Positions 1 through 64,000 of a stretch of 64,000 nucleotides of DNA are shown in pieces. The stretch spans positions 8,398-72,397 of the forward strand of contig LCEX01000008.1 of assembly GCA_000995415.1 (NCBI GenBank), written 5' to 3'. Under the pieces are notes generated by a model. The model was given only the letters and a program-made list of their open reading frames with translations. It searched no databases and was not told the origin of the DNA. A program made the translations under genes and the position numbers. Positions within the stretch are counted from its first letter, which is position 1. Each line of letters opens with the position of its first letter. The DNA is from Candidatus Gottesmanbacteria bacterium GW2011_GWC1_43_10 (lineage in GTDB: Bacteria > Patescibacteriota > Microgenomatia > UBA10105).

Positions 1-810
1 TCCACAACTGATCCAAAAATACGAAATGACGGTGAAAATCGTTTGCTCCTTGAACCAACGTTTCAGCTTTAGTGAGATAAACTTCAGTAACGGCCGGTAA
101 CCAAAACCAGGCTGTAAATAAAGCGCCGACAACTATCACTTTAAGTATCAGCGCTGCTTTACTAAAATCAGATCGGTTAACTAGACTCTTTAGTAATTCG
201 CTGGCTAAGAAAAGTCCCAAAAATCCGAGAGTCAGGAAAGCAGTGATGTTGTGTGAAAGAATTACGCCTGCCAAACCTAAAGCAGCAATCAACCAGCTTT
301 GATCTCTATTTTCTTTGTCTCCGATAATCCCATATAATATTAACGGCAAAAATGCATATGCCCAGTATTCCCCCACTGCTCCCCGTACATATATTTGTAC
401 TCCGTGATACGGCGCATAGAGATATACCAGGGCCGAAATTATCCCGCCCCATACTCCTCCCAACTTATATCCCAATACATACATAAATATTGCGGCCAGC
501 AAAACACCTAGACCAAACATAAGTTTGGTAACTACTATTGCATCCAAACCTGACAACACTCCAATCGCTCCTATGTAATAAGGTAACGGCGCGTAAAAAT
601 TGAAAATCGGGTACCCGTAACCATAACCCAAATCACTTACCCAACGCACCGGGAATTGGCCATCTCCCAGGGCTCGGGCCATTTCAAAAACGCGCGTCGG
701 TTGTGTGTCATCATGCATCGGAAAATATCCGCGAGAAAGAAGCGGCGACAAAATGGGAAATGACAGCAGGATGATAAATATTAACGGAAGGATTTTTTTC
801 GTAAGTTCCA
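1..810 (-). CDS. Polytopic membrane protein, YfhO/PMT-like putative GT-C glycosyltransferase. N-terminal part only; C-terminus lies beyond the window start.
   Basis: Not in the ORF track because it is truncated. Manual minus-strand translation starts ATG at 810 (MELTKKILPLIFIILLSFPILSPLLSRGYFPMHDDTQPTRVFEMARALGDGQFPVRWVSDLGYGYGYPIFNFYAPLPYY...). It is a clear paralog of ORF 781..2379 (shared YFP.HD...P.RW....G.GYP.F.FY.PLPYY motif). Confidence 0.6.
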
Positions 811-2379
811 TAAATATATTAACACAATTACTCCGCTCACGCTTAGTATATCAGCTACCTGGCGAATAGGTGTATTGGTAAAATCCACTTTCACTTCATG
901 CGCGCCCTCTGGAACATTAAGCGCCATCAACCCAGTCTGTGGTATAACCTCTATCTGGCTTGGCTTTTGATCAACCTGGGCTACCCAACCCGGAAAGTAA
1001 ACTGTATTCACTAACAGTTTGGTTGGCAAAGGTGTATTGACCTGCAGTTTTAAACTGGTACTCGTATTTTTTTCTATCCGAAAACTTCCACCGCTATCTA
1101 AAACTACTTTTTCTGGTGGACGGTTTCGCGGTTTCACTCGCACTCCAATAGGCATGAGTTCATCAGCCGAAGTTGTGGTTGCATCATTGGTTTGATAATA
1201 GTCATCGCTCGGGTATATCCGAGGTAACGTCCGGATAAGATTTGAGTTTAATCCGATTCCCAGTATTATGACTAACACTACCCACACTTTACCCAACCTG
1301 AGGTGAGCGATGGCACCACTTGTGAACGCCAGCAAAAATGTGGCCACACTTAATGTCCGCCAGGGAAAATCAATTTCTTGTAAAAAGGGTAACTGCCACA
1401 AAAACCCCGAGATTGGAAATAACATTATTAGCGCCAAAATATCTAACCCCACCAGAACCAACAATCGTGATTTAAGTGCTGGTTTACCAAAGAAAAAAGA
1501 ACCCAATGACAAGATTGCTGCGAGTAACAATCCGGTCCCGATAAATAAAGGCGGACGGACACCAAATTGCCAAGAATCAACTAGCAGCTCTGGCAGAGTC
1601 ATAAAATGTTCGGCTTTATTGGCTAAAGGGGTTTGACTCAAGATAATCTGCGATTTTTCAAGTATCGCCGGTAGCCAAAAATACGCTGACAGAAGTAGAC
1701 CCAAACCTAAAGTCACTGCTAGTATCTTGACTTTTTCAGGAGAAAATTTGACTTGCACCAATAAAAAAACCAGCCAAACGCAAAAAAACGGCAGAAATAA
1801 AATAGCTAAAGCATTGTGGGTCAAAATCAAAGCCGCCAGGGTCAAACTGCCGGCAATCATCAATTTGGATGATGGTTTCTGAATCAGTTGGTCAAATAAC
1901 CAAAACAGGAGCGGAAAAAAAACTAGGGCCAACGACTCGCCTATAGATCCGCGCACAAATAAATTGGTAAATCGGTACGGGGCATAGGTGTAAAGCGCTG
2001 CCGCCACTAAACCTCCCCACACCCCCCACTGCGACTCGGCCAATAAAAACATCGTCACTCCCGAACCCACCACTGTTAATATAAAAGTAAGTTTTACGGC
2101 ACTTACCAAACCAAAGCCTACTGCATATAGAATTTCTGCCAAATAGTACGGCAAAGGATAAGTAAACAAAAACAACGGATAACCAAACCCATGATTGAGG
2201 TACCCGGCCCACCGCGGAGGTAGTTGTAATTCTTTGATTTCGCGATGCATTTCGGCGAGTCGCACCACCGCCCATTCACCGTCATGTGTCGGAAAATAAC
2301 CCGGCAACAAAAACTGATAAATCACCGGAAGGGAAATCAACAAAATAAATAGCCAGCTAAACAATCGTGATAGTTTCAT
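781..2379 (-). CDS. Polytopic membrane protein, YfhO/PMT-like putative GT-C glycosyltransferase
   Basis: 532 aa with many TM segments. N-terminal motif YFPTHDGEWAVVRLAEMHRE...PPRWAGYLNHGFGYPLFLFTYPLPYY is paralogous to the upstream partial gene. TAATG stop/start overlap with the next gene. Confidence 0.6.
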   Translation of the reverse strand: MKLSRLFSWLFILLISLPVIYQFLLPGYFPTHDGEWAVVRLAEMHREIKELQLPPRWAGYLNHGFGYPLFLFTYPLPYYLAEILYAVGFGLVSAVKLTFILTVVGSGVTMFLLAESQWGVWGGLVAAALYTYAPYRFTNLFVRGSIGESLALVFFPLLFWLFDQLIQKPSSKLMIAGSLTLAALILTHNALAILFLPFFCVWLVFLLVQVKFSPEKVKILAVTLGLGLLLSAYFWLPAILEKSQIILSQTPLANKAEHFMTLPELLVDSWQFGVRPPLFIGTGLLLAAILSLGSFFFGKPALKSRLLVLVGLDILALIMLFPISGFLWQLPFLQEIDFPWRTLSVATFLLAFTSGAIAHLRLGKVWVVLVIILGIGLNSNLIRTLPRIYPSDDYYQTNDATTTSADELMPIGVRVKPRNRPPEKVVLDSGGSFRIEKNTSTSLKLQVNTPLPTKLLVNTVYFPGWVAQVDQKPSQIEVIPQTGLMALNVPEGAHEVKVDFTNTPIRQVADILSVSGVIVLIYLWNLRKKSFR

Positions 2380-3887
2380 TAGGGTAAGACACGATAAAAT
2401 TTTAGGTATGTGGGTCCATCGCCGCGTTGATATTGGGCAATGAGTTTAAGTGGCCAATACTCGGGTATTTGTTGCCTTTCTTTAAAGAGTAAGTACGTGG
2501 GTTGGACTTTGGCAGCCTCCTGAAGTTGTTTAGGAAAATCTCCACCAATCGGCCAAATTGGATCAAACTTGACGTTGGGATTTTTACCCAAATATAACTC
2601 CAAGGCCATCGGATACAATCCAAACGTACCTTCGGTTCCCACCAAAATTTGACCATGCTTGCTAGCTTCATCTAAATATGCCACCGCTTCCTTGATCCCG
2701 TAGCCGGCAGGCCAATCATTGATGTACTGTTGTCGGTCTGTGCTGGGAATTGGCGCATGAATCGGATCAAAAATAATCTGCCTGTCAAACCAAATCAATG
2801 GTGATATCAAAAGTACTGTTGCAATCATCAACCAGGTTCTATGACGAATTGTGGCTAATAAATGATCGCCGAATATGATGGTCGGGATAAGTAATGGAAA
2901 AACCATAAATAAAATAAACCGCGGATAGATCACTCGGCCAAATGCAGCCAAGGCAAAAAAAGGAATTATAAAATAGCCTAAGAAAAATAGTGCCCGACGC
3001 AAATTGTGTCTGATATACCAAATATTGGCAGCTAAAATAAGCAAACTTAGTAGCGGAGTCAAGTAACCCACCAACCAGGAAGTCAGACTCTTCAAGTTGT
3101 TATATAGATGACTAAGCGGAGCCCGTAAGAATTCCGCCGGAGTATAAATAAATTCCAAGTTTTTTTGGGCGATGATGTGGCGAAATTCTGACAGTCTTAA
3201 AATATTATTGTAAATCTGCGCTTGAAAAATGATGACTAAACATAAAAGTAACCACTTAAAGAGATTGGCTCCACGCTTTTTTGTGGGCCAGGGCGTAATT
3301 AATAAAGTCAGTGGCAGTAGCATCCAAAAAAAGTTAGCCGAAGATTTAGTCAGCAACCCTGCCCCTATAAAAGTACCCAAAATAAGAGCTAAATCCAATC
3401 TTTGCTTAAGCGCAAAAAGATATGTAAAAAAAAGCACCCAGATGGCAATCGCCGCAAGCAAAGCATCATAAATGGCTAACCTATCATACATCAGAAAAAA
3501 AGGGATTATAAGATATAACAGGCCGCCGATGATCACTCCACGCATCTTGCGCGTCAAATACCAACCAAACACACTTATGCCCACCATGCCCGTAAAACCG
3601 GCTATTATTGAAAGCAATCTCCCGGCAATCAAAGGATCGCTCATTACTTTTAACATCGGTAAAAGCAACCAAATGAAAAGTGGCTGTTTACCATCAACAA
3701 GCGAAATGAATCGCCACCGCGGATCAGCTAAGGCAATCTGTCCCCACCTTAGATATATAGCTTCATCGGTAAAAATCGGGATAATGGTTAAGTTGACTAG
3801 TCTGGTGACAAAATAAACCAGACTCAAACCAAGTGTCAACAAGACGTATGGAAAAATCAGTTTTATGTGTTTGTTCAAGTTGATCAC
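2379..3887 (-). CDS. GT-C family membrane glycosyltransferase (ArnT/PMT-like, GT39/GT83-type)
   Basis: 502 aa, polytopic. The first extracytoplasmic loop has an IFTDEAIYLRWG DE-motif typical of polyprenyl-phosphate-sugar-dependent GT-C enzymes. Confidence 0.7.
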   Translation of the reverse strand: MINLNKHIKLIFPYVLLTLGLSLVYFVTRLVNLTIIPIFTDEAIYLRWGQIALADPRWRFISLVDGKQPLFIWLLLPMLKVMSDPLIAGRLLSIIAGFTGMVGISVFGWYLTRKMRGVIIGGLLYLIIPFFLMYDRLAIYDALLAAIAIWVLFFTYLFALKQRLDLALILGTFIGAGLLTKSSANFFWMLLPLTLLITPWPTKKRGANLFKWLLLCLVIIFQAQIYNNILRLSEFRHIIAQKNLEFIYTPAEFLRAPLSHLYNNLKSLTSWLVGYLTPLLSLLILAANIWYIRHNLRRALFFLGYFIIPFFALAAFGRVIYPRFILFMVFPLLIPTIIFGDHLLATIRHRTWLMIATVLLISPLIWFDRQIIFDPIHAPIPSTDRQQYINDWPAGYGIKEAVAYLDEASKHGQILVGTEGTFGLYPMALELYLGKNPNVKFDPIWPIGGDFPKQLQEAAKVQPTYLLFKERQQIPEYWPLKLIAQYQRGDGPTYLKFYRVLP

Positions 3888-3980
3888 CTTTTTATATATT
3901 TTTATTGTAACACAGGTTCTATGTTGTTTCTCTCAACTATGATTATGTTTACGCCAATAACGAGGTTCGGTTGAGAAAAC

Positions 3981-5504
3981 TTAATTCATGACCCGCAATT
4001 TTTCCCAAACTTCAATCTCTCCGGGAAATATTTGCTGCCAGATGAGTTGGCCGTCTCCCTCCCGCTCCGCCAACCAACTTCGTAGCCTACCGGTTTTCCA
4101 TGGATCCGGTTCAATGATGTAAAATACAGTCGCCTGCTCATCATCTCGATCAGCTGTAAAGGCGTATTCTTTATTTCCATACCACTTAAACAAGTAATGG
4201 TAGTTATAATCAATAACTGATGGGGAATAGACTTGGACGTTAAACGGTTTGCCGGAAGCTCTTTGATAAACCGTTTCGACAACTCGGATCTCGTTTTTAT
4301 AACTTGAGGCATCTCCAGCCCAAGGCTTGGCAAAAAATCTCCAAGGGGCCAAGTTGTAAAGCAATAAACTACTGATGATCACCCCACCCCAAATCCGGTA
4401 TTTTTTTACAAATATATATAACCCCATTCCGATGAGCGGCAGAACCAACGTCGGAAACATATTGATGTAATATTCCCACAGCGTCCCTTGATAAATGACT
4501 AAGTTAATCCCCAACAAACAAATTAGAACTAATAAAAATCTTAACGTTTTTTGTTTGCTGATTTCCTTTCCGCCGGCCATGATCATGATCAGTAATATTA
4601 TGCCGATAAGTTTATTGCTATTTACAAATGCATATGCCAGCAAATTGGTAATTGTCTGGATCCTATCACTCAGACGAACCAATAACGACATTTGGTTTAC
4701 TAAAGTCGGATGAGTCAAAAACTTAAACAGTGAGTACGTTTGGATCCAACTATGCCGCATTTCAAAAATCAGCCTGGGAATTAACCAAAAATCAAAACCC
4801 GCGCCTCCCAAAATCAGCTGTTTCATTTTGGGCAGCTGTCTGGTCAAAACCAACGTCAATCCAAAAACGGGCACAAACAAAATCCCTGCGGCGAGCTCAA
4901 ATTCGAAAATCGCACCCAAGACCGCTGCGACCCAAAACCACGGCCACCGGCCTTTTTGATATTTTACTAAACTTATGAGTAAAAGCAGCATCAGTAGTGG
5001 GACCAGATTGGGATGCCATAACTGAGCCCCAGTTGAGATGTAAAACGGCGATACAGACATGAGTCCCGCCAAAATTAATCCCAGTCGTTCATCTACCAGT
5101 TCTTTCCCCAAAATGAAGGCTAAAACTATGCTCGCTGCCGAAATCAGGTTGAAACTTGCTACCAACCACACCGGATCCCCCTTAAATATCCAGAATAAGG
5201 GTACTAGCAACCAATACCACCATACACCATGAAAAACTCCATCAATCCCTGTCGTCGGTCCAATCAAGGTCAAGTGACGGCCATTGACTATGTCATCCAA
5301 AGCCAAAAAATCTTTACCTTGGTCATAAGTAAAGGCAAAAAAACCATGTATAGTACCACTAAGTCGAGTGTAAATACCAATACCGACAAACAGACTTAAA
5401 AGCAGAATTGACTTGTGTTTTTTGATCCAACTTAAATCAAAAGTTTTTTGCGCCATATACTTAGTATTCCTACTGCAACGATCAAACTTAACCACATGCC
5501 CCAA
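3981..5504 (-). CDS. GT-C family membrane glycosyltransferase (ArnT/PMT-like paralog)
   Basis: 507 aa, polytopic. FAFTYDQGKDFLALDDIVNGRHLTLIGPTTG is paralogous to GFLGDEGRDMLVVKRMIVDHKLTLLGPITS of ORF 7444..8955. The true start is probably the internal Met near 5456 (MAQKTF...). Confidence 0.65.
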   Translation of the reverse strand: MGHVVKFDRCSRNTKYMAQKTFDLSWIKKHKSILLLSLFVGIGIYTRLSGTIHGFFAFTYDQGKDFLALDDIVNGRHLTLIGPTTGIDGVFHGVWWYWLLVPLFWIFKGDPVWLVASFNLISAASIVLAFILGKELVDERLGLILAGLMSVSPFYISTGAQLWHPNLVPLLMLLLLISLVKYQKGRWPWFWVAAVLGAIFEFELAAGILFVPVFGLTLVLTRQLPKMKQLILGGAGFDFWLIPRLIFEMRHSWIQTYSLFKFLTHPTLVNQMSLLVRLSDRIQTITNLLAYAFVNSNKLIGIILLIMIMAGGKEISKQKTLRFLLVLICLLGINLVIYQGTLWEYYINMFPTLVLPLIGMGLYIFVKKYRIWGGVIISSLLLYNLAPWRFFAKPWAGDASSYKNEIRVVETVYQRASGKPFNVQVYSPSVIDYNYHYLFKWYGNKEYAFTADRDDEQATVFYIIEPDPWKTGRLRSWLAEREGDGQLIWQQIFPGEIEVWEKLRVMN

Positions 5505-6580
5505 AATTGATACCGACCGGTAACCCCCCCATAATCACCAAACCAAAAGAAAGGCAAATAGCGTACCAATGTAGCCACACTCAAGGCTACGGCCAATACT
5601 TTGCAGGTGACTGATTGACTAATTGCGGCCAGTGCTACTAAGGGAATGATATACCAACTATAAGGTTCGCGTTGCCAAACTACCGGCAGCAAAACCAGTA
5701 ACCACAAATAGAAACTCCAAGGAACTAGTTTGTTTTGTAGTTTTTTGATTAAAAATAAAGGCAACAATCCGATACTTAAAAATTTGATGCTAACAGAAAC
5801 CATCAAAGTCAAAATCGACCAGGTAGCTTTGTGGGTAATAAATAAATATATTGCCAACAGAACCAAAGACAGCATCATTACCTCGTTGTGCGGACTCAAT
5901 AAACTTTCTACAAGTACCAGTGGATTTAAGGCAAAAAAAATCAGGCCGTGATCTATATTTGCCCCAGATACCTGTTTGAGGATTTTTTCAATCAACTTGA
6001 TATTCATCGCATGAAAACCCAAGAACATGAGTTTAAATAAAACCAATGTCCATACAAACTTCCCCAGGCCCAAATATGAGGGAATCAGGGTCAACCAAAG
6101 CCATCCTATTCCATACGGATAAAAACGGTGCGTCCAGCGCATGAATCTGATCCAGGGATCGGCCGGAAAATCTAAAGCGCGAAAAAATGTCGGATTCAGT
6201 CCATACTTGGTTACAATCCGCGCATCAAACATGTAGTTGAATAGGTCGTGCGAAAAGGCTGGGTAAGCCAAAATGAGCAGACTGGAAATACCGATCATCC
6301 ACCACATCTGTTTTCTGGTCATTACTTGTTTTTTGACTAACCACAAACTTAAAAAGTAAACCAGGAATAACCCTGTTAGTAAAACAACGAGAATCTGGGT
6401 TGATACTGGACGGTTAAAATAACCCAAGATTAGAAGCGGTTGCTGCAGTTTTTGATAAAATGCGTTCGTTGATAAAGTTAAATTTAAATCCACCTGCGAA
6501 TAAGAATAAACGGTTAGTCCAAAAATCAGGATAATTTCCAGTATCAGTAATGGAATAAGTTTGGTCGTTTTTGGTTTCAT
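5432..6580 (-). CDS. Polytopic membrane protein, possible GT-C fold glycosyltransferase (DUF2029/GT87-like)
   Basis: 382 aa, roughly 10 TM segments, motif SHDLFNYMFDARI...FYPYG. It sits within the glycosyltransferase gene array. Confidence 0.4.
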   Translation of the reverse strand: MKPKTTKLIPLLILEIILIFGLTVYSYSQVDLNLTLSTNAFYQKLQQPLLILGYFNRPVSTQILVVLLTGLFLVYFLSLWLVKKQVMTRKQMWWMIGISSLLILAYPAFSHDLFNYMFDARIVTKYGLNPTFFRALDFPADPWIRFMRWTHRFYPYGIGWLWLTLIPSYLGLGKFVWTLVLFKLMFLGFHAMNIKLIEKILKQVSGANIDHGLIFFALNPLVLVESLLSPHNEVMMLSLVLLAIYLFITHKATWSILTLMVSVSIKFLSIGLLPLFLIKKLQNKLVPWSFYLWLLVLLPVVWQREPYSWYIIPLVALAAISQSVTCKVLAVALSVATLVRYLPFFWFGDYGGVTGRYQFWGMWLSLIVAVGILSIWRKKLLI

Positions 6581-7341
6581 GTGGCAGAGTTCCGCTCGTA
6601 CATTCCCCTCAAACTATTAAGTCGGATGTGCAATATGTCTACCAATGCATCAAGTGAATCAAATAACGGGCTGACGCGCCTGGTTTCCACATAATGCCAT
6701 TCGACCGGGACTTCTTTGATTTTGTAGCCCGAACGGTTAGCCACAAAGAGTATTTCTACATCAAATCCTGCCGTCACCCGTGGTCCGCTCGCGTGTTTGT
6801 GTAAGTTATATAATTTCAATCTGGAAAAAACCTTTCGCGCCACCTCCCGCTTGAACAGTTTAAATCCGCATTGGGTATCTTCAATTCGACTTAAGCCCAA
6901 AATGAGATTTCTTACCAACATGAACCCGGGACCCATCAATCGACGTAAAAGCGGCGCTCCTGCCCGGCGACTTTTTCGCGATCCGATCACTACGTCGAAC
7001 CCCCGATCCAACCAGGGCAATAGTTTTTCAACCTGATCGATTGGGGTCGCCTGATCCAAATCCGTAAATAATATCCTGGCCCCTGTTGCTGCTAGCATCC
7101 CAGTAACGACTGTTCCAGCCTTCCCCTGATGCGTATTTTCGATAAGTCGAAAATGACTATTGCCGCCCACAAATTGCTTTATCAAGTCTTTGCTCGCATC
7201 GGTGGAACCGTCATCAACTATCAACACTTCCCAAACTAAAGGCTGTTTCTCTAAGTACCGGGCCACCTTATCCAAAGCTCCCAGGCGGATGTTTTGCTCT
7301 TCGTTGTAACAAGGAATTACTACCGATAATTGCGGTTGCAT
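6577..7341 (-). CDS. GT2 polyprenyl-phosphate sugar synthase (DPM1/ArnC-like, soluble form)
   Basis: LSVVIPCYNEEQNI...LIVDDGSTDAS GT-A DxD region, 254 aa without a C-terminal TM. Confidence 0.8.
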   Translation of the reverse strand: MQPQLSVVIPCYNEEQNIRLGALDKVARYLEKQPLVWEVLIVDDGSTDASKDLIKQFVGGNSHFRLIENTHQGKAGTVVTGMLAATGARILFTDLDQATPIDQVEKLLPWLDRGFDVVIGSRKSRRAGAPLLRRLMGPGFMLVRNLILGLSRIEDTQCGFKLFKREVARKVFSRLKLYNLHKHASGPRVTAGFDVEILFVANRSGYKIKEVPVEWHYVETRRVSPLFDSLDALVDILHIRLNSLRGMYERNSAT

Positions 7342-7443
7342 TGCCTAATTGTAGGTGAAAATGCCTATATTTGCAATCTAAACTGAGGGTAAGATATTAT
7401 TTCCACCCGAATCCTTAAGGCCCGCAGGCCGAGGGATCTTACG

Positions 7444-8955
7444 TTAAGGTAAGGGGTCAGTGACGGTTGGCTGATTTTCGCCTAAGTAATGTACCAATCT
7501 GAACACTTTAAACAATCCAACTTGCCATTCATCGGTGATTTCGGCTCGACCAAAACCGGCAATTTCCCATAAGGGGTGTCCCAACGGTTGACAAACTTTT
7601 TCTTCACAGACCACCAATAGCTGGTCAGTCACGGATTTGCGATTCGGATCGACCTTTGGATTCTCAATTACCACCGGTGGAGTTCCCATGATTTCCAAGA
7701 AGTAACGGTAGGCATGATCGGAATTTTTGTAGGCAATTAAAGCAAAATTATACGGTTTGCCACTTGTTTTGTCTAAAATAAATTGTGCTATCTCTTTAGT
7801 CTGGGTAACCAACCGATTTGGAGCAGCTAAAATCGGAGTCTGCTTCAACTCAAAATAACTCAACATCCCAACTACTAGTATCGCGATCAGCCACCCATAT
7901 TTGTTTTTCATGAGATGCGACAGGGCAATCGCGACCAATAAAAAAGGCAATGGAAAAGCAAACATCAAGTAGTAATCATAAATATTTCCGGTATAAAAAG
8001 AGAGCAATCCAATTCCCACCAGATACCAAATTAGTAAAACTATGAGCGCTCCATGTCGTCGCGGTTTATATTTGTTACTTTTGCTTAAATAAAAACAAAT
8101 ACCTAAAGTCAGCAATAGTACAACCGTAGCTATTCGCGCATTTTCGATGACGACTACCCGCCAAAACAATCTTAAGGTCAAGTCCCAAAACCTATAAAGT
8201 ACTGTGGTTAGTCCAAATGATTTGGCGTCTCCACCGCGCGTCACAAACTCATACACAGTGATCGTGTTGATAAACTGGTGTCTTACCTCAAATAATAAAA
8301 AGGGCAAGCTGCTTACAAATCCTCCAAACAACAAGCTTAACCAATAAACTAGCGGAATTCTAAAGCGTTTTAACCCTAAACAAACAAGGGTAATCGGAAT
8401 AAACACCAACGCGATATAATGTAACTGCAAAGCCACACCTATAGCCAAACCCGCTACAAATAAGAAGCGATAACGATCCTCACACATCACTTTTACTAGA
8501 CTGTACACTGTCAACAAGGCCCAAAACGGCAGAATGTTGGGGTTCCATGAGGAATGCGAATACGTGATCACGAGCGGTGACAAGGCATAAAGCAAAGAAG
8601 CAATTACTGCCACTTTGGTGTCGAAAAACTCCCGGCTCAATTTCCAGATAAGAAGAATTGTGGCTAATGAAAATAGTGCCACCATCACCGCCGGGCCCGT
8701 CGGATCTAGACGCCAAGCCCACAAAAATGGCACCATAAAGTAATAATACATGGGTCCCAGATGCATGAGGCCAACGCTGGTGATCGGTCCAAGAAGAGTA
8801 AGTTTATGATCTACGATCATTCGTTTGACCACCAACATATCCCGTCCCTCATCGCCCAAAAATCCCATGTAATCACCAATACGATAAAGCCGGAGATAGG
8901 CAGCAATTATGAGAATAATAAATAAAATAATATAAGGAAGATATTTTTTAAACAT
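7444..8955 (-). CDS. GT-C family membrane glycosyltransferase (ArnT/PMT-like)
   Basis: 503 aa, polytopic, GFLGDEGRD motif. Paralog of 3981..5504. Confidence 0.7.
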   Translation of the reverse strand: MFKKYLPYIILFIILIIAAYLRLYRIGDYMGFLGDEGRDMLVVKRMIVDHKLTLLGPITSVGLMHLGPMYYYFMVPFLWAWRLDPTGPAVMVALFSLATILLIWKLSREFFDTKVAVIASLLYALSPLVITYSHSSWNPNILPFWALLTVYSLVKVMCEDRYRFLFVAGLAIGVALQLHYIALVFIPITLVCLGLKRFRIPLVYWLSLLFGGFVSSLPFLLFEVRHQFINTITVYEFVTRGGDAKSFGLTTVLYRFWDLTLRLFWRVVVIENARIATVVLLLTLGICFYLSKSNKYKPRRHGALIVLLIWYLVGIGLLSFYTGNIYDYYLMFAFPLPFLLVAIALSHLMKNKYGWLIAILVVGMLSYFELKQTPILAAPNRLVTQTKEIAQFILDKTSGKPYNFALIAYKNSDHAYRYFLEIMGTPPVVIENPKVDPNRKSVTDQLLVVCEEKVCQPLGHPLWEIAGFGRAEITDEWQVGLFKVFRLVHYLGENQPTVTDPLP

Positions 8956-9082
8956 TATTTAGTTTTGTCATCCCACAATCTGCCGGCTGGCGGAGGGAAT
9001 TTAAATTATTATTTATAGATTATCCGATCCCTCCAAATGGAGACAGGCAAGTTGAATAATGACAAGGTGTCCGGCTTCATTT

Positions 9083-10177
9083 TTATTTCTTCCAAATGAA
9101 GCGGTTATAGATAAAGTAATTATAAGGAATAACTAAAAAAGCAATTGCAAAAATCATCAGTAAAAACCAAGCTGATTTGCCCCACAACCAAACACCCACT
9201 CCCACGACTACTCCTTGAATAATTACGGCGCCAATCGAAGTGCCCAAGAAATGAATAAATTTTTGGCTAAGTTTTGTGAGTCCGGATATGCGTTTGTGAC
9301 TAAATGTCCACAAATTGTTACCCAAAAAATTGGCGCAAATGGCAAAGAAAGAACCGATTGCCACGGCTATCCCGGGATTTATAAACTGGACGAGCACTTT
9401 GGCAATTATAGTTTGGACACTAAATCCGATGACGCCGATGACTAAATATTTAAGGAAGGTCGAGTTGTTCAAGATATACAGCAACAGATTTTTGATATAA
9501 TCAAAAGGAGCAATTTTACTTTTTCCATGAATCCGATCTGCAAACTGTTGTGGAACTTCGGCGATTTTAAATCCGGCAACTTTGGCTTTACGTAAAAAGG
9601 CGACTTGGAATGTATAACCGGAATATTTTTCCAGTCCTGCCTCAACTTCGGTAAACACCTGCTTTTTATATACTCTGTATCCGGAGGTCCAATCATGCGG
9701 GAGTAACATCCCCAATCCAAACCTAACTACCGTATTCCCAACAATACTATAAATCTTGCGGTGAATCCCCCAGTTTCCGGGGATTGAACCGCCGGGAATA
9801 TAACGACTACCAATCACTAAATCAGCACCTCTTTCCAGTTGATAAAAAAAATCCGGTAGTAGTAATGGGTTATGTTGCCAGTCTGCATCCATTTGAATAA
9901 AAATATCAGGCTGTAGATATTTGAACGCATAATTTGCCCCAAACATATAGGCAGCTCCCAATCCTTCTTTTTTCTTTGAAATCAAGATAATATTGTTGTA
10001 TCTTTTGGATAAATTTTCTACAGTTTTGGCCGTACCGTCCGGAGAGTAATCATCAACCACCAAAATCGTCAGTTTATATTTTGTAAGTTTTTGAAACACT
10101 CCTTCAATTGCTCCAATTAACGTTTCGACGTTGTCCTTCTCGTTATATGTAGGAAGAATTAATATGACATTTTTCAT
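9083..10177 (-). CDS. GT2 polyprenyl-phosphate glycosyltransferase fused to a C-terminal GtrA-like membrane domain
   Basis: N-terminus ILPTYNEKDNV...VVDDYSPDGT is a GT2 fold. The C-terminal 120 aa carry 4 TM segments typical of GtrA (KYLVIGVIGFSVQ...NNLWTF). Confidence 0.8.
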   Translation of the reverse strand: MKNVILILPTYNEKDNVETLIGAIEGVFQKLTKYKLTILVVDDYSPDGTAKTVENLSKRYNNIILISKKKEGLGAAYMFGANYAFKYLQPDIFIQMDADWQHNPLLLPDFFYQLERGADLVIGSRYIPGGSIPGNWGIHRKIYSIVGNTVVRFGLGMLLPHDWTSGYRVYKKQVFTEVEAGLEKYSGYTFQVAFLRKAKVAGFKIAEVPQQFADRIHGKSKIAPFDYIKNLLLYILNNSTFLKYLVIGVIGFSVQTIIAKVLVQFINPGIAVAIGSFFAICANFLGNNLWTFSHKRISGLTKLSQKFIHFLGTSIGAVIIQGVVVGVGVWLWGKSAWFLLMIFAIAFLVIPYNYFIYNRFIWKK

Positions 10178-10185
10178 ACAAGTTG

Positions 10186-11046
10186 TTACTTTTTGAAATA
10201 TTCCAGAGTTTTTGTAAGTCCTTCTTCCAAACCAACTTTCGCTTCCCAGTCGGTTTCTCCCCAGTAGTGAGAAACTTTTTTAATGATATTAAGTAGTTCC
10301 AAAATGGTTTTTTCTTCCGGGTTACCTAAATTGATCACTTCACCCCGAGCCGCAGGAGTTGTAAAAACTGACATGATTCCTTCTATTAAATCTGAAATAT
10401 AACAAAAACTTCGAGTTTGACTGCCATCTCCCTGAATAGTTAAAGGAGTACGCGAGAGAATTTGTTTAATAAAATTTGTTACCACCCTCCCATCATCTAT
10501 ATCCATTCTTGGGCCAAAGGTATTAAAAATCCGAATGATGCGGCCATCAAGCTGATATTTTCGGATATAAGTAGCCACAAAAGATTCACCCACCCGTTTG
10601 GCTTCATCATAACAAGAACGTGGACCATTGGGATTGACATGTCCCCAATAGGTTTCTTTTTGGGGATGTTCCCGAGGGTCTCCATAAACTTCAGAGGTGG
10701 AGGCAAAAATAAATTTAGCTTGCCAAACCCGAGCCTTCTCAAGTAAATAATAAGTGCCTATTGAGTTAACTAACAATGTTTCTACGGCATATTTTTGGTA
10801 TTTTGGGGGACTAGCTGGTGAAGCAAAATGGAAAATGACACTCGCCGAAATTGCCTCGGGAAGTGGTAAAGTCACATCATGTTCAATAAATTCAAATTTA
10901 GGTTGGGATAATAAATGTGCAATATTTTTCTTATGGCCCGTAACTAGATTATCAATGCAAACGACTTCGTGACCAGTTTCGAGTAATCGATCACACAAAA
11001 AAGATCCAATAAAACCAGCACCACCGGTAACAAGACACTTCATCAA
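10186..11046 (-). CDS. uxs: UDP-glucuronate decarboxylase (UDP-xylose synthase)
   Basis: Extended SDR with GGAGFIGS. Near-identical blocks to UXS1: ASTSEVYGDPREHPQKETYWGHVNPNGPRSCYDEAKRV, RIFNTFGPRMDIDDGRVVTNFI, GDGSQTRSF, NLGNPEEKTILE. Confidence 0.85.
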   Translation of the reverse strand: MMKCLVTGGAGFIGSFLCDRLLETGHEVVCIDNLVTGHKKNIAHLLSQPKFEFIEHDVTLPLPEAISASVIFHFASPASPPKYQKYAVETLLVNSIGTYYLLEKARVWQAKFIFASTSEVYGDPREHPQKETYWGHVNPNGPRSCYDEAKRVGESFVATYIRKYQLDGRIIRIFNTFGPRMDIDDGRVVTNFIKQILSRTPLTIQGDGSQTRSFCYISDLIEGIMSVFTTPAARGEVINLGNPEEKTILELLNIIKKVSHYWGETDWEAKVGLEEGLTKTLEYFKK

Positions 11047-11140
11047 TAATTATCCAATAATCCAATTTCAAATTCTCAAATTATCCAATTTTTTATTGGT
11101 ACTTATTGGATAATTGGATAATTTGCTGATTGGATAATTT
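11047..11140. repeat. AT-rich word-palindrome (ATTATCCAAT / ATTGGATAAT arms) between uxs and the gmd-like gene
   Basis: ATTATCCAATAATCCAAT...ATTGGATAATTGGATAAT imperfect inverted repeat. Confidence 0.5.
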
Positions 11141-12103
11141 TTATACGTTTTCTCTCCAGTAATTTAGGAGGTCAGACATCGTTTTTTCAAAAGGAATTTC
11201 CGGTTTCCAACCTGTTTTCGTTACAAACTTCGTATTGTCACCAATCAATACTTCAACGTCTGATGGCCGCATCCGGGTCGGATCAGGTTTAATCTCAACT
11301 TTGACTTTGGACATACCTGTAAGTAAATCAAGTACATCCTTGATTTTCCAGGCTTTGCCGGTAGCGATATTGTAAGCTTCACCCGGATCGCATTTTTGAA
11401 CTGCTAGATAATAAGCGCGTACCATATCCCGGACATCAGTATAATCCCGCCGTGCTTCTAGGTTACCGACATGCACTACAGGCTCACGCTTGCCTTTTTC
11501 AATTTCGGCAATTTGTTTGGCGAAACTGGATTCGGCAAACACTTCGCCCCGGCGGGGACCAGTATGGTTAAAACCGCGGGTACGAATAATATTCATTTGA
11601 TAACTTTGGTGATATTGATAACCCAAATAATCCATGGCCAGCTTGGAAACTGCATATGGAGACAAAGGCCGCATCGGATTGGTTTCTTTTATCGGCACTT
11701 CGTTTGGTAACACTTTGCCGTATTCTTCTGAAGAACAAGCTATCTGAATCGGCACCGGTAAACCGGTTTTTCGTACTGCTTCAAACAGATGTGCACTCCC
11801 GATGATGTTGACTTCCAATGTCTGGGTTGGTGATGCCCAGGATGATTGCACAAATGACTGAGCTGCCAAATGAAATATATAGTCAGGTTTGATTTTATCA
11901 ATCACGGTATATAAAGAATGTGCGTCAAGCAAATCAGCTTCTTCAATTTTGATTTTATCTTGGATTGCTTCAATATTTTCCGTTTTTGAACGCCATCTTT
12001 GGATACCATATACTTCAACCCCTTCGGTAAGAAGTAATTCCGCCATGTGACTACCCACAAATCCGGTGATTCCGGTAATTAATGCTTTTTTGCCTTTATT
12101 CAT
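11141..12103 (-). CDS. GDP-mannose 4,6-dehydratase / GDP-4-keto-6-deoxymannose reductase family extended SDR (Gmd/Rmd-like)
   Basis: ALITGITGFVGSHMAELL, YAVSKLAMDY, FNHTGPRRGE, C-terminal GWKPEI. 320 aa. Confidence 0.6.
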   Translation of the reverse strand: MNKGKKALITGITGFVGSHMAELLLTEGVEVYGIQRWRSKTENIEAIQDKIKIEEADLLDAHSLYTVIDKIKPDYIFHLAAQSFVQSSWASPTQTLEVNIIGSAHLFEAVRKTGLPVPIQIACSSEEYGKVLPNEVPIKETNPMRPLSPYAVSKLAMDYLGYQYHQSYQMNIIRTRGFNHTGPRRGEVFAESSFAKQIAEIEKGKREPVVHVGNLEARRDYTDVRDMVRAYYLAVQKCDPGEAYNIATGKAWKIKDVLDLLTGMSKVKVEIKPDPTRMRPSDVEVLIGDNTKFVTKTGWKPEIPFEKTMSDLLNYWRENV

Positions 12104-12245
12104 AAAACCCCCTATAAAAAAATTAAAATGTAAAAATCAAAATTACAATGTAAAAACCTAAAATTTTATAATTTTAAACTGTCATTTTATTTGGCAAAAC
12201 CAGATCTAGCTCCGCTAAACATTTTGCATTTTAAATTTTAGATTA
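12104..12245. repeat. AT-rich intergenic repeat (AAAATGTAAAAATCAAAAT / AACTGTCATTTT words), homologous to 13539..13650
   Basis: Shares TTAAAATGTAAAWATCAAAAT...CAATGT and TTTTAAACTGTCATTTT blocks with the ugd-upstream region. Confidence 0.5.
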
Positions 12246-13538
12246 TTACGATCTACCAACACCAAAATACTCAAATCCCTGCTTTCTCACCTTTACCGGA
12301 TCATACATGTTTCGACCATCAAAAAGAATGGGATGTTTCATGCTAGTAAGAATTTTCTTGAGATCAAGCTGTTTAAATTCATTCCATTCTGTGATCACGA
12401 CTAATGCATCGACACCACTCGCCACTTCATAAGCATTTTCAAGATAAGTTACATTATGCAATAATTTTTTAGCATTTTCCATGGCCACCGGATCAAAGGC
12501 CCGGATTTTGGCACCCGCATTTTGGAGGGCCGTGATGATTTTGACAGAAGGCGCTTCACGCATATCGTCGGTATTTGGCTTGAAAGACAAACCCAAAATG
12601 CCAACAGTTTTACCCTTGATAGGCGACAAAACAGTTTCTATTTTTTTAATGAAAAACTTGCTCGCTTGTTCATTGATATTATCGACTGATTTAAGAAGTT
12701 GAAAATCATAACCGACACTATCGGCAATCGCAATCAAAGCTTTTACATCTTTGGGGAAACAACTGCCTCCATAACCCACACCGGGATAGAGAAATGCCCG
12801 CCCGAGACGATTATCGAGACCCACCCCTTCCAATACCTTTTCCACATCAGCCCCTACTCGTTCTGATAAAAAAGCTACTGCATTGGCAAAAGAAATTTTG
12901 GTCGAAAGGAGTGAATTGGAGGCATACTTAATCATTTCGGCAGTTTCGATGTTTGAAATAACCGTTTTGCCATTAATTGGTTTATGCAGATCCACTATCA
13001 CTTTTTGGGCTTTGGGACTTTCTACTCCTATCACTACCCGATCTGGATGCATGGTGTCATTTAAAGCTGTACCTTCACGTAAAAATTCAGGACACGATGC
13101 AATATCATAAGTTGCTTTGTCAGGTTTGACACTCGCAACAATCGCGCCTACCTTACGATTGGTTCCCGGAGGTACAGTACTTTTGGTAGCCACAACTGTA
13201 TAACCATCCAAATTTTTACCGATTTCCCCAGCCGCGGCAAATACGGCTGTCAAGTCTGCTTCACCGGTTTTTTTGGGAGGAGTACCTACTGCAATAAACA
13301 CGACTTCAGATTCTGGTACGGCTTCTTCATATTTGAGAGTGCATTTGATACGGCCGGCTGCCAAATTCCTGCGCACCATTTCTTCGAGTCCCGGCTCATA
13401 AAAAGGCATGATCCCTTTTTTGAGTTTTTCGATTTTTTCAGGTGTGTGCCCGACAATCCACACCGTATTACCCAAATCAGCAAAAACAGCTGCAGTTACC
13501 AGTCCGACATACCCATGGCCAATAAAAGCAATTACCAT
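12246..13538 (-). CDS. ugd: UDP-glucose 6-dehydrogenase
   Basis: VIAFIGHGYVGLVTA Rossmann region, GGSCFPKDV catalytic Cys motif, 430 aa. Confidence 0.85.
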   Translation of the reverse strand: MVIAFIGHGYVGLVTAAVFADLGNTVWIVGHTPEKIEKLKKGIMPFYEPGLEEMVRRNLAAGRIKCTLKYEEAVPESEVVFIAVGTPPKKTGEADLTAVFAAAGEIGKNLDGYTVVATKSTVPPGTNRKVGAIVASVKPDKATYDIASCPEFLREGTALNDTMHPDRVVIGVESPKAQKVIVDLHKPINGKTVISNIETAEMIKYASNSLLSTKISFANAVAFLSERVGADVEKVLEGVGLDNRLGRAFLYPGVGYGGSCFPKDVKALIAIADSVGYDFQLLKSVDNINEQASKFFIKKIETVLSPIKGKTVGILGLSFKPNTDDMREAPSVKIITALQNAGAKIRAFDPVAMENAKKLLHNVTYLENAYEVASGVDALVVITEWNEFKQLDLKKILTSMKHPILFDGRNMYDPVKVRKQGFEYFGVGRS

Positions 13539-13650
13539 AAATTTAAAATGTAAATATCAAAATGCAAAATGACAATGTGAAATTTTAAAATTAGTATATC
13601 TTTTTACATTTTTAACTGTCATTTTGATTTTTGCATTTTGCACTTTGCAT
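13539..13650. repeat. AT-rich imperfect palindrome (AAAATGCAAAATGACAATG / CTGTCATTTTGATTTTTGCATTTTGCAC) between the rmlD-like gene and ugd
   Basis: Inverted arms built from the same words as 12104..12245. Confidence 0.5.
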
Positions 13651-14526
13651 TTATATGATCCCTTGTCTCTTTATTTCTTCCAAACCTTGACCAAATGCCC
13701 TCATTGTAACTCCCAAAGAAGCTATTTTATCATTTTTAAGACGTAACTCAAGGGGCCGCGGCGCCCGACCTTGGTAATAGCCGGCAGTTTTGACACCAGT
13801 TATCAATCGCTCATCAAAACCAAACTGTCTGGCTAAAACCTGTGCCGCCTCAAAGGGTGAAAGGGACGCGCCTCCTACTCCATGATAAATTCCTGAGGCA
13901 TTTTTAGCAATAAGGGTTTCAATGCTTTTGGCAATATCATCTATAAAAGTAGGCGTAAAAATATGGTCAGTTAAAACCGTCAATGATTCGTTTCTCTGCA
14001 AACGATGATACAGTGTATGAACAAAATCTTTTTTAGGGCCACCGCATTTGGCACGGTAAGGATAAGCTATGCGGAGTACTATATTTTGAGAGCTATTAAG
14101 CACCACTTGTTCACCTGCATATTTAGTTTGACCATACCAATTGATAGGATGCGGAATTGAATTTTCGGTATAAACTTTTTCCGTTCCGTCAAATACAAAA
14201 TCTGTAGAGATATAAAGCACTCGTTTATGAAACTGGTCTGCTGCTTCTACAATATTTCTGGTGCCTTCGACATTGATTTGCCAGGCAGCGCCTGTTTGAC
14301 CTGCTGATTTATCTTTTTCGCAGCCGTCAACATCGGTTTTGGCAGCCATATGGATCACCCATGCGCTTTGTGAATTTTGTATGTGTTTTGTGACGACTTC
14401 TTTTTGGGTGATATCAACTCCAGTTGCCAAACTTAAATCGGTAAATGAGTATTTGGAATCCAAAAGTTCCACTATTCGTGTACCCACCAAACCTGAAAGG
14501 CCAGTACCAAGGATTACTTGTTTCAT
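13651..14526 (-). CDS. dTDP-4-dehydro-6-deoxyhexose reductase (RmlD family)
   Basis: 291 aa. YISTDFVFDG matches the RmlD STDYVFDG motif. N-terminal GTGLSGLVG. Confidence 0.65.
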   Translation of the reverse strand: MKQVILGTGLSGLVGTRIVELLDSKYSFTDLSLATGVDITQKEVVTKHIQNSQSAWVIHMAAKTDVDGCEKDKSAGQTGAAWQINVEGTRNIVEAADQFHKRVLYISTDFVFDGTEKVYTENSIPHPINWYGQTKYAGEQVVLNSSQNIVLRIAYPYRAKCGGPKKDFVHTLYHRLQRNESLTVLTDHIFTPTFIDDIAKSIETLIAKNASGIYHGVGGASLSPFEAAQVLARQFGFDERLITGVKTAGYYQGRAPRPLELRLKNDKIASLGVTMRAFGQGLEEIKRQGII

Positions 14527-14615
14527 AACACAAAAGTTCCCCCTCTTAAGGCAAGTGCGAGGGTTAGGGGGAGTTATGAAGTTATTTGAATAACCCCTCC
14601 TTATCTCCCCTTAAT
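14527..14615. repeat. GC-rich compound palindromic intergenic repeat (family 2) between rfbB and the rmlD-like gene
   Basis: CCCCCTCTTAAGGCAAGTGCGAGGGTTAGGGGGAGTTATGAAGTTATTTGAATAACCCCTCCTTATCTCCCCTTAATTTAAGGGGAGG shares the GAGTTATGAA...ATAACCCCTCC core with 25030..25140. Confidence 0.6.
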
Positions 14616-15632
14616 TTAAGGGGAGGTATTATACTGCATTTTATAATAATTTTGGTACTCACCACTCTTTACGTGTTTCCACCATTCTTGATTTTCTTTA
14701 TACCAATTGATAGTAGTTTGCAAATAAGTATCAAAATCATGAAGTGGTGCCCAACCAAGTTCTTTTTGAATTTTGGTCCAATCAATCGCGTATCTGCGGT
14801 CGTGACCCGGTCGATCTTTGACAAATTCAATCGTTGACTCAGTCTTACCCATAAGACCCGCGATTTTCTTAACGATTTCGAGATTTGAAATGTCGCTAGT
14901 TAATCCTCCCACACAATAAGTCTCACCAATTTTACCTTTTTGAAAAACCGTTTCAATTGCCCGACAGTGATCTTCTACGTATAACCAATCACGCACGTAC
15001 AATCCATCTCCATAGACCGGAACTTTTTTGCCTTCAAGTAAATTGGTGATTGCAAGTGGAATCAACTTCTCCGGATGCTGAAAGGGGCCGTAGTTGTTGG
15101 AACAATTGGTGATCGTAGTTGGAAGTCCATAAGTGTGATAATAAGCCCGGACAAGATGATCAGATCCGGCTTTACTCGCAGAATAAGGGCTGCGGGGATC
15201 ATAAATCGTGGTCTCGGAAAATTTTTCCGTGGTATTTAATTTTAGTGCACCAAAGACTTCATCGGTGGAGACATGATGGAAATGTTTGACTTTTTGTTTG
15301 ACTGCGGCGTCCAACAAAACTTGCGTTCCCAATACATTGGTACGCACAAAAATGGCCGGACCGGAAATAGATCTATCAACATGCGATTCAGCTGCAAAAT
15401 GGACCACTGTATCAACACCCTGCATGACTTTCTCAACTATTGAAGAATCCGTAATGTCGCCTTTGATAAATGAATAGTGGGGATTTTTTTCAACTTCAAC
15501 CAGGTTTTCCAGATTTCCAGCATAAGTTAATGCATCAAGGTTGACGATCGTGTCATCGGGATGATTTTTCAGCCAGTACAAAATAAAGTTGGAGCCGATA
15601 AATCCCGCTCCGCCAGTTACAAGTAATTTCAT
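14616..15632 (-). CDS. rfbB: dTDP-glucose 4,6-dehydratase
   Basis: MKLLVTGGAGFIGSNF...LDALTYAGNLENL, YSASKAGSDHLVRAY, 338 aa. Confidence 0.9.
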   Translation of the reverse strand: MKLLVTGGAGFIGSNFILYWLKNHPDDTIVNLDALTYAGNLENLVEVEKNPHYSFIKGDITDSSIVEKVMQGVDTVVHFAAESHVDRSISGPAIFVRTNVLGTQVLLDAAVKQKVKHFHHVSTDEVFGALKLNTTEKFSETTIYDPRSPYSASKAGSDHLVRAYYHTYGLPTTITNCSNNYGPFQHPEKLIPLAITNLLEGKKVPVYGDGLYVRDWLYVEDHCRAIETVFQKGKIGETYCVGGLTSDISNLEIVKKIAGLMGKTESTIEFVKDRPGHDRRYAIDWTKIQKELGWAPLHDFDTYLQTTINWYKENQEWWKHVKSGEYQNYYKMQYNTSP

Positions 15633-16171
15633 AAATTTGAACTTTTGTTTAAATATACTTCAAGTAGATGAAACGCGCAAATTGTTGGTCCATCTAATAT
15701 TTTTCCTTGTGCAATCATCATGTCTACTTTTTTAATGGATATTTTTTGTACTTCAAGAAGTTCATTTTCTTCTGGATGAGGTTTCCCCAAAGAAAGACTT
15801 TGCGCGACAAAGACGGAAACTTTTTGATTTGAAATTGAATTGGCAATATAAAAACTACCGATCTCCCTCCATTCTTTGGCCGTAATTCCTGTTTCCTCCC
15901 CAAGTTCTTGTTGCGCCATTTCAAGCGGAGTTTTATTTACAACAGACCCCATAGGAAATTCCCAGGAGTAACGCGATGTTGGATAACGATATTGACTAAC
16001 TAAATAGGTTTCTTTTTTATCGTTTAAAGGAATTACAACAGAAAAATTACGACGTTCTATACTATAATACGGAGCTCGAACATTATTTGGACGTATAACA
16101 TCATGTTCGTAAACGGTCAAGTACGGACTTGAATAAACTTTTTTTGAAGACAGTGTTTGCCATTTTTTCAT
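15629..16171 (-). CDS. Nudix hydrolase (NDP-sugar / ADP-ribose pyrophosphatase-like)
   Basis: Degenerate Nudix box GSVVNKTPLEMAQQELGEETG. 180 aa. ATGA overlap with rfbB. Confidence 0.6.
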   Translation of the reverse strand: MKKWQTLSSKKVYSSPYLTVYEHDVIRPNNVRAPYYSIERRNFSVVIPLNDKKETYLVSQYRYPTSRYSWEFPMGSVVNKTPLEMAQQELGEETGITAKEWREIGSFYIANSISNQKVSVFVAQSLSLGKPHPEENELLEVQKISIKKVDMMIAQGKILDGPTICAFHLLEVYLNKSSNL

Positions 16172-16591
16172 TTACTTCACTATTCCTTGCTCGAGTTCTT
16201 CTTGAGTATAATCCACCTGCTCATCTTTTAGTGATGGATCATAAGGCGGATCTGGATAATTGATGAGCCAAGCTTCCTCATCACTGACACATTGTAGACC
16301 AGTAGGTGTTTCTCTGGGAATATATATCCGTTTACCAGGCGTTAAGATATGTTCCTCTCTTTTGCCGGAAATATAAAGAATGATTTTCATCGTCCCTTTA
16401 AGGCAAATATAGCGGGCGGCGCGGATGCGGTGCAAATGATAGCCTTTGAATGCTCCCGGCAAAGCTGCCGAAATATAAGCTATAGTTTTATCACCTTCTT
16501 TAAACAGTTCCATGAGCCACCCATTTTCTTTTCCGTCCAGGTCATAGGTCGCGACTTTTTTGGCTGTGTCTTCAATCACTTGAGTGATCAT
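16172..16591 (-). CDS. FdtA/WxcM-like cupin (dTDP-4-keto-6-deoxyhexose 3,4-ketoisomerase-like), standing in the RmlC position
   Basis: 139 aa. KGYHLHRIRAARYICLKGTMKIIL parallels the FdtA RGFHAHKKLEQVLVCLNGSCRVIL His-His motif. Confidence 0.5.
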   Translation of the reverse strand: MITQVIEDTAKKVATYDLDGKENGWLMELFKEGDKTIAYISAALPGAFKGYHLHRIRAARYICLKGTMKIILYISGKREEHILTPGKRIYIPRETPTGLQCVSDEEAWLINYPDPPYDPSLKDEQVDYTQEELEQGIVK

Positions 16592-16593
16592 AT

Positions 16594-17331
16594 TTATTCG
16601 TTTCCTGTTTTCACGAGTTCTGCGACTAAATTGTTCGCGCGCAGCAGTTCATCATAAGAAGTCCCGGCATCAATCCACCAACCTTCCATCACTTCGCAGG
16701 TCATCGTACCTTCTTTCAAGTACGAGTTATTTAAATCAGTGACCTCCAATTCGCCCCGGGCTGATGGCTTGAGCCGGCGAATAAAATCATAGACACGTGC
16801 GTCATACATGTAAATTCCGGTTTGAGCCAGATCTGATTTGGGATGCTCGGGTTTTTCTTCTATCGAAACCACTTTGTGGTGTTTGTCCAACTCTATCACT
16901 CCGTACTGTTTGCTGTCGGTTGGCATATGCTTGGCAAAGACTTTGGCGCCTTTGGCTTGTCTTTCAAAATCAGTGACCGCACTACTTAAGTTGTGGGTAA
17001 AAATATTATCACCTAAAATCACCAGAATTTTTTCCTGACCGGAAAAATCTTCACCCAGAGCAATAGCTTGAGGGATGCCACCAGCATCTTCCTGGATGGC
17101 ATAGGATAATTTGAGTTGAAAATCCCGCCCGGATTTAAGTAAGTTTATAAACTGGGGCAAATGTTCAACCGAACTGGTGATCAAAACCTCTTGGATTCCC
17201 GCCCGTTGCATCGATTCCAACGCATAAAAAATCATCGGTTTGTGGTAAACCGGCAACAAATGTTTATTTGTCACCCAAGTCAAGGGTCTCAATCGAGTCG
17301 CTTTGCCTCCGGCTAAAATCACGCCCTTCAT
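16594..17331 (-). CDS. rmlA: Glucose-1-phosphate thymidylyltransferase (short form)
   Basis: GVILAGGKATRLRPLTWVTNKHLLPVYHKPMIFYALESM matches the RmlA N-terminus. 245 aa. Confidence 0.75.
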   Translation of the reverse strand: MKGVILAGGKATRLRPLTWVTNKHLLPVYHKPMIFYALESMQRAGIQEVLITSSVEHLPQFINLLKSGRDFQLKLSYAIQEDAGGIPQAIALGEDFSGQEKILVILGDNIFTHNLSSAVTDFERQAKGAKVFAKHMPTDSKQYGVIELDKHHKVVSIEEKPEHPKSDLAQTGIYMYDARVYDFIRRLKPSARGELEVTDLNNSYLKEGTMTCEVMEGWWIDAGTSYDELLRANNLVAELVKTGNE

Positions 17332-17338
17332 AATATTT

Positions 17339-17653
17339 TCAATAAATATAAGTCAAAAGTGTCCACACAAGGGAAACCCCCAATCCGGCAATAGCCACAT
17401 ATTCTACCACAATCTTCCAGTTTAAGTCACGGTCATAAAGATGGTGGAAAATCCCCCAAAAGGCATAAGCTAGGCCGGTGATGACAATAATTTGTAATTG
17501 CTTTCCGCTCTGCCCCATACTTTTGGCAAAAGACACAAATCCGATAGTCATCAAAAGCAACAAAATAAAAAACTGCAGATCGTGATGGTGATAGTGATAA
17601 TGCCGATGACTTAAGTGCATACCTATATTATACTCCCAAAAGACATGAGCCAA
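17339..17653 (-). CDS. Small His-rich membrane protein (hypothetical)
   Basis: 104 aa, 3 predicted TM segments, HLSHRHYHYHHHD segment. Overlaps the 3' end of the CAP protein gene by 31 nt. Confidence 0.3.
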   Translation of the reverse strand: MAHVFWEYNIGMHLSHRHYHYHHHDLQFFILLLLMTIGFVSFAKSMGQSGKQLQIIVITGLAYAFWGIFHHLYDRDLNWKIVVEYVAIAGLGVSLVWTLLTYIY

Positions 17654-18579
17654 ACCATACCGGTGATGATAAATAAGAAAAGCAAATGAGCTGTGTTGCG
17701 TCCGCTTGCGCGTACGATCCGGTGGCGCCAGACATAAACCCCATCTGCCACTAATAGCAACATCAGGAGACTTGATAATCCTAAGAGAAAGTTTTTGGAG
17801 ATTTTCCCGATATCAAAAAGCGGCGATTTGACGACTGAATCAGCCAACCCGGAAACTACGTTTCGCGGAGAGGGTGCCACCACTGCTCCTGTCGGAGTAG
17901 CTTCATCACTCACAAATCTGGCTACCGGCGTACTTTCTGTCTCGGCATTGACTTGGGCAATTGGTAGTCCTTCGGGTTGGCTGGGAAGTTTATTGGCCAA
18001 ATTAGCATTGGCGCTAGCCAGACTTTTACCAAACATTTGCACTACTAGTGTCGTCTCTTCACCATTTAAGACCCCGTTGACTACAGCATAACCCACATCT
18101 TCATATTGCGCCCTTAAAATGTTTTCGCGATGCGAAGGTGAGTTCATCCATGCCTCAACTACCCCGGATGAATCATTGAAGTTTTTAGCTAAATTTTCGC
18201 CGGCGACAGTGTAGACGTAACCTGAACTATTGATAAAATCCCAGGGTGTCGTCCCGTCAGGCGCGGTATGCGCCCAATAACTTTTATTAAACATGTCCCG
18301 GGCTTTTCCGGCTGCGGCTTCGGATAACTGTGAGTTTAGTTTAAGATCTGTTTCACCTGCAGCTATACGCTTGGAGTTAACTAAATCAAGCAATTCATTG
18401 ATACGAATATCAGTCGCAAACCCCAAAATCTGCGGATCGATCCGATGGAGCGTTTGCAAAGATATTCCAATCACCAAAAAAGCAATCACGTAGAGCAGGA
18501 AAAAATCGTGTTGCAGCAGTTTGGCACGAAAATTGTTGGTATGGTGCGGCAAAAATAAATGGTGTAAAAACTCAAACAT
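17623..18579 (-). CDS. CAP/SCP (YkwD-like) domain membrane-anchored protein
   Basis: YWAHTAPDGTTPWDFI...AGENLA...WMNSPSHRENIL...YEDVGYAV CAP motifs. N- and C-terminal TM segments. Confidence 0.65.
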   Translation of the reverse strand: MFEFLHHLFLPHHTNNFRAKLLQHDFFLLYVIAFLVIGISLQTLHRIDPQILGFATDIRINELLDLVNSKRIAAGETDLKLNSQLSEAAAGKARDMFNKSYWAHTAPDGTTPWDFINSSGYVYTVAGENLAKNFNDSSGVVEAWMNSPSHRENILRAQYEDVGYAVVNGVLNGEETTLVVQMFGKSLASANANLANKLPSQPEGLPIAQVNAETESTPVARFVSDEATPTGAVVAPSPRNVVSGLADSVVKSPLFDIGKISKNFLLGLSSLLMLLLVADGVYVWRHRIVRASGRNTAHLLFLFIITGMVWLMSFGSII

Positions 18580-18658
18580 AACAAAAACAAGATCTTTTTT
18601 AAGACCTAGATACAGCTTAGCGTATGCTTGGCGCCAGTTGCAAGAGGGTTGATTGGTT

Positions 18659-19819
18659 TTAGGTCGAACGGATTTTGGCGAAGGCTATAAACAACACCAA
18701 AGCTATCCCGGACATCAAACTCCCGTACCAAAACGTAGCTACGGGACTGACCTTCATCCAAAGGATCCCGCCCAAAAATGAAGCTATGAAACTTCCGATA
18801 GCTATGATGGTTTGATGTAGTCCAAAAAAAGTCCCGGACTCTTTTTGACCGATAAATTCTGCGATATAGGCTTTGGATACACCATCAGTTGCTGCAATAT
18901 ACACGCCGTAAATCGGAAAGAGTAACCAAAACCATAAGGGGTTTTTGATCAATCCAAATGCAAAATAAACGAGCGTAAATACCAGGAGTCCGCCGGCAAA
19001 CACGCGTCGGGGACCGATCCTATCAGCCCAGCTGCCGGCCGGAGTCGCAAACAAAGTTTGTGAGATGTTATACAGCACATAAGTCAGTACCACCAGCGTG
19101 GTAGAAAACCCCAACTGTTTGGCTCGTAGCAATAAAAATGCGTCGGAACTATTGCCCAAGGCAAACAAGAAGCTGATGACTAAAAACAAACGCAGCTTGG
19201 GCGAAATACCCACAAAAGAAAAACTGATTCGTTGTTGGGATACAACAGCGGATTCTGGCCGCTCATGAACAAACAGAACTAAGAGTAAAACTGCAACCAC
19301 TCCCGGAATAAACGCTAAAAAGAAAACCAGGCGCATGTTTTCACGCAACAAAAAGAGTAATGCCAATGCCAACAACGGACCAAACACCGCTCCTAAACTA
19401 TCAAATGCCCGGTGGAACCCAAAAATATACCCTCTGTTGGTAGGAGTTGTATTTTCAAGTAGCAGACTATCCCGCGGTGCCGTCCGCAAACCCTTACCCA
19501 ACCTATCAATAAAACGCGCAAATAAAATCAACGGCCAGATAGTAGCCAGTCCGATCAATATTTTGGAAATAGCTCCCAATGTGTATCCCCAGACCACAAA
19601 AATTTTGCGCTGCTGCCAAAAATCTGACATGTAACCAAAAATAAATTTGGATAAACTCGCGGTAGCTTCGGCCACACCCTCAATCAGCCCGACGACAGCA
19701 ATCGGTGCGCCCAAAACCGAAGTCAGAAAGATCGGCACAATCGGATAGATCATTTCCGCTGCCAAATCGTTGAAAAAACTCACCAAACCTAGAAGAAAAA
19801 CATTTCGCGGTACGCGCAT
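18659..19819 (-). CDS. MFS transporter
   Basis: 386 aa, 12 TM, typical MFS loop motifs (DRLGKG...R). Confidence 0.8.
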   Translation of the reverse strand: MRVPRNVFLLGLVSFFNDLAAEMIYPIVPIFLTSVLGAPIAVVGLIEGVAEATASLSKFIFGYMSDFWQQRKIFVVWGYTLGAISKILIGLATIWPLILFARFIDRLGKGLRTAPRDSLLLENTTPTNRGYIFGFHRAFDSLGAVFGPLLALALLFLLRENMRLVFFLAFIPGVVAVLLLVLFVHERPESAVVSQQRISFSFVGISPKLRLFLVISFLFALGNSSDAFLLLRAKQLGFSTTLVVLTYVLYNISQTLFATPAGSWADRIGPRRVFAGGLLVFTLVYFAFGLIKNPLWFWLLFPIYGVYIAATDGVSKAYIAEFIGQKESGTFFGLHQTIIAIGSFIASFLGGILWMKVSPVATFWYGSLMSGIALVLFIAFAKIRST

Positions 19820-19907
19820 AGTTTAATTGTATACTTTATTTACGAAGTTCAAATAATAATTAGATAGTATCATCATACTTGCAAAAACGGGAGGTACCGG
19901 GCAAAAT

Positions 19908-20780
19908 ATGAACCTGATGCGGAGAATACGCCAAATTTTGATAGTAGGACTTATTCTGATGGCCTCAGGAATTGGCCTGCTATTTGCGTCTAAATCTATT
20001 ATCCTTAAACCTACTATCACTGCTTCTCCGCTACCTTCTCCTACGTCTACGCCAAAACCAACACCTACCCCCAGTCCGAGTCCCCTCACTTTTGCCCAGA
20101 TGAATGAACGTTTTGGTCCGTGTGCGTTTGTGCCGGTACTCATGTATCACCATGTCCAAAACTTGGATCAGGCCAAAGCCGAAGGCCACCAGTCTTTGAC
20201 AGTGGGTGATGATTATTTCCGGCAGCAACTAGTGTACTTACGGGATCACGGATATCAAGTAATCAGAACGCAGGATTTAATCAACTTTTTTGAAACCGGC
20301 ACCTCCGTCCCATCCAAATCAGTTTTACTCACCTTTGATGATGGTTATGTGGATTTTAATACTACCGCATATCCTATCCTTAAAGAATTTGGATACTCGG
20401 CCACTGTCTTTTTGTCCACTGGACTCACGGAAAATCCGGGATATTTAAGCTGGAATGCAATCAGTGATATGAATAATTCAGGTCTGGTTCTCTTTGCCAA
20501 CCATACTTGGTCGCATCGCAATGTCGGAGCTGAAAACGCGGTCGTAGAAAAAGAAATAGGAACCGCTGATACCCAACTTAAAGAGCATGGGCTTAATTCT
20601 CCCAAGGTTTTTGCTTATCCTTACGGCTTCCAAAGCGACTTTGCCGAAACATATCTTGCCCAAAACGGCTATCAATTGGCTTTTACCACGAATCCGGGAT
20701 CTACCCAGTGCAAAAAACTGCGTTTTGAACTACCTAGGCTGCGGATCGGCAACGCCACCCTGACCGAGTATGGGTTTTGA
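19908..20780 (+). CDS. Polysaccharide deacetylase (CE4/NodB domain) with N-terminal TM and Pro/Thr linker
   Basis: LTFDDGYVDF...ATVFLSTG...HTWSHRN NodB motifs. Confidence 0.8.
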   Translation: MNLMRRIRQILIVGLILMASGIGLLFASKSIILKPTITASPLPSPTSTPKPTPTPSPSPLTFAQMNERFGPCAFVPVLMYHHVQNLDQAKAEGHQSLTVGDDYFRQQLVYLRDHGYQVIRTQDLINFFETGTSVPSKSVLLTFDDGYVDFNTTAYPILKEFGYSATVFLSTGLTENPGYLSWNAISDMNNSGLVLFANHTWSHRNVGAENAVVEKEIGTADTQLKEHGLNSPKVFAYPYGFQSDFAETYLAQNGYQLAFTTNPGSTQCKKLRFELPRLRIGNATLTEYGF

Positions 20781-20793
20781 TTGACATCAAACT

Positions 20794-21120
20794 TCAGATA
20801 TCAAATTTTGATGCGGCGTATTGAGGTAGCTCAATTGGTTTCCCGTTTACCGGGATTTTAAGTGTCCACCCCAATGTGTTTGCGACAGCCACTCCCACGC
20901 GTACGCCGGTAAACGATCCGGGACCGGGATGAACTTTAATATCCGTCAAATCTTTGAGGGTTAACTTTTCACTTTGTAAAGCTTTTTCAATGAGCGGTAG
21001 TACATTTTGCGATCTGGTTTCTTTGTTTGTGACTTCTACATATTCTTTGCGTATCCCATCAATAATTAGAGCCACTGTGGTTTTACCACTATCTGACGTG
21101 TCAATATATAGAGTTATCAT
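20794..21120 (-). CDS. tsaB: tRNA t6A37 biosynthesis protein TsaB (short, N-terminal-domain-only form)
   Basis: ITLYIDTSDS...HPGPGSFTGVRVGVAVANTLGWTLKIPV is the YeaZ/TsaB signature. Only 108 aa. Confidence 0.65.
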   Translation of the reverse strand: MITLYIDTSDSGKTTVALIIDGIRKEYVEVTNKETRSQNVLPLIEKALQSEKLTLKDLTDIKVHPGPGSFTGVRVGVAVANTLGWTLKIPVNGKPIELPQYAASKFDI

Positions 21121-21124
21121 AATC

Positions 21125-21236
21125 TATTTGTTCATAACTCCACCAAACCTCCTCTTGTCTCAAGAGGAGAAATTCCCTCCCTTAAATTAAGAAAGGGCTA
21201 GCCTGCCTGCCGGCAGGCAGGGGTGAGTTATTAAGT
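21125..21236. repeat. Family-2-related palindromic repeat between tsaB and tsaC, including a CCTGCCTGCCGGCAGGCAGG palindrome
   Basis: TTCATAACTCCACC...CCTCCTCTTGTCTCAAGAGGAG...CCTGCCTGCCGGCAGGCAGGGGTGAGTTATTAAG. Confidence 0.5.
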
Positions 21237-21809
21237 AATTAATTTAACACTCCCTTGTCTCAAAATCTTTACTGGTTCTTGAGAACAATCAACTACAGTT
21301 GAAGCTTGACCACTAGTTGTACCTCCAGGCAAAACCAAGTCTACGAGCTTAATAAGTTCCGGATCCATCTCAGATCGGGAAATGGGAGTTGGCGCCCCAT
21401 GAAAATTGGCCGAAGGGCCCAAGATGGGCACTCCCGCTTGTTTAATTATTTTGAGTAACTGCGGCTGGTTTGGCATCCGAAGTCCCAAGTTTTCACGACC
21501 ACCACGAACAGGGGAGTAGACCAAATCTTTTTTACATTTATAAATAATGGTGAGTGCCCCCGGCCAATACTTCTCAACCAAATGTCGCACAATCTGGGAA
21601 GGGGAATCCCAGTAGGAAAGTGCCATTTCAACTTCGGAAACCAATACCGGTGTCGCCTGCATCAAGGGCCGCCTGCGAATCCGGAATAACCGATCAATTG
21701 CCTGAGGTCTATCAATCCGACACCCCATACCCCAAACCGTATCAGTCGGAAAAATGATAATACCACCCTGGTTTAATACTTCAATTGCTTTTTCTACTCC
21801 AATATCCAT
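21231..21809 (-). CDS. tsaC: L-threonylcarbamoyladenylate synthase (YrdC/TsaC)
   Basis: GGIIIFPTDTVWGMGCRI...RIRRRP YrdC motifs. 192 aa. Confidence 0.8.
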   Translation of the reverse strand: MDIGVEKAIEVLNQGGIIIFPTDTVWGMGCRIDRPQAIDRLFRIRRRPLMQATPVLVSEVEMALSYWDSPSQIVRHLVEKYWPGALTIIYKCKKDLVYSPVRGGRENLGLRMPNQPQLLKIIKQAGVPILGPSANFHGAPTPISRSEMDPELIKLVDLVLPGGTTSGQASTVVDCSQEPVKILRQGSVKLIT

Positions 21810-22158
21810 AATATAATTCTCAAATTTTCGTTTTTAACCCTTGAAGTGTTTTGCGACATTTTTCTTTTTTAATGCCATTTGAAGTGTTTGCGTAGATTTT
21901 CTTACAAGTGAGTAAGGTGAGGAAACGGCCTCCTGGTCCGAGGTGCTCCTCCCGATACGAACGCAGTTAGAAAATCAACCTGCCTGCCGGCAGGCAGGGC
22001 AAACCTTCACTGGCCGGCTTTCTTTGCTTCATTTCTTGGGCAAGCAAGAAATGAAGAATGATAAAAAAATCAATTTGAACTATGACTTATGTAATTTATT
22101 TTATAAGATTGCCGCGTCGGGACGTACCGTCTGGTACATCCCTCCTCGCAATGACAAA

Positions 22159-22617
22159 CTACGTAACCCTTATTAAATTTTTAATTGAAACAAGTCTTTC
22201 TGTTTCCGACATTTGCTTAAATTCAATTCTAATTACTTGTTTTGGTAATCCTAACCCCAACCTCTCCGGCCACTCGATAACAACTAAATTTTCCGGATTT
22301 GCAAAAATTTCCTCCAAACCCAAACTTTCAACCTTATTTTGTTCACCCAACCGATACAAATCAATATGAATTAATTTTTTAAAAATAGAATTTTTTAAAA
22401 GGTATTCCCTACTCAAAATAAAAGTGGGGGAGAGGATGCGTTTTTTGATACCTAATCCGCGTGCCAATCCTTGGACAAAAGTAGTTTTCCCACTCCCCAA
22501 TTCCCCACTTAGAGTGAGGATAGTAGCCTGTTTCCCTTTTCCATTTTTTATTAAAGAATGTCCAATTTTTTCGCCAAGTTTTTGAGTTTCTTGGGCGCTT
22601 GTGGTAAGTATTTCCAT
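22159..22617 (-). CDS. tsaE: tRNA t6A37 biosynthesis ATPase TsaE
   Basis: TLSGELGSGKTTFVQGLARGLGI...SPTFIL. 152 aa. Confidence 0.8.
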   Translation of the reverse strand: MEILTTSAQETQKLGEKIGHSLIKNGKGKQATILTLSGELGSGKTTFVQGLARGLGIKKRILSPTFILSREYLLKNSIFKKLIHIDLYRLGEQNKVESLGLEEIFANPENLVVIEWPERLGLGLPKQVIRIEFKQMSETERLVSIKNLIRVT

Positions 22618-22964
22618 AAGTAGACTGCGGCCAGAGAAATCCCAATCGTATCTATAAACACATCCCGGATCCTGCCCTCGCGTGTCGGGGTAAAGACCTG
22701 ATGAATTTCGTCAGTTGCTGCATAAACTACGGCCAAAATAAATGCCCGTGCCCGATTTTGCCAGTCAGGATCATGATTGGTATTTCTGAAAGCCCGAAAC
22801 AAACTCACGTACAAAATCCCGTACTCGATGAGATGTAAAGTTTTGAAAATAGTAAATTGAATGAGATATACATCCGATACCGCCACCCGCGATCGCGCGG
22901 AAAAATAAAAAATCAACCCCATCCAAAAAAAGGCCGGTCCCCAATACTTAAAAAGTTTCACCAC
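22551..22964 (-). CDS. VanZ-like family membrane protein
   Basis: DEIHQVFTPTREGRIRDVFIDTIG VanZ motif, 4 TM. 67-nt overlap with the tsaE start. Confidence 0.6.
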   Translation of the reverse strand: MVKLFKYWGPAFFWMGLIFYFSARSRVAVSDVYLIQFTIFKTLHLIEYGILYVSLFRAFRNTNHDPDWQNRARAFILAVVYAATDEIHQVFTPTREGRIRDVFIDTIGISLAAVYLWKYLPQAPKKLKNLAKKLDIL

Positions 22965-22968
22965 TCCA

Positions 22969-23829
22969 TTATACCAATTTCTGCTTCTGCGTGAGCCAAA
23001 ACGCCAACCCGCCGCCTCCGGCTGAAATCGTGATCCCCAGTCCGACTAAAATCCAACCCAGAGGTAAACCGCTGCCCGTATCTGTTTCCGTTTGTGGTGA
23101 GGGCGGAACCACGGCCAACGTCTCTGTTTCCGCACTCACCGTAGTCTCACCCAAAACTTCGGGAGTCAACGTCGGCGACGAAATCAGACTGGGCCTAATC
23201 GTAGGGCGTGGAGTCGGTGACTTGACTAAAGGCGTCGGAGTCGGCTGCGGTGAAGCTATTGGAGTAGGGGTAGGGGTTGGCGTCGCTTCGGGCGCAGGAG
23301 TCGCAGTGGGAGTTGGGTCTGGTGTTGGAGTAGGAGTTGGCGGAACCAAATCCAAACACCGGGTTGGTGACTTGGTTGGCGTCTGGTTTTCCTGCCAAGT
23401 TTCGCCATCAGGAATTCTGGCAAAGGACTTATCAGTTGCAGTATTTGTATACGGATAACTATCTACGACAGTTCCGTTCAAATCGAACAAAGTAGGTGTG
23501 TCTCCGTTATTATTAAGATACGTTGACAACTCCCAATAACAAGTAGCTTGTGAAGTGAGTAACCCCGACAATGCGATTTTACCGCTAGATCCGCTATCAG
23601 AACTAAAATTTGTATCATCATCAAAATAATAATTTGATAGATCAATTGAGTCCGTTTCGGAATTATAAAATTCCACCCATTCCGGGTTTCCGGTTGATGG
23701 AGCCGGAAGAAATTCGTTAATTTTTACTTGAGCATGAATAAACGATGCGAGAAATAAGAACAACACAAGAAGAAATAGATTCGTTATTATTTGTCTTACC
23801 GGAATGAAATTTACTTCCGACAGTGTCAT
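22969..23829 (-). CDS. Lamin-tail-domain (LTD) surface protein with PT-rich linker and C-terminal TM anchor
   Basis: VKINEFLPAPSTGNPEWVEFYN LTD signature, a long P/T-rich tract, C-terminal hydrophobic segment plus KQK. Confidence 0.6.
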   Translation of the reverse strand: MTLSEVNFIPVRQIITNLFLLVLFLFLASFIHAQVKINEFLPAPSTGNPEWVEFYNSETDSIDLSNYYFDDDTNFSSDSGSSGKIALSGLLTSQATCYWELSTYLNNNGDTPTLFDLNGTVVDSYPYTNTATDKSFARIPDGETWQENQTPTKSPTRCLDLVPPTPTPTPDPTPTATPAPEATPTPTPTPIASPQPTPTPLVKSPTPRPTIRPSLISSPTLTPEVLGETTVSAETETLAVVPPSPQTETDTGSGLPLGWILVGLGITISAGGGGLAFWLTQKQKLV

Positions 23830-23841
23830 TTAACTTAAATT

Positions 23842-24996
23842 TTACTGCGGGATCATGTGTAAATACCAACTCGTGATCCCGTCACCTTGATCAACTTTCG
23901 CATAGTATAGTGTTCCGGCATAAGTACCGCCACATTGAAATGAACCGGCATAAAGTTTGCCACTTTTTACAGCTTTGACTGAATTATCAGCTGAGTCCAT
24001 ATCTATCCCATAATGTACTCCACCTGGATAAAAAGTTCTGGCAAAGTCATGCGAACCATACCCTTGGTTGATCTGAATTGGTTCTGACATCGGCCAACTC
24101 CAACTACCTCTAGGATTTATCGTGCCATAATAACCATATTGTGAACTCGGATAAGAATAACTGAAACTTACTGACTTTAAATAGTCATTTGGATCCTTGA
24201 TTGATGTTCCCTCATGAACTTCAAAATGTAAATGTGTACCAGATGAGCATCCTGAAGCCCCACCAATCAATGATCCGATTTTGTCTCCTTCGTTGACATT
24301 GCGGAGGAATACTTCTTGTCCTTGACCTAAAGCCACTGCCAATTCTGCTCGTGCCGACGCTAGTAACTCTTGATAAGTCGCTTCGTCATTTTTGGTCACT
24401 TCAAGCAGGGCTTGTTTTGATTGTTTCTGGTTAGCAAGTATGGTTTTTTGCTGTTCAAGTTGTTGTTTCAACTTCTCCTGTTCGGCTTTTTTGAGTTCAC
24501 GCTGGGCTTTTTTGTCACTCACATCAGCTTTGGCGACCTGAACTTCGGTTAAAACCCGGCGATCATGCGTCTGGGCAATCTGGATATATTTGGCTCGACT
24601 CACAAAATCAGTTAGCCCATTGGCAGAAAAAAGCAGTGTCAGATAAGACACACGTTTGACTTTGTACGCCGAAACGATCCGGTTGATCAAAACCTGGGAC
24701 AGATGGGACAAAGTGACATCCAAACCTTCGATTTTTTTATTGAGCTCCCTGATTTCAATTTCCAACTGGTTGATTTTTTCAACTGAATTGGAGATTTGTA
24801 GTGTCGTCAGTTTGATCCGCTGATCCATCGCGGTGATCTCGGCACTCAATGTCTGGGCCTGGGCCTGGGTCTGGGAAAGTTTTTGCGTCAGATCATCAAT
24901 TTGTTTTTGCAGATCCTGGATTTGATCGCCCGCGGCCGGAGTGACCGCCATTACAAATAGAATTACGAGCAGTATTCCCGTCAGTAGTTTTTTCAT
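23842..24996 (-). CDS. M23 family peptidase with N-terminal coiled coil (EnvC-like FtsEX partner)
   Basis: GCSSGTHLHFEVHEG M23 motif plus long coiled coil. The start is set at MKKLLTGILL (24996); the ORF-track extension to 25113 translates a palindromic repeat. Confidence 0.8.
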   Translation of the reverse strand: MKKLLTGILLVILFVMAVTPAAGDQIQDLQKQIDDLTQKLSQTQAQAQTLSAEITAMDQRIKLTTLQISNSVEKINQLEIEIRELNKKIEGLDVTLSHLSQVLINRIVSAYKVKRVSYLTLLFSANGLTDFVSRAKYIQIAQTHDRRVLTEVQVAKADVSDKKAQRELKKAEQEKLKQQLEQQKTILANQKQSKQALLEVTKNDEATYQELLASARAELAVALGQGQEVFLRNVNEGDKIGSLIGGASGCSSGTHLHFEVHEGTSIKDPNDYLKSVSFSYSYPSSQYGYYGTINPRGSWSWPMSEPIQINQGYGSHDFARTFYPGGVHYGIDMDSADNSVKAVKSGKLYAGSFQCGGTYAGTLYYAKVDQGDGITSWYLHMIPQ

Positions 24997-25003
24997 GACC
25001 GAG

Positions 25004-25172
25004 TCCTTAGAGCCTGTTTGGAAAGTCCCAGTACCCCCCTCTCTTAAGATAAGAGAGGGTTGAGGTGAGTTATGAACGGAATCTGGATTATCTTCATCAT
25101 AACCCCTCCTCACCTCTCCTTATCTTAAGGAGAGGAAGCTAATCGCTATAAACTTTCCAAACAGGCTCTTAG
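25004..25172. repeat. Nested palindromic repeat. Outer 20-bp TIR (CTTAGAGCCTGTTTGGAAAGT / ACTTTCCAAACAGGCTCTTAG) encloses a family-2 element
   Basis: Inner CCCCCCTCTCTTAAGATAAGAGAGGGTTGAGGTGAGTTATGAA...ATAACCCCTCCTCACCTCTCCTTATCTTAAGGAGAGG. It lies between the M23 peptidase gene and ftsX and is translated as a spurious N-terminal extension in the ORF track. Confidence 0.65.
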
Positions 25173-26038
25173 TTTCGTAAATACCGATTGATGGCTAATA
25201 CGCTCGCGAGGATACCCAAAAAAGTCCCTAAAGCTAACATCATGGCCAGAAAAATCGCATAAAATACCAAAGGGATCGGAAACAGAGGTATACCTACAAA
25301 TAGCGGCATCAAAAGCGGCGACGCGTAGACCAAAATCAACACATTGACTATCCAACCGATCAATGATCCCACCAGTCCATAAATGATCCCCTCGGCCATA
25401 AACGGCATCCGGATATACCAGTTGGCTGCGCCCACGAGCTGTAGTATCTCAATTTCTTCGCGTTTCAAGGCTATCTTCATACTGATAACCGTCACTACCG
25501 TAAATAGCGAAACCAGGCTCAAAAAAATGACCAACAGCATCCCTACTTGCCTGATACTCGTTGTCCAGGAAACCAGGATGTTGACCACATCTTCCGGAAA
25601 CACGATATCTGACACGTCGGCTTCTTTTTTGAGGAGGTTTGCCAGGTCTGGTAAATATTCGATTTTGGTAGCCGAAACTTCAATTGATGCCGGCAAAATA
25701 TCTGCCGACACCATCTCCAAAAGCAATGGATCATTTTTGTACTGCTCTTTGTAGATAGCCAAAGCATCCTCTTTGGACACGAATTTGACTGAAGCCACTT
25801 TGTCCATGAGTTTTAGCCGATCTTGCAATTCATTGACGTCTGCCTCTTTTTTGGTATCTTTGAAAAAGATGATAATTTGCGGTTTTTGTTCAAAATATTT
25901 AAGGACTATAGTCGAACCGACGCTCAAAAGAAAAAACATACCGCTGACCAAAAATGTCAGCGTCATCACTGAAATTGCGGCAAATGCCTGATATGGTGAT
26001 CGTCGGATATGACGCCAGGTGTTGCTAAAAGTGCCCAT
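25169..26038 (-). CDS. ftsX: Cell division permease FtsX
   Basis: 289 aa, 4 TM with a large periplasmic loop. Immediately adjacent to ftsE. Confidence 0.8.
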   Translation of the reverse strand: MGTFSNTWRHIRRSPYQAFAAISVMTLTFLVSGMFFLLSVGSTIVLKYFEQKPQIIIFFKDTKKEADVNELQDRLKLMDKVASVKFVSKEDALAIYKEQYKNDPLLLEMVSADILPASIEVSATKIEYLPDLANLLKKEADVSDIVFPEDVVNILVSWTTSIRQVGMLLVIFLSLVSLFTVVTVISMKIALKREEIEILQLVGAANWYIRMPFMAEGIIYGLVGSLIGWIVNVLILVYASPLLMPLFVGIPLFPIPLVFYAIFLAMMLALGTFLGILASVLAINRYLRN

Positions 26039-26148
26039 AAAATAAATTCAAAAGTTAAAATTCAAAAGGCAAAAGTTCAAGTTAAAAATCAAAAGTTCCT
26101 TACCTTTAAATTTTGAATTGTACTTTTGACTTTTGAATTTTGAATTTT
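26039..26148. repeat. 110-bp AT-rich palindrome (CAAAAGT / ACTTTTG words) separating ftsE and ftsX
   Basis: AATTCAAAAGTTAAAATTCAAAAGGCAAAAGTTCAAG...TTTGAATTGTACTTTTGACTTTTGAATTTTGAATT. Confidence 0.5.
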
Positions 26149-26829
26149 TTATCTGTATTTTCCGCTTTTTTCATCTTTGATGATTTTACCTTTTTTCATA
26201 GAGATGACGCGTTTACGCATACTATTGACGATATCGACGTTGTGTGTGGCCATGATGACAGTCGTACCCAACTTGTTGATTTCTCTTAAAATTTTTAATA
26301 TCTCCCAAGAGGTGGTCGGATCCAGATTTCCGGTCGGCTCATCAGCCAATAATACTTTTGGTCCGCCGACAATTGACCGGGCGTTCGCAATCCGTTGCAA
26401 TTCTCCGGCAGATAATTGTACGGGAAATTGATTTATTTTGTCTGTGAGATCAACCAGTTGCAAGACTTCTTTCACCTTTTTGGTGATCTCGTTTGGCGGT
26501 TTGCCTAAGATCTCGAGAGCAATGGCCACATTTTCACCGACTGTACGGTCAAACAATACTTTAAAATCCTGAAATACCATCGCTACCTGCCGACGCAGTT
26601 CGGGAATTTTTGCTTTCAGTAAAGTGGCAATATTAAGCTTATCAAGAAGTATCGTCCCGTTTGTCGGCACGAGATCGTGGATCAACAATCGCAGGATAGT
26701 AGTTTTGCCCGCTCCAGAAGGTCCGACCAAAAAAACAAATTCTCCGCTTTCGACTTTGAAACTGGTATCGGTCAAAGCTTGAGTTTTATCACCATATGTT
26801 TTTGTGACTTGGTCGAAAGAAATAAACAT
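26149..26829 (-). CDS. ftsE: Cell division ATP-binding protein FtsE
   Basis: Walker A GPSGAGKTT, ABC signature LSAGELQR, 226 aa. Confidence 0.9.
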   Translation of the reverse strand: MFISFDQVTKTYGDKTQALTDTSFKVESGEFVFLVGPSGAGKTTILRLLIHDLVPTNGTILLDKLNIATLLKAKIPELRRQVAMVFQDFKVLFDRTVGENVAIALEILGKPPNEITKKVKEVLQLVDLTDKINQFPVQLSAGELQRIANARSIVGGPKVLLADEPTGNLDPTTSWEILKILREINKLGTTVIMATHNVDIVNSMRKRVISMKKGKIIKDEKSGKYR

Positions 26830-26847
26830 AGACAGGTCCGGTAAATA

Positions 26848-27108
26848 TTAATCCACATTGCTTCGTGCATAGCGCAAAAGCTGCATCCGCTTCTCCATAT
26901 CTTGAGTCTCAAGTTTACGGATTTCCTGATCTAGAGTAGTCACCGCCCGCGCCGAAAGCACATTGAGACTCGCTGACACCACCGCGCCAACTACAATTGA
27001 CAGACAAAAAACCAGGACGAGCGTGCGAACAATAATGATTTTTGGCGCTTTTTCCAAATGTTTTTCCCATTTACCTAAGCGCCGCCACCATACCATATAT
27101 TTATTCAA
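26848..27108 (-). CDS. FtsB/DivIC-like septum protein (single TM plus coiled coil)
   Basis: 86 aa. TM followed by a heptad-like LDQEIRKLETQDMEKRMQLL. Confidence 0.4.
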   Translation of the reverse strand: MNKYMVWWRRLGKWEKHLEKAPKIIIVRTLVLVFCLSIVVGAVVSASLNVLSARAVTTLDQEIRKLETQDMEKRMQLLRYARSNVD

Positions 27109-27586
27109 GTAATTCCAGCCGGCCTACATCCATGAACCAACCGGCTTTTTGTGCGGCAAATGTCTGTCCAAACACCTTTACCTTTTTGCCGACATAATCA
27201 TCCAGAGGAACTGTTGAAGAAGTCAGATACACATCTTGCGATGGTCCACCCGGCCGTTCCAAATGATGACTACCTTCATTATCTACACCGCCTTCCCGAA
27301 GCATACCTTCAGCGCTGTCTTTAAAAGTTGCAGTATCCTCTACCCCAACCGCTTTTGCCAAACCTTCTTTAGTCTTACCAGCATTGGATAAGGATCCACC
27401 AACTTTTCCACCTCCGGATTGGGCCAACACGTATCCGGTAAATACACCTGCTATGATAATACTTAAGCCAACCAATACTACTGGTAATTTGATCGTCACT
27501 TTAGTCTCCTTTACTGGTTCCAGTTCCTTGATGATGGGGGTCGCTTCTTTCGTTTCCGGAACCTTTTTTTCGGTCTGCTTGGGCAT
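27101..27586 (-). CDS. Membrane-anchored hypothetical protein
   Basis: 161 aa, Lys/Glu-rich N-terminus, one TM, no recognised domain. ATGA-type overlap with the downstream gene. Confidence 0.4.
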   Translation of the reverse strand: MPKQTEKKVPETKEATPIIKELEPVKETKVTIKLPVVLVGLSIIIAGVFTGYVLAQSGGGKVGGSLSNAGKTKEGLAKAVGVEDTATFKDSAEGMLREGGVDNEGSHHLERPGGPSQDVYLTSSTVPLDDYVGKKVKVFGQTFAAQKAGWFMDVGRLELLE

Positions 27587-27649
27587 AAACTTTTCCCTTC
27601 CATTACAGCATACGCATTTTGTAAGATTTTTTCAAGTGAGTAAGCAAAA

Positions 27650-28666
27650 TTACGATCGGATCGAAAACTTCTTTAAATAACTTTCAATAAACGGATCCAA
27701 GCCGCCATCCAAAACCGCATCTGTATTGGAAGTTTCATAATCTGTACGTAAGTCTTTCACCATATGATAAGGGTGCAAGACATAACTTCTGATCTGGTTC
27801 CCCCACCCGGGTTTTTTGTAAACTCCGCGCATATCTTTTTGGGCTTGAGTCCGTCTTTCTTCTTCAATTTCCCAAAGTTTGGCCCGCAATATTTTCAGAG
27901 CATTTTCCCGGTTTTGGCCTTGATAACGTTCTTGTTGGCAAGTGACGATGATTCCGGTGGGTTTGTGTTTAAGTCGCACGGCTGTAGAAACTTTATTTAC
28001 ATTTTGTCCGCCCTTTCCACCTGAGCGGTAAAATTCCCATTCCAAATCAGTTTCCGGTATGTCTATTTCAGTCGTATCTTCAATCACCGGCAAAACCTCG
28101 ACCAGTGCAAAAGAAGTTTGCCGAAGTTTATCGGCATTAAATGGTGACTGACGCACCAATCGGTGTGTCCCGGCCTCACATTTGAGCATGCCATAGGCAA
28201 AAGCGCCATTGACCGTGATGGTCACACTTTTGATCCCGGCTTCATCTCCGGGCGTATATTCTATTTCTTCCCAAGTCCAACCTTTGCTTTCAATAAAACG
28301 GCTATACATCCGAAACAACATGCTCGACCAATCCATGGCTTCAGTCCCACCTTGTCCGGCATGGATAGCCAAAATCGCATCACTTCGGTCATAAGTGCCG
28401 GAAAGGAAAACTTTGATTTCCATTTTTTCGACCAGTTTCCTAAGTTCCGTCTCATTCCCCTCGGCGACTAACATTTCCAAAAACTCCCCTTCTTCAACTT
28501 CTTTTTGCAAGGCAGCCAGTTCCTTCATTTTGGCTGTGGCCCTGACCTGGTCCTGCCAAAACGCCGGATCTGAGGCTTCTTTGCCCAGATCTTCAATCTT
28601 GAGTTTGGTTTGGGGAATATTTAGCTTGTGCAAAATGTCTGCAACTCGCTGTTTTAATTCGTCCAT
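27650..28666 (-). CDS. prfB: Peptide chain release factor 2
   Basis: GGQ motif ([11 protein letters not shown]) and SPF tripeptide (QSPFNAD). Contiguous ORF with no CTT TGA C frameshift site. Confidence 0.9.
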
Positions 28667-28902
28667 AGTGTGGTAATTGTACGGCTAAGTGGGAATTTTC
28701 ACAAATATAGAAGGGGTTAGTAACAGTTCACTTTTTGATACTAAAGTTGTTGTTCGAGCGTAGTCGAGAACTATATTACGGAAACTTCCCTGCCAACAGG
28801 CAGGTCAACTCACTACGTTCGTTCGAAAAATAAAATATCGGGGATCTGATAAATTACCCCTTATATTGAGGTAAACCTGTTATAATTCAGATAATAACAA
28901 GT

Positions 28903-29721
28903 TTGTATTTCCGTAATATGGTTGGTGAAACTTCTAAAAACAAAGGGCGGAGACTAAATTTATCCAAGTATCGGTATGTCTTTTGCGATCTGGATCATAC
29001 TATTGCTTCATTTATTGATGGAAAATTATATATACCTCCTACCGTAGTTACCGCAATAAACGATTTAGATGCAGAAATCGGTTTTAGCATCAGCACAGCG
29101 CGGTGTTTAGAAGAAATATATGCAATAGAAGGAATATCAAATATCATTTTTCGTTCACCACTAATTTTGGAAAATGGCGCTACTATAGTTACTTCTGATT
29201 TTACAGTTATAAAACAACATGTTTTAACGGAAAATGTCGCTGTTGACCTTGTTGAGTACTTAAAAAAATTTGATATCTGGAAAAAAGTTTGTATTGCTGG
29301 AAAATTACTTGATTTTGATAATGTAGATCACCTTTCTAAGCTAACCAAAATTGCACTTCAGGATTTAACAGAAGATATGTTAAAAGAAATATTTGAAAAA
29401 TTATCTAGCTATTCCAATATTGCATATTTTAGATCAAAAGCAGCTCATAAATCGGGTACTTTTACACTTGACATCACTAACATTCAAGCTACAAAACAGA
29501 ACGGTGTATTTACAGTATTAGAATTAGCTGGCGTTGGGAGAGATAAAGCAATAGGTATTGGTGATAGTGATAATGACTTTCCCATGCTTGAGGCCTGTGG
29601 TTTGAAAGTGGCAGTTGCTAATGCTAAACCTTCAATATTAGACATTGCCGATTTGATAGTTCCAAGTTGTGATCATGAAGGAGTAGCACAATTACTCCCT
29701 AAATTGGGAAAGAAAATTTAG
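28903..29721 (+). CDS. HAD-IIB (Cof-type) sugar phosphatase
   Basis: FCDLDHT motif I...GIGDSDNDFPMLEACG motif IV. 272 aa. Low-GC segment. Confidence 0.7.
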   Translation: MYFRNMVGETSKNKGRRLNLSKYRYVFCDLDHTIASFIDGKLYIPPTVVTAINDLDAEIGFSISTARCLEEIYAIEGISNIIFRSPLILENGATIVTSDFTVIKQHVLTENVAVDLVEYLKKFDIWKKVCIAGKLLDFDNVDHLSKLTKIALQDLTEDMLKEIFEKLSSYSNIAYFRSKAAHKSGTFTLDITNIQATKQNGVFTVLELAGVGRDKAIGIGDSDNDFPMLEACGLKVAVANAKPSILDIADLIVPSCDHEGVAQLLPKLGKKI

Positions 29722-29769
29722 TTATTTTGTTATATACTTTTATTAAAAGATAGCTATTTTTATCACATT

Positions 29770-30480
29770 ATGTCAAACACGAAAGTAGCAATAATAACCG
29801 GTGGCAGTAAGGGACTAGGAAAGGAATTAGTAGTTGATCTCGTCAAGGAAGGATATTCAATTGTCACAACTGCTCGTTCAAATGAAGAATTAAATAATTT
29901 AAAAAATGAAATATCTTCTCAATTTAATAGAGAAATTCAAACATTGACAGGTGATTTGACCAAAAAAGATGATGTTTTTGCGTTTTGTGAATTTGTTAAG
30001 GAACAATACACATCAATCGATGTGATAATCAATAATGCAGGATTTAATACGACAAAAACACTAACTGAAACAACGGAAATTGCAGAAATGGAAAAACAGT
30101 TTGCTGTTCATGCAATGACACCATTTCTTATATACAAGTCTTTTGTTGCTCAGATGAAATCAGCAAATCATGGCTACATTATTAATATATTATCAGATCA
30201 GGTTCGCGACAGAACCCGAGGAGGTTGGGCGGCATATAGTACCACTAAACATGCTTTATACGGTTTGGGGAAAGTGATGATTTCTGAGGCTGCAGAAAAT
30301 GGAATAAAAGTCACAAATGCAATAATCGGAGGAATGAACTCAACATTCCGAAATGAAGCTAGAGAAGAATATTTACTACCAACGGATGTAGCTTCTGTTA
30401 TTGTTCAACTGCTTAAAATTCCGAAAGATATTTTTATTCCCGAAATAATCATTTACCCGAAAGTTTACCTTACAAAATAA
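29770..30480 (+). CDS. Short-chain dehydrogenase/reductase (classical SDR)
   Basis: ITGGSKGLG glycine motif, NNAG, YSTTKHA catalytic YxxxK. Confidence 0.8.
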   Translation: MSNTKVAIITGGSKGLGKELVVDLVKEGYSIVTTARSNEELNNLKNEISSQFNREIQTLTGDLTKKDDVFAFCEFVKEQYTSIDVIINNAGFNTTKTLTETTEIAEMEKQFAVHAMTPFLIYKSFVAQMKSANHGYIINILSDQVRDRTRGGWAAYSTTKHALYGLGKVMISEAAENGIKVTNAIIGGMNSTFRNEAREEYLLPTDVASVIVQLLKIPKDIFIPEIIIYPKVYLTK

Positions 30481-30663
30481 CTACTTTCAGTCTCCGTTCG
30501 TTTACGTCTATTTAATGTCATATTTTTCAGCTTTAATTAATTTATCTTCCTTCGTAAAAAACCACGTCACTCTTGTGATGTGGATGAATACGTTTTTACT
30601 TCGGAAGGATTCCACTCCACGAAAATTGCAAGATACCACGTTATACTAAGTGGCACGTGGGCC

Positions 30664-31569
30664 TTATTTGAAAGCCAAAAGAAGCACCAGGATACCCAGG
30701 ATGATTCTATACACCACAAATGGATACAAAGAATGTTTGCTTACAAACCGTAAAAAATATTTGATGGTGAGATAACCAAAAATTGCAGCTGATACGATTC
30801 CGACTGCAAAAAAAGTTAGTTCCGAAAACGCTAGTTCACCACTCGCAAATAAACCAATGGTTTTGATAAGTTTCAACCCTCCGGCTCCGGCAATGATTGG
30901 TGCGGATAGTAAAAATGCAAACCGCGCTGCTTCTTCGCGTCTCAACCCTCGCCACATGCCGGCGGAAATCGTAATCCCAGACCTGGAAACTCCGGGAATC
31001 AAAGCTACAGCTTGAGCTAGTCCCACAGTCAGACTATCCCTCCAATTCATTTGTTTTATATCCCTTATTTTCTTCCCCACTTTCTCTACATATATAAGGA
31101 CTCCGGAAAAAAGAATTAGGGTGAGAGCAATGAGCACTGGCGAGCGAAATACTGTCTCCACTTTTTTTTCAAGTAACAAACCAAAAAGCACACCGGGAAC
31201 CGTCCCAATGAGCAATAAAAACGCCAAGCGTTGAGAATTGTCATTCCCACCCCGTATGTCATTCCCGCGAAACTTGTCCTCGACTCCGATCGGGGAGCGG
31301 GAATCTATTTTAATGGATCCTCCGGTCAGGCCAGAGGATGACATTTTGGTTATCGCTGCTAATACTAATTTTTTCCAATCGTCTCTAAAAAACCAAAGTA
31401 AAGCAATCAAAGTTCCCAAATGAAGTGCCGCATCAAAAGACAACCCGTATTTTTCCTGGGAAATTCCCAGTAAATTCTCGGCAATTATCAAATGCCCAGT
31501 TGAGGATATCGGCAAAAATTCCGATATTCCCTGCACCGCACCCAATAGAATAGCTTTTACTAATTCCAT
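30664..31569 (-). CDS. uppP: Undecaprenyl-diphosphatase UppP/BacA, carrying a 36-codon in-frame repeat-derived insertion
   Basis: EFLPISSTGH and PGVSRSGITISAG motifs. Loop 2 is about 20 aa longer than in E. coli and is encoded by a palindromic repeat at 31239..31346. Confidence 0.85.
   Translation of the reverse strand: MELVKAILLGAVQGISEFLPISSTGHLIIAENLLGISQEKYGLSFDAALHLGTLIALLWFFRDDWKKLVLAAITKMSSSGLTGGSIKIDSRSPIGVEDKFRGNDIRGGNDNSQRLAFLLLIGTVPGVLFGLLLEKKVETVFRSPVLIALTLILFSGVLIYVEKVGKKIRDIKQMNWRDSLTVGLAQAVALIPGVSRSGITISAGMWRGLRREEAARFAFLLSAPIIAGAGGLKLIKTIGLFASGELAFSELTFFAVGIVSAAIFGYLTIKYFLRFVSKHSLYPFVVYRIILGILVLLLAFK
31239..31346 (-). mobile_element. MITE/RPE-like palindromic repeat (GTCATYCC...GGGAATGACA family), 108 bp, inserted in-frame inside uppP
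   Basis: The coding-strand sequence AATGTCATCCTCTGGCCTGACCGGAGGATCCAT...GATTCCCGC...CGCGGGAATGACATACGGGGTGGGAATGACAA aligns end-to-end with 41186..41295. Confidence 0.7.
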
Positions 31570-31575
31570 GTAACA

Positions 31576-32394
31576 TTACTTAACTAACGATTTTAGTATA
31601 TCAAGATTCTTCTTATCTGGCCCTTTATCATCAAACCCCGGAGTTTCCAAAATTAGGGGCAACTTATCAAAATGCGGCGAATTTAATAATAATTTAAGCG
31701 CCGGAGTACCCACAAATCCTGCTCCCAAATTCTCATGCCGGTCACGAAAACTTCCGGCTGCAACTTTACTATCATTGACGTGCATACACTCAATACTTTC
31801 CCACCCCACAGTTGTTTGAATCATTTTATTCAAGCTTTCCATCTTTTCATAAGTATCAAATGTATAACCGCCTGCAAATAAGTGCGCCGTATCCAGACAC
31901 ACGCCGATTTGTGGAGAACCAACAACCTCACACATTTGCGAAAGCTCTTCACCGGTCGAACCGACTTTGCCTTTTCCACCCGAGGCTACTTCAAGTAACA
32001 GTTTCGTTTTGCCATGAGTTTGCCGAAATATTGAATTTATCGAATCAACAACAACTGGCAAAGCTGCGGCAAACCCTTTACCTTTGTGACTTCCGGTGTG
32101 AACAATCACGCCCTTAGCGCCAATTTTATCGCCAAACCGCAAATCCTCAACCAGGCTTTTGATTGAAAGCTCACGCAAAGTTTCTTTTTCACTAGCCAGA
32201 TTGATCAAATAACACGCGTGGATAAAAATTGGACTGATTCCTAAATCAGTAGCTTTAGTTTTAAAAGCTTCACAATCGCTATCTGTAAATTTTGGCCCTG
32301 CAAAAGACTGCGGTGGTGAGGAAAAAATTTGGATGCAACTAGCTCCCATCGCACTGGCCTTTTCCAAAACCGCAACCAGTCCCGAGGATGACAT
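31576..32394 (-). CDS. nfo: Endonuclease IV (AP endonuclease family 2)
   Basis: FIHACYLINLAS...GVIVHTGS...LLLEVASGG TIM-barrel Nfo blocks. 272 aa. Confidence 0.85.
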   Translation of the reverse strand: MSSSGLVAVLEKASAMGASCIQIFSSPPQSFAGPKFTDSDCEAFKTKATDLGISPIFIHACYLINLASEKETLRELSIKSLVEDLRFGDKIGAKGVIVHTGSHKGKGFAAALPVVVDSINSIFRQTHGKTKLLLEVASGGKGKVGSTGEELSQMCEVVGSPQIGVCLDTAHLFAGGYTFDTYEKMESLNKMIQTTVGWESIECMHVNDSKVAAGSFRDRHENLGAGFVGTPALKLLLNSPHFDKLPLILETPGFDDKGPDKKNLDILKSLVK

Positions 32395-32420
32395 TATTTT
32401 CTAACCTCTAGACGTTTACT

Positions 32421-32999
32421 TTATATCTTCAAAAACTTCCCAATAACTTCGTGATGGGAGTAGTATATCCAAATCGTAAACGCCAGCAACAATGGGAAAA
32501 CAATCAATTTCTCCACCCATCCACCAGTTCTAATACGCATAAATTTGAAAGGCGGAATGCCGATTTTAAAAGGAATGGGATAAAACCAAGGGACTCCTTC
32601 AATCGTCACTGTATCGGCAATTAAATGCGAAAGTTGGCCCAAAAAAAATGCCAGTTGCACTAACCCTACTTCCAAATGAGGTAGTTTAATCGTGTTTAAT
32701 AAAAGTCCCAATACCCACGTAAATAAAAAAATGCCCAAAAGTGAATGTGATAAATGCCGGTGACCATCCAAAAAATCACGCGAAGCTTTGCCTTCCCACG
32801 GCGTAAGTTTGTGTTTCCAAGCCGGTGAAGCCACATTGTCAATATCGGGAATGATACCACCAATAAAAGTCGCTACGCCAATTCCCAAGAGCGTTTCCCA
32901 ATTTAAAGATGGCGGAGAATAAGTCAAAAAATAATAGGAAACCAGGGCCACAGCTGCCAGATCATGCGTCCGTTGGATCATGTATTTATGGTAACACAC
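32421..32999 (-). CDS. Membrane-bound metal-dependent hydrolase (YdjM/DUF457-like)
   Basis: Four TM segments with LSHSLLG and HLIAD His-containing motifs. Confidence 0.5.
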   Translation of the reverse strand: MCYHKYMIQRTHDLAAVALVSYYFLTYSPPSLNWETLLGIGVATFIGGIIPDIDNVASPAWKHKLTPWEGKASRDFLDGHRHLSHSLLGIFLFTWVLGLLLNTIKLPHLEVGLVQLAFFLGQLSHLIADTVTIEGVPWFYPIPFKIGIPPFKFMRIRTGGWVEKLIVFPLLLAFTIWIYYSHHEVIGKFLKI

Positions 33000-33058
33000 T
33001 GCTTGAGATTTGGCGTATAATTGAGACGGGGTAAATTACCCCAGCGAGGGATCTATAA

Positions 33059-33547
33059 TTGAGATTCATGCAACTCAAGTCCAAAGTCAATCCCCAGACG
33101 CACCTACTTCTCATCCAACTTCTTTTGGGGTTGGTTTGGTTTCGTTCTGGATTGACTAAGTTGTTGGCACCGGATTTTATAGTAAATCTGCCAAAAACGC
33201 TCACCTTTTTTGCTTCGAAAAATCCACTGCCGTGGTACAAAGATTTTTTGTTGCAATTTGCTATCCCGCAAGTCGGACTTTTCGGAAATTTGACGCGTTG
33301 GGGAGAATTTAGTGCCGGAGTTCTGTTGATCATAACAGCTCTCACCATGCTCTTCAAAAAAGAAGTGCCATTTTTGCGTCACTTGGCACTGGTTGGTAAT
33401 CTGATCGGTGTTTGGCTTAACCTCAACTTCGGCCTGGCTTCATACTGGACCTCTGCCGCTAGTGAAACTATCAATTTATTAATGTTAGGGATACAGATAA
33501 TTATCGGGGTCTATCACTTGCGCTCGTTAAGACAAATGAAGTCGTGA
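33059..33547 (+). CDS. DoxX-family membrane protein
   Basis: IQLLLGLVWFRSGLTKLLAP is DoxX-like. Adjacent to a DsbA-like gene. Confidence 0.5.
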   Translation: MRFMQLKSKVNPQTHLLLIQLLLGLVWFRSGLTKLLAPDFIVNLPKTLTFFASKNPLPWYKDFLLQFAIPQVGLFGNLTRWGEFSAGVLLIITALTMLFKKEVPFLRHLALVGNLIGVWLNLNFGLASYWTSAASETINLLMLGIQIIIGVYHLRSLRQMKS

Positions 33548-33563
33548 GTTTTCAAAAAGATTT

Positions 33564-34178
33564 TTACTTTAGCGCTTTAGCCACTTCCGCGTCTAGATCA
33601 GTGAAAGAAAACAGACTAAGTTTTTTGCCATTGAGATAAAATGTTGGGGTGGCATTTACGCCAATCGCAGTTCCATCTGTTAGATCTTTCTGAACTTTGT
33701 CTTTATATTTACCGGTGGCTAAATCCTGATTAAATTGACTCATGTCCAACTTCAAATCACTTGCCAATTTTTGGATGGTTTCATCAGATAAGTCTTTTTG
33801 GTTGGCAAACAACAAATCATGCATTTCCCAAAATTTACCCTGGGCTCCGGCTGCTTCAGCTGCTTCAGCTGCCCGGCGGGCATTTTTGTGTTGATCAAGT
33901 GGGAAATGGCGGTAGACAAATTTTAAATCGTCCTTATATTTTTCAACTACTTGTTTAACTACCGGATATGCGGCTCCGCAGGCCGGACATTCAAAATCCG
34001 AGAATTCGACTAAGGTGACTTTAGGCGTAGTTGGTCCGGTCGACCAAGCTCCCAAGACATCAGCCGAGACGACTACCTCTTTTTGCGGTTGGGAAAAAAA
34101 GGCCACTGCACCGCCCAAAACCACGAGTGTGGCTACGATCACGCTCACGAAGAATTTGGTTTCACCACTAACTTGCAT
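33564..34178 (-). CDS. DsbA-like thiol:disulfide oxidoreductase, membrane-anchored
   Basis: Thioredoxin fold with FECPACGAAYP CPxC motif. N-terminal TM. Confidence 0.75.
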   Translation of the reverse strand: MQVSGETKFFVSVIVATLVVLGGAVAFFSQPQKEVVVSADVLGAWSTGPTTPKVTLVEFSDFECPACGAAYPVVKQVVEKYKDDLKFVYRHFPLDQHKNARRAAEAAEAAGAQGKFWEMHDLLFANQKDLSDETIQKLASDLKLDMSQFNQDLATGKYKDKVQKDLTDGTAIGVNATPTFYLNGKKLSLFSFTDLDAEVAKALK

Positions 34179-34222
34179 AAGTACCCTAGCATAGCAAAAT
34201 TGGGGCTAAAAAGCAATAGATA

Positions 34223-34456
34223 CTATAGGCCTGTAGCTGGTAGGATCCCGCTCCAGGGTGAGGCTACCGGGGAAGCTATCGGGGTCGGAGTGGGTGAAGT
34301 TTTTGCACTTTGCGATTGACTCGTTTTCGGCGTAAAATCCTTTAAATTGACTTTCACTAGTTTCCTGGTTGCATAAACGATTAACGCTCCCAAAAGTAAT
34401 AAAACTACCAAACCTAAAACGACTCGGTTCATATTGATATAGGCCACAATATACAT
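34223..34456 (-). CDS. Small membrane protein with Pro/Thr tail ending LPATGL
   Basis: 77 aa ORF, one TM, ending ...SPWSGILPATGL. Uncertain whether it is a real gene. Confidence 0.25.
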   Translation of the reverse strand: MYIVAYINMNRVVLGLVVLLLLGALIVYATRKLVKVNLKDFTPKTSQSQSAKTSPTPTPIASPVASPWSGILPATGL

Positions 34457-34524
34457 AAATTAGCCCACCGAGTCAAATTTTTCATTTTGGTTTGCAAAAA
34501 AATAAGATATCTTTGTTATATCCT

Positions 34525-35208
34525 TTAAAAAAACAAGTGATTCACAAAACCAATTTCATATACTATTCCCAGTCCCAAGATGATGCTCAAAGTGCCGGCA
34601 GTTTTTTGTAAAATCATTTCTAGTTTGTTAAACCGGGTTAATTTACTTTTGGCAAAAGTTAGGGGCAAACCAATCAAAAAACTCATCGCTGTCATTCCCA
34701 CGATTGAACCCATCCCAAAAAGCAGAATATAAATGACACCTTCAACTATTGAACGAAATGTTGAAAGCACGAGCACCATGAGTGCCCCACTTCCTGCAAG
34801 TCCATGAACCGCACCAATCAAAAATGAGCGCTTGTGTTGATGGTGATGGCGATGGTCCGAGTGGATATGACTGTGTTCACTAACCCCATGTTCATGAGCA
34901 TGTTCATGAAGTTCTTCGGTTTTAAGTAATGCCCGAATTCCTAAAATAACCAGCATGATTCCAACCAGTGATTCAAGTCCGAGTCCCAACCGAAGCGGGA
35001 TATTTATTTTAAGTATGAGTACGGCAAGCCCCACCATAAACAGAGTCGTGGTGTGGCCTATCCCCCAAAACGTACCGATAAGGGCTGCCCGAAATGAATT
35101 TTTGTGTTCGGTCACGAGTGTCATGACCGCGGTGAGATGGTCTGCTTCAAGAGCATGCTTAAACCCCAGAAATATCCCAAATAAAAATGTAAACAAAATC
35201 GTCGGCAT
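34525..35208 (-). CDS. NicO/RcnA-family nickel/cobalt transporter with His-rich loop
   Basis: TM1 HALEADHL (H-x4-DH) signature. HEHAHEHGVSEHSHIHSDHRHHHQH loop. Confidence 0.65.
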   Translation of the reverse strand: MPTILFTFLFGIFLGFKHALEADHLTAVMTLVTEHKNSFRAALIGTFWGIGHTTTLFMVGLAVLILKINIPLRLGLGLESLVGIMLVILGIRALLKTEELHEHAHEHGVSEHSHIHSDHRHHHQHKRSFLIGAVHGLAGSGALMVLVLSTFRSIVEGVIYILLFGMGSIVGMTAMSFLIGLPLTFAKSKLTRFNKLEMILQKTAGTLSIILGLGIVYEIGFVNHLFF

Positions 35209-35212
35209 AATT

Positions 35213-37398
35213 TTACCTGCCTAAATATTTTTTAATTTTCTCTTCTATTCCTGATGTGGCTTTTTGTGTCAGATCTTTTATTTGTTTGGTATAAAACGCA
35301 ATTTTTTCTTGCAACAAAACCGAAACAAAACCTTTGAGCTGGTCCCGGTTCATGAAACAAGTTAACGGTTCTTTTTGGCAATCTGTATAAAACTTGATGG
35401 TTGTAGTTTGCGGTAAACTATTACCATTAATTTTTAAGGCAACTTCTGACTGGGCGCTTCTTGATGCTACAAAATCGACAAAGAATGGTTCAAATCTTGT
35501 ATCCAACTGCCCGGGAATTTGGGCTGTAATTGGGGCTGCTTCATCAAGTTTCGCTTCCAATGACTGGACTCTTGTTGGACGCGACAAAATGGAAAGCGCA
35601 ACTACAAATAAACGAATTGGGTTACGTCCGGCAATTGCCGTCGTATTGGCCCAATAAAAGGTTGAGGTCCCAGGATCAAGAGGCAAAGCTCCCAGATCTG
35701 GCTGAAAGATAGGAGCCAATTCTTTGACTTGGGAATCAGTTAAAGTCAGGGGTGTGATTTTCCAAATTTCTTGATCTTTAGTAATGGTCGCCATTTTGAT
35801 TTGCTCAAGTTTGGGAGTTTCCCAACCCAGAGCGAGCGTGTTGTTTGCTTGGTCAGGGATTATGAAAAACCTCGGATGTTTGGCAAAAGTAATAAACTGC
35901 GGAGTATTGTTACTTAGTATTTCAACAAGTGTCATCTTGACCGGACTCACAAAACCACTATTTAAGTTGTTTGTTGTAATAAAATCCGGCTCCAGTGTGA
36001 TCCGGCTGTTGTCTACTGTAATTTCCACCACTTCTTTTTCCTGTTTAACTTGAGCTTCAGATGCGCCGGATAATTTAATCCCAAAGGGTTGGACTCCGTC
36101 GTCAGACCGTACCGGATGGCCGGCATAAATATCAGGATTGGAAGGTACCTTTTTGACAGTATATTGCTGCGAACCGTCAATGGTATAAGGCACGATCCAA
36201 TAAGCGCGCGATACTTGAGCAGCTTGGGTCTGGTAAACATCGGTTAGAGGTGAAAAATTTCTAAGATCTGTAAGCAACAAATCTCCGCCAATCACCTGGA
36301 TCCGCGCCCGATACGTGCGGCCAAAGTACCAGAGCACCGTCCCTTCCTCGGGAAAGCGCGGACTTTTAAGCATCCGGCTAGAATTTAGAGGAGTTTGATT
36401 TTTGAAAAGTACCGCGTATTCATGTGGTGAAAAAACTTTGATTTCGCCTGTTTTTTGTTTTTGGACTATTTGCGCCAGTTGTTTTTGATATTCGGCTTTA
36501 AAGTCAACCCACTCGGCTGAATTTTCAAGCCCTAAAAGAATGAGTCCGACATCTTTTTGAGCAATCATTTGATCAAGTAGACTGGTGAAATAATTGGTGC
36601 CAGGAGTCTTAGGATTTTGTAAATAATCATTGGGCTGTGAAGTAAAATACGTAAAAGAGGATCCGTAGTTTCGGTCAAGATCACTTATGGTTTGGCGCAC
36701 CATTACAAGATCAAGTTGACTAGCTTTGTCTGGAGCGGGAATCAGCGGATGACCCAAAGAGGGATAATAAGGAGCATCAAAAATCCCCCCATAAAGCGTA
36801 TAACTGTCTGTTTCATATTGTTCTTTTGTGATTTCATGAAGTTCTACTCCGTATTCATCATGAATGTATTTGAGCGACCAGGCATCAACCATCCAGGCGA
36901 CTGTAAATGTAGGGAAATAACCAAACTGGGTATGAAACTCGCCAAAAACTGTATCAATCAATTGTTTGCGTTCAGTCTGGGTGTAACCGATGAGAAATGC
37001 ATTACGCGCCGAGTACCAATCAGATCCGCTGCTTTCACCTTTGTAATTCACGGCGCTGGCTGAAGCAAGTTGGGGGGTGATTTCCAAAAGAATTCCCAAA
37101 GATTGAGCCCGGGGTAAATTTTTGATTTTTTCAATAGTTGCGCTATCTACCAAAGCATCGTATCGCAGAGCCCAAGCCAAAGGTAAGTTTTTATTTTCAT
37201 CGAGCGAATTGATCTCCGAAAATATATCCGAGGTTCCCCCATGACAACAGGTTTGGGGACCCAACAGGTTTGGGGACCACGGATTTGGTGAATAATCACA
37301 GCATGAGAACCCAAGGATTCTGCACGAACCGGTAATGAGACCAGACTGACGACAAAAATAAAACTTAAAATAATCCCGATTCCGCGAATAATGTTCAT
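35213..37398 (-). pseudogene. Large secreted protein gene split by a 17-bp tandem duplication (signal-peptide ORF 37147..37398 plus body ORF 35213..37264)
   Basis: Removing one copy of CAACAGGTTTGGGGACC (37246-37262 / 37263-37279) joins MNIIRGIGIILSFIFVVSLVSLPVRAESLG...IRGPQTC in frame to CHGGTSDIFSEINSL... of the 683-aa ORF. Confidence 0.6.
37246..37279. repeat. Perfect 17-bp tandem duplication (CAACAGGTTTGGGGACC x2) causing the frameshift in the secreted-protein gene
   Basis: Read directly from the sequence at 37246-37262 and 37263-37279. Confidence 0.9.
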
Positions 37399-37477
37399 AA
37401 TCTGTCTTTTAAATTTTATCCTAACTTCCTATCTTACCGCAAACTCTCTTGAACTAATTATTGACATCGAAGCGCAG

Positions 37478-38869
37478 ATGATGTCTAATAAGTTAGAGAC
37501 CTCTTTTATGAAGGATATTGTTTCATATGTAAAAGCCAATAAAGCCAGGCTACTGCCGATCGGGTTATTGCTTTTCCTTGCACTGGCGACACTTTTTACT
37601 CTGCAACTCACCAAAAAACGGCAGGAATTGCGGACCAAAGCTACCGCGGCTACGGCAATTTTAAGTTTTACTCCGACTATCATCCCAACTTCTCCCGAAA
37701 GCACGTTTGACGTATCGGTCAATCTGGATAGCGGTGGTCAGGCTCCGGTCGGAGCTGATATTCTAGTGAATTTTGATAAAAATCAACTGACTTTGCGAAA
37801 CGTCACTCGACCAACGCTGCAAACCAATTCTGTTTTTAAAACTTATGCGCCGGTGGTAAATGACGGTAGTGGTACGTTTGATACTTCAAGAGTCATGAGT
37901 TGTGCCAATACTGGCTTAAATGGCGGCAGCGGCACTGATTGTCCGAGCGGATCTGGTGTAGTGGAATTTGGAATTATCGCTTTTGATTGGGCCAACGATG
38001 TGCTTCCGACACCCGATCCGGCAAATACGATTTTGAGTCCGGTGATTACGTTCACTTTCCAAGTGGCTCCAACCGCCAGCGGCCAAACTTTACTTACTTT
38101 TAAATATGACGGAACTGGGGTAACTACCGATTCGAATGTGGTGATTGAACCCACCGGTACGGGTAATCCTGAAGATATTCTGGCGGCGCCCACTTCAGTA
38201 GCGACAATAACCCTTGGTGGAGCCGTACCGACCCCATCTCCATCACCATCTACGACTCCGGCACCTACTCCCTCGGCCTCACCCGGAGTCAGTCCGTCAC
38301 CATCAGCCACACCTTCCACTTCACCAGGTGACACCGGATCACTTACGCTGCAAGTTTTGTTTGAGGGCGTGGGCAAACCTGGTATCCAACCAAATCTGAC
38401 AGCCAATATTGAGCTCAAACAAGGTACAACTATAATCACTTCCCAAGACGCCACTTTCGCCGCAAACGGCGAGCAAGTTTTGATCCAAGCTCCAAATTAT
38501 TATTTGTGGGTCTATACCAATACCGCAAGTCCCCTCACCAATCTGGCCGTGGGTGATTATGATGTCTATGTCAAGGGGCCGAAAAACTTGCGCCGGCTGT
38601 TGGGCAGCATCTCTATCACCGCCAACCAAACCACTCTAGCCAACTTCGCTACATCCGACCTGGTTTTACTTACCGGAGATACCAATAATGCCAATAAAGT
38701 ACTATTGGGATATACAGATTTAGTCATCAACTACGGTTGTCCCAACAATCCAGTAAATATCGATCCAGCCGCCTGTACTTTGGTCGCAGATGTGGACTTT
38801 GACGGTCAAATCGATTTGGATGATTATACCTATATCGTATCTAACTACAATAAAACAGGCGTTAATTAA
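37478..38869 (+). CDS. Surface protein with cohesin-like domain, PT linker, beta-sandwich domain and C-terminal dockerin-like Ca-binding repeats
   Basis: VNFDKNQLTL cohesin-like block, PTPSPSPSTTPAPTPSASP linker, GDTNNANKV.../DVDFDGQIDLDDYTYIVSNY dockerin-like repeats. The ORF track starts at 37391; a likelier start is the Met at 37478. Confidence 0.55.
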   Translation: MMSNKLETSFMKDIVSYVKANKARLLPIGLLLFLALATLFTLQLTKKRQELRTKATAATAILSFTPTIIPTSPESTFDVSVNLDSGGQAPVGADILVNFDKNQLTLRNVTRPTLQTNSVFKTYAPVVNDGSGTFDTSRVMSCANTGLNGGSGTDCPSGSGVVEFGIIAFDWANDVLPTPDPANTILSPVITFTFQVAPTASGQTLLTFKYDGTGVTTDSNVVIEPTGTGNPEDILAAPTSVATITLGGAVPTPSPSPSTTPAPTPSASPGVSPSPSATPSTSPGDTGSLTLQVLFEGVGKPGIQPNLTANIELKQGTTIITSQDATFAANGEQVLIQAPNYYLWVYTNTASPLTNLAVGDYDVYVKGPKNLRRLLGSISITANQTTLANFATSDLVLLTGDTNNANKVLLGYTDLVINYGCPNNPVNIDPAACTLVADVDFDGQIDLDDYTYIVSNYNKTGVN

Positions 38870-38880
38870 CGTGATATTTT

Positions 38881-39468
38881 ATGAAGATATGGACGTATTT
38901 GACTTTGTTTACGGTCGTGGCCATCTCTGCAATCGGTTTGGGTACGATCGTCAAAAAAAATAACTCGGCGCGAGTTAGTCCTCCACCCACTATCACGCGG
39001 ACTACCCCAAATACCCAAGAAACTATCCGGGTGGACTTGAAACTTGCACCAGAGACCACTTCTCTACATGTGGGCGAAGAAACTATTTATGATGTCACTA
39101 TCGATTCACGCGACCTGGGTGTAGTCATCGTCCAGGGCAGCTTTAGTTTCGACCCGGCTAGACTTGCGATTTTAAGTATTGAACCCGGACCTTTCCTATC
39201 ACAACCAGATGTTTTAGCCAAATCTGTCGATCCGGTGGCGGGAAAAATCTCGTATACACTCGGTTCTTTAAAATACGGTCAAGGCGAAGGCGTTGTTTTC
39301 CGAATCAAAGTGAAAGCCTTAACGCAAACTCAAGGTTTGGTGAGTCCACTTTCGTTTGAACGGGAAAAAACCAAAATTGGACTCAAAGACCAAGTAAAAG
39401 ATATTGGTTTTTCAGTAGATCAAACCGTGATTCTTTTTAATGAACAACTTATGACCATTTTGTCTTAA
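38881..39468 (+). CDS. Membrane-anchored cohesin-like domain protein
   Basis: N-terminal TM. VTIDSRDLGVVIVQGSFSFDPARLAILSIEPG matches the cohesin DFxLxFDP..L block. Confidence 0.5.
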   Translation: MKIWTYLTLFTVVAISAIGLGTIVKKNNSARVSPPPTITRTTPNTQETIRVDLKLAPETTSLHVGEETIYDVTIDSRDLGVVIVQGSFSFDPARLAILSIEPGPFLSQPDVLAKSVDPVAGKISYTLGSLKYGQGEGVVFRIKVKALTQTQGLVSPLSFEREKTKIGLKDQVKDIGFSVDQTVILFNEQLMTILS

Positions 39469-39522
39469 ACTCAAAAATATTGCTTTGCAGTAAAGTCAAG
39501 AATTAGTGTATATTAGAATAAC

Positions 39523-40614
39523 ATGAAAAAATTTCTGCTCATTTTAGCTTTTGTTTTACTACTACTAGCAATTCCGATCACGCTTTTTCTAGTAAAACAG
39601 CGTCAAGAAATCCGCCAGCGGGCTGTTCCTTCAACCTCGATTTATTTTGATCCGCTATCCTTAACTAAAAATGTGGATGATACATTCACCATCAATGTAC
39701 AGATGGATACCGGTCAAAATTTGGTGACTTTTGTGAAACTGAACCTGGCTTTTGATCCAACTTACTTAGAAGCCGTAAATTTGCAGAATGGAACTATTTT
39801 ACCGCAAGTTCTGGTTGATCGGGTACTAGGTAGTGGTACAGCCAGTATCAGTATTGGAGCTGGTCCGGGACAACCATATCAAGGCACGGGCACTATCGCC
39901 ACATTGACACTCAAGGCACTCGCGCCGACTACCACAGCTGTGACCATCAATGTCGCCGATACGACCGAAGTCAGAGCTCAAGGCGAAGGTTTTCAAAGCG
40001 TGCTCTTGAGTAACCGTAATCCGGCATCAATTGTCATCACTGGTACGGGTGGAGCCAGCCCCTCACCTTCGGCTAGTCCGTCTGACCAACCGTCACCGTC
40101 ACCATCCAGCTCGCCGGGTGGACCCACACCTACACCATCACCTTCGCCGTCAGCTTCACCGGCACAGGTAACGAAAATCACTTCTCCGGTAAACGGCGCG
40201 ACTTTGACTACAGCTAGACCCACGTTTTCCGGCACTAGTTTCGCAAGCGCTTTGGTCGTCGTAAACATCAATACCAATCCGGTGACTACCAGTACGATCA
40301 CGGCTGATACTAGCGGCGATTGGTCATATACCCCAACTTCTGACCTACCAAACGGCAGCTATACTTTGACCGTCACCGGTAACGATAATGCCGGTACCAA
40401 TGAAACAGCTACCGCTACTTTTACCATCTCCGTAAGCGGCGGCACCGGTGGTACAACTATCGCTACCCCCACCCCGTCTGCTTCACCGATCGCTGGTGGA
40501 GTGAGTCCTTCACCGACGGTACCGGTGACTGGAGCTACTACACCTACGCTTTTCTTGCTGGGTTTGGCTGCTATTTTGATCATGCTTGGCACTGGGACGA
40601 TTTTCTTGCATTAA
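39523..40614 (+). CDS. Surface protein with cohesin-like domain, P/S/T linker, Ig-like domain and C-terminal TM anchor
   Basis: VKLNLAFDPTYLEAVNLQNG cohesin-like. SPSPSASPSDQPSPSPSSSPGGPTPTPSPSPSASP linker. C-terminal LFLLGLAAILIMLG TM. Confidence 0.55.
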   Translation: MKKFLLILAFVLLLLAIPITLFLVKQRQEIRQRAVPSTSIYFDPLSLTKNVDDTFTINVQMDTGQNLVTFVKLNLAFDPTYLEAVNLQNGTILPQVLVDRVLGSGTASISIGAGPGQPYQGTGTIATLTLKALAPTTTAVTINVADTTEVRAQGEGFQSVLLSNRNPASIVITGTGGASPSPSASPSDQPSPSPSSSPGGPTPTPSPSPSASPAQVTKITSPVNGATLTTARPTFSGTSFASALVVVNINTNPVTTSTITADTSGDWSYTPTSDLPNGSYTLTVTGNDNAGTNETATATFTISVSGGTGGTTIATPTPSASPIAGGVSPSPTVPVTGATTPTLFLLGLAAILIMLGTGTIFLH

Positions 40615-40673
40615 AGCTCCAGAATATGTAACTAACTAACTCACTCACCTTACGCATCTATCCTTGTCATTCC

Positions 40674-40754
40674 CATGAAAATGGAAATCTATTTCCTGGA
40701 TTCCCGCTGGAGTTTACCCTGATGAAAATCGGGGCGGGAATGACGCTGCGTAAC
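40674..40754 (+). repeat. Shorter copy of the same MITE-like repeat family
   Basis: TTGTCATTCCC...GGATTCCCGCTGG...ATCGGGGCGGGAATGAC. Termini and the internal GATTCCCGC/GCGGGAAT match the family. Confidence 0.55.
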
Positions 40755-40893
40755 ATGAATAACTCAATCTCTATCCTAAACTTTTGATAGGTTAATCTAT
40801 AGTTGGACCATGTTTGTATGACTTGACGACACAGTATTTTTTCCAGTATTATTAATTCGGTTATTTTTTGGTTAATTAAAATATTTCGAGCCT

Positions 40894-41154
40894 ATGCTGG
40901 AAAAAATCGGTGAAAAGGTTTCGGTTAATTTAGTATATAACCACTCAACCGGCGTGGTAATTCCCAAACAACTCCGCTGGAAAAACCAAATTTATCAAAT
41001 CCAAAAAATAGGTCTCCATTACACTCTTTATCAAGGCAACACGCTTATCCACATGTTTTCCGTCTGTGACCAAAACCATTATTTTCTCCTGTCTCTTGAT
41101 ACCAAAACCCTGCACTGGACACTGGAACAAGTAGCAGATGGAGTCACAAACTAA
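40894..41154 (+). CDS. Hypothetical small protein flanked by two copies of the MITE-like repeat
   Basis: 86 aa ORF with no recognisable motif. Repeats lie at 40674..40754 and 41186..41295. Confidence 0.3.
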   Translation: MLEKIGEKVSVNLVYNHSTGVVIPKQLRWKNQIYQIQKIGLHYTLYQGNTLIHMFSVCDQNHYFLLSLDTKTLHWTLEQVADGVTN

Positions 41155-41185
41155 TTTTCAATTTGAAATTAGGAGTTACATACTC

Positions 41186-41295
41186 TGTCATCCTCCGGCT
41201 TGACCGAAGGATCCATAGTTACTTTGAAAACGGATTCCCGCTTTTCCGCCATAGGCGGACAGGCGGCGGGAATGACATACAGGGCGGGAATGACA
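41186..41295 (+). repeat. Full-length copy of the MITE-like repeat family
   Basis: TGTCATCCTCCGGCTTGACCGAAGGATCCAT...GGATTCCCGCTTTTCCGCCATAGGCGGACAGGCGGCGGGAATGACATACAGGGCGGGAATGACAA, 20 bp upstream of dinB. Confidence 0.65.
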
Positions 41296-41314
41296 ACCCT
41301 AATAATATATAACA

Positions 41315-42700
41315 ATGAAACAATTCAGCAATAATCATTCTAGTTGGATGCATATTGATTTGAACTCCTGTTTTGCGACCATTGAACAACAGGCCAATCC
41401 GTTACTTCGTGGCAAACCCATTGTCGTAGCTGCTTATACCACGCCGCGGGGTTGTATATTGGCTCCTTCAATCGAAGCCAAAAAATATGGCGTCAAAACC
41501 GGAATGCAAGTGCAAGAAGGCAAACTGCTTTGTCCAAAGTTAATCGTACTTCCCTCTGACCCACCCAAGTACCGCTTCGTCAATCGTGCACTTCTGAAAT
41601 TGTTTAACGAATATTCGCCGGAAGTTTCCGTGCGTTCAATTGACGAGATGCTATTGAATTTTAGTTATTTTCTTTCTTCATTTGATCCCGTCATTCTGGG
41701 GAGGATCCGCCAGGCGGCGGAGACGACTCCAGAATCCGAAAAAATAAGAACGGATCCTGGACAAGCCAGGATAACTATTCTTTCTGAAAGATCCTTAATC
41801 GACATTGCCCATGAAATCAAACGGCGTATTAAAAGTGAAATTGGCGAGTGGTTGACAGTGTCAATTGGCATCTCCACCAATCCGTACTTGGCCAAACTGG
41901 CTGCCGGCATCCATAAACCTGATGGACTAGATGAGATTAATGAGTCCAATATTTTGAATATTTTATCTTCTCTGAAACTGGTTGACCTCCCATATATCAA
42001 AGAACGCAATGCGTTGCGTTTACTATCTGTAGGCATCAAAACTCCGGTGGATTTTTATTTCGCCTCTTTGCAACAACTCAAAACTGCATTTCAATCTATC
42101 AACGGTTACTATTGGCACCTGCGCCTTCACGGACTTGCCGTTGATGAAGTTGAGTGGCAACGCAAATCTATTGGACATCAATATGCACTCCCCAAACGGA
42201 CGACAAATGTCAAAGAAATCGAACAATTGTTGTGTAAATTAGTAGAAAAAGTAGGCCGAAGGTTAAGAGACAACAATTTAACTGCTTGCGGCATGCATTT
42301 AGCTATTGGCTACGACGATGGATTTTGGCACCTGGGACACAAATTCCCACAAAAAATGTATGCTTCAAGTGATTTATTTGCGGCAAGTAAAATACTGCTT
42401 AAAGAAGCTTTACCCTTAAAACCAGTTCGTTCTCTGGCAATTACTTGTTTTGCATTGGAAGAAAATCTCTATACGCAGACAAGTATTTTTCAAGATGAAC
42501 TCAAAAAACGGGCTATTACAAAAGCTATGGATCGAGTCAATGATAAATGGGGAGAATTTTCGGTGATTCCCGGCACCATGTTAGGCATTCAACGGGAAGG
42601 GAAAATTTTGGATCGCATTGCTTTTGGCCGGGTCATGGACATGCCGGAAATTGTCCTAAAAGAAGAAACACGGTGGAAAAGAGAAAGATATGCACCATAA
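41315..42700 (+). CDS. dinB: Y-family DNA polymerase (DinB/Pol IV-like)
   Basis: HIDLNSCFATIEQQANPLLRGKPIVVA, SIDEMLLNF, ISTNPYLAKLAAGIHKPDGL. 461 aa. Confidence 0.85.
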   Translation: MKQFSNNHSSWMHIDLNSCFATIEQQANPLLRGKPIVVAAYTTPRGCILAPSIEAKKYGVKTGMQVQEGKLLCPKLIVLPSDPPKYRFVNRALLKLFNEYSPEVSVRSIDEMLLNFSYFLSSFDPVILGRIRQAAETTPESEKIRTDPGQARITILSERSLIDIAHEIKRRIKSEIGEWLTVSIGISTNPYLAKLAAGIHKPDGLDEINESNILNILSSLKLVDLPYIKERNALRLLSVGIKTPVDFYFASLQQLKTAFQSINGYYWHLRLHGLAVDEVEWQRKSIGHQYALPKRTTNVKEIEQLLCKLVEKVGRRLRDNNLTACGMHLAIGYDDGFWHLGHKFPQKMYASSDLFAASKILLKEALPLKPVRSLAITCFALEENLYTQTSIFQDELKKRAITKAMDRVNDKWGEFSVIPGTMLGIQREGKILDRIAFGRVMDMPEIVLKEETRWKRERYAP

Positions 42701-42735
42701 GAAAAATTGAATGGACAATTTTAGTCATCTCTCAC

Positions 42736-43236
42736 TTAATCATCATTTTCAGGATCGGGAAAAATATATTTTAGCCAAATGTCTTCATGCTCATCCAATG
42801 TTTCTCTGGTCTTGTCCCGCAATTTCAAACCCAATTGATAAGAATTCCACTCTGGTTGTTTCTCTGGCTCCGAGATATATTCAAAACGCAAAGCAAAGTT
42901 ATTGCATAAATCTTCTATCGTTTCTAACTGTTTTCTCAATAGTCTTTGCACACCAATTTCATCAGTTAACACCCCCTCAATCACAAATGCCAGCAATACA
43001 TAGGGTGTTCCATAATCAATAATTGCCCGCGTTACTGTTGAACCAGATCCTCTTTCTCCAGATTCTAATGCGGCCTCCCTCCATTGATACCCCAGCTGCA
43101 CCAAGGGTAACCATGGAGATAAAAGTGTAAATTGCTCCTGAGTTAGATACTCCCTTATTTTCCCTGAACCAATTAACTTCGAAATGTCATTCGGAGGTAA
43201 TCTTAAAAGTTGCGTCCCTTTTTCTAATTGTCCCAT
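42736..43236 (-). CDS. Hypothetical protein
   Basis: 166 aa acidic ORF with no recognised motif. Confidence 0.35.
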   Translation of the reverse strand: MGQLEKGTQLLRLPPNDISKLIGSGKIREYLTQEQFTLLSPWLPLVQLGYQWREAALESGERGSGSTVTRAIIDYGTPYVLLAFVIEGVLTDEIGVQRLLRKQLETIEDLCNNFALRFEYISEPEKQPEWNSYQLGLKLRDKTRETLDEHEDIWLKYIFPDPENDD

Positions 43237-43321
43237 AGTGTCTAGGTACTTTAGACCAAACTAGAGAATATTGCAAATCACGGTTTTGGTATTTACTTAT
43301 CGTTGTTATTTCTATTTTTTG

Positions 43322-43480
43322 ATATAATGTATCTACCTTCGGGGTCGGGTGTGATTCCGTATCGGTGGTACAGCCCACGAGTCGCAAGACATGATGCTGT
43401 GTAACTCAGCAGCCGACCGTATAGTCGGGAGTCCTATCCGCCAAGTGGCGGATCGGGACAGTGCAATCACTTGCACAATA
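43322..43480 (+). promoter_or_regulatory. FMN riboswitch (RFN element)
   Basis: CTTCGGGGTCGGGTGTGATTCCGTATCGGTGGTACAGCCCACGAGTCGC matches the RFN 5' consensus CUUCGGGGCAGGGUGAAAUUCCCGACCGGCGGUAGUAAAGCCCGCGAGC. AGCAGCCGACCGTATAGTCGGGAG matches the 3' GAAGCCGACAGUAUAGUCUGGAUGGGAG. Confidence 0.75.
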
Positions 43481-43535
43481 AGAAGGCAACACATGCGCCT
43501 AAAAAATAGGCGGGATTGTTGTGTGTATAAATTTC

Positions 43536-43560
43536 CCCCGAAGCCAAAGGGGGATTTTTT
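43536..43560 (+). terminator. Candidate riboswitch expression-platform terminator (CCCCC-loop-GGGGG then T-run) abutting the start codon
   Basis: TTTCCCCCGAAGCCAAAGGGGGATTTTTT directly precedes the ATG at 43561. GGGGGA may double as the ribosome-binding site. Confidence 0.45.
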
Positions 43561-44457
43561 ATGGAAAAAAAATATGGATTTCTGTTTATTGTCGTTGCCG
43601 CCACACTCTGGAGCTTGGATGGATTACTCCGAAGAAGTCTCTACTCGCTTCCACCGACAGTTGTAGTTTTGTATGAACATATCATAGGCCTGGTTTTTCT
43701 TTTACCTTTCGCTCTAAAACACATACCAAAACTCAAAACACTAGATAAAAAAGATATCGGGGCAATTATCTGGATTGCATTTTTGGGAGGAGTATTGGGA
43801 ACTGTTTTTTATACCACAGCTCTCGGAAAAATCAACTATATTCAGTTTTCAGTAGTGATTCTTTTACAAAAACTGCAACCTATCTTCGTTATTTTGACAG
43901 CGAAACTACTTCTTAAGGAACCAATAACCAAAAATTATCTCATCTGGGCTCTAGTTGCCATGATTGGCGCTTATTTTATTTCATTTCCAACGCTTAGTAT
44001 CAATTTTCAAAATGACCTGCCGACTATTACAGCAGCACTTTTTGCAGTAGCGGCAGCGTTCTGTTGGGGGTCATCCACGAGTTTTAATAAGTATGCGCTG
44101 CGCAAAGTCCCTTCAGAATTTGCCCTGGCATTGCGTTTTTTATTTACTATACCTTTAGCATTTATTTTTGTATTATTCACCAATTCAACGCCCGCTCTCA
44201 CCGCACTTTCAAACAGTCAATTGTCAACGCTGGTATTAATTGCACTTTCAACCGGTATGGTAGCCATGGTGATTTATTTTCGTGGACTCAAATATACGCC
44301 AGCACGTTTGTCAGCTATTGCCGAACTTGCCTGGCCGGTATCTGCACTATTTATTGGCTACTATTTTTTCCATGAGCGCCTGGTATTAACTCAAATTGTG
44401 GGAGCAGCTATACTTCTTTTTTCCATGCTAAAAGTCACCCGACTGCAAAAAACATGA
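43561..44457 (+). CDS. EamA/DMT-family transporter, putative riboflavin importer (RibN-like)
   Basis: 298 aa, 10 TM, duplicated EamA halves. Downstream of the FMN riboswitch and overlapping the riboflavin kinase gene by 4 nt. Confidence 0.75.
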   Translation: MEKKYGFLFIVVAATLWSLDGLLRRSLYSLPPTVVVLYEHIIGLVFLLPFALKHIPKLKTLDKKDIGAIIWIAFLGGVLGTVFYTTALGKINYIQFSVVILLQKLQPIFVILTAKLLLKEPITKNYLIWALVAMIGAYFISFPTLSINFQNDLPTITAALFAVAAAFCWGSSTSFNKYALRKVPSEFALALRFLFTIPLAFIFVLFTNSTPALTALSNSQLSTLVLIALSTGMVAMVIYFRGLKYTPARLSAIAELAWPVSALFIGYYFFHERLVLTQIVGAAILLFSMLKVTRLQKT

Positions 44458-44834
44458 ATCCAATCAACGTGACACTTCCTGTTACGGTCGTCAAAGGCAA
44501 AGGTCGAGGGAAAAAAATGGGAATTCCGACACTCAATTTTGCGATCCCCAAAACTCTGAAACTTCCTCATGGCGTCTATGCCGGTTGGTTAATCGCTGGG
44601 AAATATAAATATCAAGCAGCGATTCATTTCGGCCCAAGACCACAGTTTAATGAAACTGACCCGTCACTTGAGGCATATCTATTGCAAAATGCAATCATCC
44701 CGCAAAACACAGAACTACAGCTTACGTTTAGCGCATTTATCCGTAATGTTCAAAAGTTTCCGTCAGTTTCCGAAATGTTAAAAAGAATTGCAGTTGATGT
44801 AAAAGAAATCAACAAAATCTTACTCCAGCTCTAG
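44454..44834 (+). CDS. Monofunctional riboflavin kinase (RibF C-terminal-domain type)
   Basis: VVKGKGRGKKMGIPTLNF (GxGRG..G.PTxN), LEAYLL, IRNVQKFPSVSEMLKRIAVDV. 126 aa. Confidence 0.8.
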   Translation: MNPINVTLPVTVVKGKGRGKKMGIPTLNFAIPKTLKLPHGVYAGWLIAGKYKYQAAIHFGPRPQFNETDPSLEAYLLQNAIIPQNTELQLTFSAFIRNVQKFPSVSEMLKRIAVDVKEINKILLQL

Positions 44835-45500
44835 ACTCGCCCAAAGATATCGACAAGCCCAGGAGCGATAAGGTTTCCATTTGGAAGAAATTTTCTCTGC
44901 TTGTTTGAGTGTAGGATGCGATTTAAGTTGATACAATTTTTTGATCGCATTTTTGAGTCCCTGATCTCCATAAGAAAACACGTCATCTCGTCCCAAACTA
45001 AACATCAAAAACATCTCCGCTGTCCAACGACCTATGCCTTTAACCTGTGTTAGATGAGTAATTATTTCTTCATCCGAAAGTTTATGGATTACGTCAAATT
45101 TTAATATTCCTGTTTGCGTTTTGGTTGCCAAATCTTTGATATAAGAGATTTTAGCGTAGGAAATGCCGCAACTGCGAATTTTTTCGATATCCATTTCTCT
45201 GACTTGTTGGGGCATGGGGAAATTGACATGAGGAAACAATTTTAAAAAGCGGGCAAAAATGGTATCCGCAGCTTTGATAGAAAGTTGTTGACTCACAATT
45301 GATTCAACTAGCGCCCGATAAAAATCCGCGTCCTGTCGTCTTTTAAAAGGGGGTACTTGGCTGATGACTGTTGCAAGAATGGGGTCTACTTTTTTTAAAT
45401 GATTAATTATCTTCTTACTCATAGTTTGCTTGCACCGTTTTGCCATTTTTGCCAGTGGAAATTCCCACCACCAGATATTCTGCATTTTCAGAACTAACAT
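44820..45500 (-). CDS. HhH-GPD DNA glycosylase (AlkA-like 3-methyladenine glycosylase II)
   Basis: VKGIGRWTAEMFLMFSLGRDDVFSYGDQGL HhH-GPD loop plus catalytic Asp. Likely start is an internal Met (about 45422-45446), removing the overlap with the next gene. Confidence 0.7.
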   Translation of the reverse strand: MLVLKMQNIWWWEFPLAKMAKRCKQTMSKKIINHLKKVDPILATVISQVPPFKRRQDADFYRALVESIVSQQLSIKAADTIFARFLKLFPHVNFPMPQQVREMDIEKIRSCGISYAKISYIKDLATKTQTGILKFDVIHKLSDEEIITHLTQVKGIGRWTAEMFLMFSLGRDDVFSYGDQGLKNAIKKLYQLKSHPTLKQAEKISSKWKPYRSWACRYLWASLELE

Positions 45501-45837
45501 TTTCCATCGTATGGATTGACTTAAAAGGTACTACCACTGCGTCGCCTTTTTCCATAATCCTTTCTTCCTCATCAATAATGACTTTAATTTTTCCAGACAT
45601 AATAATAAATATTTCCTGCATGTCTTCATGATAGTGGGCCAGGAATTTTTTCCCTTTTGGCAATTTCGCCCAATTGATCATTTGCACATTTCCCTTTACC
45701 AAATCTTTATACGTCAATAATACTTTTTTTAAGACTTGGGGATTTTTGCTGTCTTCATGACTGGCAGGAATATAAGATAGATTTTTACCACGAATTAGTT
45801 TCATAATCTGACGACGTCGGAAATTTAGCTTTTTCAT
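45415..45837 (-). CDS. Cupin-domain protein
   Basis: FLAHYHEDMQEIFIIMSGKIKV...GDAVVVPFKSIHTMEN two-His cupin motifs. Confidence 0.55.
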   Translation of the reverse strand: MKKLNFRRRQIMKLIRGKNLSYIPASHEDSKNPQVLKKVLLTYKDLVKGNVQMINWAKLPKGKKFLAHYHEDMQEIFIIMSGKIKVIIDEEERIMEKGDAVVVPFKSIHTMENVSSENAEYLVVGISTGKNGKTVQANYE

Positions 45838-46370
45838 GTTCTTCCGGTCTGGAGAATTTTTACTTTTTCAATAACTCCGTACTCCATGCCACCTAATGCA
45901 TAGATTTTGTCCAGTGCTGATTTGTCAGATCCATGAATTATTTCAATTTTTCCGATCAATATTGAGAACGTTTCCATTTCTACAGTTTGCATTAAGGTAC
46001 ATTCAAAATTGAGAACTGCATCTTTTAGTATTGGGCATTTATTTTTCTTCGCTGGTAAAAACTGAAGAGCCATCTGTTTGAGTTTATTCACTTCTCTTCC
46101 ACTCACTGTCCCACAGTATAAGATATCTTTTAGTTGTTCTTGTGATGGATAAGCATAAGTAAATTCTTTAGTTGCCAAAATAACCTCTCGCGAATAATTT
46201 CCATGAGACAAACCAATACAAACAACCATAGGACTCTTATATTCTGAAGATACTACCTGCCAATTAACCGGACATAAGTTTACCTTATTTTTTCTTTGTG
46301 TGATGACTGCGCCAATTACTTCTGGTTTTTCCAGTTTTGATTTTAGCTCTATATTAGGTGACAAGTTCAT
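45834..46370 (-). CDS. Flavin reductase-like FMN-binding domain protein
   Basis: NLCPVNWQVVSS...MVVCIG...LNFECTLMQTVEMETFSILIGKIEIIH...ALGGMEYG fits the PF01613-type pattern. Confidence 0.5.
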   Translation of the reverse strand: MNLSPNIELKSKLEKPEVIGAVITQRKNKVNLCPVNWQVVSSEYKSPMVVCIGLSHGNYSREVILATKEFTYAYPSQEQLKDILYCGTVSGREVNKLKQMALQFLPAKKNKCPILKDAVLNFECTLMQTVEMETFSILIGKIEIIHGSDKSALDKIYALGGMEYGVIEKVKILQTGRT

Positions 46371-46381
46371 ATAAATTTATC

Positions 46382-46957
46382 TTAAACTAGCATTGATTTG
46401 AATTTGCGAAAATCTGCCTGAATCAACGGCAAATATTTGGGAAACCGGATCACAGCTGCCGGATGGAGTGTGACTAAATACTTCCGGCCGTCTTTGGCGA
46501 GTATTTTCCCGTGATCTTTGAGAATCGGGACCGAGAGTTCAAGTACCCCCAAACAAGCAACCCTACCAAGCAGAACAATTATTTTGGGATTGATCACAGC
46601 CAGTTGTTGATGTAAATGTTTTCGGCCATGTGCTATTTGCACTTGGTCTGGAGTACCCCGATCAGGTAAGTATTTAACAGGACTGGTGATAAATACGTCT
46701 GCTTCACTAAAACCGGCTTCGCGAATAAGCCGGCGCAGTAGTTGGCCGGACCTACCGATAAATGGGCGCCCAGTTTTGGCTTCTTCTCTACCTGGGGCCT
46801 CACCAATAAATATCACCCGGGCATCCGGATCTCCTTCTCCTGGCACCGATTTGCCACTGGTTCTTTCGTGACAAATTTTGCAGCTCTCAATTTCCCGGGC
46901 TATTTTTTGTAGTTGTTTGCTTTTGTCCATTTCTAACCTAAAGATACCACGCCCCAT
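46382..46957 (-). CDS. Uracil-DNA glycosylase family 4 (Fe-S type)
   Basis: CxxC...GEGDPDARVIFIGEAPGREE, RPFIGRSG, LGRVA motifs. 191 aa. Confidence 0.85.
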   Translation of the reverse strand: MGRGIFRLEMDKSKQLQKIAREIESCKICHERTSGKSVPGEGDPDARVIFIGEAPGREEAKTGRPFIGRSGQLLRRLIREAGFSEADVFITSPVKYLPDRGTPDQVQIAHGRKHLHQQLAVINPKIIVLLGRVACLGVLELSVPILKDHGKILAKDGRKYLVTLHPAAVIRFPKYLPLIQADFRKFKSMLV

Positions 46958-47014
46958 CTTAGGCGTGGTTATCTTTTTTGACTAACTCCTATTTCTTTTT
47001 TACCTAGTAGAATT

Positions 47015-47449
47015 TTACTCTACTACAACACTTCCAAATTGAGACGGGTTCAAATGATTGTGATACTTATACGTCCCTGCCTTATCAAAAGTCAGTGAAA
47101 CCGATTGTCCGGCTGCCACATCGCCCAAGTTCAACGGTGGATACACCAAATGTGTCGGATGTACCGCCGAACTGACATTGCCTGCAACATCACTTTTATT
47201 GGTCCAGGTGACTTTTGTTCCCACTTTTACAGTCAATGCTTGCGGTTCAAAACCGGTTGCCATAATCGACACGCTACTCGCATTTTCCGCCATCGCGGGT
47301 TCAGCTGGTTTGGTGGCTTCGTTGGTAGTGGAAGACGTTTCATTGGTTGTCGGAGCTACGACCGTATTTTCGCCTTTACTCTTTAAAACAAACCACAACC
47401 CAGCTACCACCACTATCGCTACCAATACTCCCATTAAGGTTTTGCTCAT
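47015..47449 (-). CDS. Secreted cupredoxin-like (plastocyanin-fold) protein lacking the canonical Cys ligand
   Basis: Signal anchor, Thr-rich region, then FEPQALTVKVGTKVTWTN...HPTH...GTYKYHNHLNP. Confidence 0.35.
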   Translation of the reverse strand: MSKTLMGVLVAIVVVAGLWFVLKSKGENTVVAPTTNETSSTTNEATKPAEPAMAENASSVSIMATGFEPQALTVKVGTKVTWTNKSDVAGNVSSAVHPTHLVYPPLNLGDVAAGQSVSLTFDKAGTYKYHNHLNPSQFGSVVVE

Positions 47450-47522
47450 AATATACTCACCTCCTTTTTAGTTTCACTTAAATATAACATATGTCTTTTT
47501 CACCTACAACTTGTGATAAAAA

Positions 47523-48317
47523 TCACTTATATTTAAAGAAAACCAAGTTGCCTAAAAGTAATGCTAATACCAACGAATCGGCCAGTATTACTGGCAAAAA
47601 TGCACTAAATTGCGGTAACGAGACTAGTAATGAGATGATCCCCACAAAAAACCCGAACCAGATTTGTGGGGAGTAATGTATAGGTGTCGTCACCGGCTCG
47701 GGTAACATCACCAGGGAAAAGAAAAGTGTCGTCGGATCCAGATTTAAGTGAAAATTTTGGCCGCTACCGACTTGAATCACCCAGGTTCCTAAAAGATACA
47801 CACTCCAAAAAGCGCCAATTGTCCCCCACCGCCGCAGCCTGATGACAGAAATCAACCCGGGTACCAGTAAGAGTAAAAATCCACTTAATAATTTGAAATT
47901 AGTTAGACTAAGCTGTTGCCACGAAACTCCCCACCAGGAAATTTCATGACTAAATACGGTTCCCACCAAAAATGATCCTAATCCGGCTGGATTGAAAATA
48001 TGTCGTTTGTCAATGCGTAACAAATGTTTCGCGGCCATAGCTATCACTCCGACTGCAACTATTTCGTATAGAGGTAGATTTGGTGCGACTAAAAGCCCAA
48101 TAATAAGTCCGGTAACTAACCCGGCTTTAGGGAAAAACGGTTTAATGCTACGCAATTTTAAAAATATCAGATCAGCCAAAACAGTTGAACCAACGGCCAG
48201 TAAAAATGAGGTTAACTTGGAAAATTGAGGTTGATATAAAAAGGCGCTAAAAAAGATCAAAACCAATACCGCCGCCATCTGGATTTTGGGGATTTTAATT
48301 AGTAATTTAAGTTGCAT
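47523..48317 (-). CDS. RnfD/NqrB-like polytopic membrane protein (short form)
   Basis: 264 aa, about 8 TM, RHIFNPAGLG motif. Confidence 0.4.
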   Translation of the reverse strand: MQLKLLIKIPKIQMAAVLVLIFFSAFLYQPQFSKLTSFLLAVGSTVLADLIFLKLRSIKPFFPKAGLVTGLIIGLLVAPNLPLYEIVAVGVIAMAAKHLLRIDKRHIFNPAGLGSFLVGTVFSHEISWWGVSWQQLSLTNFKLLSGFLLLLVPGLISVIRLRRWGTIGAFWSVYLLGTWVIQVGSGQNFHLNLDPTTLFFSLVMLPEPVTTPIHYSPQIWFGFFVGIISLLVSLPQFSAFLPVILADSLVLALLLGNLVFFKYK

Positions 48318-48444
48318 AGTTCTATTATATCAAGCGCTTGGTAAATTTTGAGCGCATTAAATAATGCAATTGAGCATAAGACTTGTAATGCATATCAACG
48401 ACTTTAACCATCTCACTTGACGGAACTAACCAACTCTTTGTGTT

Positions 48445-49578
48445 TTAGTCAGAAAGTTTCTGGATATTGATTTTCAGTATTTTGTCATCTCCTTCATTTA
48501 CTTTACCCCGACCATCTCGATTGCTAGTGGAAATATAAATATATCCATCTGGTCCTAAAACTACATCTCTGATCCTACCTAATTCCTTTTTAAAATGCTC
48601 CTTAATAATAATTTTGTCTTCCTGAATAATAGCTTCATAAAGAGCTTGACCTCTTAGTCCACCAAAAAATACAGACTCACCTACGAAAGCTGCTCCAGCT
48701 GGTGCCCAAGTATCTGAACCAGAATTTAAACGTGATGCTTCCATCCCTAGTTTCTGTTCATCACCTTGAATAGTTGGCCAACCGTAATTTTTACCAGACT
48801 CAACTAAGTTGAGTTCATCTAAACCAGACTTTGTGCCTGATCTGCCATGTTCTGTTGCCCAAAGTCTGTTCCTTTTATCCCAGACTAAACCTTGGGGATT
48901 GCGATGGCCATAAGAGTAAATTTTAGTTTTAAATGGATTACCAAGAGCTGGTTTTCCCTCATCCGTCACTCTTAAAATTTTTCCAGCTAGGGAATTTAGG
49001 TCTTGAGCCTGTGAAGGTTCTTCTGCATCACCAGTAGTAACGTATAGGAAACCGTCTGGACCAAATTTTATGCGTCCCCCATTGTGGTTGAAAGCTCCTG
49101 GAATTTTATCTACAATTACCTGTTCGTTTTCCATTCTTTGATCTTGGAAAGTCATCCTCACTACCCGATTGAGCGTTTGATCATCGTTAGCTGCATACGT
49201 GTAGTATAAATACACGTATTTGTTGGAGGAAAAATTTGGATGCAACGTGATCCCTAGTAAACCACCTTCACCGATTTCTTTTGCTTCTTTAAGTGTGACT
49301 ACCGGTGTAGGCTTTAGCACTCCACTAACATCAATCAATCTGATTCGGCCAGGTCGTTCTGTGATCAATATACTTCCATCTGGAAGAAATGCGATTCCCC
49401 AAGGTGTATCTAGATTTTCTGCAATTACTGTAGTGGCAAAAGAATCAGCTGGTACTACTTGAGTTGGTTTTGAACTTTGAGGGGAGTTAAAAGAAGGCAT
49501 TTGGTTATTTAGTGATCTTATATATACAAACCCTGTAACAATAAAAATGATTATCCCTAGTAATAGAATTTTTCTCAC
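48445..49578 (-). CDS. PQQ-dependent soluble sugar dehydrogenase (YliI/GSDH beta-propeller family)
   Basis: LDTPWGIAFLPDGSILITERPGRIRLI, HNGGRIKFGPDG, DELN...GKNYGWP. 377 aa with N-terminal TM. Confidence 0.8.
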   Translation of the reverse strand: MRKILLLGIIIFIVTGFVYIRSLNNQMPSFNSPQSSKPTQVVPADSFATTVIAENLDTPWGIAFLPDGSILITERPGRIRLIDVSGVLKPTPVVTLKEAKEIGEGGLLGITLHPNFSSNKYVYLYYTYAANDDQTLNRVVRMTFQDQRMENEQVIVDKIPGAFNHNGGRIKFGPDGFLYVTTGDAEEPSQAQDLNSLAGKILRVTDEGKPALGNPFKTKIYSYGHRNPQGLVWDKRNRLWATEHGRSGTKSGLDELNLVESGKNYGWPTIQGDEQKLGMEASRLNSGSDTWAPAGAAFVGESVFFGGLRGQALYEAIIQEDKIIIKEHFKKELGRIRDVVLGPDGYIYISTSNRDGRGKVNEGDDKILKINIQKLSD

Positions 49579-49594
49579 ATTGGTCGAACACTAT

Positions 49595-50797
49595 TCATTT
49601 TAACTTCGTTCTTTCCTCCGATTTCCTAGCGAAAATAAATGCAGCTAAGAGAGTCGTTATCGGGACAGCTAAAACGAGCCCGATACTAGCAACCAATGTC
49701 CTTACAATCTCCTCTGCGATGATTTCGTAGTTGATGACTTCTGAAAATGGTCTGGGGTTATTAATAAATAAGAGTAAAAGCGGAAGTGCGGCTCCTGTAT
49801 ATACCAGCACCAATGTGTTTACCATCGATGCAATATGGTCGTGTCCTACTTTCATTGCCCGGCTATATAGATCAACAAAAGTAGAGTGTCTGGAAGCATT
49901 TTTTAATTCGGCTACAATTGCTGATTGAGAAACTGTGATATCATCAAATACCCCTAAACCGCCGATGATGATGCCTGCCAGAAGTAAACCTTTTATGTTT
50001 ATAACTCCAGGTTGGAAAACCTGTAAGTAGTTAGCTTCTTCAGAAACAAAACCCGTAAGCCGAGTAATTTCTACAAATAGGCTTGCTAGGATTCCCGTAA
50101 CTACCAATGATAAAATCGTACCAATGATCGCTATAGTAGTTTTTTTATTAATCCCGTGCGAAAGATAAAAAGTCACTGGAACCATAAACAACGAACCGCT
50201 GATGGCAACAGTAATTGGATCACGACCAGAGGAAATCTGCGGCAGGATAAATTTAAAAATAACCAGAAATGATACAGCCATACCGATGAGCGAGGTCAAC
50301 CCATACCATCTACCAATTAAAATAACTACACCCACGAAAATAAGGAAAAGCAATAACAACCCGTCACGTCGAACATAATCAGTAATGTAATAAACATCGT
50401 TGCCCTGAAAGTTTCGGCTATAGGTCAACACCAACTGATCACCCACTTTATACCGTTGTAAGTAAGTGGTGGGAAGATCTCCGTTTTCAACCGCTATTGT
50501 CCTACCGGTTAACGAACCACGCGTAATCATCATTTCGAGTTTCTGGTACAATTGTTCTTTATTATCCATGACCACGATTTGTTTTTCTTCCAAGATTTTT
50601 GTTACTTTTGCTTCTAATATTTCATCCTGTGACTGTGAAATTGGTGGAGCAATCATTGGGTTTTGGTTTTCCTCGGCAAATGCAGTCGAAGAAACACTGA
50701 CTATAAAAGACTGAAACACAAAAATGGAGATCAAAAATAACAGAATTTTTGTTTTTGTCATAGTTATTCCCGTTTGCGCTTTTTTGTTATAAAACAC
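49595..50797 (-). CDS. YibE/F-like membrane protein
   Basis: Signal peptide, soluble domain of about 120 aa, then 6-8 TM segments (LLLFLIFVGVVILIGRWYGLTSLIGMAVSFLV...). Confidence 0.45.
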   Translation of the reverse strand: MFYNKKAQTGITMTKTKILLFLISIFVFQSFIVSVSSTAFAEENQNPMIAPPISQSQDEILEAKVTKILEEKQIVVMDNKEQLYQKLEMMITRGSLTGRTIAVENGDLPTTYLQRYKVGDQLVLTYSRNFQGNDVYYITDYVRRDGLLLLFLIFVGVVILIGRWYGLTSLIGMAVSFLVIFKFILPQISSGRDPITVAISGSLFMVPVTFYLSHGINKKTTIAIIGTILSLVVTGILASLFVEITRLTGFVSEEANYLQVFQPGVINIKGLLLAGIIIGGLGVFDDITVSQSAIVAELKNASRHSTFVDLYSRAMKVGHDHIASMVNTLVLVYTGAALPLLLLFINNPRPFSEVINYEIIAEEIVRTLVASIGLVLAVPITTLLAAFIFARKSEERTKLK

Positions 50798-50857
50798 TCT
50801 ACATTGATTATACTTCTTTAGTCAGAATATAGCCCGGTAGAGATCACGTCATTTAAG

Positions 50858-51910
50858 TTATTTTAAATGTCTTCTATAAAACTCCACTGTTCTCTGCATG
50901 GCTTGGGTAAAACTTGATCCGGTCAGGTTGTGTCCGCCACTTGGATATTCATATAACTCGTGCACTATTGAGGTCGCATCAAGGATTTTTTTGAGGTTTC
51001 GGCTGTATTCAATATTTACTACCTCATCATTTGTGGCATGATGGATTTGAATCGCCCCTTTGATATCAGTTAAATAGTTCGTGGGGACGACTTGCAACCA
51101 AAAAATGTTTTCTGGATCAAACTCTCCATAGGTATCAAACAAAATTTTTCTTTTGCGAGCGCGTTCTGAACCAGTCGGTGGCGATTGATAACTGGCATCA
51201 CCAATGCGATATTCCCTTAAGTCTGAATAAGTATACCCGGCTCCTGCCCAAACCACTACGGCTGGTATTTGAGGTCTGGCTGCCAAACTTCGGAAAACCA
51301 CATTACCCGCCATACTGTGTCCCCACAACCCGACAGAATTCGGATTAACAAAATCTGCAGATTGCAAAGCCGCTTGCGCGTTCAATGTATCAATCACATA
51401 ATCTGAAGAATAATATGCTCCACTTGCTTCTCCCTCAGAACTCCCATGTCCGCGTAAATCAATTTTAAATACCACGAAGCCGTTACGGGCTAAAAAATCA
51501 ACATAATCTTGATACTTTTCCAAAGTCGCGTATTGTTTTGGAGGTATATATCCATGCACAAATACAATAGCCGGCCAACCTGTCACCGGTTGTTGACCCA
51601 AAGGAATAGTTAACAATCCGTTAACCCTCAGATTATCTGATGTATAACTAGTCAAATAACTCGTATAGTTTGAATTTTGGGTAATTTTTTCAAGACTGGC
51701 TAAAGCACTTTGATACTTCCGTTCCCGTAAATAAGGAATGGTTAAGTCGATAAACGGATCAGGTGTAGAACTGGGTTTGGGGAAAAGCTGGATAAGAGAC
51801 TGGTTAAAAGATATTGGTTTGGTTTGTACTCTCTTTATCAGAGATAACACTAAGATAACACTTCCCACAACAAATATAACGAGGATAAATTTTTGTCTGT
51901 TCTTCGACAT
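50858..51910 (-). CDS. Secreted alpha/beta hydrolase (DLH/S9-like)
   Basis: GWPAIVFVHGY, nucleophile elbow GHSMAGN, C-terminal H in HHATNDEVV. N-terminal TM. Confidence 0.75.
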   Translation of the reverse strand: MSKNRQKFILVIFVVGSVILVLSLIKRVQTKPISFNQSLIQLFPKPSSTPDPFIDLTIPYLRERKYQSALASLEKITQNSNYTSYLTSYTSDNLRVNGLLTIPLGQQPVTGWPAIVFVHGYIPPKQYATLEKYQDYVDFLARNGFVVFKIDLRGHGSSEGEASGAYYSSDYVIDTLNAQAALQSADFVNPNSVGLWGHSMAGNVVFRSLAARPQIPAVVVWAGAGYTYSDLREYRIGDASYQSPPTGSERARKRKILFDTYGEFDPENIFWLQVVPTNYLTDIKGAIQIHHATNDEVVNIEYSRNLKKILDATSIVHELYEYPSGGHNLTGSSFTQAMQRTVEFYRRHLK

Positions 51911-52139
51911 TTGACCTATTTAACCTCAATTACGAAATGAACGAAACTAAATTTATTTTCACTTGTTGAAACAGTATCAATTTCTTGGATATTTGCTTCT
52001 GTCATAAGTAACTCCTTTCAATATTTTTAAAATATAGTTAACCTACTAAAGCCTGTGTCACTCATTCTAAGTAGTTGTAGGGTCTACTGAATATTTTTGC
52101 ACAGGTTGGTTCCCGCCGCTATCCGGTATTATCCTACAA

Positions 52140-53245
52140 TCATGGTGTATATGTGCCTAAAGTTACCGAACCACCTGACGAGGTTGAATACTTCCAAGTG
52201 TATGGGGGGTTGGAAATTTGATCGTACGATAAACTAAGCGACTTACTTTGACCTGGAGAAAGCGGAAGATTAGTGATATTTTCGTTGTTCGGCGTACCAA
52301 GAGTTTGGCTACGCATGCTCAATCTAATTACCATTACGTTTTGCTGACTTGACCCAGTATTGGTAAATGTGACGTTTATAACCAGCTTATTCCCACTAAC
52401 GTTGGCTGAAGTGATAACACCTGTGATACCGGATTCAAGAGTCTGAGTTCCAGAGGAAACAAATTTAGAGCTAGGTGTTGGCGTGAGAACGATAGACGCA
52501 ATGGGTTGGGGTATAGTTGCGGATGTCTTGGGTGTTGGCGTGGGAGTTGGTGAAAAAAAACTATTGTTGGAGATAAAGATGTTGTAGAAAAAAATGATCT
52601 GGCGACCTGAAAAAGGGTTTCTATTGGTTGGTCAGGAGTGGAAATGGAAACTAAAGTATTATCTGAGGTAATTAAGTACAAAAAAAGTGGATGAAACGAA
52701 GAAGAGTTGGTAGTTGTTTGAACAAGAAAGGCATTTGATTCAGATGAAACTAAACTAACAAGTAAAACACTTCGAGACGAGGAGGCACTGGCTACCTTAT
52801 CTACAAAAGTTTTCAAATCAAAGTCACTACTGACTCCAACTTGACGAACAATAATAAGAGGGATACTTCCTGAAACTTGCCCTCGGAGAGGCGCACTGAT
52901 AACTGTCTGGACTGCTCCATCGAGTTCCGGACTAAACTTTTCACCAGTTTTGTAAATACTATCAATGACCAGTCCTGTTGGAGGCTTAATTTCATAAAGG
53001 TGGAAATTCACCATGGAGACTGCTTTCTTGTACCAATAATCGGTATGGTTGAGATAGTAAGCGTTAAAAGCAATATAAATAGAGGTGATAACGACAGGCA
53101 AACAAATCAAAGCAAAAATAACTAACCAGATTTTTTGGCGGGTTGAGACATGAGGGTTGTCTTCGGAAAAAGCGTTTCGGTTCTTTAGAGCCAAAAAAAT
53201 AACGATAATAGTAAAAATAGCGGTGGGATCTAGAAATAGATTCAT
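52140..53245 (-). pseudogene. Surface protein (N-terminal TM, PT linker, C-terminal beta domain) interrupted by a +/-1 frameshift at an A8/T8 homopolymer
   Basis: ORF 52376..53245 and the frame ending at 52140 overlap. Manual translation past the homopolymer at 52553-52560 gives ...SFFSPTPTPTPKTSATIPQPIASIVLTPTPSSKFVSSGTQTLESGITGVITSANVSGNKLVINVTFTNTG..., continuous with ORF 52140..52334. Confidence 0.5.
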
Positions 53246-53727
53246 GGTTGGTTTGCTTGAACAGCAGAATTTGCTGCAGTATACTTTGGTAACTGATAAG
53301 CAATTATGCTTCCCAACGTGAAGGCAGTTAAATATAACACGAGAGAAAAGATGATTATTAGCTTAATACCGAGGTAAGAACCGGTTTTAATCTTGAAAGC
53401 ACAATAAAAAAGAGCGAGACTGGAAGCAACAGTTACGACTGGATATACTAGTATCAAAGGCATGATAGTAATCATAGAATAAGGCAGCATTCCTACCTTC
53501 GACGTGACCTGATTTAAGATAACTATTACGGCCAAGGTTTTGTAGGCGTTAAAAAGATATAAGAGAGACAGTATGAGAGTAAGCCAAAAAATAAGATTGG
53601 CCGACTTGGGCACTTCTTGAATTGTTGGTCCTGAAACAATGATTGATGTGGAAGGCGAAACTTCGGACGACTTTTGAATGTGTGGTAATAGGATGTTTGA
53701 ATCTACCATTACTTTAAGTATACACAA
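53242..53727 (-). CDS. Hypothetical polytopic membrane protein
   Basis: 161 aa, 4 TM. Confidence 0.4.
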   Translation of the reverse strand: MCILKVMVDSNILLPHIQKSSEVSPSTSIIVSGPTIQEVPKSANLIFWLTLILSLLYLFNAYKTLAVIVILNQVTSKVGMLPYSMITIMPLILVYPVVTVASSLALFYCAFKIKTGSYLGIKLIIIFSLVLYLTAFTLGSIIAYQLPKYTAANSAVQANQP

Positions 53728-53810
53728 TATCTTTTGTGTGTAAACCCAAATCTATATTGACACCGCCAAAAATATAGTACCATAAATATGGTATTTAATG
53801 ATTTGGGGTT

Positions 53811-54377
53811 ATGGCAAAAAAAGGACGAAGCACCTCTCAAATTAAATGGCTCGTAATCCCGCTTATACTTATTGGTCTGGTGGCAGCATTTGTTTTCTTT
53901 AAAGGGAATACTGAAACAAAACCATCTGAAAGCACTGCATATCGGGTTTATCAAAATTCAGAGATTGGTTTTAGTATCAGCTATCCCGAGAGTTGGGAAT
54001 TAAGAAGTGATACTCAAGCATTTGAAAATGGAGATATCGTATCCTTCAATAAAACCGGCCCGACCCAAAAAGCCCAAACAGAGATAACTGACGGAGCGCG
54101 CTTAAGTATCGCTATACCATTTGCGATCAACACTGATCTTAAATCCTGGTTAAAAGACAACTTTAGTAATGAAGCAAAATTTTCGCAAATGACGTTTGGT
54201 GGTGTGACTTTTGAACAAGTAAATGAATGCTATATTGGCTGTTTTATATACTTCTATACACTCAAAGATGGGAAAGTATTTGGAATGGCTACTTTTGCCG
54301 CAGGCGATGACAGCTATAAAATGGTTTATGAAAATGCGCTCTTGACCATGCTTAAATCATTTAAGTTTGACAATTGA
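53811..54377 (+). CDS. Secreted or membrane-anchored hypothetical protein (SYPxxW motif family)
   Basis: N-terminal TM. GFSISYPESWELRSD motif is shared with ORF 54839..55690 (YEISYPKNWQLDES). Confidence 0.45.
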   Translation: MAKKGRSTSQIKWLVIPLILIGLVAAFVFFKGNTETKPSESTAYRVYQNSEIGFSISYPESWELRSDTQAFENGDIVSFNKTGPTQKAQTEITDGARLSIAIPFAINTDLKSWLKDNFSNEAKFSQMTFGGVTFEQVNECYIGCFIYFYTLKDGKVFGMATFAAGDDSYKMVYENALLTMLKSFKFDN

Positions 54378-54397
54378 AAATATCTCCCGCTAAGAGC

Positions 54398-54486
54398 CTG
54401 TTTGAAAACTGGTATTCAAAGGATAAACAGCTCATAGGAGCCTGTAATGATCCCGATTACTATCGGGATCAAACAGGCTCTAAGAC
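54398..54486. repeat. Palindromic repeat with the same outer TIR (TAAGAGCCTGTTTGA...TCAAACAGGCTCTAAG) as 25004..25172 but a different core (GATCCCGATTACTATCGGGATC hairpin)
   Basis: Direct comparison of the terminal 15-16 nt with the 25.0-kb element. Confidence 0.55.
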
Positions 54487-54490
54487 TTCT

Positions 54491-54802
54491 CTATCTCATG
54501 CCCGCAGTAAATAGAGCGAGAATTGAAAAGGTAGCAAATAGTGACACTGCGATACTAAATCCGTTTAAAACCACGGCAATATACGCCAAATAACGGCTCG
54601 TCACAAACGGCCTAGCTGAAAGTCTTTTTTTACCTAAGAAACCTTCGTAACCCAAAGGAATCGCGATTTTTTTCTCCGGCATTTTGAGTGCAGCGATAGA
54701 AAGAAGTAACCCTGGAATTGAAAGAAGTAGACTAAACACGCCAGTCAGAGCTAGTACAAATGATAGGATTCCCAAAATATAAGCCGCGATCAGTTTATTC
54801 AT
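54491..54802 (-). CDS. Small membrane protein
   Basis: 103 aa, 3 TM. Confidence 0.35.
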   Translation of the reverse strand: MNKLIAAYILGILSFVLALTGVFSLLLSIPGLLLSIAALKMPEKKIAIPLGYEGFLGKKRLSARPFVTSRYLAYIAVVLNGFSIAVSLFATFSILALFTAGMR

Positions 54803-54838
54803 ACCATAAGCGTAAACAACGCAATTTCTGCTGTCAAG

Positions 54839-55690
54839 TTATTTTACTGCATTCCATGTATCAGTGGCTAAATCTTGACGCTCAACTACCCATGTCTTGG
54901 GACTCACGCGGTACCAGTTAAAGGTTGTCGTATGGTCGGGAAATATTTCGTAAACTTGAACTACATAATATGGTATTTCTATGGTTGGCGACCGGTCAAT
55001 GCGAACAGTAAAAACTGAACGATCTCCAATGTCTACCTGTTTTTTAAAGGCAATTACTTCCGCAACTTTTTCCACAAGATTGCGCGCTTTGATTTCGTCT
55101 GCATTTGGTCCAGTGCTTTTGAATGACTGGATAATATTAGTTATGGCCTTAATATCTTCCCCCTGCTCAAAATTGATTCGAACGGTGTAAAAATCCCCTG
55201 ACTCGCCAAAAAATGTATATTCACTAAACTCCAGCTGTTTTCCTTCTTCTTTAAATGTTCCCTCTATCAAAAAAGCTTGGTTGCCATTGATTTCCACACT
55301 TTCATCAGAAGTAATTGAGTAATCCCGATTTTGGTCATATGCATCCATCAGGTTTTTGATAAGAGCTGTTTTTCCGCTATCTGAGGTCAACCGCTGATCA
55401 TATTGCGGCTGTATATATACTTTGACGCGCTTTTCAGGACTGACTATGATAACCGCCGGCGCTTCCTGTTTTGATTCATCAAGTTGCCAATTTTTTGGAT
55501 ATGAGATTTCATAACCATTTCCTTGATACACAATAAGGCCCGATCCACTATTTGAATTGCCAATCTGCTGCTCCAAAGAATACTTTGGTGAACGATAGAA
55601 TATAATAACGACCACTGTCACTAACACCGCGCCAATCACCCACCATAAAGGTTTAATAGTTATTTGTTTGCTTTTCTGTTTCTTTTTCAT
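54839..55690 (-). CDS. Secreted or membrane-anchored hypothetical protein (SYPxxW motif family paralog)
   Basis: N-terminal TM, YEISYPKNW motif. ATGA overlap with the upstream RDD gene. Confidence 0.45.
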   Translation of the reverse strand: MKKKQKSKQITIKPLWWVIGAVLVTVVVIIFYRSPKYSLEQQIGNSNSGSGLIVYQGNGYEISYPKNWQLDESKQEAPAVIIVSPEKRVKVYIQPQYDQRLTSDSGKTALIKNLMDAYDQNRDYSITSDESVEINGNQAFLIEGTFKEEGKQLEFSEYTFFGESGDFYTVRINFEQGEDIKAITNIIQSFKSTGPNADEIKARNLVEKVAEVIAFKKQVDIGDRSVFTVRIDRSPTIEIPYYVVQVYEIFPDHTTTFNWYRVSPKTWVVERQDLATDTWNAVK

Positions 55691-56670
55691 TGTTTATTTT
55701 TCACCGCCGTTATTTTTTTACTTGGAATAAGTTTATTCTCTTGCAAAATCGAAAAAACTAGCATTCCTACCAACCCAGAAAATAATAATCCAAACCAAAT
55801 TCGCCATAACCAGATAAAAAACTGACCTTTGATAACTAAAATATCAACTTTATTGTCTCTATCAAAATCAAAGCCATCGATCCGGCCATCGTTGTTTAAA
55901 TCAATAGATTCAGCTACTCCATCAGAATCTGCATCCATGGTCGTAAACTCAACCACCCGATCATTATTCAAATCATATTTGAACACATCGGCTTTTCCAT
56001 CTTCATCTGCGTCAATTGCTAACCCATCAATAAGCGTATCCTGATTGAGATCAACAAACGTTACCTGATTACTCTCAACATACTTAGTTAGCTTTTCACC
56101 AAAGCCATGTATTATTAAAGTCATTAAAAAAAACCCAACTAATCCAAACATTCCCAATTGAATTTTTGGTATCGAATTCTTCTCAAACTTTTCCACATAC
56201 TCAACTTTCGTTTTTGCAACAAAGTCATGAAGCGCCCGCTTGTCTTTTTTATCAAACAAAATTGTAACCCAACCTATCATCAAAAACGCAAACATACAAA
56301 ATCTAACTAATATTTGCCACACTTTTAACGGCTTTTCGTCCTGTGAAATAATTTTTATGCGAACAAGCATCATCGCCGGAGTAGCTCCAAAAAATAGCCA
56401 GAAGAAAAAGAAATATGCCAGAGAAATTAAAATGATGATATATCCAGCACTTGTGAGACTACCACGAAAGGCAAGCAAACTCGTGAGTATATCAATGATA
56501 GCCAAGTCTGTACCCAAACAAATAGCGCGCACCCAAATCCCAGCCGGTTCACTTTTTTTAATCTTGTCTTGATTTCTTTTGCGGATAAATATCAGTAATC
56601 CCACTCCTACCACAGTAGTCAATAATCCGCTCAAAACTTGCCAAACAATAGAAAATTCTAAAATTTGCAT
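55687..56670 (-). CDS. RDD-family membrane protein with C-terminal extracellular Ca-binding (dockerin/EF-hand-like) Asp-rich repeats and terminal TM
   Basis: WVRAICLGTDLAIIDIL...DKKDKRALHDFVAKTKV RDD block. DADEDGKADVFKYDLNNDRVV...DADSDGVAESIDLNNDGRIDGFDFDRDN repeats. Confidence 0.6.
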   Translation of the reverse strand: MQILEFSIVWQVLSGLLTTVVGVGLLIFIRKRNQDKIKKSEPAGIWVRAICLGTDLAIIDILTSLLAFRGSLTSAGYIIILISLAYFFFFWLFFGATPAMMLVRIKIISQDEKPLKVWQILVRFCMFAFLMIGWVTILFDKKDKRALHDFVAKTKVEYVEKFEKNSIPKIQLGMFGLVGFFLMTLIIHGFGEKLTKYVESNQVTFVDLNQDTLIDGLAIDADEDGKADVFKYDLNNDRVVEFTTMDADSDGVAESIDLNNDGRIDGFDFDRDNKVDILVIKGQFFIWLWRIWFGLLFSGLVGMLVFSILQENKLIPSKKITAVKNKQ

Positions 56671-56674
56671 AGTT

Positions 56675-58435
56675 TTACCAAGAAGAGGTTAACCAACCTG
56701 ATACATTTGAAACCATATTTCCCCACGTTTTAAAACCGGTGAAAACAGTCGAGACGTTATCTCTGATGTTCATCACAATTGCTACCGGAACTGCACCAAC
56801 TACAGTCCCAACCAAACCAACGGTAGCCTCTAGTTTTTCTCCAAATCCCTGGGCGTTCCTAAAGTCGTCAAATGCGACCCCAATCGCCCCACCCACATTG
56901 GTCCAATTTCCGGTTTTGATCATCGCACTAGTTGTGATTTTAACAAATGCTTTCGGAGAATTCTTAGATAAAAATCCAGTAACTATCCGTACCGGATTGT
57001 TTTTTGGTATACCAAATAAAGCCAAAAATGCATCCGGAATATTTGCGATCATATCCGCTAATTTAAGTGGTGGGAAGAGGGTAAATAAACTAGGTGCGGC
57101 TGTGTCTATAGCTGCTTTTGTGGCTGCGTCATCTACTGATACACCTGCTCCGACCATGTCCATAAACGCAATTAGGCCGTTTCCCACATCAGTAATAAAA
57201 GAAACTTGGTTGTAGGCGCCGAACTTGCCATTATCTAGATATTTTTGCAGTTTATCGGCGTTTTTATATGTTGTGGCTGCATCCCGCACCCATTCCAATA
57301 CTCTCCGCGCAGCTTGTAAGTAATCTTTTGGGGGTACATCCGGAGTTTGGGAAACTTGATCAAGTTGGGCGTTATATTTATCGGAAAATTTTTGATCTGC
57401 TTTTAATCTATCCAGATCTGCCTGAGCTACTTGGAGTTTATTCATCACATCAACCAAAGCTGCAAAGTCTTTGGATGAAAGTCCGATTTGGGGTTTTGTA
57501 GAAGGCTTACTCTGATTACGTACTTGCCTAGTCTCCCAACAACTACTATCGCAACTGCTTTTTGTCTCACGGCAAGCAGTTTCACAATCAGGAGGCGGAC
57601 TCGGGGGCGGTAAGTCACACTTGTCTAAACAGGTGTTTTTATTAAGCTTTATCTCGTCAACACACGTTTTATAAGGCGCGTCGCATTTTTGCTGGATTTC
57701 TCCATAACACGGGCTCGCATCTATGGCTGTCCCCCAACAAGGATGACTTCCATCAGGGTTTTTACGATTGGTGATCCCATCAGCGCATGTGGATTTGGTA
57801 TCGAAACAACTGTTAACGGCAGTAGAATAAGCAGCATCATATTCGGATTGACATCTATCTCTACAGGCCTGAGGATCTTCTGGAGTTGGCTGAGGCACTG
57901 GTAATTGCTCATCACATTGGTCAATGCAGACATCAAAGTTTGCTTGACAACCCTCATGACACGCCAGTTCTTCTTTTTCTTCATCTGTCAAATCAGGAGT
58001 TATCGGATCGGCTGAAGGGCTGGGCTTAGGAGTACTGGCCACAGCGATTGAATAAGTCGCGGAATCCTCATGTTCTGTACCAGGTAAGTCTACGCATTCG
58101 GCAGTATCATAGTTGTTGTTCAAAAAAGTCACGGTGATGGAACCATCAGAGGTGACGGTGCCATTTGCGGGCTCGTCATGATCAAGACCTGGACATTCAT
58201 CAGCAATTAAATGTTGGGTGCCAGTGAAAGTCGTGCCGGTTATCGTGCCGGAAAGGACTACGATACCCGGGGGGCGTGATTCTCGAGGCGTTGTTGTTTT
58301 TATAATGATACTGTTGCCTGTTCTTTGCACTTCGAACTCACTACTACCGTCTGTCCAACGCTCTTCTGCTGCCACCGGTACAACAGCCATAAACATTCCT
58401 AAAAAGGTTAACAATAAAACAATGAGTTTTTTCAT
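56675..58435 (-). CDS. Secreted Cys-rich protein with conserved C-terminal helical domain (paralog A)
   Basis: Signal peptide, beta domain, Cys-rich segment of about 30 Cys, coiled-coil segment, and a C-terminal domain of about 250 aa with hydrophobic stretch VGLVGTVVGAVPVAIV shared with ORF 59420..60898. Confidence 0.6.
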   Translation of the reverse strand: MKKLIVLLLTFLGMFMAVVPVAAEERWTDGSSEFEVQRTGNSIIIKTTTPRESRPPGIVVLSGTITGTTFTGTQHLIADECPGLDHDEPANGTVTSDGSITVTFLNNNYDTAECVDLPGTEHEDSATYSIAVASTPKPSPSADPITPDLTDEEKEELACHEGCQANFDVCIDQCDEQLPVPQPTPEDPQACRDRCQSEYDAAYSTAVNSCFDTKSTCADGITNRKNPDGSHPCWGTAIDASPCYGEIQQKCDAPYKTCVDEIKLNKNTCLDKCDLPPPSPPPDCETACRETKSSCDSSCWETRQVRNQSKPSTKPQIGLSSKDFAALVDVMNKLQVAQADLDRLKADQKFSDKYNAQLDQVSQTPDVPPKDYLQAARRVLEWVRDAATTYKNADKLQKYLDNGKFGAYNQVSFITDVGNGLIAFMDMVGAGVSVDDAATKAAIDTAAPSLFTLFPPLKLADMIANIPDAFLALFGIPKNNPVRIVTGFLSKNSPKAFVKITTSAMIKTGNWTNVGGAIGVAFDDFRNAQGFGEKLEATVGLVGTVVGAVPVAIVMNIRDNVSTVFTGFKTWGNMVSNVSGWLTSSW

Positions 58436-58436
58436 T

Positions 58437-59411
58437 TTATTTTTTCCCGGTTATCATATTAAGAAATTTGTTTTCCTTAATAATTGTAAAAACGAGCAAG
58501 GATACAAAACCTGCCACCCCGACACCAAACAGGACTTTCCTCAACAAGATAGCATTTTGACCATCGGCAACTTTTACATCCAATATGTTGTCATTATCAA
58601 AATCAAAACCATCTATTCTTCCGTCATTATTTATGTCTAGAGACTCAGCCACTCCATCTTTATCAGCGTCAAAAGTAGTCAAGTCAACCACGCGATCGTT
58701 GTTAAGGTCATATTTGAATGTATCAACAACGCCATCATTATCAACATCCATAGTCAATCCATCCGACAAGCCATCATTATTAAGATCAAAAAATGAGATT
58801 TGATCATTTTCGGTAATCCCCGTCAGTTTTTCTCCCAAACCACCAATAATCAAACCTATCAGTAAAGCAATAGTCAGGCCAAGGAGGACAAACTTAAGTT
58901 TGGGCACCCATTTATCGACTTGGCTTTTTTCTGTTTTTTCGGTAAAGACAACCCGGGTTTTGGACACCAAATCATGCAGGGCTTTCTTTTCTTTCTTATC
59001 AAAAAGCAGAGGTATCCAGCCAATAAATAAAAATATAAACGTCATCAGTCTTAATGTCACTTGCCACACTGTGAGCGGCTGACCGTCTTGGGAAACGATT
59101 TTTATCCGAGCTAAAATCATCGCCGGAGTCGCTCTAAAAAATAGCCAAAAGAAAAAGAAATAGGCCAGTGTCACTAAAATCGTCACGTGTCCACTAGCTG
59201 CGAGAGTTCCGCGATAAGCCACTAAACTTAGCAAAAGATCAATAATCGCTGCATCTGTTCCAAGACAAATAGCCCGTACCCAAAATCCTGCAGCTTTGTT
59301 TTCCTTGACATCGTTATCAGCTCTTTTACGAAAAAAAGTAATGAAGCCAACACCTACTACTAGTGTCACTAAGGCGCTTATAAATTGTGCTAGAATCAGA
59401 AATTCAAACAT
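58437..59411 (-). CDS. RDD-family membrane protein with Ca-binding Asp-rich repeats (paralog of 55687..56670)
   Basis: FWVRAICLGTDAAIIDLL, DKKEKKALHDLVSKTRV, DVDNDGVVDTFKYDLNNDRVVDLTTFDADKDGVAESLDINNDGRIDGFDFDNDN. Confidence 0.6.
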   Translation of the reverse strand: MFEFLILAQFISALVTLVVGVGFITFFRKRADNDVKENKAAGFWVRAICLGTDAAIIDLLLSLVAYRGTLAASGHVTILVTLAYFFFFWLFFRATPAMILARIKIVSQDGQPLTVWQVTLRLMTFIFLFIGWIPLLFDKKEKKALHDLVSKTRVVFTEKTEKSQVDKWVPKLKFVLLGLTIALLIGLIIGGLGEKLTGITENDQISFFDLNNDGLSDGLTMDVDNDGVVDTFKYDLNNDRVVDLTTFDADKDGVAESLDINNDGRIDGFDFDNDNILDVKVADGQNAILLRKVLFGVGVAGFVSLLVFTIIKENKFLNMITGKK

Positions 59412-59419
59412 ATGACTAT

Positions 59420-60898
59420 TTAATCAGGTGATGTGAACCAGCCGGATACTAACTGACCTGCCCCACTTGCTCCCATCTTAAAAAGCTCAACCGCTGCCAA
59501 CACCTGATCTCTGGTGCGCAGCGCGATCGCCACCGGTACAGCCCCAACCGCCGTACCAACCAAATCCAGGGTTGCTTTAGCTTTTTCGCCTACACCTTCT
59601 GCTTCTTTGAGATCTTGCCAAGCAACTTGAAATGCGCCGCCGACATTGGTCCAAGTATCTGTTTCGACCATCACAGTAGTGGTGAGTTCAACAAAAGCGC
59701 TTGGCGAGTTATCAGCCAAAAAACCGGTGGTGGTGCGTGACCAGTGATCTTTAGGCACACCTACTGCTCCCATAATATCATCAGGCAGAGTCGCTACCAG
59801 ATCAGCGGCCTTAAGCGGCGGAAAAATGTAAAACAAACTCGGAGCTACCGTATCTATAGTTGCTTTAGTAGCAGCATTTTCAAACGACTCCCCTTCATTC
59901 ATGAGATCAATAAATTCGATGACTCCTTCACCAACTTCAGCGACCTTGCCGGCCCGACTACTCGGACCCAAACCTTTACCTTGTAAGTAATTACCCAGGT
60001 CTTCAATATCTCCTGGGACTCCGGCTGCATCCTTGATATATTCCAAATCGGCGCGCATAACTTTGAGTTGTAATTCTGTTTCACTGGGAACATCTTTTAA
60101 TGCTGCCTGGTAACTATTAGCAAAATTATTTTTAGCTTCCCAGGCTGGATCATTTGCGGCTTTGACTTTTTCCAACTCAGCTTGAGCCGCTTGAAATTCA
60201 TTCATTGCCCGCAGCAATGATTTCAAATTTTTTGATGAAACCACTCCTGTTGGAGATTCTTGAGGTGACTGCGGCTTTGATACCGCGTCTGCGGAAGAGT
60301 TGCTATTTGCATCTAAACAGGCTTTCAAATCATCACTGGCCACTTCACTACACGTTCTATCTTCTGTTTCACACTCCTCAGAGCATTTTTTTTGGTTGTC
60401 TAAATCTGTGCAATCCCAAATACAGCTAGTTCGTGTTTGTACACACTGATATTCTGTGTCTTGATAAGCTCTATAACATTCTTCTTGAGATTTCGTATTA
60501 GAAGGCTCTTTTAACACCGCGTCTACTGAAGTATTTTCCTCTTCTTTTAAACATGCTCTATAGTTTGCCTGCACCTGCTGATCACAAGCTTCTTTGGCCG
60601 GGTCACACGTATTTTTTTGACATTCGAGATTGACCTTACCGCCATCTACCGAAAGGCTGGCGGCTTTATTAGCCTTGTCGACACAAGAGTTGATACATGA
60701 CGAAGATTCTACCAAACATTTGTAAAGTTCCTTATCAAATATACTTTGACAATCATCGTTTGCTTGCGCGTTGGCTGTGGGAAGCAAAAAAAATAAAGTA
60801 ATAAAGATAACCCAAAAAAAGATGGGTACCACAATCAAACTCGGCAGGATGAATTTTTTCATTTGATGAACCCTATCTCTCATATAGTATATGCACAC
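59420..60898 (-). CDS. Secreted Cys-rich protein with conserved C-terminal helical domain (paralog B)
   Basis: Signal/TM, Cys-rich region, coiled coil, and the C-terminal block TVAPSLFYIFPPLKAADLVATLPDD...TWTNVGGAFQVAW...LVGTAVGAVPVAIA. Likely start is the Met of MKKFILPSL at 60862. Confidence 0.6.
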   Translation of the reverse strand: MCIYYMRDRVHQMKKFILPSLIVVPIFFWVIFITLFFLLPTANAQANDDCQSIFDKELYKCLVESSSCINSCVDKANKAASLSVDGGKVNLECQKNTCDPAKEACDQQVQANYRACLKEEENTSVDAVLKEPSNTKSQEECYRAYQDTEYQCVQTRTSCIWDCTDLDNQKKCSEECETEDRTCSEVASDDLKACLDANSNSSADAVSKPQSPQESPTGVVSSKNLKSLLRAMNEFQAAQAELEKVKAANDPAWEAKNNFANSYQAALKDVPSETELQLKVMRADLEYIKDAAGVPGDIEDLGNYLQGKGLGPSSRAGKVAEVGEGVIEFIDLMNEGESFENAATKATIDTVAPSLFYIFPPLKAADLVATLPDDIMGAVGVPKDHWSRTTTGFLADNSPSAFVELTTTVMVETDTWTNVGGAFQVAWQDLKEAEGVGEKAKATLDLVGTAVGAVPVAIALRTRDQVLAAVELFKMGASGAGQLVSGWFTSPD

Positions 60899-60976
60899 GA
60901 AAAAATAAAAAGCAAGAATTTCTTGACGCGGTATCTGTGTTTTTGATAACCTAACATCAGGAAAATAAAAAACGAT

Positions 60977-61477
60977 ATGAGCTCAACTCAATTTTGGGTA
61001 GCTGTATTTGTGCCGCAGATTATAGAGCGGATTAGTCCTCATTTTAAACGTCTGTTCGCCCTCAAGGAGTTTGACTCTCAAACACAACAACGAGTATCTT
61101 CCAAGGAGTATCCAGCTTTTTATGCGCTTTTATATCTTTTGTGGGGCATTAGTTTGATAAGTTTCGGCTGCGTGCTTCTTCTATTTATAATCATTTATAT
61201 GACTCAGCTTGTGCCTCAAGAAAAATATGGTCTGATCATTTGGTTCGGGCTGATTATGTTTTTGGGCTCGTTTATGATTCCCGGAGCCTTACTTGATTTC
61301 CTGTTTTGGAGCATTTCTCCGGAAAACTTTAGAGATTATGTCAAATTCAGACTCATCAAATCCGGCTGGGGATATGAAATGCGTGATCAAATAATGACAC
61401 TTTTCAAAATTGGTCTCATCTATCTCCTACTGACTTCGCCTCTGGTTATCTACTTATTATATTTATTGTTCCGTTAG
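60977..61477 (+). CDS. Hypothetical membrane protein
   Basis: 166 aa, 3-4 TM, no motif recognised. Confidence 0.35.
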   Translation: MSSTQFWVAVFVPQIIERISPHFKRLFALKEFDSQTQQRVSSKEYPAFYALLYLLWGISLISFGCVLLLFIIIYMTQLVPQEKYGLIIWFGLIMFLGSFMIPGALLDFLFWSISPENFRDYVKFRLIKSGWGYEMRDQIMTLFKIGLIYLLLTSPLVIYLLYLLFR

Positions 61478-61664
61478 GTCTTTAGATCTATCATGCACAC
61501 CCGTGGAATGCTTTAGTTTGACACCTATGGAATATTCGGATAGTGGCATTTTTTGAATTTTTTTCCGCTGCCGCCCTCCTATTCTTACTTTGTGCCTTTT
61601 CATCCCGATTTGATTGGGAACGGCACAAAGAGCGAATTAAGGAGGACTCCACTTACTTCATTTT

Positions 61665-64000
61665 CTAACTCGGTTGCTGCGGGTAGTGACAATGTTTAAA
61701 TTTCTTTGGAGTACCATCGGACTTCATCGCTCCGCACCAGCAGGGATCGTTGCGGCCGAGTTTTGGAGATTTGGCGCTAAGAGAAGATTGTCCCCGCCCC
61801 GCTACTTGCCGATCCGCCATCTGTACCAATCGCGAATCCTGCTTGATCAGACTTGATAATAAATTACCGGTTGTTTTTCCGGTGGTTGGTGGTGATGAAG
61901 CAGTACGCGCCATTTGCTTCAGACTACCCAACAGATCTCCCGCATCGATTTTGGGTGTGGGAGACGGAGCCGTAGCTCGAATCGTCGGAGTAAATGTAGA
62001 GGTTGGTTGCGGCCCCAGTTGGACTTGGGCTCTAAATATCCGGTGCGAGATGTCATAATCTATTTGGGCAATCAAGCTTTCAAACATCCCAAAAGCCTCG
62101 TTTTTGTATTCGACCAAAGGATCGCGCTGGGCATAACCGCGTAAACCAATACCCTCGCGCAAATCATCTATCGCATCCAAATGATCCATCCACAAATTAT
62201 CGATGACTGTCAAGGTCACCCACCGCTCTACTTGGCGCATGATTTCTTCCCCGAATTGTTTTTCGCGTTGGGAGTATAAGTCTTTGACTAAATTCACCAA
62301 GAATTCGGAAACCTCTAACCCTGTATGCATCTCCTGAAGTTGCGTCACCAGTTGTTTTTGTGATGGTTCATCAAACGGGACAATCGAAACAAATTCCTGG
62401 ATGATTTTTTCGCGTTCGATTTCACCTCTACTTCCGGCATACGTCATGGTGATCTGTTCTATTTGATGAATCAAACTCTCAAGAATCTTGTCTTTTAAGT
62501 CACTTCCTCCAAGAGCACTGCGCCGCCGCTTATAAACAATTTCCCGCTGTTTATTTAAAACATCATCGTATTCGACCAAATGCTTGCGGCTATCAAAATG
62601 AAACCCTTCAACTTTGATTTGGGCCTGTTCGATAGCCTTGGATACCATCGCGTGTTCGAGAGGCACTTCTTCCGGCAATTTAAAAATCGTCATCAGTCTG
62701 GCTACCTGATCTCCGCCGAACAGGCGCATGATGTCATCTTCCAGAGATACAAAAAAGCGGGAAGATCCCGGATCACCTTGCCGCCCGGCGCGGCCGCGGA
62801 GTTGATTGTCAATCCGCCGCGATTCATGCCTTTCCGTCCCGATCACGTGCAACCCACCCAATTTCACGACCTCATCATGTCGCATGCTCCACTTTTTAAA
62901 AACACTTGCATAATTGGCATCTGATTTGATCGGTGACACTCCACCTAAAATGATATCCACTCCCCGACCGGCCATATTGGTCGCGACCGTGACTGCACCT
63001 TTTTCTCCGGCTTCGGAGATGATCATCGCCTCTTTTTCGTGATTTTTAGCATTTAATACCTGGTGCGGTATTCCTTTGCGCCGCAGTAGATCAGAAATGA
63101 TTTCATTTTTATCAATTGAGGTCGTCCCGACCAGGACCGGTTGTCCGCGCTTATAATGTTCAGCTACTTCTTGAGCGATAGCGCCGTATTTGGCCCGGGC
63201 GGTTTTATAAACTACGTCTGAATTATCCTTACGCACCATCGGTCGATGCGTGGGGATAGCTACTACATCCAGCTTATAAATTTTGTGAAATTCTTCGGCT
63301 TCTGTCGCGGCAGTTCCGGTCATACCAGCGAGTTTCTCGTACATGCGGAAATAATTTTGCAAAGACACTGTGGCCAAAGTTTTTGATTCCTGTTGGATAG
63401 TCACCCCTTCTTTGGCTTCAATGGCTTGGTGTAAACCTTCGGAAAATCTCCGCCCCATAAGAAGCCGTCCGGTAAATTCATCAACTATCACCACCTGATT
63501 GTCGCGGACGATATAATCTTTTTCACGCTTGAATAAAGTCCTGGCTTTCAGAGCCGCTTCGATCAAATGTACAGTCTGGAAATCTTTTTCGTACAAGTTG
63601 GGAATCCCCAGCATTTTTTCGACCTTGGTGATGCCATGTTCATTTAGATGCGCAGTCCGCAATTTTTCATCAACGATAAAATCAGTCTCGGGATTCAAGC
63701 GTTCGACGAGTTTGGCTATTTCATAGTATTTTTGTGTCGGTTCGGTGTCGGGTGCAGAAATAATATGTGGTGTCCGCGCCTCGTCAATCAAGACCGAATC
63801 TACCTCATCGACGATGGCATAATGGTATTCACGCTGCACACACTGGGAAATCTCTGACACCATGTTATCTCGTAAATAATCAAACCCGAATTCGGAGTTG
63901 ATACCATAAGTGATGTCAGCCTGATATGCTTCTTTGCGACTGATGGGTTTTAAGTGTCTCAAGCGCCAGTCAATAGCTGATTTGTCTTCATACTCCGGAT
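61665..64000 (-). CDS. secA: Preprotein translocase ATPase SecA (C-terminal roughly 770 aa; N-terminus beyond window end)
   Basis: DITYGINSEFGFDYLRDNM, TNMAGRGVDIILGG, C-terminal zinc motif DPCWCGAMKSDGTPKKFKHCHY. The ORF continues past 64000. Confidence 0.9.
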   Translation of the reverse strand, partial: PEYEDKSAIDWRLRHLKPISRKEAYQADITYGINSEFGFDYLRDNMVSEISQCVQREYHYAIVDEVDSVLIDEARTPHIISAPDTEPTQKYYEIAKLVERLNPETDFIVDEKLRTAHLNEHGITKVEKMLGIPNLYEKDFQTVHLIEAALKARTLFKREKDYIVRDNQVVIVDEFTGRLLMGRRFSEGLHQAIEAKEGVTIQQESKTLATVSLQNYFRMYEKLAGMTGTAATEAEEFHKIYKLDVVAIPTHRPMVRKDNSDVVYKTARAKYGAIAQEVAEHYKRGQPVLVGTTSIDKNEIISDLLRRKGIPHQVLNAKNHEKEAMIISEAGEKGAVTVATNMAGRGVDIILGGVSPIKSDANYASVFKKWSMRHDEVVKLGGLHVIGTERHESRRIDNQLRGRAGRQGDPGSSRFFVSLEDDIMRLFGGDQVARLMTIFKLPEEVPLEHAMVSKAIEQAQIKVEGFHFDSRKHLVEYDDVLNKQREIVYKRRRSALGGSDLKDKILESLIHQIEQITMTYAGSRGEIEREKIIQEFVSIVPFDEPSQKQLVTQLQEMHTGLEVSEFLVNLVKDLYSQREKQFGEEIMRQVERWVTLTVIDNLWMDHLDAIDDLREGIGLRGYAQRDPLVEYKNEAFGMFESLIAQIDYDISHRIFRAQVQLGPQPTSTFTPTIRATAPSPTPKIDAGDLLGSLKQMARTASSPPTTGKTTGNLLSSLIKQDSRLVQMADRQVAGRGQSSLSAKSPKLGRNDPCWCGAMKSDGTPKKFKHCHYPQQPS

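What the first reader, a model, noticed from the sequence alone, without database searches (positions are those of the whole stretch)
40674..41295. Two further copies of the same repeat bracket a small orphan ORF just upstream of dinB, with possible degenerate copies elsewhere
Copies at 40674-40754 (shortened) and 41186-41295 (full) flank ORF 40894..41154 in direct orientation. The full copy ends 20 bp before the dinB start. A degenerate candidate lies at 8966-9070, beginning TGTCATCC and ending AATGACAA. A 16-nt near-match to the element terminus (AATGTCATCCTCGGG) supplies the ATG of nfo at 32380-32396. This pattern suggests a mobile or recombinogenic element that has been repeatedly domesticated. 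The flanked small ORF could be cargo or a remnant.
Basis: seen in the sequence. Interest (0 to 1): 0.55.

Follow-up and report, generated by a model that had tools for sequence, protein, structure and literature searches.

The report
Hairpin-pair mini-elements around dinB
The repeats are real copies of a small two-hairpin DNA element of a type found in nearly all bacterial phyla; in this Gottesmanbacteria genome they also sit in frame inside two genes, and the small ORF between them is a conserved partner of dinB, not cargo.

Summary
The two repeats are real: 40665-40746 and 41186-41296, both on the + strand. They belong to a cluster of five copies within 10.6 kb. A third copy lies in frame inside uppP (31238-31345, - strand). 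A fourth lies in frame inside dinB (41689-41776). A fifth sits upstream of nfo in every public assembly of this species, but the window keeps only its first ~12 nt, because a 131-nt deletion fused them to nfo codon 14.

Each copy is a pair of inverted hairpins: GTCAT-stem-loop-stem-ATC, a spacer, then the same unit reversed. These are the invariant flanks of the Neisseria NTS / Ssn-related motifs, which a 2025 paper linked to GIY-YIG single-strand nucleases. The same loop subtypes occur in many phyla.

The "orphan" ORF has 471 homologous clusters. It always sits directly upstream of dinB, including in relatives that lack the repeats, so it is not cargo. The 8966-9070 candidate is not statistically supported.

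The most likely nature is a non-autonomous palindromic element of the NTS/SRM class with Rickettsia-RPE-like in-frame insertions. No nuclease gene lies in the DNA I could reach, so that part of the mechanism is inferred.

The parts
40665..40746 (+). Element copy 3 (short form), between the cohesin/Big_13 gene and the ORF86 promoter. A hairpin: GTCAT-TCCCAT-GAAA-ATGGAA-ATC at 40666-40688. B hairpin (reversed): GGAT-TCCCGC-26-nt loop-GCGGGA-ATGAC at 40698-40745.
   Evidence: E = 0.017 with an independent profile; 2.9e-15 with the four-copy profile. DNA fold z = -3.7. The same B-loop subtype (TGGAGTTTACCC..GGGG) occurs in 12 loci from other phyla. Absent at this site in L007.
40823..40852 (+). 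Promoter-like site of the ORF86-dinB unit (TTGACG-18-TATTAT). It lies downstream of copy 3. It is context, not part of the element.
   Evidence: 10 of 12 consensus matches. -35/-10 hexamers are conserved in L007, L002 and L134.
40894..41154 (+). ORF86: a conserved 86-aa all-beta protein encoded directly upstream of dinB. It is not part of the element and not cargo.
   Evidence: 19 clusters, 60-100% identity; 471 clusters; pLDDT 91.3; no PDB fold match; no family hit. Synteny.
41186..41296 (+). Element copy 1 (full form), between ORF86 and dinB. A hairpin at 41187-41212. B hairpin at 41232-41277, with a 24-nt loop that itself holds the hairpin CCGCCATAGGCGG. Tail repeat GGGAATGACAA at 41286-41296.
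   Evidence: I4; z = -2.9 on each strand. Its B module is 48 nt identical to that of the nfo-upstream copy in the public contigs. The orthologous spacer is 16 nt in L004 and L005.
41689..41776 (+). Element copy 4, in frame inside dinB. It encodes ~PVILGRIRQAAETTPESEKIRTDPGQARITI. A hairpin at 41690-41735. B hairpin at 41752-41775, whose end has decayed to GATAAC (L007 keeps GATGAC).
   Evidence: DNA fold z = -4.4. In the PDB alignment, DinB residues 119-159 face only ~3 residues in homologues. The insert is absent from the L004 DinB (420 aa) and present in L007-L009. It is ~99% identical at nucleotide level to L007.
31238..31345 (-). Element copy 2, in frame inside uppP/bacA (ORF 30664..31569, - strand). 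It encodes MSSSGLTGGSIKIDSRSPIGVEDKFRGNDIRGGNDN. A hairpin at 31317-31342. B hairpin at 31258-31304. Tail at 31238-31257.
   Evidence: The PDB alignment puts the extra residues in query 67-108. The closest relatives without the insert are P0022/L133 and L146. L134 has an independent insertion of a different subtype in the same loop.
32378..32394 (-). Remnant of element copy 5 (ATGTCATCCTCGG) fused to nfo codon 14. It supplies the ATG of ORF 31576..32394. The 131-nt deletion junction lies in the GGACT microhomology at 32378-32382.
   Evidence: L001, L132 and L136-L143 all carry the full copy and a 280-aa Nfo. No public gene has the window's 272-aa product.
8964..9071 (-). Doubtful decayed copy. 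It has TTGTCAT...ATGACAA ends and, read on the - strand, ends 9 nt before the ATG at 8955. It is not statistically supported.
   Evidence: The sequence is identical in public assemblies of the species. No close relative was available for comparison.

Best explanation
The repeat is a small (82-111 nt) non-autonomous palindromic element made of two hairpins in inverted orientation. The A hairpin is GTCAT-stem-loop-stem-ATC. After a 10-25 nt spacer comes the B hairpin, the same unit reversed: GAT-stem-loop-stem-ATGAC. B is often followed by a short repeat of its ..GGGAATGACAA end.

It belongs to the NTS / Ssn-related-motif (SRM) class of hairpin repeats, which occurs across bacterial phyla. Here the host is a Candidatus Gottesmanbacteria (CPR/Patescibacteria) genome.

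Shown:
- Five copies cluster in 10.6 kb around uppP, nfo, ORF86 and dinB.
- Two are inserted in frame into loops of UppP and DinB without breaking the genes, as Rickettsia palindromic elements are.
- Three are intergenic, and two of those end 9-18 nt before a start codon.
- Copies come and go between related lineages, and different subtypes replace one another at the same sites.
- The stems differ between copies but stay paired, while GTC..AT/AT..C never changes.

Inferred:
- In single-stranded DNA each hairpin is a binding and cutting site for a small GIY-YIG nuclease of the Ssn family encoded elsewhere.
- The A...B pair is the gene-less miniature of the NTS-ssn-NTS unit.
- Spread and exchange run through single-strand nicking followed by recombination, not cut-and-paste transposition; no target-site duplication is seen.

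ORF86 is an unrelated, conserved gene that forms a unit with dinB.

Confidence by part: about 0.85 that this is an NTS/SRM-class hairpin-pair element with in-frame insertions and that ORF86 is not cargo; about 0.4 for the Ssn-dependent mechanism in this genome.
For: Anatomy and repetition.

Flanks invariant, stems variable but paired (CCTCCGG, CCTCTGG, CCTCGGA, CCCCGA, CCTGAA, TCCCAT, TCTGGGG).

Link to the published system (PMC11893778):
- NTS = CGTCATTCCCGCGMAVGCGGGAATCYRG.
- SsnA cleavage depends on the 3 nt upstream of the palindrome.
- SsnA binding depends on the C just after the palindrome.
- These are exactly the positions that are invariant here.
- The canonical NTS core GTCATTCCCGCGAAAGCGGGAATC sits at the orthologous dinB-upstream and nfo-upstream sites in relatives L007 and L146.

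Distribution:
- Those loci show the same loop subtypes and the same tail repeat.
- An A hairpin lies within 110 nt upstream in 35 of 141 matches, against 10 of 595 control windows.
- NTS(+)-GIY-YIG-NTS(-) units with the same A..B polarity occur in L056 and L255.

In-frame insertions.

Turnover. Window-specific deletion of the nfo copy.

ORF86 is conserved and syntenic with dinB.
Against: - No GIY-YIG gene lies in the 64-kb window or in about 150 kb of related Gottesmanbacteria loci (jackhmmer; Pfam on small ORFs). The rest of the genome could not be read.
- The published degenerate SRM pattern matches none of the copies, because the A loops and stems and the 24-28-nt B loops fall outside it.
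- Genome-wide copy number is unknown. A scan of JGI metagenomes with the lineage-specific tail found only 3 contigs.
- Two of five copies are inside genes, against 2% reported for NTS in N. meningitidis.
- No transposition or cleavage event is observed directly. Presence or absence between lineages could also come from deletion.
- The window carries a second, unrelated deletion, so the nfo deletion need not be caused by the element.
Confidence: 0.6

Rival explanations
1. The copies are domesticated cis-regulatory elements of DNA-repair genes. Their hairpins, in the mRNA leader or as protein-binding DNA, would control nfo and dinB expression: an attenuator, an RNase or stability site, or a damage-response operator.
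For: - All five copies lie in the sense orientation of the host or downstream gene.
- The B end ATGACAA lies 9 nt before the nfo ATG and 18 nt before the dinB ATG. The same layout appears in an unrelated contig, L144.
- Copy 1 lies inside the ORF86-dinB transcription unit.
- The review PMC10969869 records that Correia elements and other MITEs can provide promoters and RNase III sites.
Against: - L004 and L005 have a 16-nt ORF86-dinB spacer with no element.
- Two copies lie inside coding sequence.
- The same element class occurs in unrelated contexts in many phyla.
- The ORF86 promoter and a separately conserved motif lie outside the elements.
- No terminator-like site was found in the region, and no Rfam family matches.
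Confidence: 0.15
2. The elements are classical MITEs or REP/BIME-type repeats, moved in trans by a DDE transposase or a REP-associated tyrosine transposase (RAYT) rather than by an Ssn nuclease.
For: - Terminal inverted repeats TGTCAT(T/C)CC...GG(G/A)ATGACA.
- Size of 82-111 nt, multiple copies, mostly near gene ends.
- BIMEs are also built from REP hairpins in alternating orientation (established knowledge; this comparison is also drawn in PMC11893778).
Against: - No target-site duplication at any of the four intact copies (flanks read).
- No transposase or RAYT gene in the window (gene map; Pfam labels).
- The REP head tetranucleotide GTAG/GTGG is replaced by GTCAT.
- The GTC..C flanks match the Ssn determinants.
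- Units carrying a GIY-YIG gene between such hairpins were found.
Confidence: 0.1
3. The two copies and ORF86 together form one mobile unit, a composite element with ORF86 as cargo.
For: Two copies in direct orientation bracket the ORF. The NTS-gene-NTS architecture exists for ssn.
Against: - ORF86 is not a GIY-YIG protein.
- ORF86 keeps its position next to dinB in L004, L005, L002 and L134, where one or both flanking copies are missing or of another subtype.
- Each flanking repeat is itself a complete A+B pair. In the true gene-carrying units, a single forward hairpin lies upstream and a single reverse hairpin downstream.
- The ORF86 promoter lies between copy 3 and the ORF and is conserved in relatives.
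Confidence: 0.03
4. The similarity is chance, low-complexity sequence or an assembly artefact.
For: The 8966-9070 candidate and the bare 14-16 nt at nfo are within random expectation when scored alone.
Against: - Two copies share 31 nt at 94% identity.
- Motif and hairpin counts exceed all shuffles.
- The copies are identical in 24 independently assembled public contigs.
Confidence: 0.01

Closest known systems
NTS / Ssn-related motifs (SRM) with the SsnA GIY-YIG ssDNA nuclease (Nat Commun 2025, PMC11893778)
   Same: - Hairpin repeats framed by GTC-AT...AT-C.
- The canonical NTS core occurs at orthologous sites in relatives.
- The dRS3-like ATTCCCGC...GCGGGAAT palindrome forms the B hairpin.
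- Copies cluster around particular genes.
- The class is found across phyla.
- The forward/reverse hairpin polarity equals that of the NTS-ssn-NTS unit.
   Different: - The host is a CPR bacterium. The paper's searches used RefSeq representative genomes, and the term Patescibacteria does not occur in its text.
- The unit is a fixed A+B pair with no gene between.
- The A stems are not the NTS sequence.
- The B loops are 24-28 nt with inner hairpins, outside the published SRM pattern.
- Two of five copies lie in frame inside genes.
- No ssn gene was found in the DNA available.
Rickettsia palindromic elements (RPE; Ogata et al. 2000, as summarised in PMC10969869)
   Same: Palindromic repeats of about 100-150 nt, found both between genes and inserted in frame into unrelated housekeeping genes. 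They add a peptide segment without destroying the protein.
   Different: The host phylum differs. RPE sequence families were not compared here. RPEs have no assigned enzyme. The copy number known here is small.
REP/BIME elements with RAYT transposases, and IS200/IS605 hairpin-guided transposition
   Same: Short hairpins with a conserved head, arranged in alternating orientation in composite units. Recognition as single-stranded DNA. No target-site duplication.
   Different: The head is GTCAT, not GTAG/GTGG. The associated enzyme class is GIY-YIG rather than HUH. No RAYT or TnpA gene is seen.
Correia / NEMIS elements and dRS3/NIME arrays of Neisseria
   Same: Small repeats near gene starts with effects on expression. 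Neisserial dRS3 shares the ATTCCC-N8-GGGAAT palindrome.
   Different: Correia elements have 26-bp terminal repeats and TA duplications. None of these features is present here.

Membership tests
NTS / SRM hairpin repeats (Ssn-related) | A hairpin whose palindrome is preceded by GTC and followed by C. These are the positions needed for SsnA cleavage and binding. | tested here: met
   All A hairpins, and all B hairpins read on the opposite strand, are GTCAT-stem-loop-stem-ATC. The single exception is the window's dinB-internal B end, GTTAT, which is GTCAT in L007. The determinants are taken from PMC11893778.
NTS / SRM hairpin repeats (Ssn-related) | Match to the published search patterns (NTS consensus, or the degenerate SRM pattern HGTCWYN(0-2)YYVSBRHN(0-5)WNVSBRGN(0-2)RNCYNB). 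| tested here: not met
   The SRM pattern gives one unrelated hit in the window and none at the copies. The NTS core GTCATTCCCGCGAAAGCGGGAATC is present only in relatives, at the orthologous sites: L007-L009 upstream of dinB and L146 upstream of nfo.
NTS / SRM hairpin repeats (Ssn-related) | A small single-domain GIY-YIG (cd10448) gene in the same genome, typically flanked by the motifs. | not testable with these tools
   None in the window or in the fetched Gottesmanbacteria loci. Only about 75 kb of the species' genome could be read. Hairpin-flanked GIY-YIG genes were seen only in other taxa (L056, L255).
NTS / SRM hairpin repeats (Ssn-related) | Many copies per genome, non-randomly clustered and mostly intergenic. 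| tested here: inconclusive
   Five copies lie within 10.6 kb and none in the other 53 kb. Two of the five are inside genes.
Rickettsia palindromic elements (RPE-like behaviour) | A palindromic repeat inserted in frame in protein-coding genes, with the host protein's conserved blocks intact on both sides. | tested here: met
   UppP. DinB. Both ORFs are intact in 24 public contigs.
Rickettsia palindromic elements (RPE-like behaviour) | Sequence membership in one of the described RPE families. | not tested
One Rickettsiaceae MAG carries loop type 1 of the B hairpin (L055).
Classical MITE | Terminal inverted repeats plus target-site duplications, and a related transposase-encoding parent. | tested here: not met
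   Terminal inverted repeats are present (TGTCAT...ATGACA). No direct duplication flanks any of the four intact copies. No transposase is in the window.
REP / BIME | A GTAG/GTGG head on the hairpin and a RAYT gene flanked by REPs. | tested here: not met
   The head is GTCAT in every copy. No RAYT-like ORF is in the window.

The most novel reading that the evidence does not exclude
A pan-bacterial hairpin-pair element linked to Ssn nucleases is active in CPR bacteria. There it writes peptide segments in frame into housekeeping and repair enzymes (UppP, DinB). It moves between lineages together with its flanking coding sequence, by nuclease-initiated recombination. That would be a homing-like process, suggested by the ~180-nt, ~99% identical tract around the dinB copy in genes that are otherwise 83% identical. 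If so, it would also connect Rickettsia-type protein-coding palindromes to a defined enzyme family.
Probability: 0.2. Interest if true: 0.75.

Novelty: new variant of a known kind. Interest (0 to 1): 0.5.

Why it matters
- Hairpin repeats of the NTS/SRM class were tied to an enzyme only in 2025, and what they do outside Neisseria is an open question.
- This locus shows the class in a CPR genome, as a fixed two-hairpin miniature.
- Loop subtypes are shared almost base for base with distant phyla.
- The in-frame insertions into UppP and DinB resemble the long-unexplained Rickettsia coding palindromes.
- The locus gives concrete, testable material: occupied and empty alleles of the same sites in related lineages, a tract that looks like co-conversion, and a natural deletion through a hairpin.
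- It also corrects the annotation picture. The small ORF is a widespread, uncharacterised partner of dinB, not an orphan.

Tried and rejected
- **Published SRM pattern:** no true hits in the window.
- **Rfam at gathering threshold and tRNA scan:** nothing found.
- **Looking for the nuclease:** a regex search for a GIY-YIG gene in the window found nothing convincing. All-against-all clustering of small ORFs in 120 hairpin-bearing loci found no recurrent nuclease. jackhmmer later found 5 GIY-YIG ORFs, none in Gottesmanbacteria DNA.
- **Target-site duplications:** the empty sites (L133, L004) are too diverged to define the junctions, and no duplication is visible at any copy.
- **P0021 (271 aa) as an empty uppP allele:** rejected. 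It has the insert and lacks a different 30-aa stretch.
- **Metagenome scan with the lineage-specific tail:** only 3 contigs, of which one (L146) was useful.
- **Last homologue search, spent on the gene next to the 8966-9070 candidate:** the nearest non-identical relatives are 67% identical or less, too far to compare the intergenic region.
- **Fold search for ORF86:** no match with E at or below 0.001.
- **Two apparent insertions in the window relative to DPYH01000023.1** (35915-36042 and 44049-44214): these are only NN gaps in that record.
- **Literature search for peptide and DNA words of the repeat:** apart from the Ssn paper, it returned primer noise.

Full report
**Source.** Proteins of the window are named Candidatus Gottesmanbacteria (Microgenomates, CPR/Patescibacteria) by their sources. 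The window is collinear and otherwise identical to NCBI contig DPYH01000023.1 and to many other assemblies of the same groundwater population. It is not exactly any of them. It lacks 131 nt at nfo and 69 nt in an epimerase gene that all of them have. It also has sequence where DPYH01000023.1 has NN gaps.

**Checking the observation.**
- The full copy lies at 41186-41296 on the + strand and ends 18 nt before the dinB ATG.
- The short copy is real, but its limits are 40665-40746.
- A profile built only from the 41186 copy and the copy at 31238-31345 recovers the short copy at E = 0.017.
- The motif GGGAATGACA and the GTCAT-framed hairpins are far more frequent than in shuffled or simulated sequence.
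- Two things were missed. The 31238-31345 copy lies in frame inside the undecaprenyl-diphosphatase gene uppP. A fourth copy lies in frame inside dinB itself at 41689-41776.

**Anatomy.**
- Every copy is a pair of hairpins. The A hairpin reads GTCAT, a 5-7-bp stem, a loop (usually 4-7 nt; 27 nt in the dinB-internal copy), the complementary stem, then ATC.
- After a spacer of 10-25 nt comes the B hairpin. It is the same unit on the other strand: GAT-TCCCGC-loop-GCGGGA-ATGAC.
- In the window's copies 1-3 the B loop is 24-28 nt and holds an inner hairpin.
- The full forms end with a second ..GGGAATGACAA.
- Stems differ between copies (CCTCCGG, CCTCTGG, CCTCGGA, CCCCGA, CCTGAA, TCCCAT, TCTGGGG) but remain paired. 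GTC..AT and AT..C do not change.
- As single-stranded DNA the copies fold better than shuffles, with z from -1.6 to -4.4.
- No copy has a target-site duplication.

**The coding copies.**
- Against solved UppP structures, the conserved blocks align on both sides of query residues 67-108. The E. coli protein has about 17 residues there.
- Against solved DinB/Dpo4 structures, residues 119-159 face about three residues.
- Relatives give the empty states. UppP of P0022/L133 and L146 (about 90% nucleotide identity) lacks the insert. DinB of L004 (420 aa) lacks its insert, while L007-L009 (DinB 87% identical) have it.
- In L134 the same UppP loop carries a pair of a different subtype: another A stem and another B loop. 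That points to an independent insertion or a replacement.
- In-frame palindromic inserts in housekeeping genes are the hallmark of Rickettsia palindromic elements (summarised in PMC10969869).

**The nfo match.**
- Scored alone, the 14-16 nt at 32380-32396 are within chance (E = 3.3).
- All ten public contigs of the species that I aligned carry a complete 102-nt copy at that point. It ends 9 nt before the true start of nfo, which encodes MRKLGVHVSISKGLVAV... (280 aa).
- The B hairpin of that copy is identical over 48 nt to the one upstream of dinB.
- The window has a 131-nt deletion between two GGACT microhomologies, one in the A stem and one at nfo codons 13-14. The element's first bases, ATGTCATCCTCGG, therefore now open a 272-aa ORF. 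No public gene has that product.
- I cannot say whether the deletion is a real variant or an assembly fault. The second window-specific deletion (69 nt, in frame, in the epimerase gene) argues for caution.

**The 8966-9070 candidate.** It has TTGTCAT...ATGACAA ends and, read on the minus strand, ends 9 nt before the ATG at 8955. But there is no nhmmer hit, the alignment score has p of about 0.04-0.1, and the fold z is -1.3. No close relative was available for comparison. It stays an unproven possibility.

**The small ORF.**
- ORF 40894..41154 is not an orphan. There are 19 clusters at 60-100% identity, all about 86 aa, and 471 representative clusters in a profile search of 1.8 billion proteins.
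- The all-beta model is confident (pLDDT 91.3). It has no PDB fold match and no family hit.
- In every relative fetched it sits directly upstream of dinB.
- This holds in L004 and L005, where only 16 nt separate the two genes. It also holds in L004, where a pair with a quite different stem (GTCATTGCA...) lies upstream.
- A promoter-like site at 40823-40852 and a conserved motif after it lie between copy 3 and the ORF. Both are shared by relatives.
- ORF86 is therefore a partner of dinB that the repeats happen to bracket.

**What class of element.**
- A full-text search for words of the repeat led to the description of the Ssn nucleases (PMC11893778).
- That paper defines the Neisseria transformation sequence CGTCATTCCCGCGMAVGCGGGAATCYRG and related motifs (SRM). 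It shows that a 94-aa GIY-YIG protein binds and cuts them only as single-stranded DNA.
- Cleavage depends on the three bases before the palindrome. Binding depends on the C after it. The nuclease gene is typically bracketed as NTS-ssnA-NTS.
- The invariant positions of the window's hairpins are the same ones.
- The canonical NTS core itself stands at the orthologous sites upstream of dinB (L007-L009) and upstream of nfo (L146) in relatives.
- The published degenerate SRM pattern does not match the window's copies. I therefore treat them as a variant, not a plain member.

**Distribution.**
They include Dehalococcoidia, Nitrospirales, Planctomycetes, Saccharibacteria, other Patescibacteria, Rickettsiaceae, Binatia and Burkholderiales, among others.
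- Those loci show the window's own subtypes. Loop type 1 (TGGAGTTTACCC..GGGG) is in 12 loci. Loop type 2 (CCCCGATCGGGGTCGAGGACAAG) is in 11 loci. The tail repeat is in 51 loci.
- A perfect forward A hairpin lies within 110 nt upstream in 35 of 141 cases, against 10 of 595 control windows. The pair is therefore a general architecture.
- The short-loop form is also common in IMG/VR contigs.
- Among 2.1 Mb of fetched loci, five small GIY-YIG ORFs were found. Two (L056, L255) have a forward hairpin just upstream and a reverse one just downstream, and two more have adjacent hairpins.
- The window's A...B pair has the polarity of such a unit with the gene removed.

**Dynamics.**
- The five copies of the species lie within 10.6 kb of a 64-kb window. 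By my arithmetic the chance of such clustering is about 0.004.
- All five are in the sense orientation of the host or downstream gene.
- Between the window and L007, dinB is 82.9% identical overall (third codon positions 67.5%). The internal copy plus about 75 nt of upstream coding flank is about 99% identical, with no mismatch from 41671 to 41760.
- That is either nucleotide-level constraint or a recent recombination tract carrying the element and its flank. I cannot decide between them.

**Most likely mechanism.**
- Shown: a hairpin-pair repeat of the NTS/SRM class; insertion polymorphism between lineages; in-frame tolerance in two enzymes; no duplications at the ends.
- Inferred: recognition of the folded hairpins in single-stranded DNA by an Ssn-type nuclease encoded elsewhere, with spread or exchange by nick-initiated recombination.
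- The inference is weak in one place. No such nuclease gene could be found or excluded, because only about 75 kb of the genome was readable.

**Rivals.** A regulatory role at nfo and dinB is possible, but it would be secondary. A classical MITE or REP/RAYT origin is contradicted by the missing duplications, the missing transposase and the different head. The cargo model for ORF86 is contradicted by synteny. Chance is excluded for the four intact copies.

**Verdict.** This is a new variant of a known kind of element in an unusual host, with RPE-like coding insertions. It is of moderate interest.

Noticed in passing
window 40894-41154 (ORF86), with dinB at 41315-42700: A conserved 86-aa all-beta protein is always encoded directly upstream of dinB in Gottesmanbacteria. 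Its family has 471 representative clusters, a confident model (pLDDT 91), and no PDB fold, Pfam or NCBIfam match. It may be an uncharacterised accessory factor of this Y-family polymerase.
   Followed up: partly
window 40823-40880: A promoter-like TTGACG-18-TATTAT is followed by the conserved motif TTCGGTTATTTTTTGGTTAAT. L002 has TTCGGTTATTGTTCGGTAAC and L134 has TTCGGTTATTGTTTGGTTAAT. This is a candidate operator for the ORF86-dinB unit, perhaps a damage-response box.
   Followed up: partly
window ~10248-10250, in ORF 10186..11046 (- strand): The window lacks 69 nt (23 codons, VFLPLPEDDPLRRKPDITKAQNLLH) that all public assemblies of the species have in a UDP-sugar epimerase/decarboxylase-like gene. 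This is a second window-specific in-frame deletion. It may be a real variant or an assembly fault.
   Followed up: partly
window 31576-32394 (nfo): Because of the 131-nt deletion, the window's endonuclease IV lacks its first 13 residues, including the conserved GVHVS strand, and starts from an ATG donated by the element. The protein may be impaired in this variant.
   Followed up: partly
window 41611-41790 compared with L007 6310-6490: A ~180-nt tract of dinB (the internal element plus its upstream flank) is ~99% identical between lineages whose dinB is otherwise 83% identical. The 3' end of ORF86 (41041-41160) is also unusually similar between the two.
   Followed up: partly
L004 5800-5915; L134 10225-10330; L146 ~330-400: Relatives carry hairpin pairs of other subtypes at the same three sites: upstream of ORF86, in the UppP loop, and upstream of nfo. 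One has a Rickettsia-like GTCATTGCA stem. The same positions are colonised or rewritten repeatedly.
   Followed up: partly
window 35915-36042 and 44049-44214: NCBI contig DPYH01000023.1 has NN gaps where the window has 128 and 166 nt of ordinary coding sequence. The window therefore comes from a different assembly.
   Followed up: yes
window 38881-40614: Two adjacent secreted proteins carry cohesin and bacterial Ig-like (Big_13) domains. Relatives also have a dockerin-like protein in this block (L007), which hints at a cohesin-dockerin surface system in this CPR lineage.
   Followed up: no
window 7135-7157 (-) and 62733-62766 (+): Two isolated GTCAT-stem-loop-stem-AT hairpins lie inside coding regions. 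Their number is within the ~2.5 expected by chance.
   Followed up: no

What the first reader, a model, noticed from the sequence alone, without database searches (positions are those of the whole stretch)
43322..44834. FMN riboswitch controlling an EamA/DMT transporter plus monofunctional riboflavin kinase: a putative riboflavin salvage operon
The leader at 43322-43480 matches both conserved halves of the RFN element. A small GC hairpin plus T-run runs straight into the ATG. The downstream genes are a 10-TM EamA/DMT transporter and a stand-alone riboflavin kinase domain (GxGRG..G.PTxN). No ribDEBAH genes are in the window. This architecture suggests riboflavin import by a DMT-type carrier followed by phosphorylation to FMN. 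DMT-type riboflavin importers are rare (RibN). For a reduced-genome organism this would be the key flavin acquisition route. FAD synthetase is not seen here.
Basis: partly seen in the sequence, partly recalled or inferred. Interest (0 to 1): 0.7.

Follow-up and report, generated by a model that had tools for sequence, protein, structure and literature searches.

The report
Expanded FMN riboswitch, riboflavin salvage operon
A reduced-genome (CPR) bacterium controls a two-gene riboflavin uptake-and-phosphorylation operon with a real FMN riboswitch that carries two extra hairpins at a solvent-exposed spot in its core, a recurrent variant that the standard Rfam threshold misses.

Summary

**Operon.** An FMN aptamer (43336-43486), a terminator/SD-sequestering hairpin that runs into the ATG, a 10-TM EamA/DMT transporter (43561-44457) and an overlapping stand-alone riboflavin kinase (44454-44834) are all present. 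No rib or FAD-synthetase domain was found in the scanned window ORFs.

**Aptamer.** It is not canonical. RF00050 gives no hit at its gathering score (56.7 vs 66.2 bits). P1 closes only across a 46-nt insertion of two hairpins placed directly after the FMN-pairing adenine, where canonical aptamers have the bulged, solvent-facing U100.

- The insertion recurs in 14 of 47 related genome leaders and about 28 metagenome leaders.
- It shows full covariation, and all FMN-contact nucleotides are kept.
- It also precedes a riboflavin synthase gene (L171).
- Rfam's threshold finds 10/10 canonical sister leaders and 0/10 variants.

**Linkage.** The transporter sits next to an FMN aptamer and/or a kinase gene in 72 of 80 loci and is fused to the kinase in three.

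**Verdict.** This is an FMN-repressed riboflavin salvage operon. The kind is known (RibN-like logic). The new elements are the structural riboswitch variant and a plausible answer to how CPR bacteria acquire flavins. The function of the hairpins is unknown.

The parts
43320..43328 (+). Extended -10 promoter-like element TGaTATAAT; the transcript is predicted to start near 43335
   Evidence: Read from the sequence. TATA(A/C)T-like elements sit 8-12 nt upstream of P1 in many related leaders. The consensus scanner did not report it because no -35 is present. Inferred.
43336..43344 (+). Switching sequence: P1 5' strand CCUUC (43336-40) plus J1/2 GGGG (43341-44, includes the FMN-phosphate contacts G10/G11)
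   Evidence: Pairs with GAAGG 43482-86. Alternatively pairs with CCCCGAAG 43536-43 (duplex -14.6 to -15.3 kcal/mol).
43345..43430 (+). FMN aptamer core, helices P2-P6, ending at A43430 (equivalent of the FMN-pairing A99)
   Evidence: RF00050 local match at 56.7 bits, E 2.3e-12. 38 invariant columns among 15 variants. Contact nucleotides conserved.
43431..43459 (+). Inserted hairpin 1 (12 bp with one bulge, loop CAAG), starting directly after the A99 equivalent
   Evidence: Folds alone. All five basal pairs covary across 15 leaders. Recovered by RNAalifold on natural sequences. Aligned to the modelled helix.
43461..43476 (+). Inserted hairpin 2 (6 bp, loop UCAC), 1 nt after hairpin 1
43477..43486 (+). 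Retained purine-rich junction AAUAA plus P1 3' strand GAAGG
   Evidence: P1 closes across the insert in 15/15 variants. All P1 pairs covary.
43487..43521 (+). Intermediate hairpin between aptamer and terminator (CAACA/UGUUG enclosing CGCCUA/UAGGCG); role unknown, probably a spacer or folding aid
   Evidence: Predicted in all folds. Comparable hairpins occur in related leaders.
43534..43560 (+). Intrinsic terminator that also sequesters the SD: UCCCCC / GGGGGA stem, 9-nt loop, U6. GGGGGA (43549-54) is the likely Shine-Dalgarno, ending 6 nt before the ATG
   Evidence: The same CCCCGAA..GGGG+U-run design, complementary to the switching sequence, occurs in 24 of 48 leaders.
43561..44457 (+). EamA/DMT transporter, 298 aa, 10 TM; predicted riboflavin importer
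   Evidence: Pfam EamA x2. 100% identical to a Candidatus Gottesmanbacteria protein. Linked to an FMN aptamer and/or RFK in 72/80 loci.
44454..44834 (+). Monofunctional riboflavin kinase, 126 aa, start overlapping the transporter stop (ATGA)
   Evidence: Pfam Flavokinase. Matches only the C-terminal part of RibF models. Aligned to solved RFK modules with the motif and Glu conserved.

Best explanation
This is an FMN-repressed riboflavin salvage operon of a CPR bacterium (Candidatus Gottesmanbacteria).

**How it works**
1. Transcription starts near 43335 and first produces an FMN aptamer.
2. When FMN is plentiful it binds the pocket and stabilises P1 (43336-40 with 43482-86). This locks away the switching sequence CUUCGGGG. 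The downstream UCCCCC/GGGGGA hairpin plus U-run then forms, terminates transcription, and buries the ribosome-binding site.
3. When FMN is scarce the switching sequence pairs with CCCCGAAG in the terminator's 5' arm. Read-through follows and the SD is free.
4. The mRNA then yields a 10-TM EamA carrier that imports riboflavin and a translationally coupled kinase that traps it as FMN.

**The unusual feature**
The aptamer is a structural variant. Two hairpins of variable sequence are inserted directly after the FMN-pairing adenine, at the position of the bulged, solvent-facing U100 of canonical aptamers. This turns the six-helix junction into an eight-helix one while leaving the pocket intact.

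**Shown versus inferred**
- Shown: the anatomy, the covariation, the conserved contact nucleotides, and the gene linkage.
- Inferred: FMN binding, the direction of transport, and any role of the hairpins. Possible roles are a delay between completion of the pocket and closure of P1, tuning of P1/P6 stacking, or a tolerated expansion.
For: **Aptamer**
- RF00050 match, E 2.3e-12.
- End-to-end match to variant model R1, which was trained without the window: 86.8 bits.
- All contact nucleotides conserved.

**Insertion**
- 15/15 inserts fold alone into exactly two adjacent hairpins, mean z -4.8.
- P1 closes across the insert in 15/15.
- 15/15 tested pairs have compensatory changes, 99.6% of cells are paired vs about 51% when slid, and 0/500 shuffles reach the score.
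- RNAalifold on 20 untrimmed sequences recovers P1-P6 and both hairpins.
- U100 is bulged into solvent in the FMN-bound structure (PMC3201879).

**FMN specificity**
- The same variant precedes riboflavin synthase in L171, and a one-hairpin form does so in L084.

**Switch**
- Bound-like fold -90.5 vs antiterminator fold -89.9 kcal/mol.
- Switching-sequence/terminator complementarity in 24/48 leaders.
- J1/2 is part of the switching sequence, and FMN acts by stacking P1 on P6 (PMC7573352).

**Salvage**
- FMN aptamer in 47/80 loci, RFK in 41/80, neither in 8/80.
- Three transporter-kinase fusions.
- RFK catalytic motif conserved.
- No rib or FAD_syn domain in the scanned window ORFs.
Against: - There is no experimental ligand-binding or transport data.
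- The Rfam curated threshold is not reached.
- EamA proteins are often exporters, and the nearest curated models are amino-acid/metabolite carriers, although far below their cut-offs.
- The closest solved relative is a choline carrier, LicB.
- RibN also lets FMN in (PMC4418817), so the imported species is not proven.
- An insertion on the strand that joins P6 to P1 could change affinity or kinetics in unknown ways.
- The paired percentage is inflated because the register came from per-sequence folding.
- The rest of the genome was not examined, so a rib operon or an FAD synthetase elsewhere is not excluded.
Confidence: 0.8

Rival explanations
1. The insertion-bearing aptamer has changed its ligand, as the C. 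difficile FMN variants have. It would sense another flavin-like compound, or riboflavin itself, rather than FMN.
For: - It fails the RF00050 gathering score.
- The insert lies next to the FMN-pairing adenine.
- FMN-class variants with altered specificity exist and control transporters (PMC6298564).
- Saccharibacteria-type relatives have GGGU instead of GGGG in J1/2.
Against: - The known specificity variants differ at the ligand-contact nucleotides (PMC6298564). Here all of them are conserved.
- The variant precedes riboflavin synthase as well as the transporter-kinase operon.
- Canonical and variant leaders alternate in front of orthologous transporters.
- The low score is explained by the insert breaking P1 in the model.
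Confidence: 0.07
2. The EamA protein is not a riboflavin importer. It would export a flavin or another metabolite, or import FMN/FAD directly, and the kinase would be an unrelated neighbour.
For: - Many characterised EamA members are exporters. The weak NCBIfam hits are to amino-acid/amine carriers and YddG.
- RibN admits FMN as well as riboflavin (PMC4418817).
- No orthology to RibN could be tested.
Against: - The switch is OFF-type (high FMN terminates), which is the logic of supply rather than disposal.
- The kinase is adjacent in 41/80 loci, overlaps the stop codon here, and is fused in three lineages. This makes sense only if the substrate needs phosphorylation.
- The NCBIfam scores are far below the equivalog cut-offs (81 vs 230 bits; 34 vs 300 bits).
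Confidence: 0.1
3. The two hairpins belong to the expression platform, or are a protein- or second-ligand-binding element, rather than a passive part of the aptamer.
For: - They lie between the pocket and the 3' strand of P1, the regulatory strand.
- The two-hairpin layout is strictly kept (0-1 nt before, 0-2 nt between).
- It occurs in at least five clades of the transporter tree, which suggests selection.
Against: - No nucleotide in either hairpin is conserved. Loops are generic (UUCG, GNRA, UACG and others), and stem length varies from 5 to 14 bp.
- No conserved complementarity to the switching sequence was seen.
- The hairpins occur with both terminator-type and SD-in-P1-type platforms.
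- CPR aptamers also carry hairpin expansions in L2, L5 and L6, so expansion as such is common there.
Confidence: 0.25
4. The leader is a decayed, non-functional riboswitch remnant, and the sub-threshold Rfam score reflects that decay.
For: No hit at the gathering score anywhere in the window.
Against: - 38 invariant core columns across divergent phyla.
- Compensatory changes in every tested helix.
- A conserved antiterminator design.
- z -4.5 for the whole leader fold.
Confidence: 0.02

Closest known systems
FMN riboswitch / RFN element (Rfam RF00050; F. nucleatum structure 3F2Q)
   Same: - Same P1-P6 core sequence.
- Same ligand-contact nucleotides.
- Same switching sequence (P1 5' strand plus J1/2) competing with a terminator.
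- Same gene classes: riboflavin transport and synthesis.
   Different: - Two extra hairpins (31-69 nt in genome loci, 46 nt here) inserted in J6/1 directly after the A99 equivalent, in place of bulged U100. The junction has eight helices instead of six.
- The family model scores it below its gathering threshold: 0 of 11 variants pass, against 10 of 10 canonical sister leaders.
RibN, the DMT/COG0697 riboflavin transporter of alpha- and gamma-Proteobacteria (PMC4418817; cited in PMC6298564)
   Same: - EamA-type carrier.
- Preceded by an FMN riboswitch, as in the alpha-proteobacterial members.
- Predicted flavin uptake.
   Different: - RibN orthologues were reported only in Proteobacteria.
- RibN is usually monocistronic; here the transporter is co-transcribed with, and sometimes fused to, a riboflavin kinase.
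- This family is in CPR phyla.
- Orthology was not tested because no RibN sequence was available.
Specificity variants of the FMN riboswitch class (C. difficile subtypes 1 and 2; PMC6298564)
   Same: Rare relatives of the FMN aptamer that control transporter genes and were lumped with, or missed beside, the parent class.
   Different: Those variants differ at the ligand-contact nucleotides and no longer bind FMN. This one keeps every contact nucleotide and differs by a structural insertion.
RibF/RibC bifunctional riboflavin kinase-FAD synthetase; monofunctional RFKs (B. subtilis RibR as recalled from memory; eukaryotic Fmn1/human RFK, 1NB0)
   Same: Same Flavokinase fold and motif. Best solved match is the RFK module of C. 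ammoniagenes RibF.
   Different: Only the kinase half is present (matches positions about 190-320 of RibF models). No FMN adenylyltransferase domain was found in the operon or in the scanned window ORFs.

Membership tests
FMN riboswitch (RF00050) | Score at or above the curated gathering threshold (66.2 bits) | tested here: not met
   No hit in the whole-window scan. 56.7 bits, local, model 17-123/138. The same holds for 10/10 related variants, while 10/10 canonical sister leaders pass.
FMN riboswitch (RF00050) | Conserved core helices P2-P6 with the conserved junction sequences | tested here: met
   Alignment to the model consensus. 38 invariant columns among 15 variants. RNAalifold recovers P2-P6.
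FMN riboswitch (RF00050) | Ligand-contact nucleotides G10, G11, G32, A48, G62, G84, A85, A99 | tested here: met
   All present at 43342, 43343, 43364, 43380, 43393, 43415, 43416, 43430. Contact list from PMC6298564.
FMN riboswitch (RF00050) | P1 helix closing the junction, with a short J6/1 (about 5 nt) | tested here: inconclusive
   P1 exists and covaries. However, J6/1 holds a 46-nt two-hairpin insert, so P1 is met and the short J6/1 is not.
FMN riboswitch (RF00050) | Binds FMN and represses the downstream genes | not testable with these tools
   Inferred from the conserved pocket, the OFF-type platform, and the association with riboflavin synthase and kinase genes.
RibN riboflavin transporter family | EamA/DMT fold, about 10 TM | tested here: met
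   Two EamA domains. Ten hydrophobic segments. Profile hit to the DMT carrier LicB.
RibN riboflavin transporter family | Orthology (reciprocal best hit) to R. leguminosarum / O. anthropi RibN | not testable with these tools
   No RibN sequence could be obtained. The supplements of PMC4418817 give locus tags only. No NCBIfam model for RibN matched.
RibN riboflavin transporter family | Riboflavin uptake activity (rescue of an E. coli ribB mutant) | not testable with these tools
   Experiment required.
Characterised EamA exporters (YddG; TIGR00950 carboxylate/amino acid/amine transporters) | Score above the NCBIfam equivalog cut-off | tested here: not met
   TIGR00950: 81 bits vs cut-off 230.2. 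YddG: 34 bits vs cut-off 300.
Riboflavin kinase (Pfam PF01687) | Domain score above cut-off and the G-x-G-R-G...G-x-P-T-x-N motif | tested here: met
   89.2 bits vs cut-off 19.6. GKGRGKKMGIPTLN present. Glu of the S-(L/V)-E segment aligned with C. ammoniagenes RFK.
Bifunctional RibF (riboflavin kinase / FAD synthetase) | N-terminal FMN adenylyltransferase domain | tested here: not met
   The protein is 126 aa and matches only positions about 174-320 of the RibF models, all far below their cut-offs.

The most novel reading that the evidence does not exclude
The two hairpins may not be a neutral expansion. They could define a distinct eight-helix subclass of FMN riboswitch, gained repeatedly at the one solvent-exposed junction nucleotide. 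In that reading they separate completion of the ligand pocket from closure of P1 and so retune the sensitivity or timing of the switch in bacteria that live on scavenged riboflavin.

Together with the EamA-kinase module, this would be the flavin acquisition route that earlier CPR genome surveys could not find. It was hidden partly because the standard model misses the variant.
Probability: 0.3. Interest if true: 0.7.

Novelty: new variant of a known kind. Interest (0 to 1): 0.55.

Why it matters
1. **Annotation gap.** A recurrent structural variant of one of the best-studied riboswitch classes is missed by the curated Rfam threshold (0 of 11 found). FMN regulation is therefore under-called in CPR genomes. 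An earlier survey of Parcubacteria reported no FMN riboswitch, no riboflavin transporter and no riboflavin kinase, despite FAD-dependent enzymes (PMC4508563).
2. **Flavin acquisition in CPR.** The transporter-kinase module is widespread across Microgenomates, Saccharibacteria and Paceibacteria-type genomes. It gives a concrete, testable answer to how these reduced bacteria obtain FMN. The FAD step is still unexplained.
3. **Riboswitch mechanism.** The insertion sits on the strand that links P6 to P1, the stacking interface through which FMN acts. These natural variants are a ready-made test of how much that junction can be altered.

Tried and rejected
- **Strict regexes for the RFN core** found only 13 of 48 leaders. 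I replaced them with an iterated nhmmer profile.
- **MAFFT on full variant aptamers** scrambled the hairpins. I used a spliced five-basal-pair alignment instead. A first attempt contained a typing error in one row and was discarded. RNAalifold on natural sequences served as an independent control.
- **My automatic P1-3' finder** on metagenome hits picked spurious 4-bp matches inside hairpins. Classification there rests on the direct listing.
- **My recollection that ImpX is an EamA protein was wrong.** It is an SLC52/RFT2 relative.
- **RibN comparison.** I could not obtain a RibN sequence because the supplements give locus tags only. I could not read Serganov 2009 or Vitreschak 2002, which are not held.
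- **Literature searches** for CPR or Saccharibacteria FMN riboswitches, or for this module, found no prior description. The library covers open-access papers only.
- **The terminator scanner** missed the real terminator because its loop is 9 nt, and flagged a weaker hairpin instead.
- **Neighbour clustering** found no conserved third gene, in particular no FMN adenylyltransferase.
- **About 43 of the 119 metagenome pattern hits** had no RFN core and were chance matches.
Full report
**What is in the window**

Reading 43300-43570 shows these features in order:
- an extended -10-like TGaTATAAT (43320-28);
- CCUUC-GGGG (43336-44);
- a stretch that aligns to the FMN riboswitch consensus up to ...AGUCGGGA (ends at 43430);
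- two hairpins (43431-59 and 43461-76);
- AAUAA-GAAGG (43477-86);
- a further hairpin (43487-43521);
- UCCCCC-loop-GGGGGA followed by U6 and the ATG at 43561.

The ORFs are a 298-aa protein with two EamA domains and a 126-aa Flavokinase protein whose ATG overlaps the transporter's stop codon. The transporter is 100% identical to a protein of a Candidatus Gottesmanbacteria genome, so the organism is a CPR/Microgenomates bacterium.

**Is the riboswitch real?**

At Rfam's curated threshold the whole window gives no hit. A sensitive scan of the leader gives RF00050 at 56.7 bits (gathering 66.2), E 2.3e-12. The match is local, covering model positions 17-123 of 138, so P1 is missing.

The reason is visible in the sequence. 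In canonical aptamers the core is followed by about five junction nucleotides and then the 3' strand of P1. Here 46 nt of two hairpins lie between them.

All nucleotides that contact FMN in the F. nucleatum structure are present: G10, G11, G32, A48, G62, G84, A85 and A99 (list from PMC6298564).

**Relatives**

A profile of 35 homologues fetched 80 genome loci, nearly all CPR. Some records carry implausible organism titles.

An iterated nhmmer profile of the core finds an FMN aptamer directly upstream of the transporter in 47 of 80 loci. Thirty-three leaders have the ordinary ...GGGA-UGAAAGAAGG. Fourteen, plus the window, have two hairpins between GGGA and the purine-rich junction.

A metagenome pattern scan added about 28 more two-hairpin leaders. 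Twenty-six of these precede the same transporter family. One (L171) precedes riboflavin synthase, and a one-hairpin form (L084) does too. That association, together with the intact contact nucleotides, argues that the variant still senses FMN.

**Evidence that the insertion is structured**

- Each of the 15 inserts folds alone into exactly two hairpins. They start 0-1 nt after the core adenine and lie 0-2 nt apart, with mean z -4.8 against shuffles.
- P1 closes across the insert in all 15.
- On an alignment of real sequence, with each hairpin trimmed to five basal pairs, all 15 pairs of P1, hairpin 1 and hairpin 2 show compensatory changes. 99.6% of cells pair, against about 51% for slid partners, and no shuffle of 500 reaches the covariation score. 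The register came from per-sequence folding, so the paired percentage is biased upward.
- As a control, RNAalifold on a plain MAFFT alignment of 20 untrimmed sequences independently predicts P1-P6 and both hairpins, with compensatory changes in each.
- A covariance model built from those 20, none of them the window, matches the window leader end to end (43333-43488, 86.8 bits). P1 and both hairpins fall in the modelled helices.
- No nucleotide of the hairpins is conserved, and the loops are generic tetraloops.

**Where the insertion sits**

It follows the A99 equivalent directly. In the FMN-bound structure the next nucleotide, U100, is bulged out and faces the solvent, whereas 101-103 are held by second-shell contacts (PMC3201879). 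The variants keep a 3-5 nt purine-rich segment after hairpin 2. This explains how the pocket can tolerate the insert.

The site also lies on the strand that joins P6 to P1, and FMN is reported to act by stacking P1 on P6 (PMC7573352). An effect on switching is therefore conceivable but untested.

On an unbootstrapped NJ tree of the transporters, the variant leaders fall in at least five clades, two of them single leaders nested among canonical ones. This means repeated gain or repeated loss.

CPR aptamers also carry hairpin expansions in loops L2, L5 and L6, so expansion as such is common in this group.

**Practical consequence**

With Rfam's gathering score, 10 of 10 canonical sister leaders are found as full-length matches (69.9-98.1 bits). 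None of 10 variants is found, and neither is the window.

**Expression platform**

- With P1 forced and J1/2 unpaired, the leader folds to -90.5 kcal/mol with the terminator formed.
- With CUUCGGGG (43337-44) forced onto CCCCGAAG (43536-43), it folds to -89.9 kcal/mol with the terminator and the SD released.
- The same complementarity between switching sequence and terminator 5' arm occurs in 24 of 48 leaders.

This is the usual OFF logic of FMN riboswitches. The 3' arm of the terminator contains the likely SD, so translation would also be blocked.

**Function of the genes**

- A riboflavin kinase gene lies next to the transporter in 41 of 80 loci. Only 8 loci have neither aptamer nor kinase.
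- Three loci from different clades encode transporter-kinase fusions.
- No other neighbour is conserved.
- The kinase aligns over its full length with solved RFK modules and keeps the catalytic motif. It matches only the C-terminal half of RibF models.
- The transporter is far below the cut-offs of the curated EamA exporter families. Its closest solved relative is the choline carrier LicB.
- Pfam scans of 55 of the 67 candidate window ORFs found no riboflavin synthesis or FAD synthetase domain. The rest of the genome was not examined.

**Comparison with what is known**

- FMN riboswitches upstream of COG0697/EamA genes are described as common, and RibN is the characterised example (PMC6298564, PMC4418817).
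- RibN orthologues were reported only in Proteobacteria (PMC4418817). I could not test orthology.
- The known FMN-class variants differ at contact nucleotides and lose FMN binding (PMC6298564). This one differs by a structural insertion.
- I found no description of such an insertion or of this CPR module in the papers I could search.
- A 2015 survey of Parcubacteria reported no riboflavin synthesis, kinase, transporter or riboswitch 'using the existing Rfam model', although FAD-dependent enzymes were present (PMC4508563).

**Verdict**

The operon is an ordinary kind of system in an unusual lineage. The real surprise is the eight-helix aptamer variant that standard annotation misses. The role of the hairpins, the substrate of the carrier and the route to FAD remain to be tested.

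Noticed in passing
L001, L003, L037, L051 (loop L2); L085, L125 (loop L5); L023, L041 (loop L6): CPR-type FMN aptamers carry further hairpin expansions at other peripheral sites. A similar module (e.g. CCCGUCCUUCG...CGGAGGGCAGG) appears in either of the two pseudo-symmetric loops L2 and L5.
   Followed up: no
L171 (reverse-complement of the stored locus; core ends at 576, ORF from about 690) and L084 9394-10050: A two-hairpin (L171) and a one-hairpin (L084) J6/1 variant precede riboflavin synthase genes (two Lum_binding domains each). L171 also has an RFK-like gene upstream. Some relatives therefore keep riboflavin synthesis under the same variant switch.
   Followed up: partly
L017, L020, L054, L071, L074 and about 20 metagenome loci: Saccharibacteria-type leaders have GGGU instead of GGGG in J1/2. 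They also use the 3' strand of P1 itself (GAAAGGGGAA, 5-8 nt before the start codon) as the Shine-Dalgarno, so P1 directly hides the ribosome-binding site.
   Followed up: partly
L085, L108, L195: A 32%-identical EamA protein with the same signature motifs (LW.ID..R, EH, LLQKLQP) sits behind a canonical FMN aptamer. The transporter family extends beyond the close CPR relatives.
   Followed up: no
window 45834-46370 (-), 47523-48317 (-), 47015-47449 (-): Within 4 kb downstream of the operon lie a Flavin_Reduct-domain protein, a stand-alone RnfD/NqrB-family membrane protein, and a cupredoxin. RnfD/NqrB is a family known to carry covalently bound FMN (from general knowledge). These are possible consumers of the salvaged flavin.
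   Followed up: partly
window 41315-42700 (+), 44820-45500 (-), 46382-46957 (-): DNA-repair genes surround the operon: a Y-family polymerase, an HhH-GPD glycosylase, and a UDG-family protein. The polymerase is also near the transporter in four other loci. The 3' end of the glycosylase gene overlaps the 3' end of the kinase gene by 15 nt.
   Followed up: no
window 20794-22617 (-): A t6A gene cluster holds Sua5/TsaC, TsaE, and a 108-aa TsaD-like fragment that matches only positions 30-84 of the 264-position profile. The fragment may be a very short TsaB or a remnant.
   Followed up: no
L001-L080 record titles: Many genome records with these CPR-type loci are titled 'uncultured Gammaproteobacteria', 'Candidatus Brocadia' or 'Candidatus Udaeobacter'. 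These bins are probably mislabelled or contaminated.
   Followed up: no
L127 (reverse-complement of the stored locus), ORF from about 15 nt after the aptamer: A canonical FMN aptamer precedes a membrane protein with no Pfam match. It may be another flavin transporter.
   Followed up: no
window 6577-17331 (-): A large cell-envelope glycosylation cluster: GT2 and PMT_2 glycosyltransferases, RmlA/RmlD-like enzymes, GDP-mannose-dehydratase-like epimerases, and a UDP-glucose dehydrogenase.
   Followed up: no

What the first reader, a model, noticed from the sequence alone, without database searches (positions are those of the whole stretch)
52140..53245. Surface protein gene broken at an A8/T8 homopolymer, a candidate phase-variable locus
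ORF 52376..53245 is an N-terminal TM protein. Its C-terminal approximately 50 codons translate as a low-complexity run that looks like out-of-frame sequence. In the -1 frame a P/T-rich linker (PTPTPTPK...TPTPSS) and an Ig/CARDB-like beta domain continue to the stop at 52140. The frames switch at the 8-nt homopolymer at 52553-52560. Homopolymer slippage is a classic phase-variation mechanism. Together with the 17-bp duplication above, this makes two surface proteins in this window that are switched off by small repeat changes.
Basis: partly seen in the sequence, partly recalled or inferred. Interest (0 to 1): 0.6.

Follow-up and report, generated by a model that had tools for sequence, protein, structure and literature searches.

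The report
Real frameshift truncating an envelope protein
A membrane-anchored envelope protein gene of an uncultivated groundwater bacterium (Candidatus Gottesmanbacteria) really is split by a missing base in a run of eight T's, but the run has the same length in every assembly that carries it, so it looks like an ordinary inherited truncation allele and not a demonstrated on/off switch.

Summary
The minus-strand ORF 53245..52376 reaches a T8 run (52553-52560). The -1 frame then carries a Pro/Thr linker and a beta-sandwich domain to the stop at 52140. One extra T gives a 368-aa protein that aligns end to end with two intact orthologs.

It is not a sequencing error. The identical 289-aa product is indexed in 43 assembly blocks, and 17 fetched contigs on at least five SNP backgrounds all have exactly T8.

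Phase variation is not supported. No T6, T7, T9, T10 or T11 product exists in about 15 billion proteins. The only in-frame allele has an interrupted tract (TTTCTTCCT). The orthologs have no tract at this site, and every other run of 7 or more bases is equally invariant.

Profile searches show a fusion of two modules. The shift lies in the linker, 12 residues after the point where stand-alone homologs of the N module end. The truncated product therefore keeps a complete 2-TM anchor and PsbP/LpqN-like ectodomain and loses only the Ig-like C-domain.

Best reading: a recent, stably inherited domain-loss allele that segregates with an intact allele. Low-level rescue by +1 transcriptional slippage at U8 is plausible but untested. 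A programmed -1 ribosomal frameshift has no support.

The parts
52376..53245 (-). Annotated ORF of the frameshifted (T8) allele: 289 aa plus stop. Residues 1-231 are native sequence and 232-289 are an out-of-frame tail.
   Evidence: The identical protein (EKE00410.1, HCM37513.1, KKS40663.1, KKS54124.1) is in 43 assembly blocks.
53183..53227 (-). Transmembrane helix 1 (about residues 7-21)
   Evidence: Hydrophobicity; AF2 helix 7-21
53051..53134 (-). Transmembrane helix 2 (about residues 38-65). The K/R-rich loop before it suggests that the following domain faces outward; this is an inference from the positive-inside rule.
   Evidence: AF2 helix 35-65
52589..53245 (-). N module (residues 1-219): a 2-TM anchor plus an alpha/beta ectodomain with a PsbP / MTC28 / LpqN / DcrB-like fold. 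This module is complete in the truncated product.
   Evidence: The profile search finds about 100 homologs in which this module ends at the protein's own C terminus. The alignment shows stand-alone 214-225-aa homologs ending at window residue about 219. AF2 pLDDT is 85 and pTM 0.74. Foldseek hits are MTC28 4pws, PsbP 2xb3/2vu4, LpqN 6e5d and DcrB 6e8a.
52553..52560 (-). T8 homopolymer (A8 on +) inside GTT TTT TTT CAC, where the frame is lost. One more T, or a -1 ribosomal slip on U_UUU_UUU, restores the 368-aa frame.
   Evidence: Exactly 8 in 17 of 17 contigs that carry the run.
52379..52552 (-). Out-of-frame tail of the T8 product (58 codons, Leu/Pro/Gln/Arg-rich)
52473..52553 (-). Pro/Thr-rich linker in the true (-1) frame (restored residues 232 to about 258)
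   Evidence: pLDDT is below 50 in the model.
52140..52472 (-). C module in the true frame: an Ig-like beta sandwich (restored residues about 259-368) plus the stop codon. It is not translated from the T8 allele unless slippage occurs.
   Evidence: Conserved in P0002 and P0003. About 45 homologs carry it at the C terminus of other proteins. pLDDT is about 80-87. Foldseek hits are YjhA 3cfu (E 1.8e-4) and YcdA 4r4g.
52553..52574 (-). The four positions that distinguish the T8 allele from the in-frame allele: 52574 A/T (Leu/Phe), 52557 T/C, 52554 T/C and a 1-nt C indel at 52553. The tracts read TTTTTTTT versus TTTCTTCCT.
   Evidence: L013 shows no other difference in 2.5 kb.
52553..52609 (-). Local polymorphism hot spot: 7 of the 10 variable positions of the 1,106-nt gene fall in these 57 nt. 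It includes a Q/E site (52609) that is found on both the T8 and the in-frame background.
53242..53727 (-). Upstream small multi-TM ORF. Its stop overlaps the gene's ATG by 4 nt. The pairing is conserved in ortholog contigs, so co-transcription is likely (inference).

Best explanation
The locus is a genuine, heritable frameshift allele of a lineage-specific two-module envelope protein of Candidatus Gottesmanbacteria (Rifle aquifer population).

The ancestral gene encodes a 2-TM anchor, a PsbP/LpqN-like ectodomain, a Pro/Thr linker and a C-terminal Ig-like beta sandwich. In this lineage the start of the linker became a T run that is one base short of in-frame (T8). Ribosomes therefore leave the native frame after Phe231, add 58 nonsense residues and stop at 52376.

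The product keeps the complete N module, an architecture that exists naturally as a stand-alone family. It loses the linker and the Ig-like domain. This is domain loss and not full inactivation.

The T8 allele dominates the population and is stable at consensus level. It co-exists with a rare in-frame allele in which the run is interrupted (TCT TCC TCA).

Shown: the break, its reality in DNA, its invariance, the intact orthologs, the in-frame allele, and the modular architecture.

Inferred:
- The run arose by C-to-T changes in the Ser codons (giving T9) followed by a 1-nt slippage loss, or alternatively by a short recombination patch.
- The truncated protein retains N-module function.
- A small percentage of transcripts may gain a U by backward RNA-polymerase slippage and yield full-length protein.
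For: - Frame structure and restoration.
- Full-length orthologs with no run at the site.
- Not an artefact: the identical product is in 43 blocks, from IDBA-UD, MEGAHIT (k127, k141), SPAdes and JGI assemblies of Illumina HiSeq data.
- 17 of 17 run-bearing contigs, on at least five SNP backgrounds, have T8.
- No T6, T7, T9, T10 or T11 products exist in the collection.
- The in-frame allele TTTCTTCCT is on L012, L013 and L018.
- All other runs of 7 or more are length-invariant.
- There are no A/T runs of 9 or more in the window, against 7.7 +/- 2.7 expected. This fits T9 being unstable or counter-selected. Baranov 2005 (PMC1088944) reports selection against runs becoming evident at 9 nt.
- Modular architecture, with the shift 12 residues past the natural end of the N module.
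- The population shows other short dense-difference patches, which fits recombination mosaics.
Against: - Consensus contigs cannot reveal minority tract lengths, so low-frequency T9 cells are not excluded.
- The downstream 137 codons are still open and are identical at protein level to the in-frame allele.
- The single SNP found downstream among T8 alleles (52440, L001) is synonymous in the true frame. This is what continued use of that frame would predict, but n = 1 and the split is very recent.
- The direction of change between the two alleles cannot be polarised. The T8 allele keeps the ancestral Leu at 52574 and the in-frame allele has a derived Phe.
- Four differences within 22 nt, against zero in the other 2.5 kb, is not explained by simple stepwise mutation.
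Confidence: 0.6

Rival explanations
1. Contingency locus. The run switches reversibly between T8 (short isoform, OFF) and T9 (full length, ON) by replication slippage, at a rate high enough to be adaptive, for example to escape a phage or host factor that recognises the Ig-like domain. The population is simply held in the T8 state.
For: - The run is intragenic, in an envelope protein, and exactly one slip from in-frame.
- The downstream frame is fully intact.
- Both truncated and full-length alleles exist in the population.
- Polymorphism clusters around the run.
- 'C-terminal phase variation' by late homopolymers is described in Helicobacter canadensis (PMC2823697).
Against: - No tract-length variant is seen in 17 contigs or 43 blocks, and none among the exact products looked up.
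- The ON allele has an interrupted run and not T9.
- The orthologs lack the run.
- T8 runs occur at chance frequency and none of them varies.
- A/T runs of 8 are at the lower margin of known switch tracts (own knowledge).
Confidence: 0.15
2. Recoding. The T8 allele is expressed as two isoforms. Most product is the 289-aa N-module protein. A fraction of full-length protein is made by +1 U insertion during transcription of the U8 run, or by -1 ribosomal slippage on the in-phase U_UUU_UUU heptamer, and this dual output is maintained by selection.
For: - The heptamer is in phase (GTT TTT TTT).
- The needed correction is a +1 insertion, the dominant transcription error in A/T runs (PMC5574713).
- Productive slippage on runs of 8 A is documented: apoB gives about 10% full length, and some Deinococcus and Nostoc IS elements use 8 A (PMC1088944).
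- The downstream ORF is intact and the only downstream SNP is synonymous in that frame.
- The allele dominates over several sampling campaigns.
Against: - There is no stimulatory structure downstream (MFE -3.2 kcal/mol, z +0.29).
- By inspection, there is no SD-like element upstream.
- U_UUU_UUU is a weak shifter in E. coli compared with A_AAA_AAG (PMC5009743).
- The site is not conserved in orthologs, so it is not an evolved recoding signal.
- Traverse and Ochman found no pseudogene frame restored by transcription errors in Buchnera.
- 8 nt is below the 9-nt threshold at which selection against slippage is usually evident.
Confidence: 0.15
3. Sequencing or assembly artefact. The true sequence is T9 and the gene is intact.
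For: Homopolymers are classic sites of indel errors. The downstream frame is perfectly preserved.
Against: - The same T8 appears in at least 17 contigs from several BioProjects and four assemblers, on Illumina data.
- SNP-distinct strain backgrounds all carry T8.
- All other runs are consistent between assemblies.
- A T9 product is absent from the collection.
Confidence: 0.02

Closest known systems
Frameshift pseudogenes or truncation alleles at mononucleotide runs, as catalogued for prokaryotic genomes (for example by GeneTack, PMC3711429) and as seen in Bordetella pertussis and Mycobacterium tuberculosis homopolymer microevolution (PMC1891110, PMC10334774)
   Same: A 1-nt length change in a short A/T run inside a gene. 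The orthologs are intact. The allele is inherited and segregates in a population.
   Different: The break falls precisely in an inter-module linker, so a complete and naturally occurring module is retained. The alternative allele differs by substitutions that remove the run, not by run length.
SSR-mediated translational or C-terminal phase variation (Neisseria, Campylobacter, Helicobacter; H. canadensis C-terminal switching, PMC2823697)
   Same: An intragenic homopolymer in an envelope protein, where a frame change alters or removes the C-terminal part.
   Different: Those tracts are usually longer poly-G/C and show length heterogeneity within read pools. They recur across strains. Here the tract is T8, invariant, lineage-specific and at chance frequency in the genome.
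Transcriptional-slippage rescue of frameshifted genes (human apoB A8; Blochmannia and Buchnera poly(A) tract genes; IS elements with A8/A9; Baranov 2005, PMC1088944)
   Same: A/T run. The frameshift needs a +1 insertion, which is the preferred slippage direction. The organism has a small AT-leaning genome.
   Different: The run is only 8 nt. There is no RNA evidence and no conservation of the broken state beyond one near-clonal population.
Programmed -1 ribosomal frameshifting (dnaX A_AAA_AAG; IS3 family)
   Same: An in-phase X_XXY_YYZ heptamer (U_UUU_UUU). The -1 product would be the full-length protein.
   Different: There is no downstream hairpin or pseudoknot and no upstream SD-like stimulator. 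The heptamer type is weak and is not conserved in orthologs.
PsbP / Mog1 / MTC28 / LpqN / DcrB-fold envelope proteins (N module) and YjhA/YcdA-type Ig-like lipoprotein domains (C module)
   Same: Predicted folds resemble these (Foldseek probability 0.99 or higher). Two neighbouring genes hit Pfam PsbP or Lpp-LpqN.
   Different: No Pfam family reaches threshold for this protein. TM-scores are modest (0.3-0.5). Function is unknown. The combination of the two modules is seen in only three protein clusters.

Membership tests
Homopolymer-mediated phase-variable (contingency) locus | Intragenic simple-sequence tract positioned so that a +/-1 unit change toggles the reading frame | tested here: met
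   T8 at 52553-52560. T9 or T6 restores the 368/367-aa ORF; T7, T8, T10 and T11 truncate it.
Homopolymer-mediated phase-variable (contingency) locus | Tract length differs between cells, isolates or samples, with ON and OFF lengths both observed | tested here: not met
   17 of 17 contigs have T8. The exact T6, T7, T9, T10 and T11 products are absent from about 15 billion proteins. The only in-frame allele has an interrupted tract. This test is at consensus level only; reads were not available.
Homopolymer-mediated phase-variable (contingency) locus | Tract is maintained in relatives, or such tracts are over-represented in the genome | tested here: not met
   Orthologs L014 and L017 have ACT CAG ACT and ATT CCC AGC at the site. 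The window has 12 runs of 8 against 13 expected, and 0 runs of 9 or more against 7.7 expected.
Homopolymer-mediated phase-variable (contingency) locus | Reversible, high-frequency switching | not testable with these tools
   Needs read-level or culture data.
Programmed -1 ribosomal frameshift | Slippery heptamer X_XXY_YYZ in phase with the 0 frame | tested here: met
   GTT TTT TTT gives U_UUU_UUU. The -1 product reads ...IVFFSPTPTP.
Programmed -1 ribosomal frameshift | Stimulatory element: a downstream structure 5-9 nt away, or an upstream SD-like sequence | tested here: not met
   The 100 nt downstream fold at -3.2 kcal/mol, z +0.29. The upstream sequence is CAACAATAG, with no GGAGG-like motif.
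Programmed -1 ribosomal frameshift | Conservation of the site and of the two-frame organisation in orthologs | tested here: not met
   P0002 and P0003 are single ORFs without the heptamer.
Transcriptional-slippage-compensated frameshift | A or T run long enough for RNA polymerase slippage (usually 9 or more; 8 in some cases), needing a +1 insertion | tested here: inconclusive
   The run is 8 and +1 restores the frame. The literature threshold is usually 9, with exceptions at 8.
Transcriptional-slippage-compensated frameshift | mRNA length heterogeneity at the run, and full-length protein detected | not testable with these tools
   No RNA or proteome data were accessible.
Transcriptional-slippage-compensated frameshift | Purifying selection persists on the downstream frame after the frameshift | tested here: inconclusive
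   137 codons are open. One downstream SNP (52440) is synonymous in the true frame. The test has no power.
Frameshift truncation allele / incipient pseudogene | Orthologs encode one continuous protein that covers both frames | tested here: met
Frameshift truncation allele / incipient pseudogene | The frameshift is present in the DNA and is not an error | tested here: met
Frameshift truncation allele / incipient pseudogene | Loss of function of the product | not testable with these tools
   The N module is complete, so only the C-domain function is certainly lost from the main product.
PsbP/Mog1/LpqN-like fold (N-module ectodomain) | Structural similarity to solved members; Pfam match | tested here: inconclusive
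   Foldseek gives MTC28, PsbP, LpqN and DcrB at probability 0.97-1.0 but TM only 0.3-0.46. There is no Pfam hit.
YjhA/YcdA-type Ig-like beta sandwich (C module) | Structural similarity; Pfam match | tested here: inconclusive
   3cfu_B E 1.8e-4, TMt 0.53. There is no Pfam hit at E < 1 other than a spurious DUF3157.

The most novel reading that the evidence does not exclude
The T8 run is a functional recoding or contingency site in a CPR bacterium. One gene would yield either an N-module-only protein or, through +1 transcriptional slippage, -1 ribosomal slippage or rare T8-to-T9 replication slippage, the full protein with an exposed Ig-like domain. Cells could then display or hide a surface domain, for example one that serves as a phage or host contact. 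The interrupted-run allele would be a 'locked-ON' variant. This would be the first documented slippage-based surface-variation system in the Candidate Phyla Radiation.
Probability: 0.12. Interest if true: 0.55.

Novelty: new member of a known kind. Interest (0 to 1): 0.25.

Why it matters
The practical point is annotation. Public records list this as an ordinary 289-aa hypothetical protein. It is in fact a frameshifted allele of a 368-aa two-module envelope protein, and 58 of its residues are nonsense.

Biologically it documents a segregating domain-loss polymorphism in a near-clonal aquifer population of an uncultivated CPR bacterium. Surface proteins are thought to mediate the episymbiotic lifestyle and phage contact of these organisms.

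If read-level or transcript data showed slippage, the locus would become a rare testable case of stochastic surface variation in CPR. Without such data it is an ordinary homopolymer frameshift.

Tried and rejected
- Pfam scan of the restored protein gave nothing above threshold. Pfam scans of ten distant homologs also gave nothing useful.
- The pattern scan of JGI metagenome contigs for any tract variant returned only the known in-frame contig. The T8 contigs seen through the look-up of encoding contigs are not in that collection, so the scan is uninformative for tract-length frequencies.
- Genome contigs (GTDB representatives): the alignment-based scan found no relative and the DNA-pattern scan found 0 matches. 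The family is absent from, or not captured in, that collection.
- Programmed -1 ribosomal frameshift was rejected: no stimulatory structure, no conservation, and a weak heptamer type.
- A diversity-generating retroelement or paralog gene conversion was considered as the source of the 22-nt difference cluster. No second copy or template of either patch exists in the window at up to 5 mismatches. The changes include an indel and are not adenine-specific. The idea was rejected, although only this 64-kb window could be searched.
- Independent translation of the C module was rejected. The true frame has no ATG, GTG or TTG between the upstream stop and the run, and the first start (52334) lies inside the domain.
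- A dN/dS-type test on the downstream frame was not possible, because only one SNP exists there.
- Polarising the two alleles with outgroups was not decisive.

Full report
**1. Observation**

On the minus strand an ATG at 53245 opens a 289-codon ORF that stops at 52376-52378. At 52560-52553 the coding strand reads GTT TTT TTT CAC, which is a T8 run (A8 on the + strand). Downstream of the run the annotated frame gives 58 Leu/Pro/Gln/Arg-rich residues. The -1 frame reads SPTPTPTPK...TPTPSS followed by a beta-rich domain, and it stays open for 137 codons to TGA at 52142-52140. Inserting one T gives a 368-aa protein.

**2. The continuation is real coding sequence**

A search of 5.8 billion protein clusters with the restored protein found only three relatives.

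- P0001 is a 289-aa product nearly identical to the window's truncated ORF. It differs at one residue in the out-of-frame tail.
- P0002 (364 aa, 56% identity, 100% coverage) and P0003 (374 aa, 40%, 99%) are continuous single ORFs that cover both frames.
- At the site of the run, their DNA reads GTT ACT CAG ACT and GTT ATT CCC AGC. The homopolymer is therefore specific to the window's lineage.

**3. Source, and exclusion of an artefact**

The exact 289-aa product belongs to Candidatus Gottesmanbacteria (GW2011_GWB1_43_11, ACD_22C, DPYH01). It is indexed in 43 blocks of public assemblies. I fetched 17 contigs that carry the run (L001-L011, L019-L024).

- They come from NCBI, JGI and ENA records and were built with different assemblers.
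- They represent at least five SNP backgrounds.
- All of them have exactly T8.

The Rifle data sets are Illumina HiSeq 150-bp reads assembled per sample (PMC5079060). Every other run in the covered part of the window (7 or more A/T, 6 or more G/C) has the same length in all contigs. A sequencing or assembly error is effectively excluded.

**4. Is the run length variable?**

I built the products expected for T6, T7, T9, T10 and T11 on the window background. None exists in the 15-billion-protein collection. The 90% identity cluster holds seven sequences.

- Five are 289-aa T8 variants.
- Two are 368-aa in-frame proteins (P0007, P0008).

The DNA of the in-frame proteins (L012, L013; also L018 from the metagenome scan) does not show T9. 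It shows an interrupted tract, GTT TCT TCC TCA, plus an A-to-T change 20 nt upstream that turns Leu into Phe. L013 differs from the window at these four positions within 22 nt and nowhere else in 2.5 kb.

At consensus level there is therefore a truncated allele and an intact allele, but no tract-length switching. The window has 12 A/T runs of exactly 8 (13 expected under a first-order Markov model). It has none of 9 or more (7.7 +/- 2.7 expected). Runs of 8 are not enriched, and longer runs seem to be purged. This fits the 9-nt threshold reported by Baranov et al. (PMC1088944).

**5. What the protein is**

A full HMMER profile search of 1.84 billion representatives shows that the protein is a fusion of two modules.

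- The N module covers positions 1-219. It recurs in about 100 proteins and always sits at their C terminus. Some are stand-alone proteins of 214-225 aa.
- The C module covers positions about 225-368. It recurs at the C terminus of about 45 unrelated proteins.
- Only this gene, P0002 and P0003 combine the two modules.

The alignment shows the stand-alone homologs ending at window residue about 219 (...VANSL-K/R), which is 12 residues before the frameshift.

The structure predictions are as follows.

- AlphaFold2 with 30 homologs models the N module well (pLDDT 85, pTM 0.74). It has two long TM helices and an alpha/beta domain that ends with helix 208-218. Residues 220-231 are low-confidence linker.
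- Foldseek finds MTC28, PsbP, LpqN, DcrB and SciW-type folds for it (probability 0.97-1.0, TM 0.3-0.46). Two neighbouring genes hit Pfam PsbP or Lpp-LpqN.
- The C domain is a beta sandwich (pLDDT about 80-87). It is closest to B. subtilis YjhA (3cfu, E 1.8e-4) and YcdA (4r4g).
- No Pfam family reaches threshold.

Hydrophobicity and the K/R-rich inter-helix loop suggest that both domains face outward (positive-inside rule, inference).

The T8 allele therefore yields a protein with an intact anchor and PsbP-like ectodomain plus a junk tail, and lacks the linker and the Ig-like domain. It is a domain-loss allele and not simply 'off'.

**6. Recoding hypotheses**

The heptamer U_UUU_UUU is in phase. 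A -1 slip would produce exactly the full-length protein. Several points argue against a programmed signal.

- The 100 nt downstream are unstructured (MFE -3.2 kcal/mol, z +0.29).
- No SD-like element lies upstream.
- U_UUU_UUU is a weak shifter in E. coli (PMC5009743).
- The site is not conserved in orthologs.

An evolved programmed frameshift is therefore unsupported.

Transcriptional slippage is more plausible as leakage.

- Single-base insertions dominate transcription errors in A/T runs, and their frequency rises exponentially with run length (PMC5574713).
- Productive slippage on A8 is known (apoB gives about 10%; some IS elements).
- The needed correction here is +1.

Whether this matters biologically cannot be decided. 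The only downstream SNP among T8 alleles (52440, L001) is synonymous in the true frame and non-synonymous in the nominal frame, but that is n = 1.

**7. Origin of the allele**

The two alleles differ by two T/C substitutions, a one-base C indel and one A/T substitution, all within 22 nt. Outgroups show that Leu at 52574 is ancestral, and the T8 allele keeps it. Each allele therefore carries derived states, and the direction cannot be polarised.

Two routes are compatible with the data.

- (a) C-to-T transitions turn the Ser codons TCT TCC TCA into TTT TTT TCA (T9), followed by loss of one T by slippage. This fits the absence of runs of 9 or more.
- (b) A short recombination patch from a diverged relative. 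The same population shows other dense-difference patches (53705-53883 in L001 and L022), with near identity elsewhere.

Seven of the ten variable positions of the gene lie in 52553-52609. The Q/E site at 52609 occurs on both alleles, which implies recombination or recurrent mutation. No donor copy exists in the window.

**8. The companion claim**

The 17-bp tandem duplication at 37245-37278 does break a signal-peptide protein. Removing one copy gives a 722-aa protein identical to P0157. That intact form is on 17 contigs. The broken 683-aa form is on a single 73.6-kb contig (KKS81832.1), which is probably the source of this window.

One break is thus private to a single assembly and the other is nearly fixed. 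They do not constitute a shared switching mechanism.

**9. Verdict**

The locus is a real, stable, population-dominant frameshift at a lineage-specific T8 run. It truncates a two-module envelope protein in its linker, and it segregates with an intact allele that lacks the run.

Against the defining features of a phase-variable locus:

- the positional feature is met;
- length polymorphism and tract conservation were tested and not met;
- reversibility is untestable here.

I file it as a new instance of a known kind, a homopolymer frameshift or truncation allele. I give modest residual probability (about 0.12-0.15 each) to real switching or to functionally used slippage. Read-level tract counts, metatranscriptome run lengths and junction peptides would settle the matter.

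Noticed in passing
window 37245-37278 (gene 35213-37398, minus strand): A perfect 17-bp tandem duplication (CAACAGGTTTGGGGACC x2) separates a signal peptide from a roughly 700-aa secreted protein. The single-copy (intact, 722 aa) form is on 17 public contigs. The duplicated (683 aa) form is on only one, KKS81832.1 on contig UV55_C0008 (73.6 kb), which is probably the source of this window. It is either a private variant or an assembly error.
   Followed up: yes
window 53705-53883: Contigs L001 and L022 differ from the window by 8-14 substitutions and indels packed into about 180 nt. The patch covers the 5' end of the PsbP-like ORF 53811-54377 and the intergenic region. The contigs are nearly identical elsewhere, which looks like short recombination mosaics in a near-clonal population.
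   Followed up: partly
whole window: There is no A or T run of 9 or more in 64 kb (7.7 +/- 2.7 expected from a first-order Markov model), while runs of exactly 8 occur at the expected number (12 against 13). The cut-off at 9 is sharp.
   Followed up: partly
window 52140-53245, 53811-54377, 54839-55690, with RDD-family genes at 55687-56670 and 58437-59411: A cluster of three membrane-anchored proteins with PsbP/LpqN/DcrB-like ectodomains lies next to two RDD-family membrane proteins. It may be an envelope-protein island of unknown function.
   Followed up: partly
window 51916-52005 (minus strand): A 29-codon ORF (MTEANIQEIDTVSTSENKFSFVHFVIEVK) sits behind a strong GAAAGGAG ribosome-binding site, between the frameshifted gene and the alpha/beta-hydrolase gene. 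Gene callers called it in most of the assemblies.
   Followed up: no
L005 (GCA_000998235.1) against window 58731-58843 and 60944-61052: This GW2011 assembly lacks two pieces of about 110 nt that are present in the window and in other contigs. There are no N gaps at these points, so they are either assembly collapses or real indels in the RDD-family gene and its neighbour.
   Followed up: no
window 11048-11139, 13539-13652, 26044-26148: AT-rich degenerate tandem repeats of period 7-8 nt (and multiples) lie in three intergenic regions upstream of minus-strand genes.
   Followed up: no
L009 and L016 (both from sample ERZ4903055): The T8 allele and the intact 56%-identical ortholog P0002 occur in the same sample. 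A related Gottesmanbacteria species with a full-length gene therefore co-exists with the truncated-allele population.
   Followed up: no
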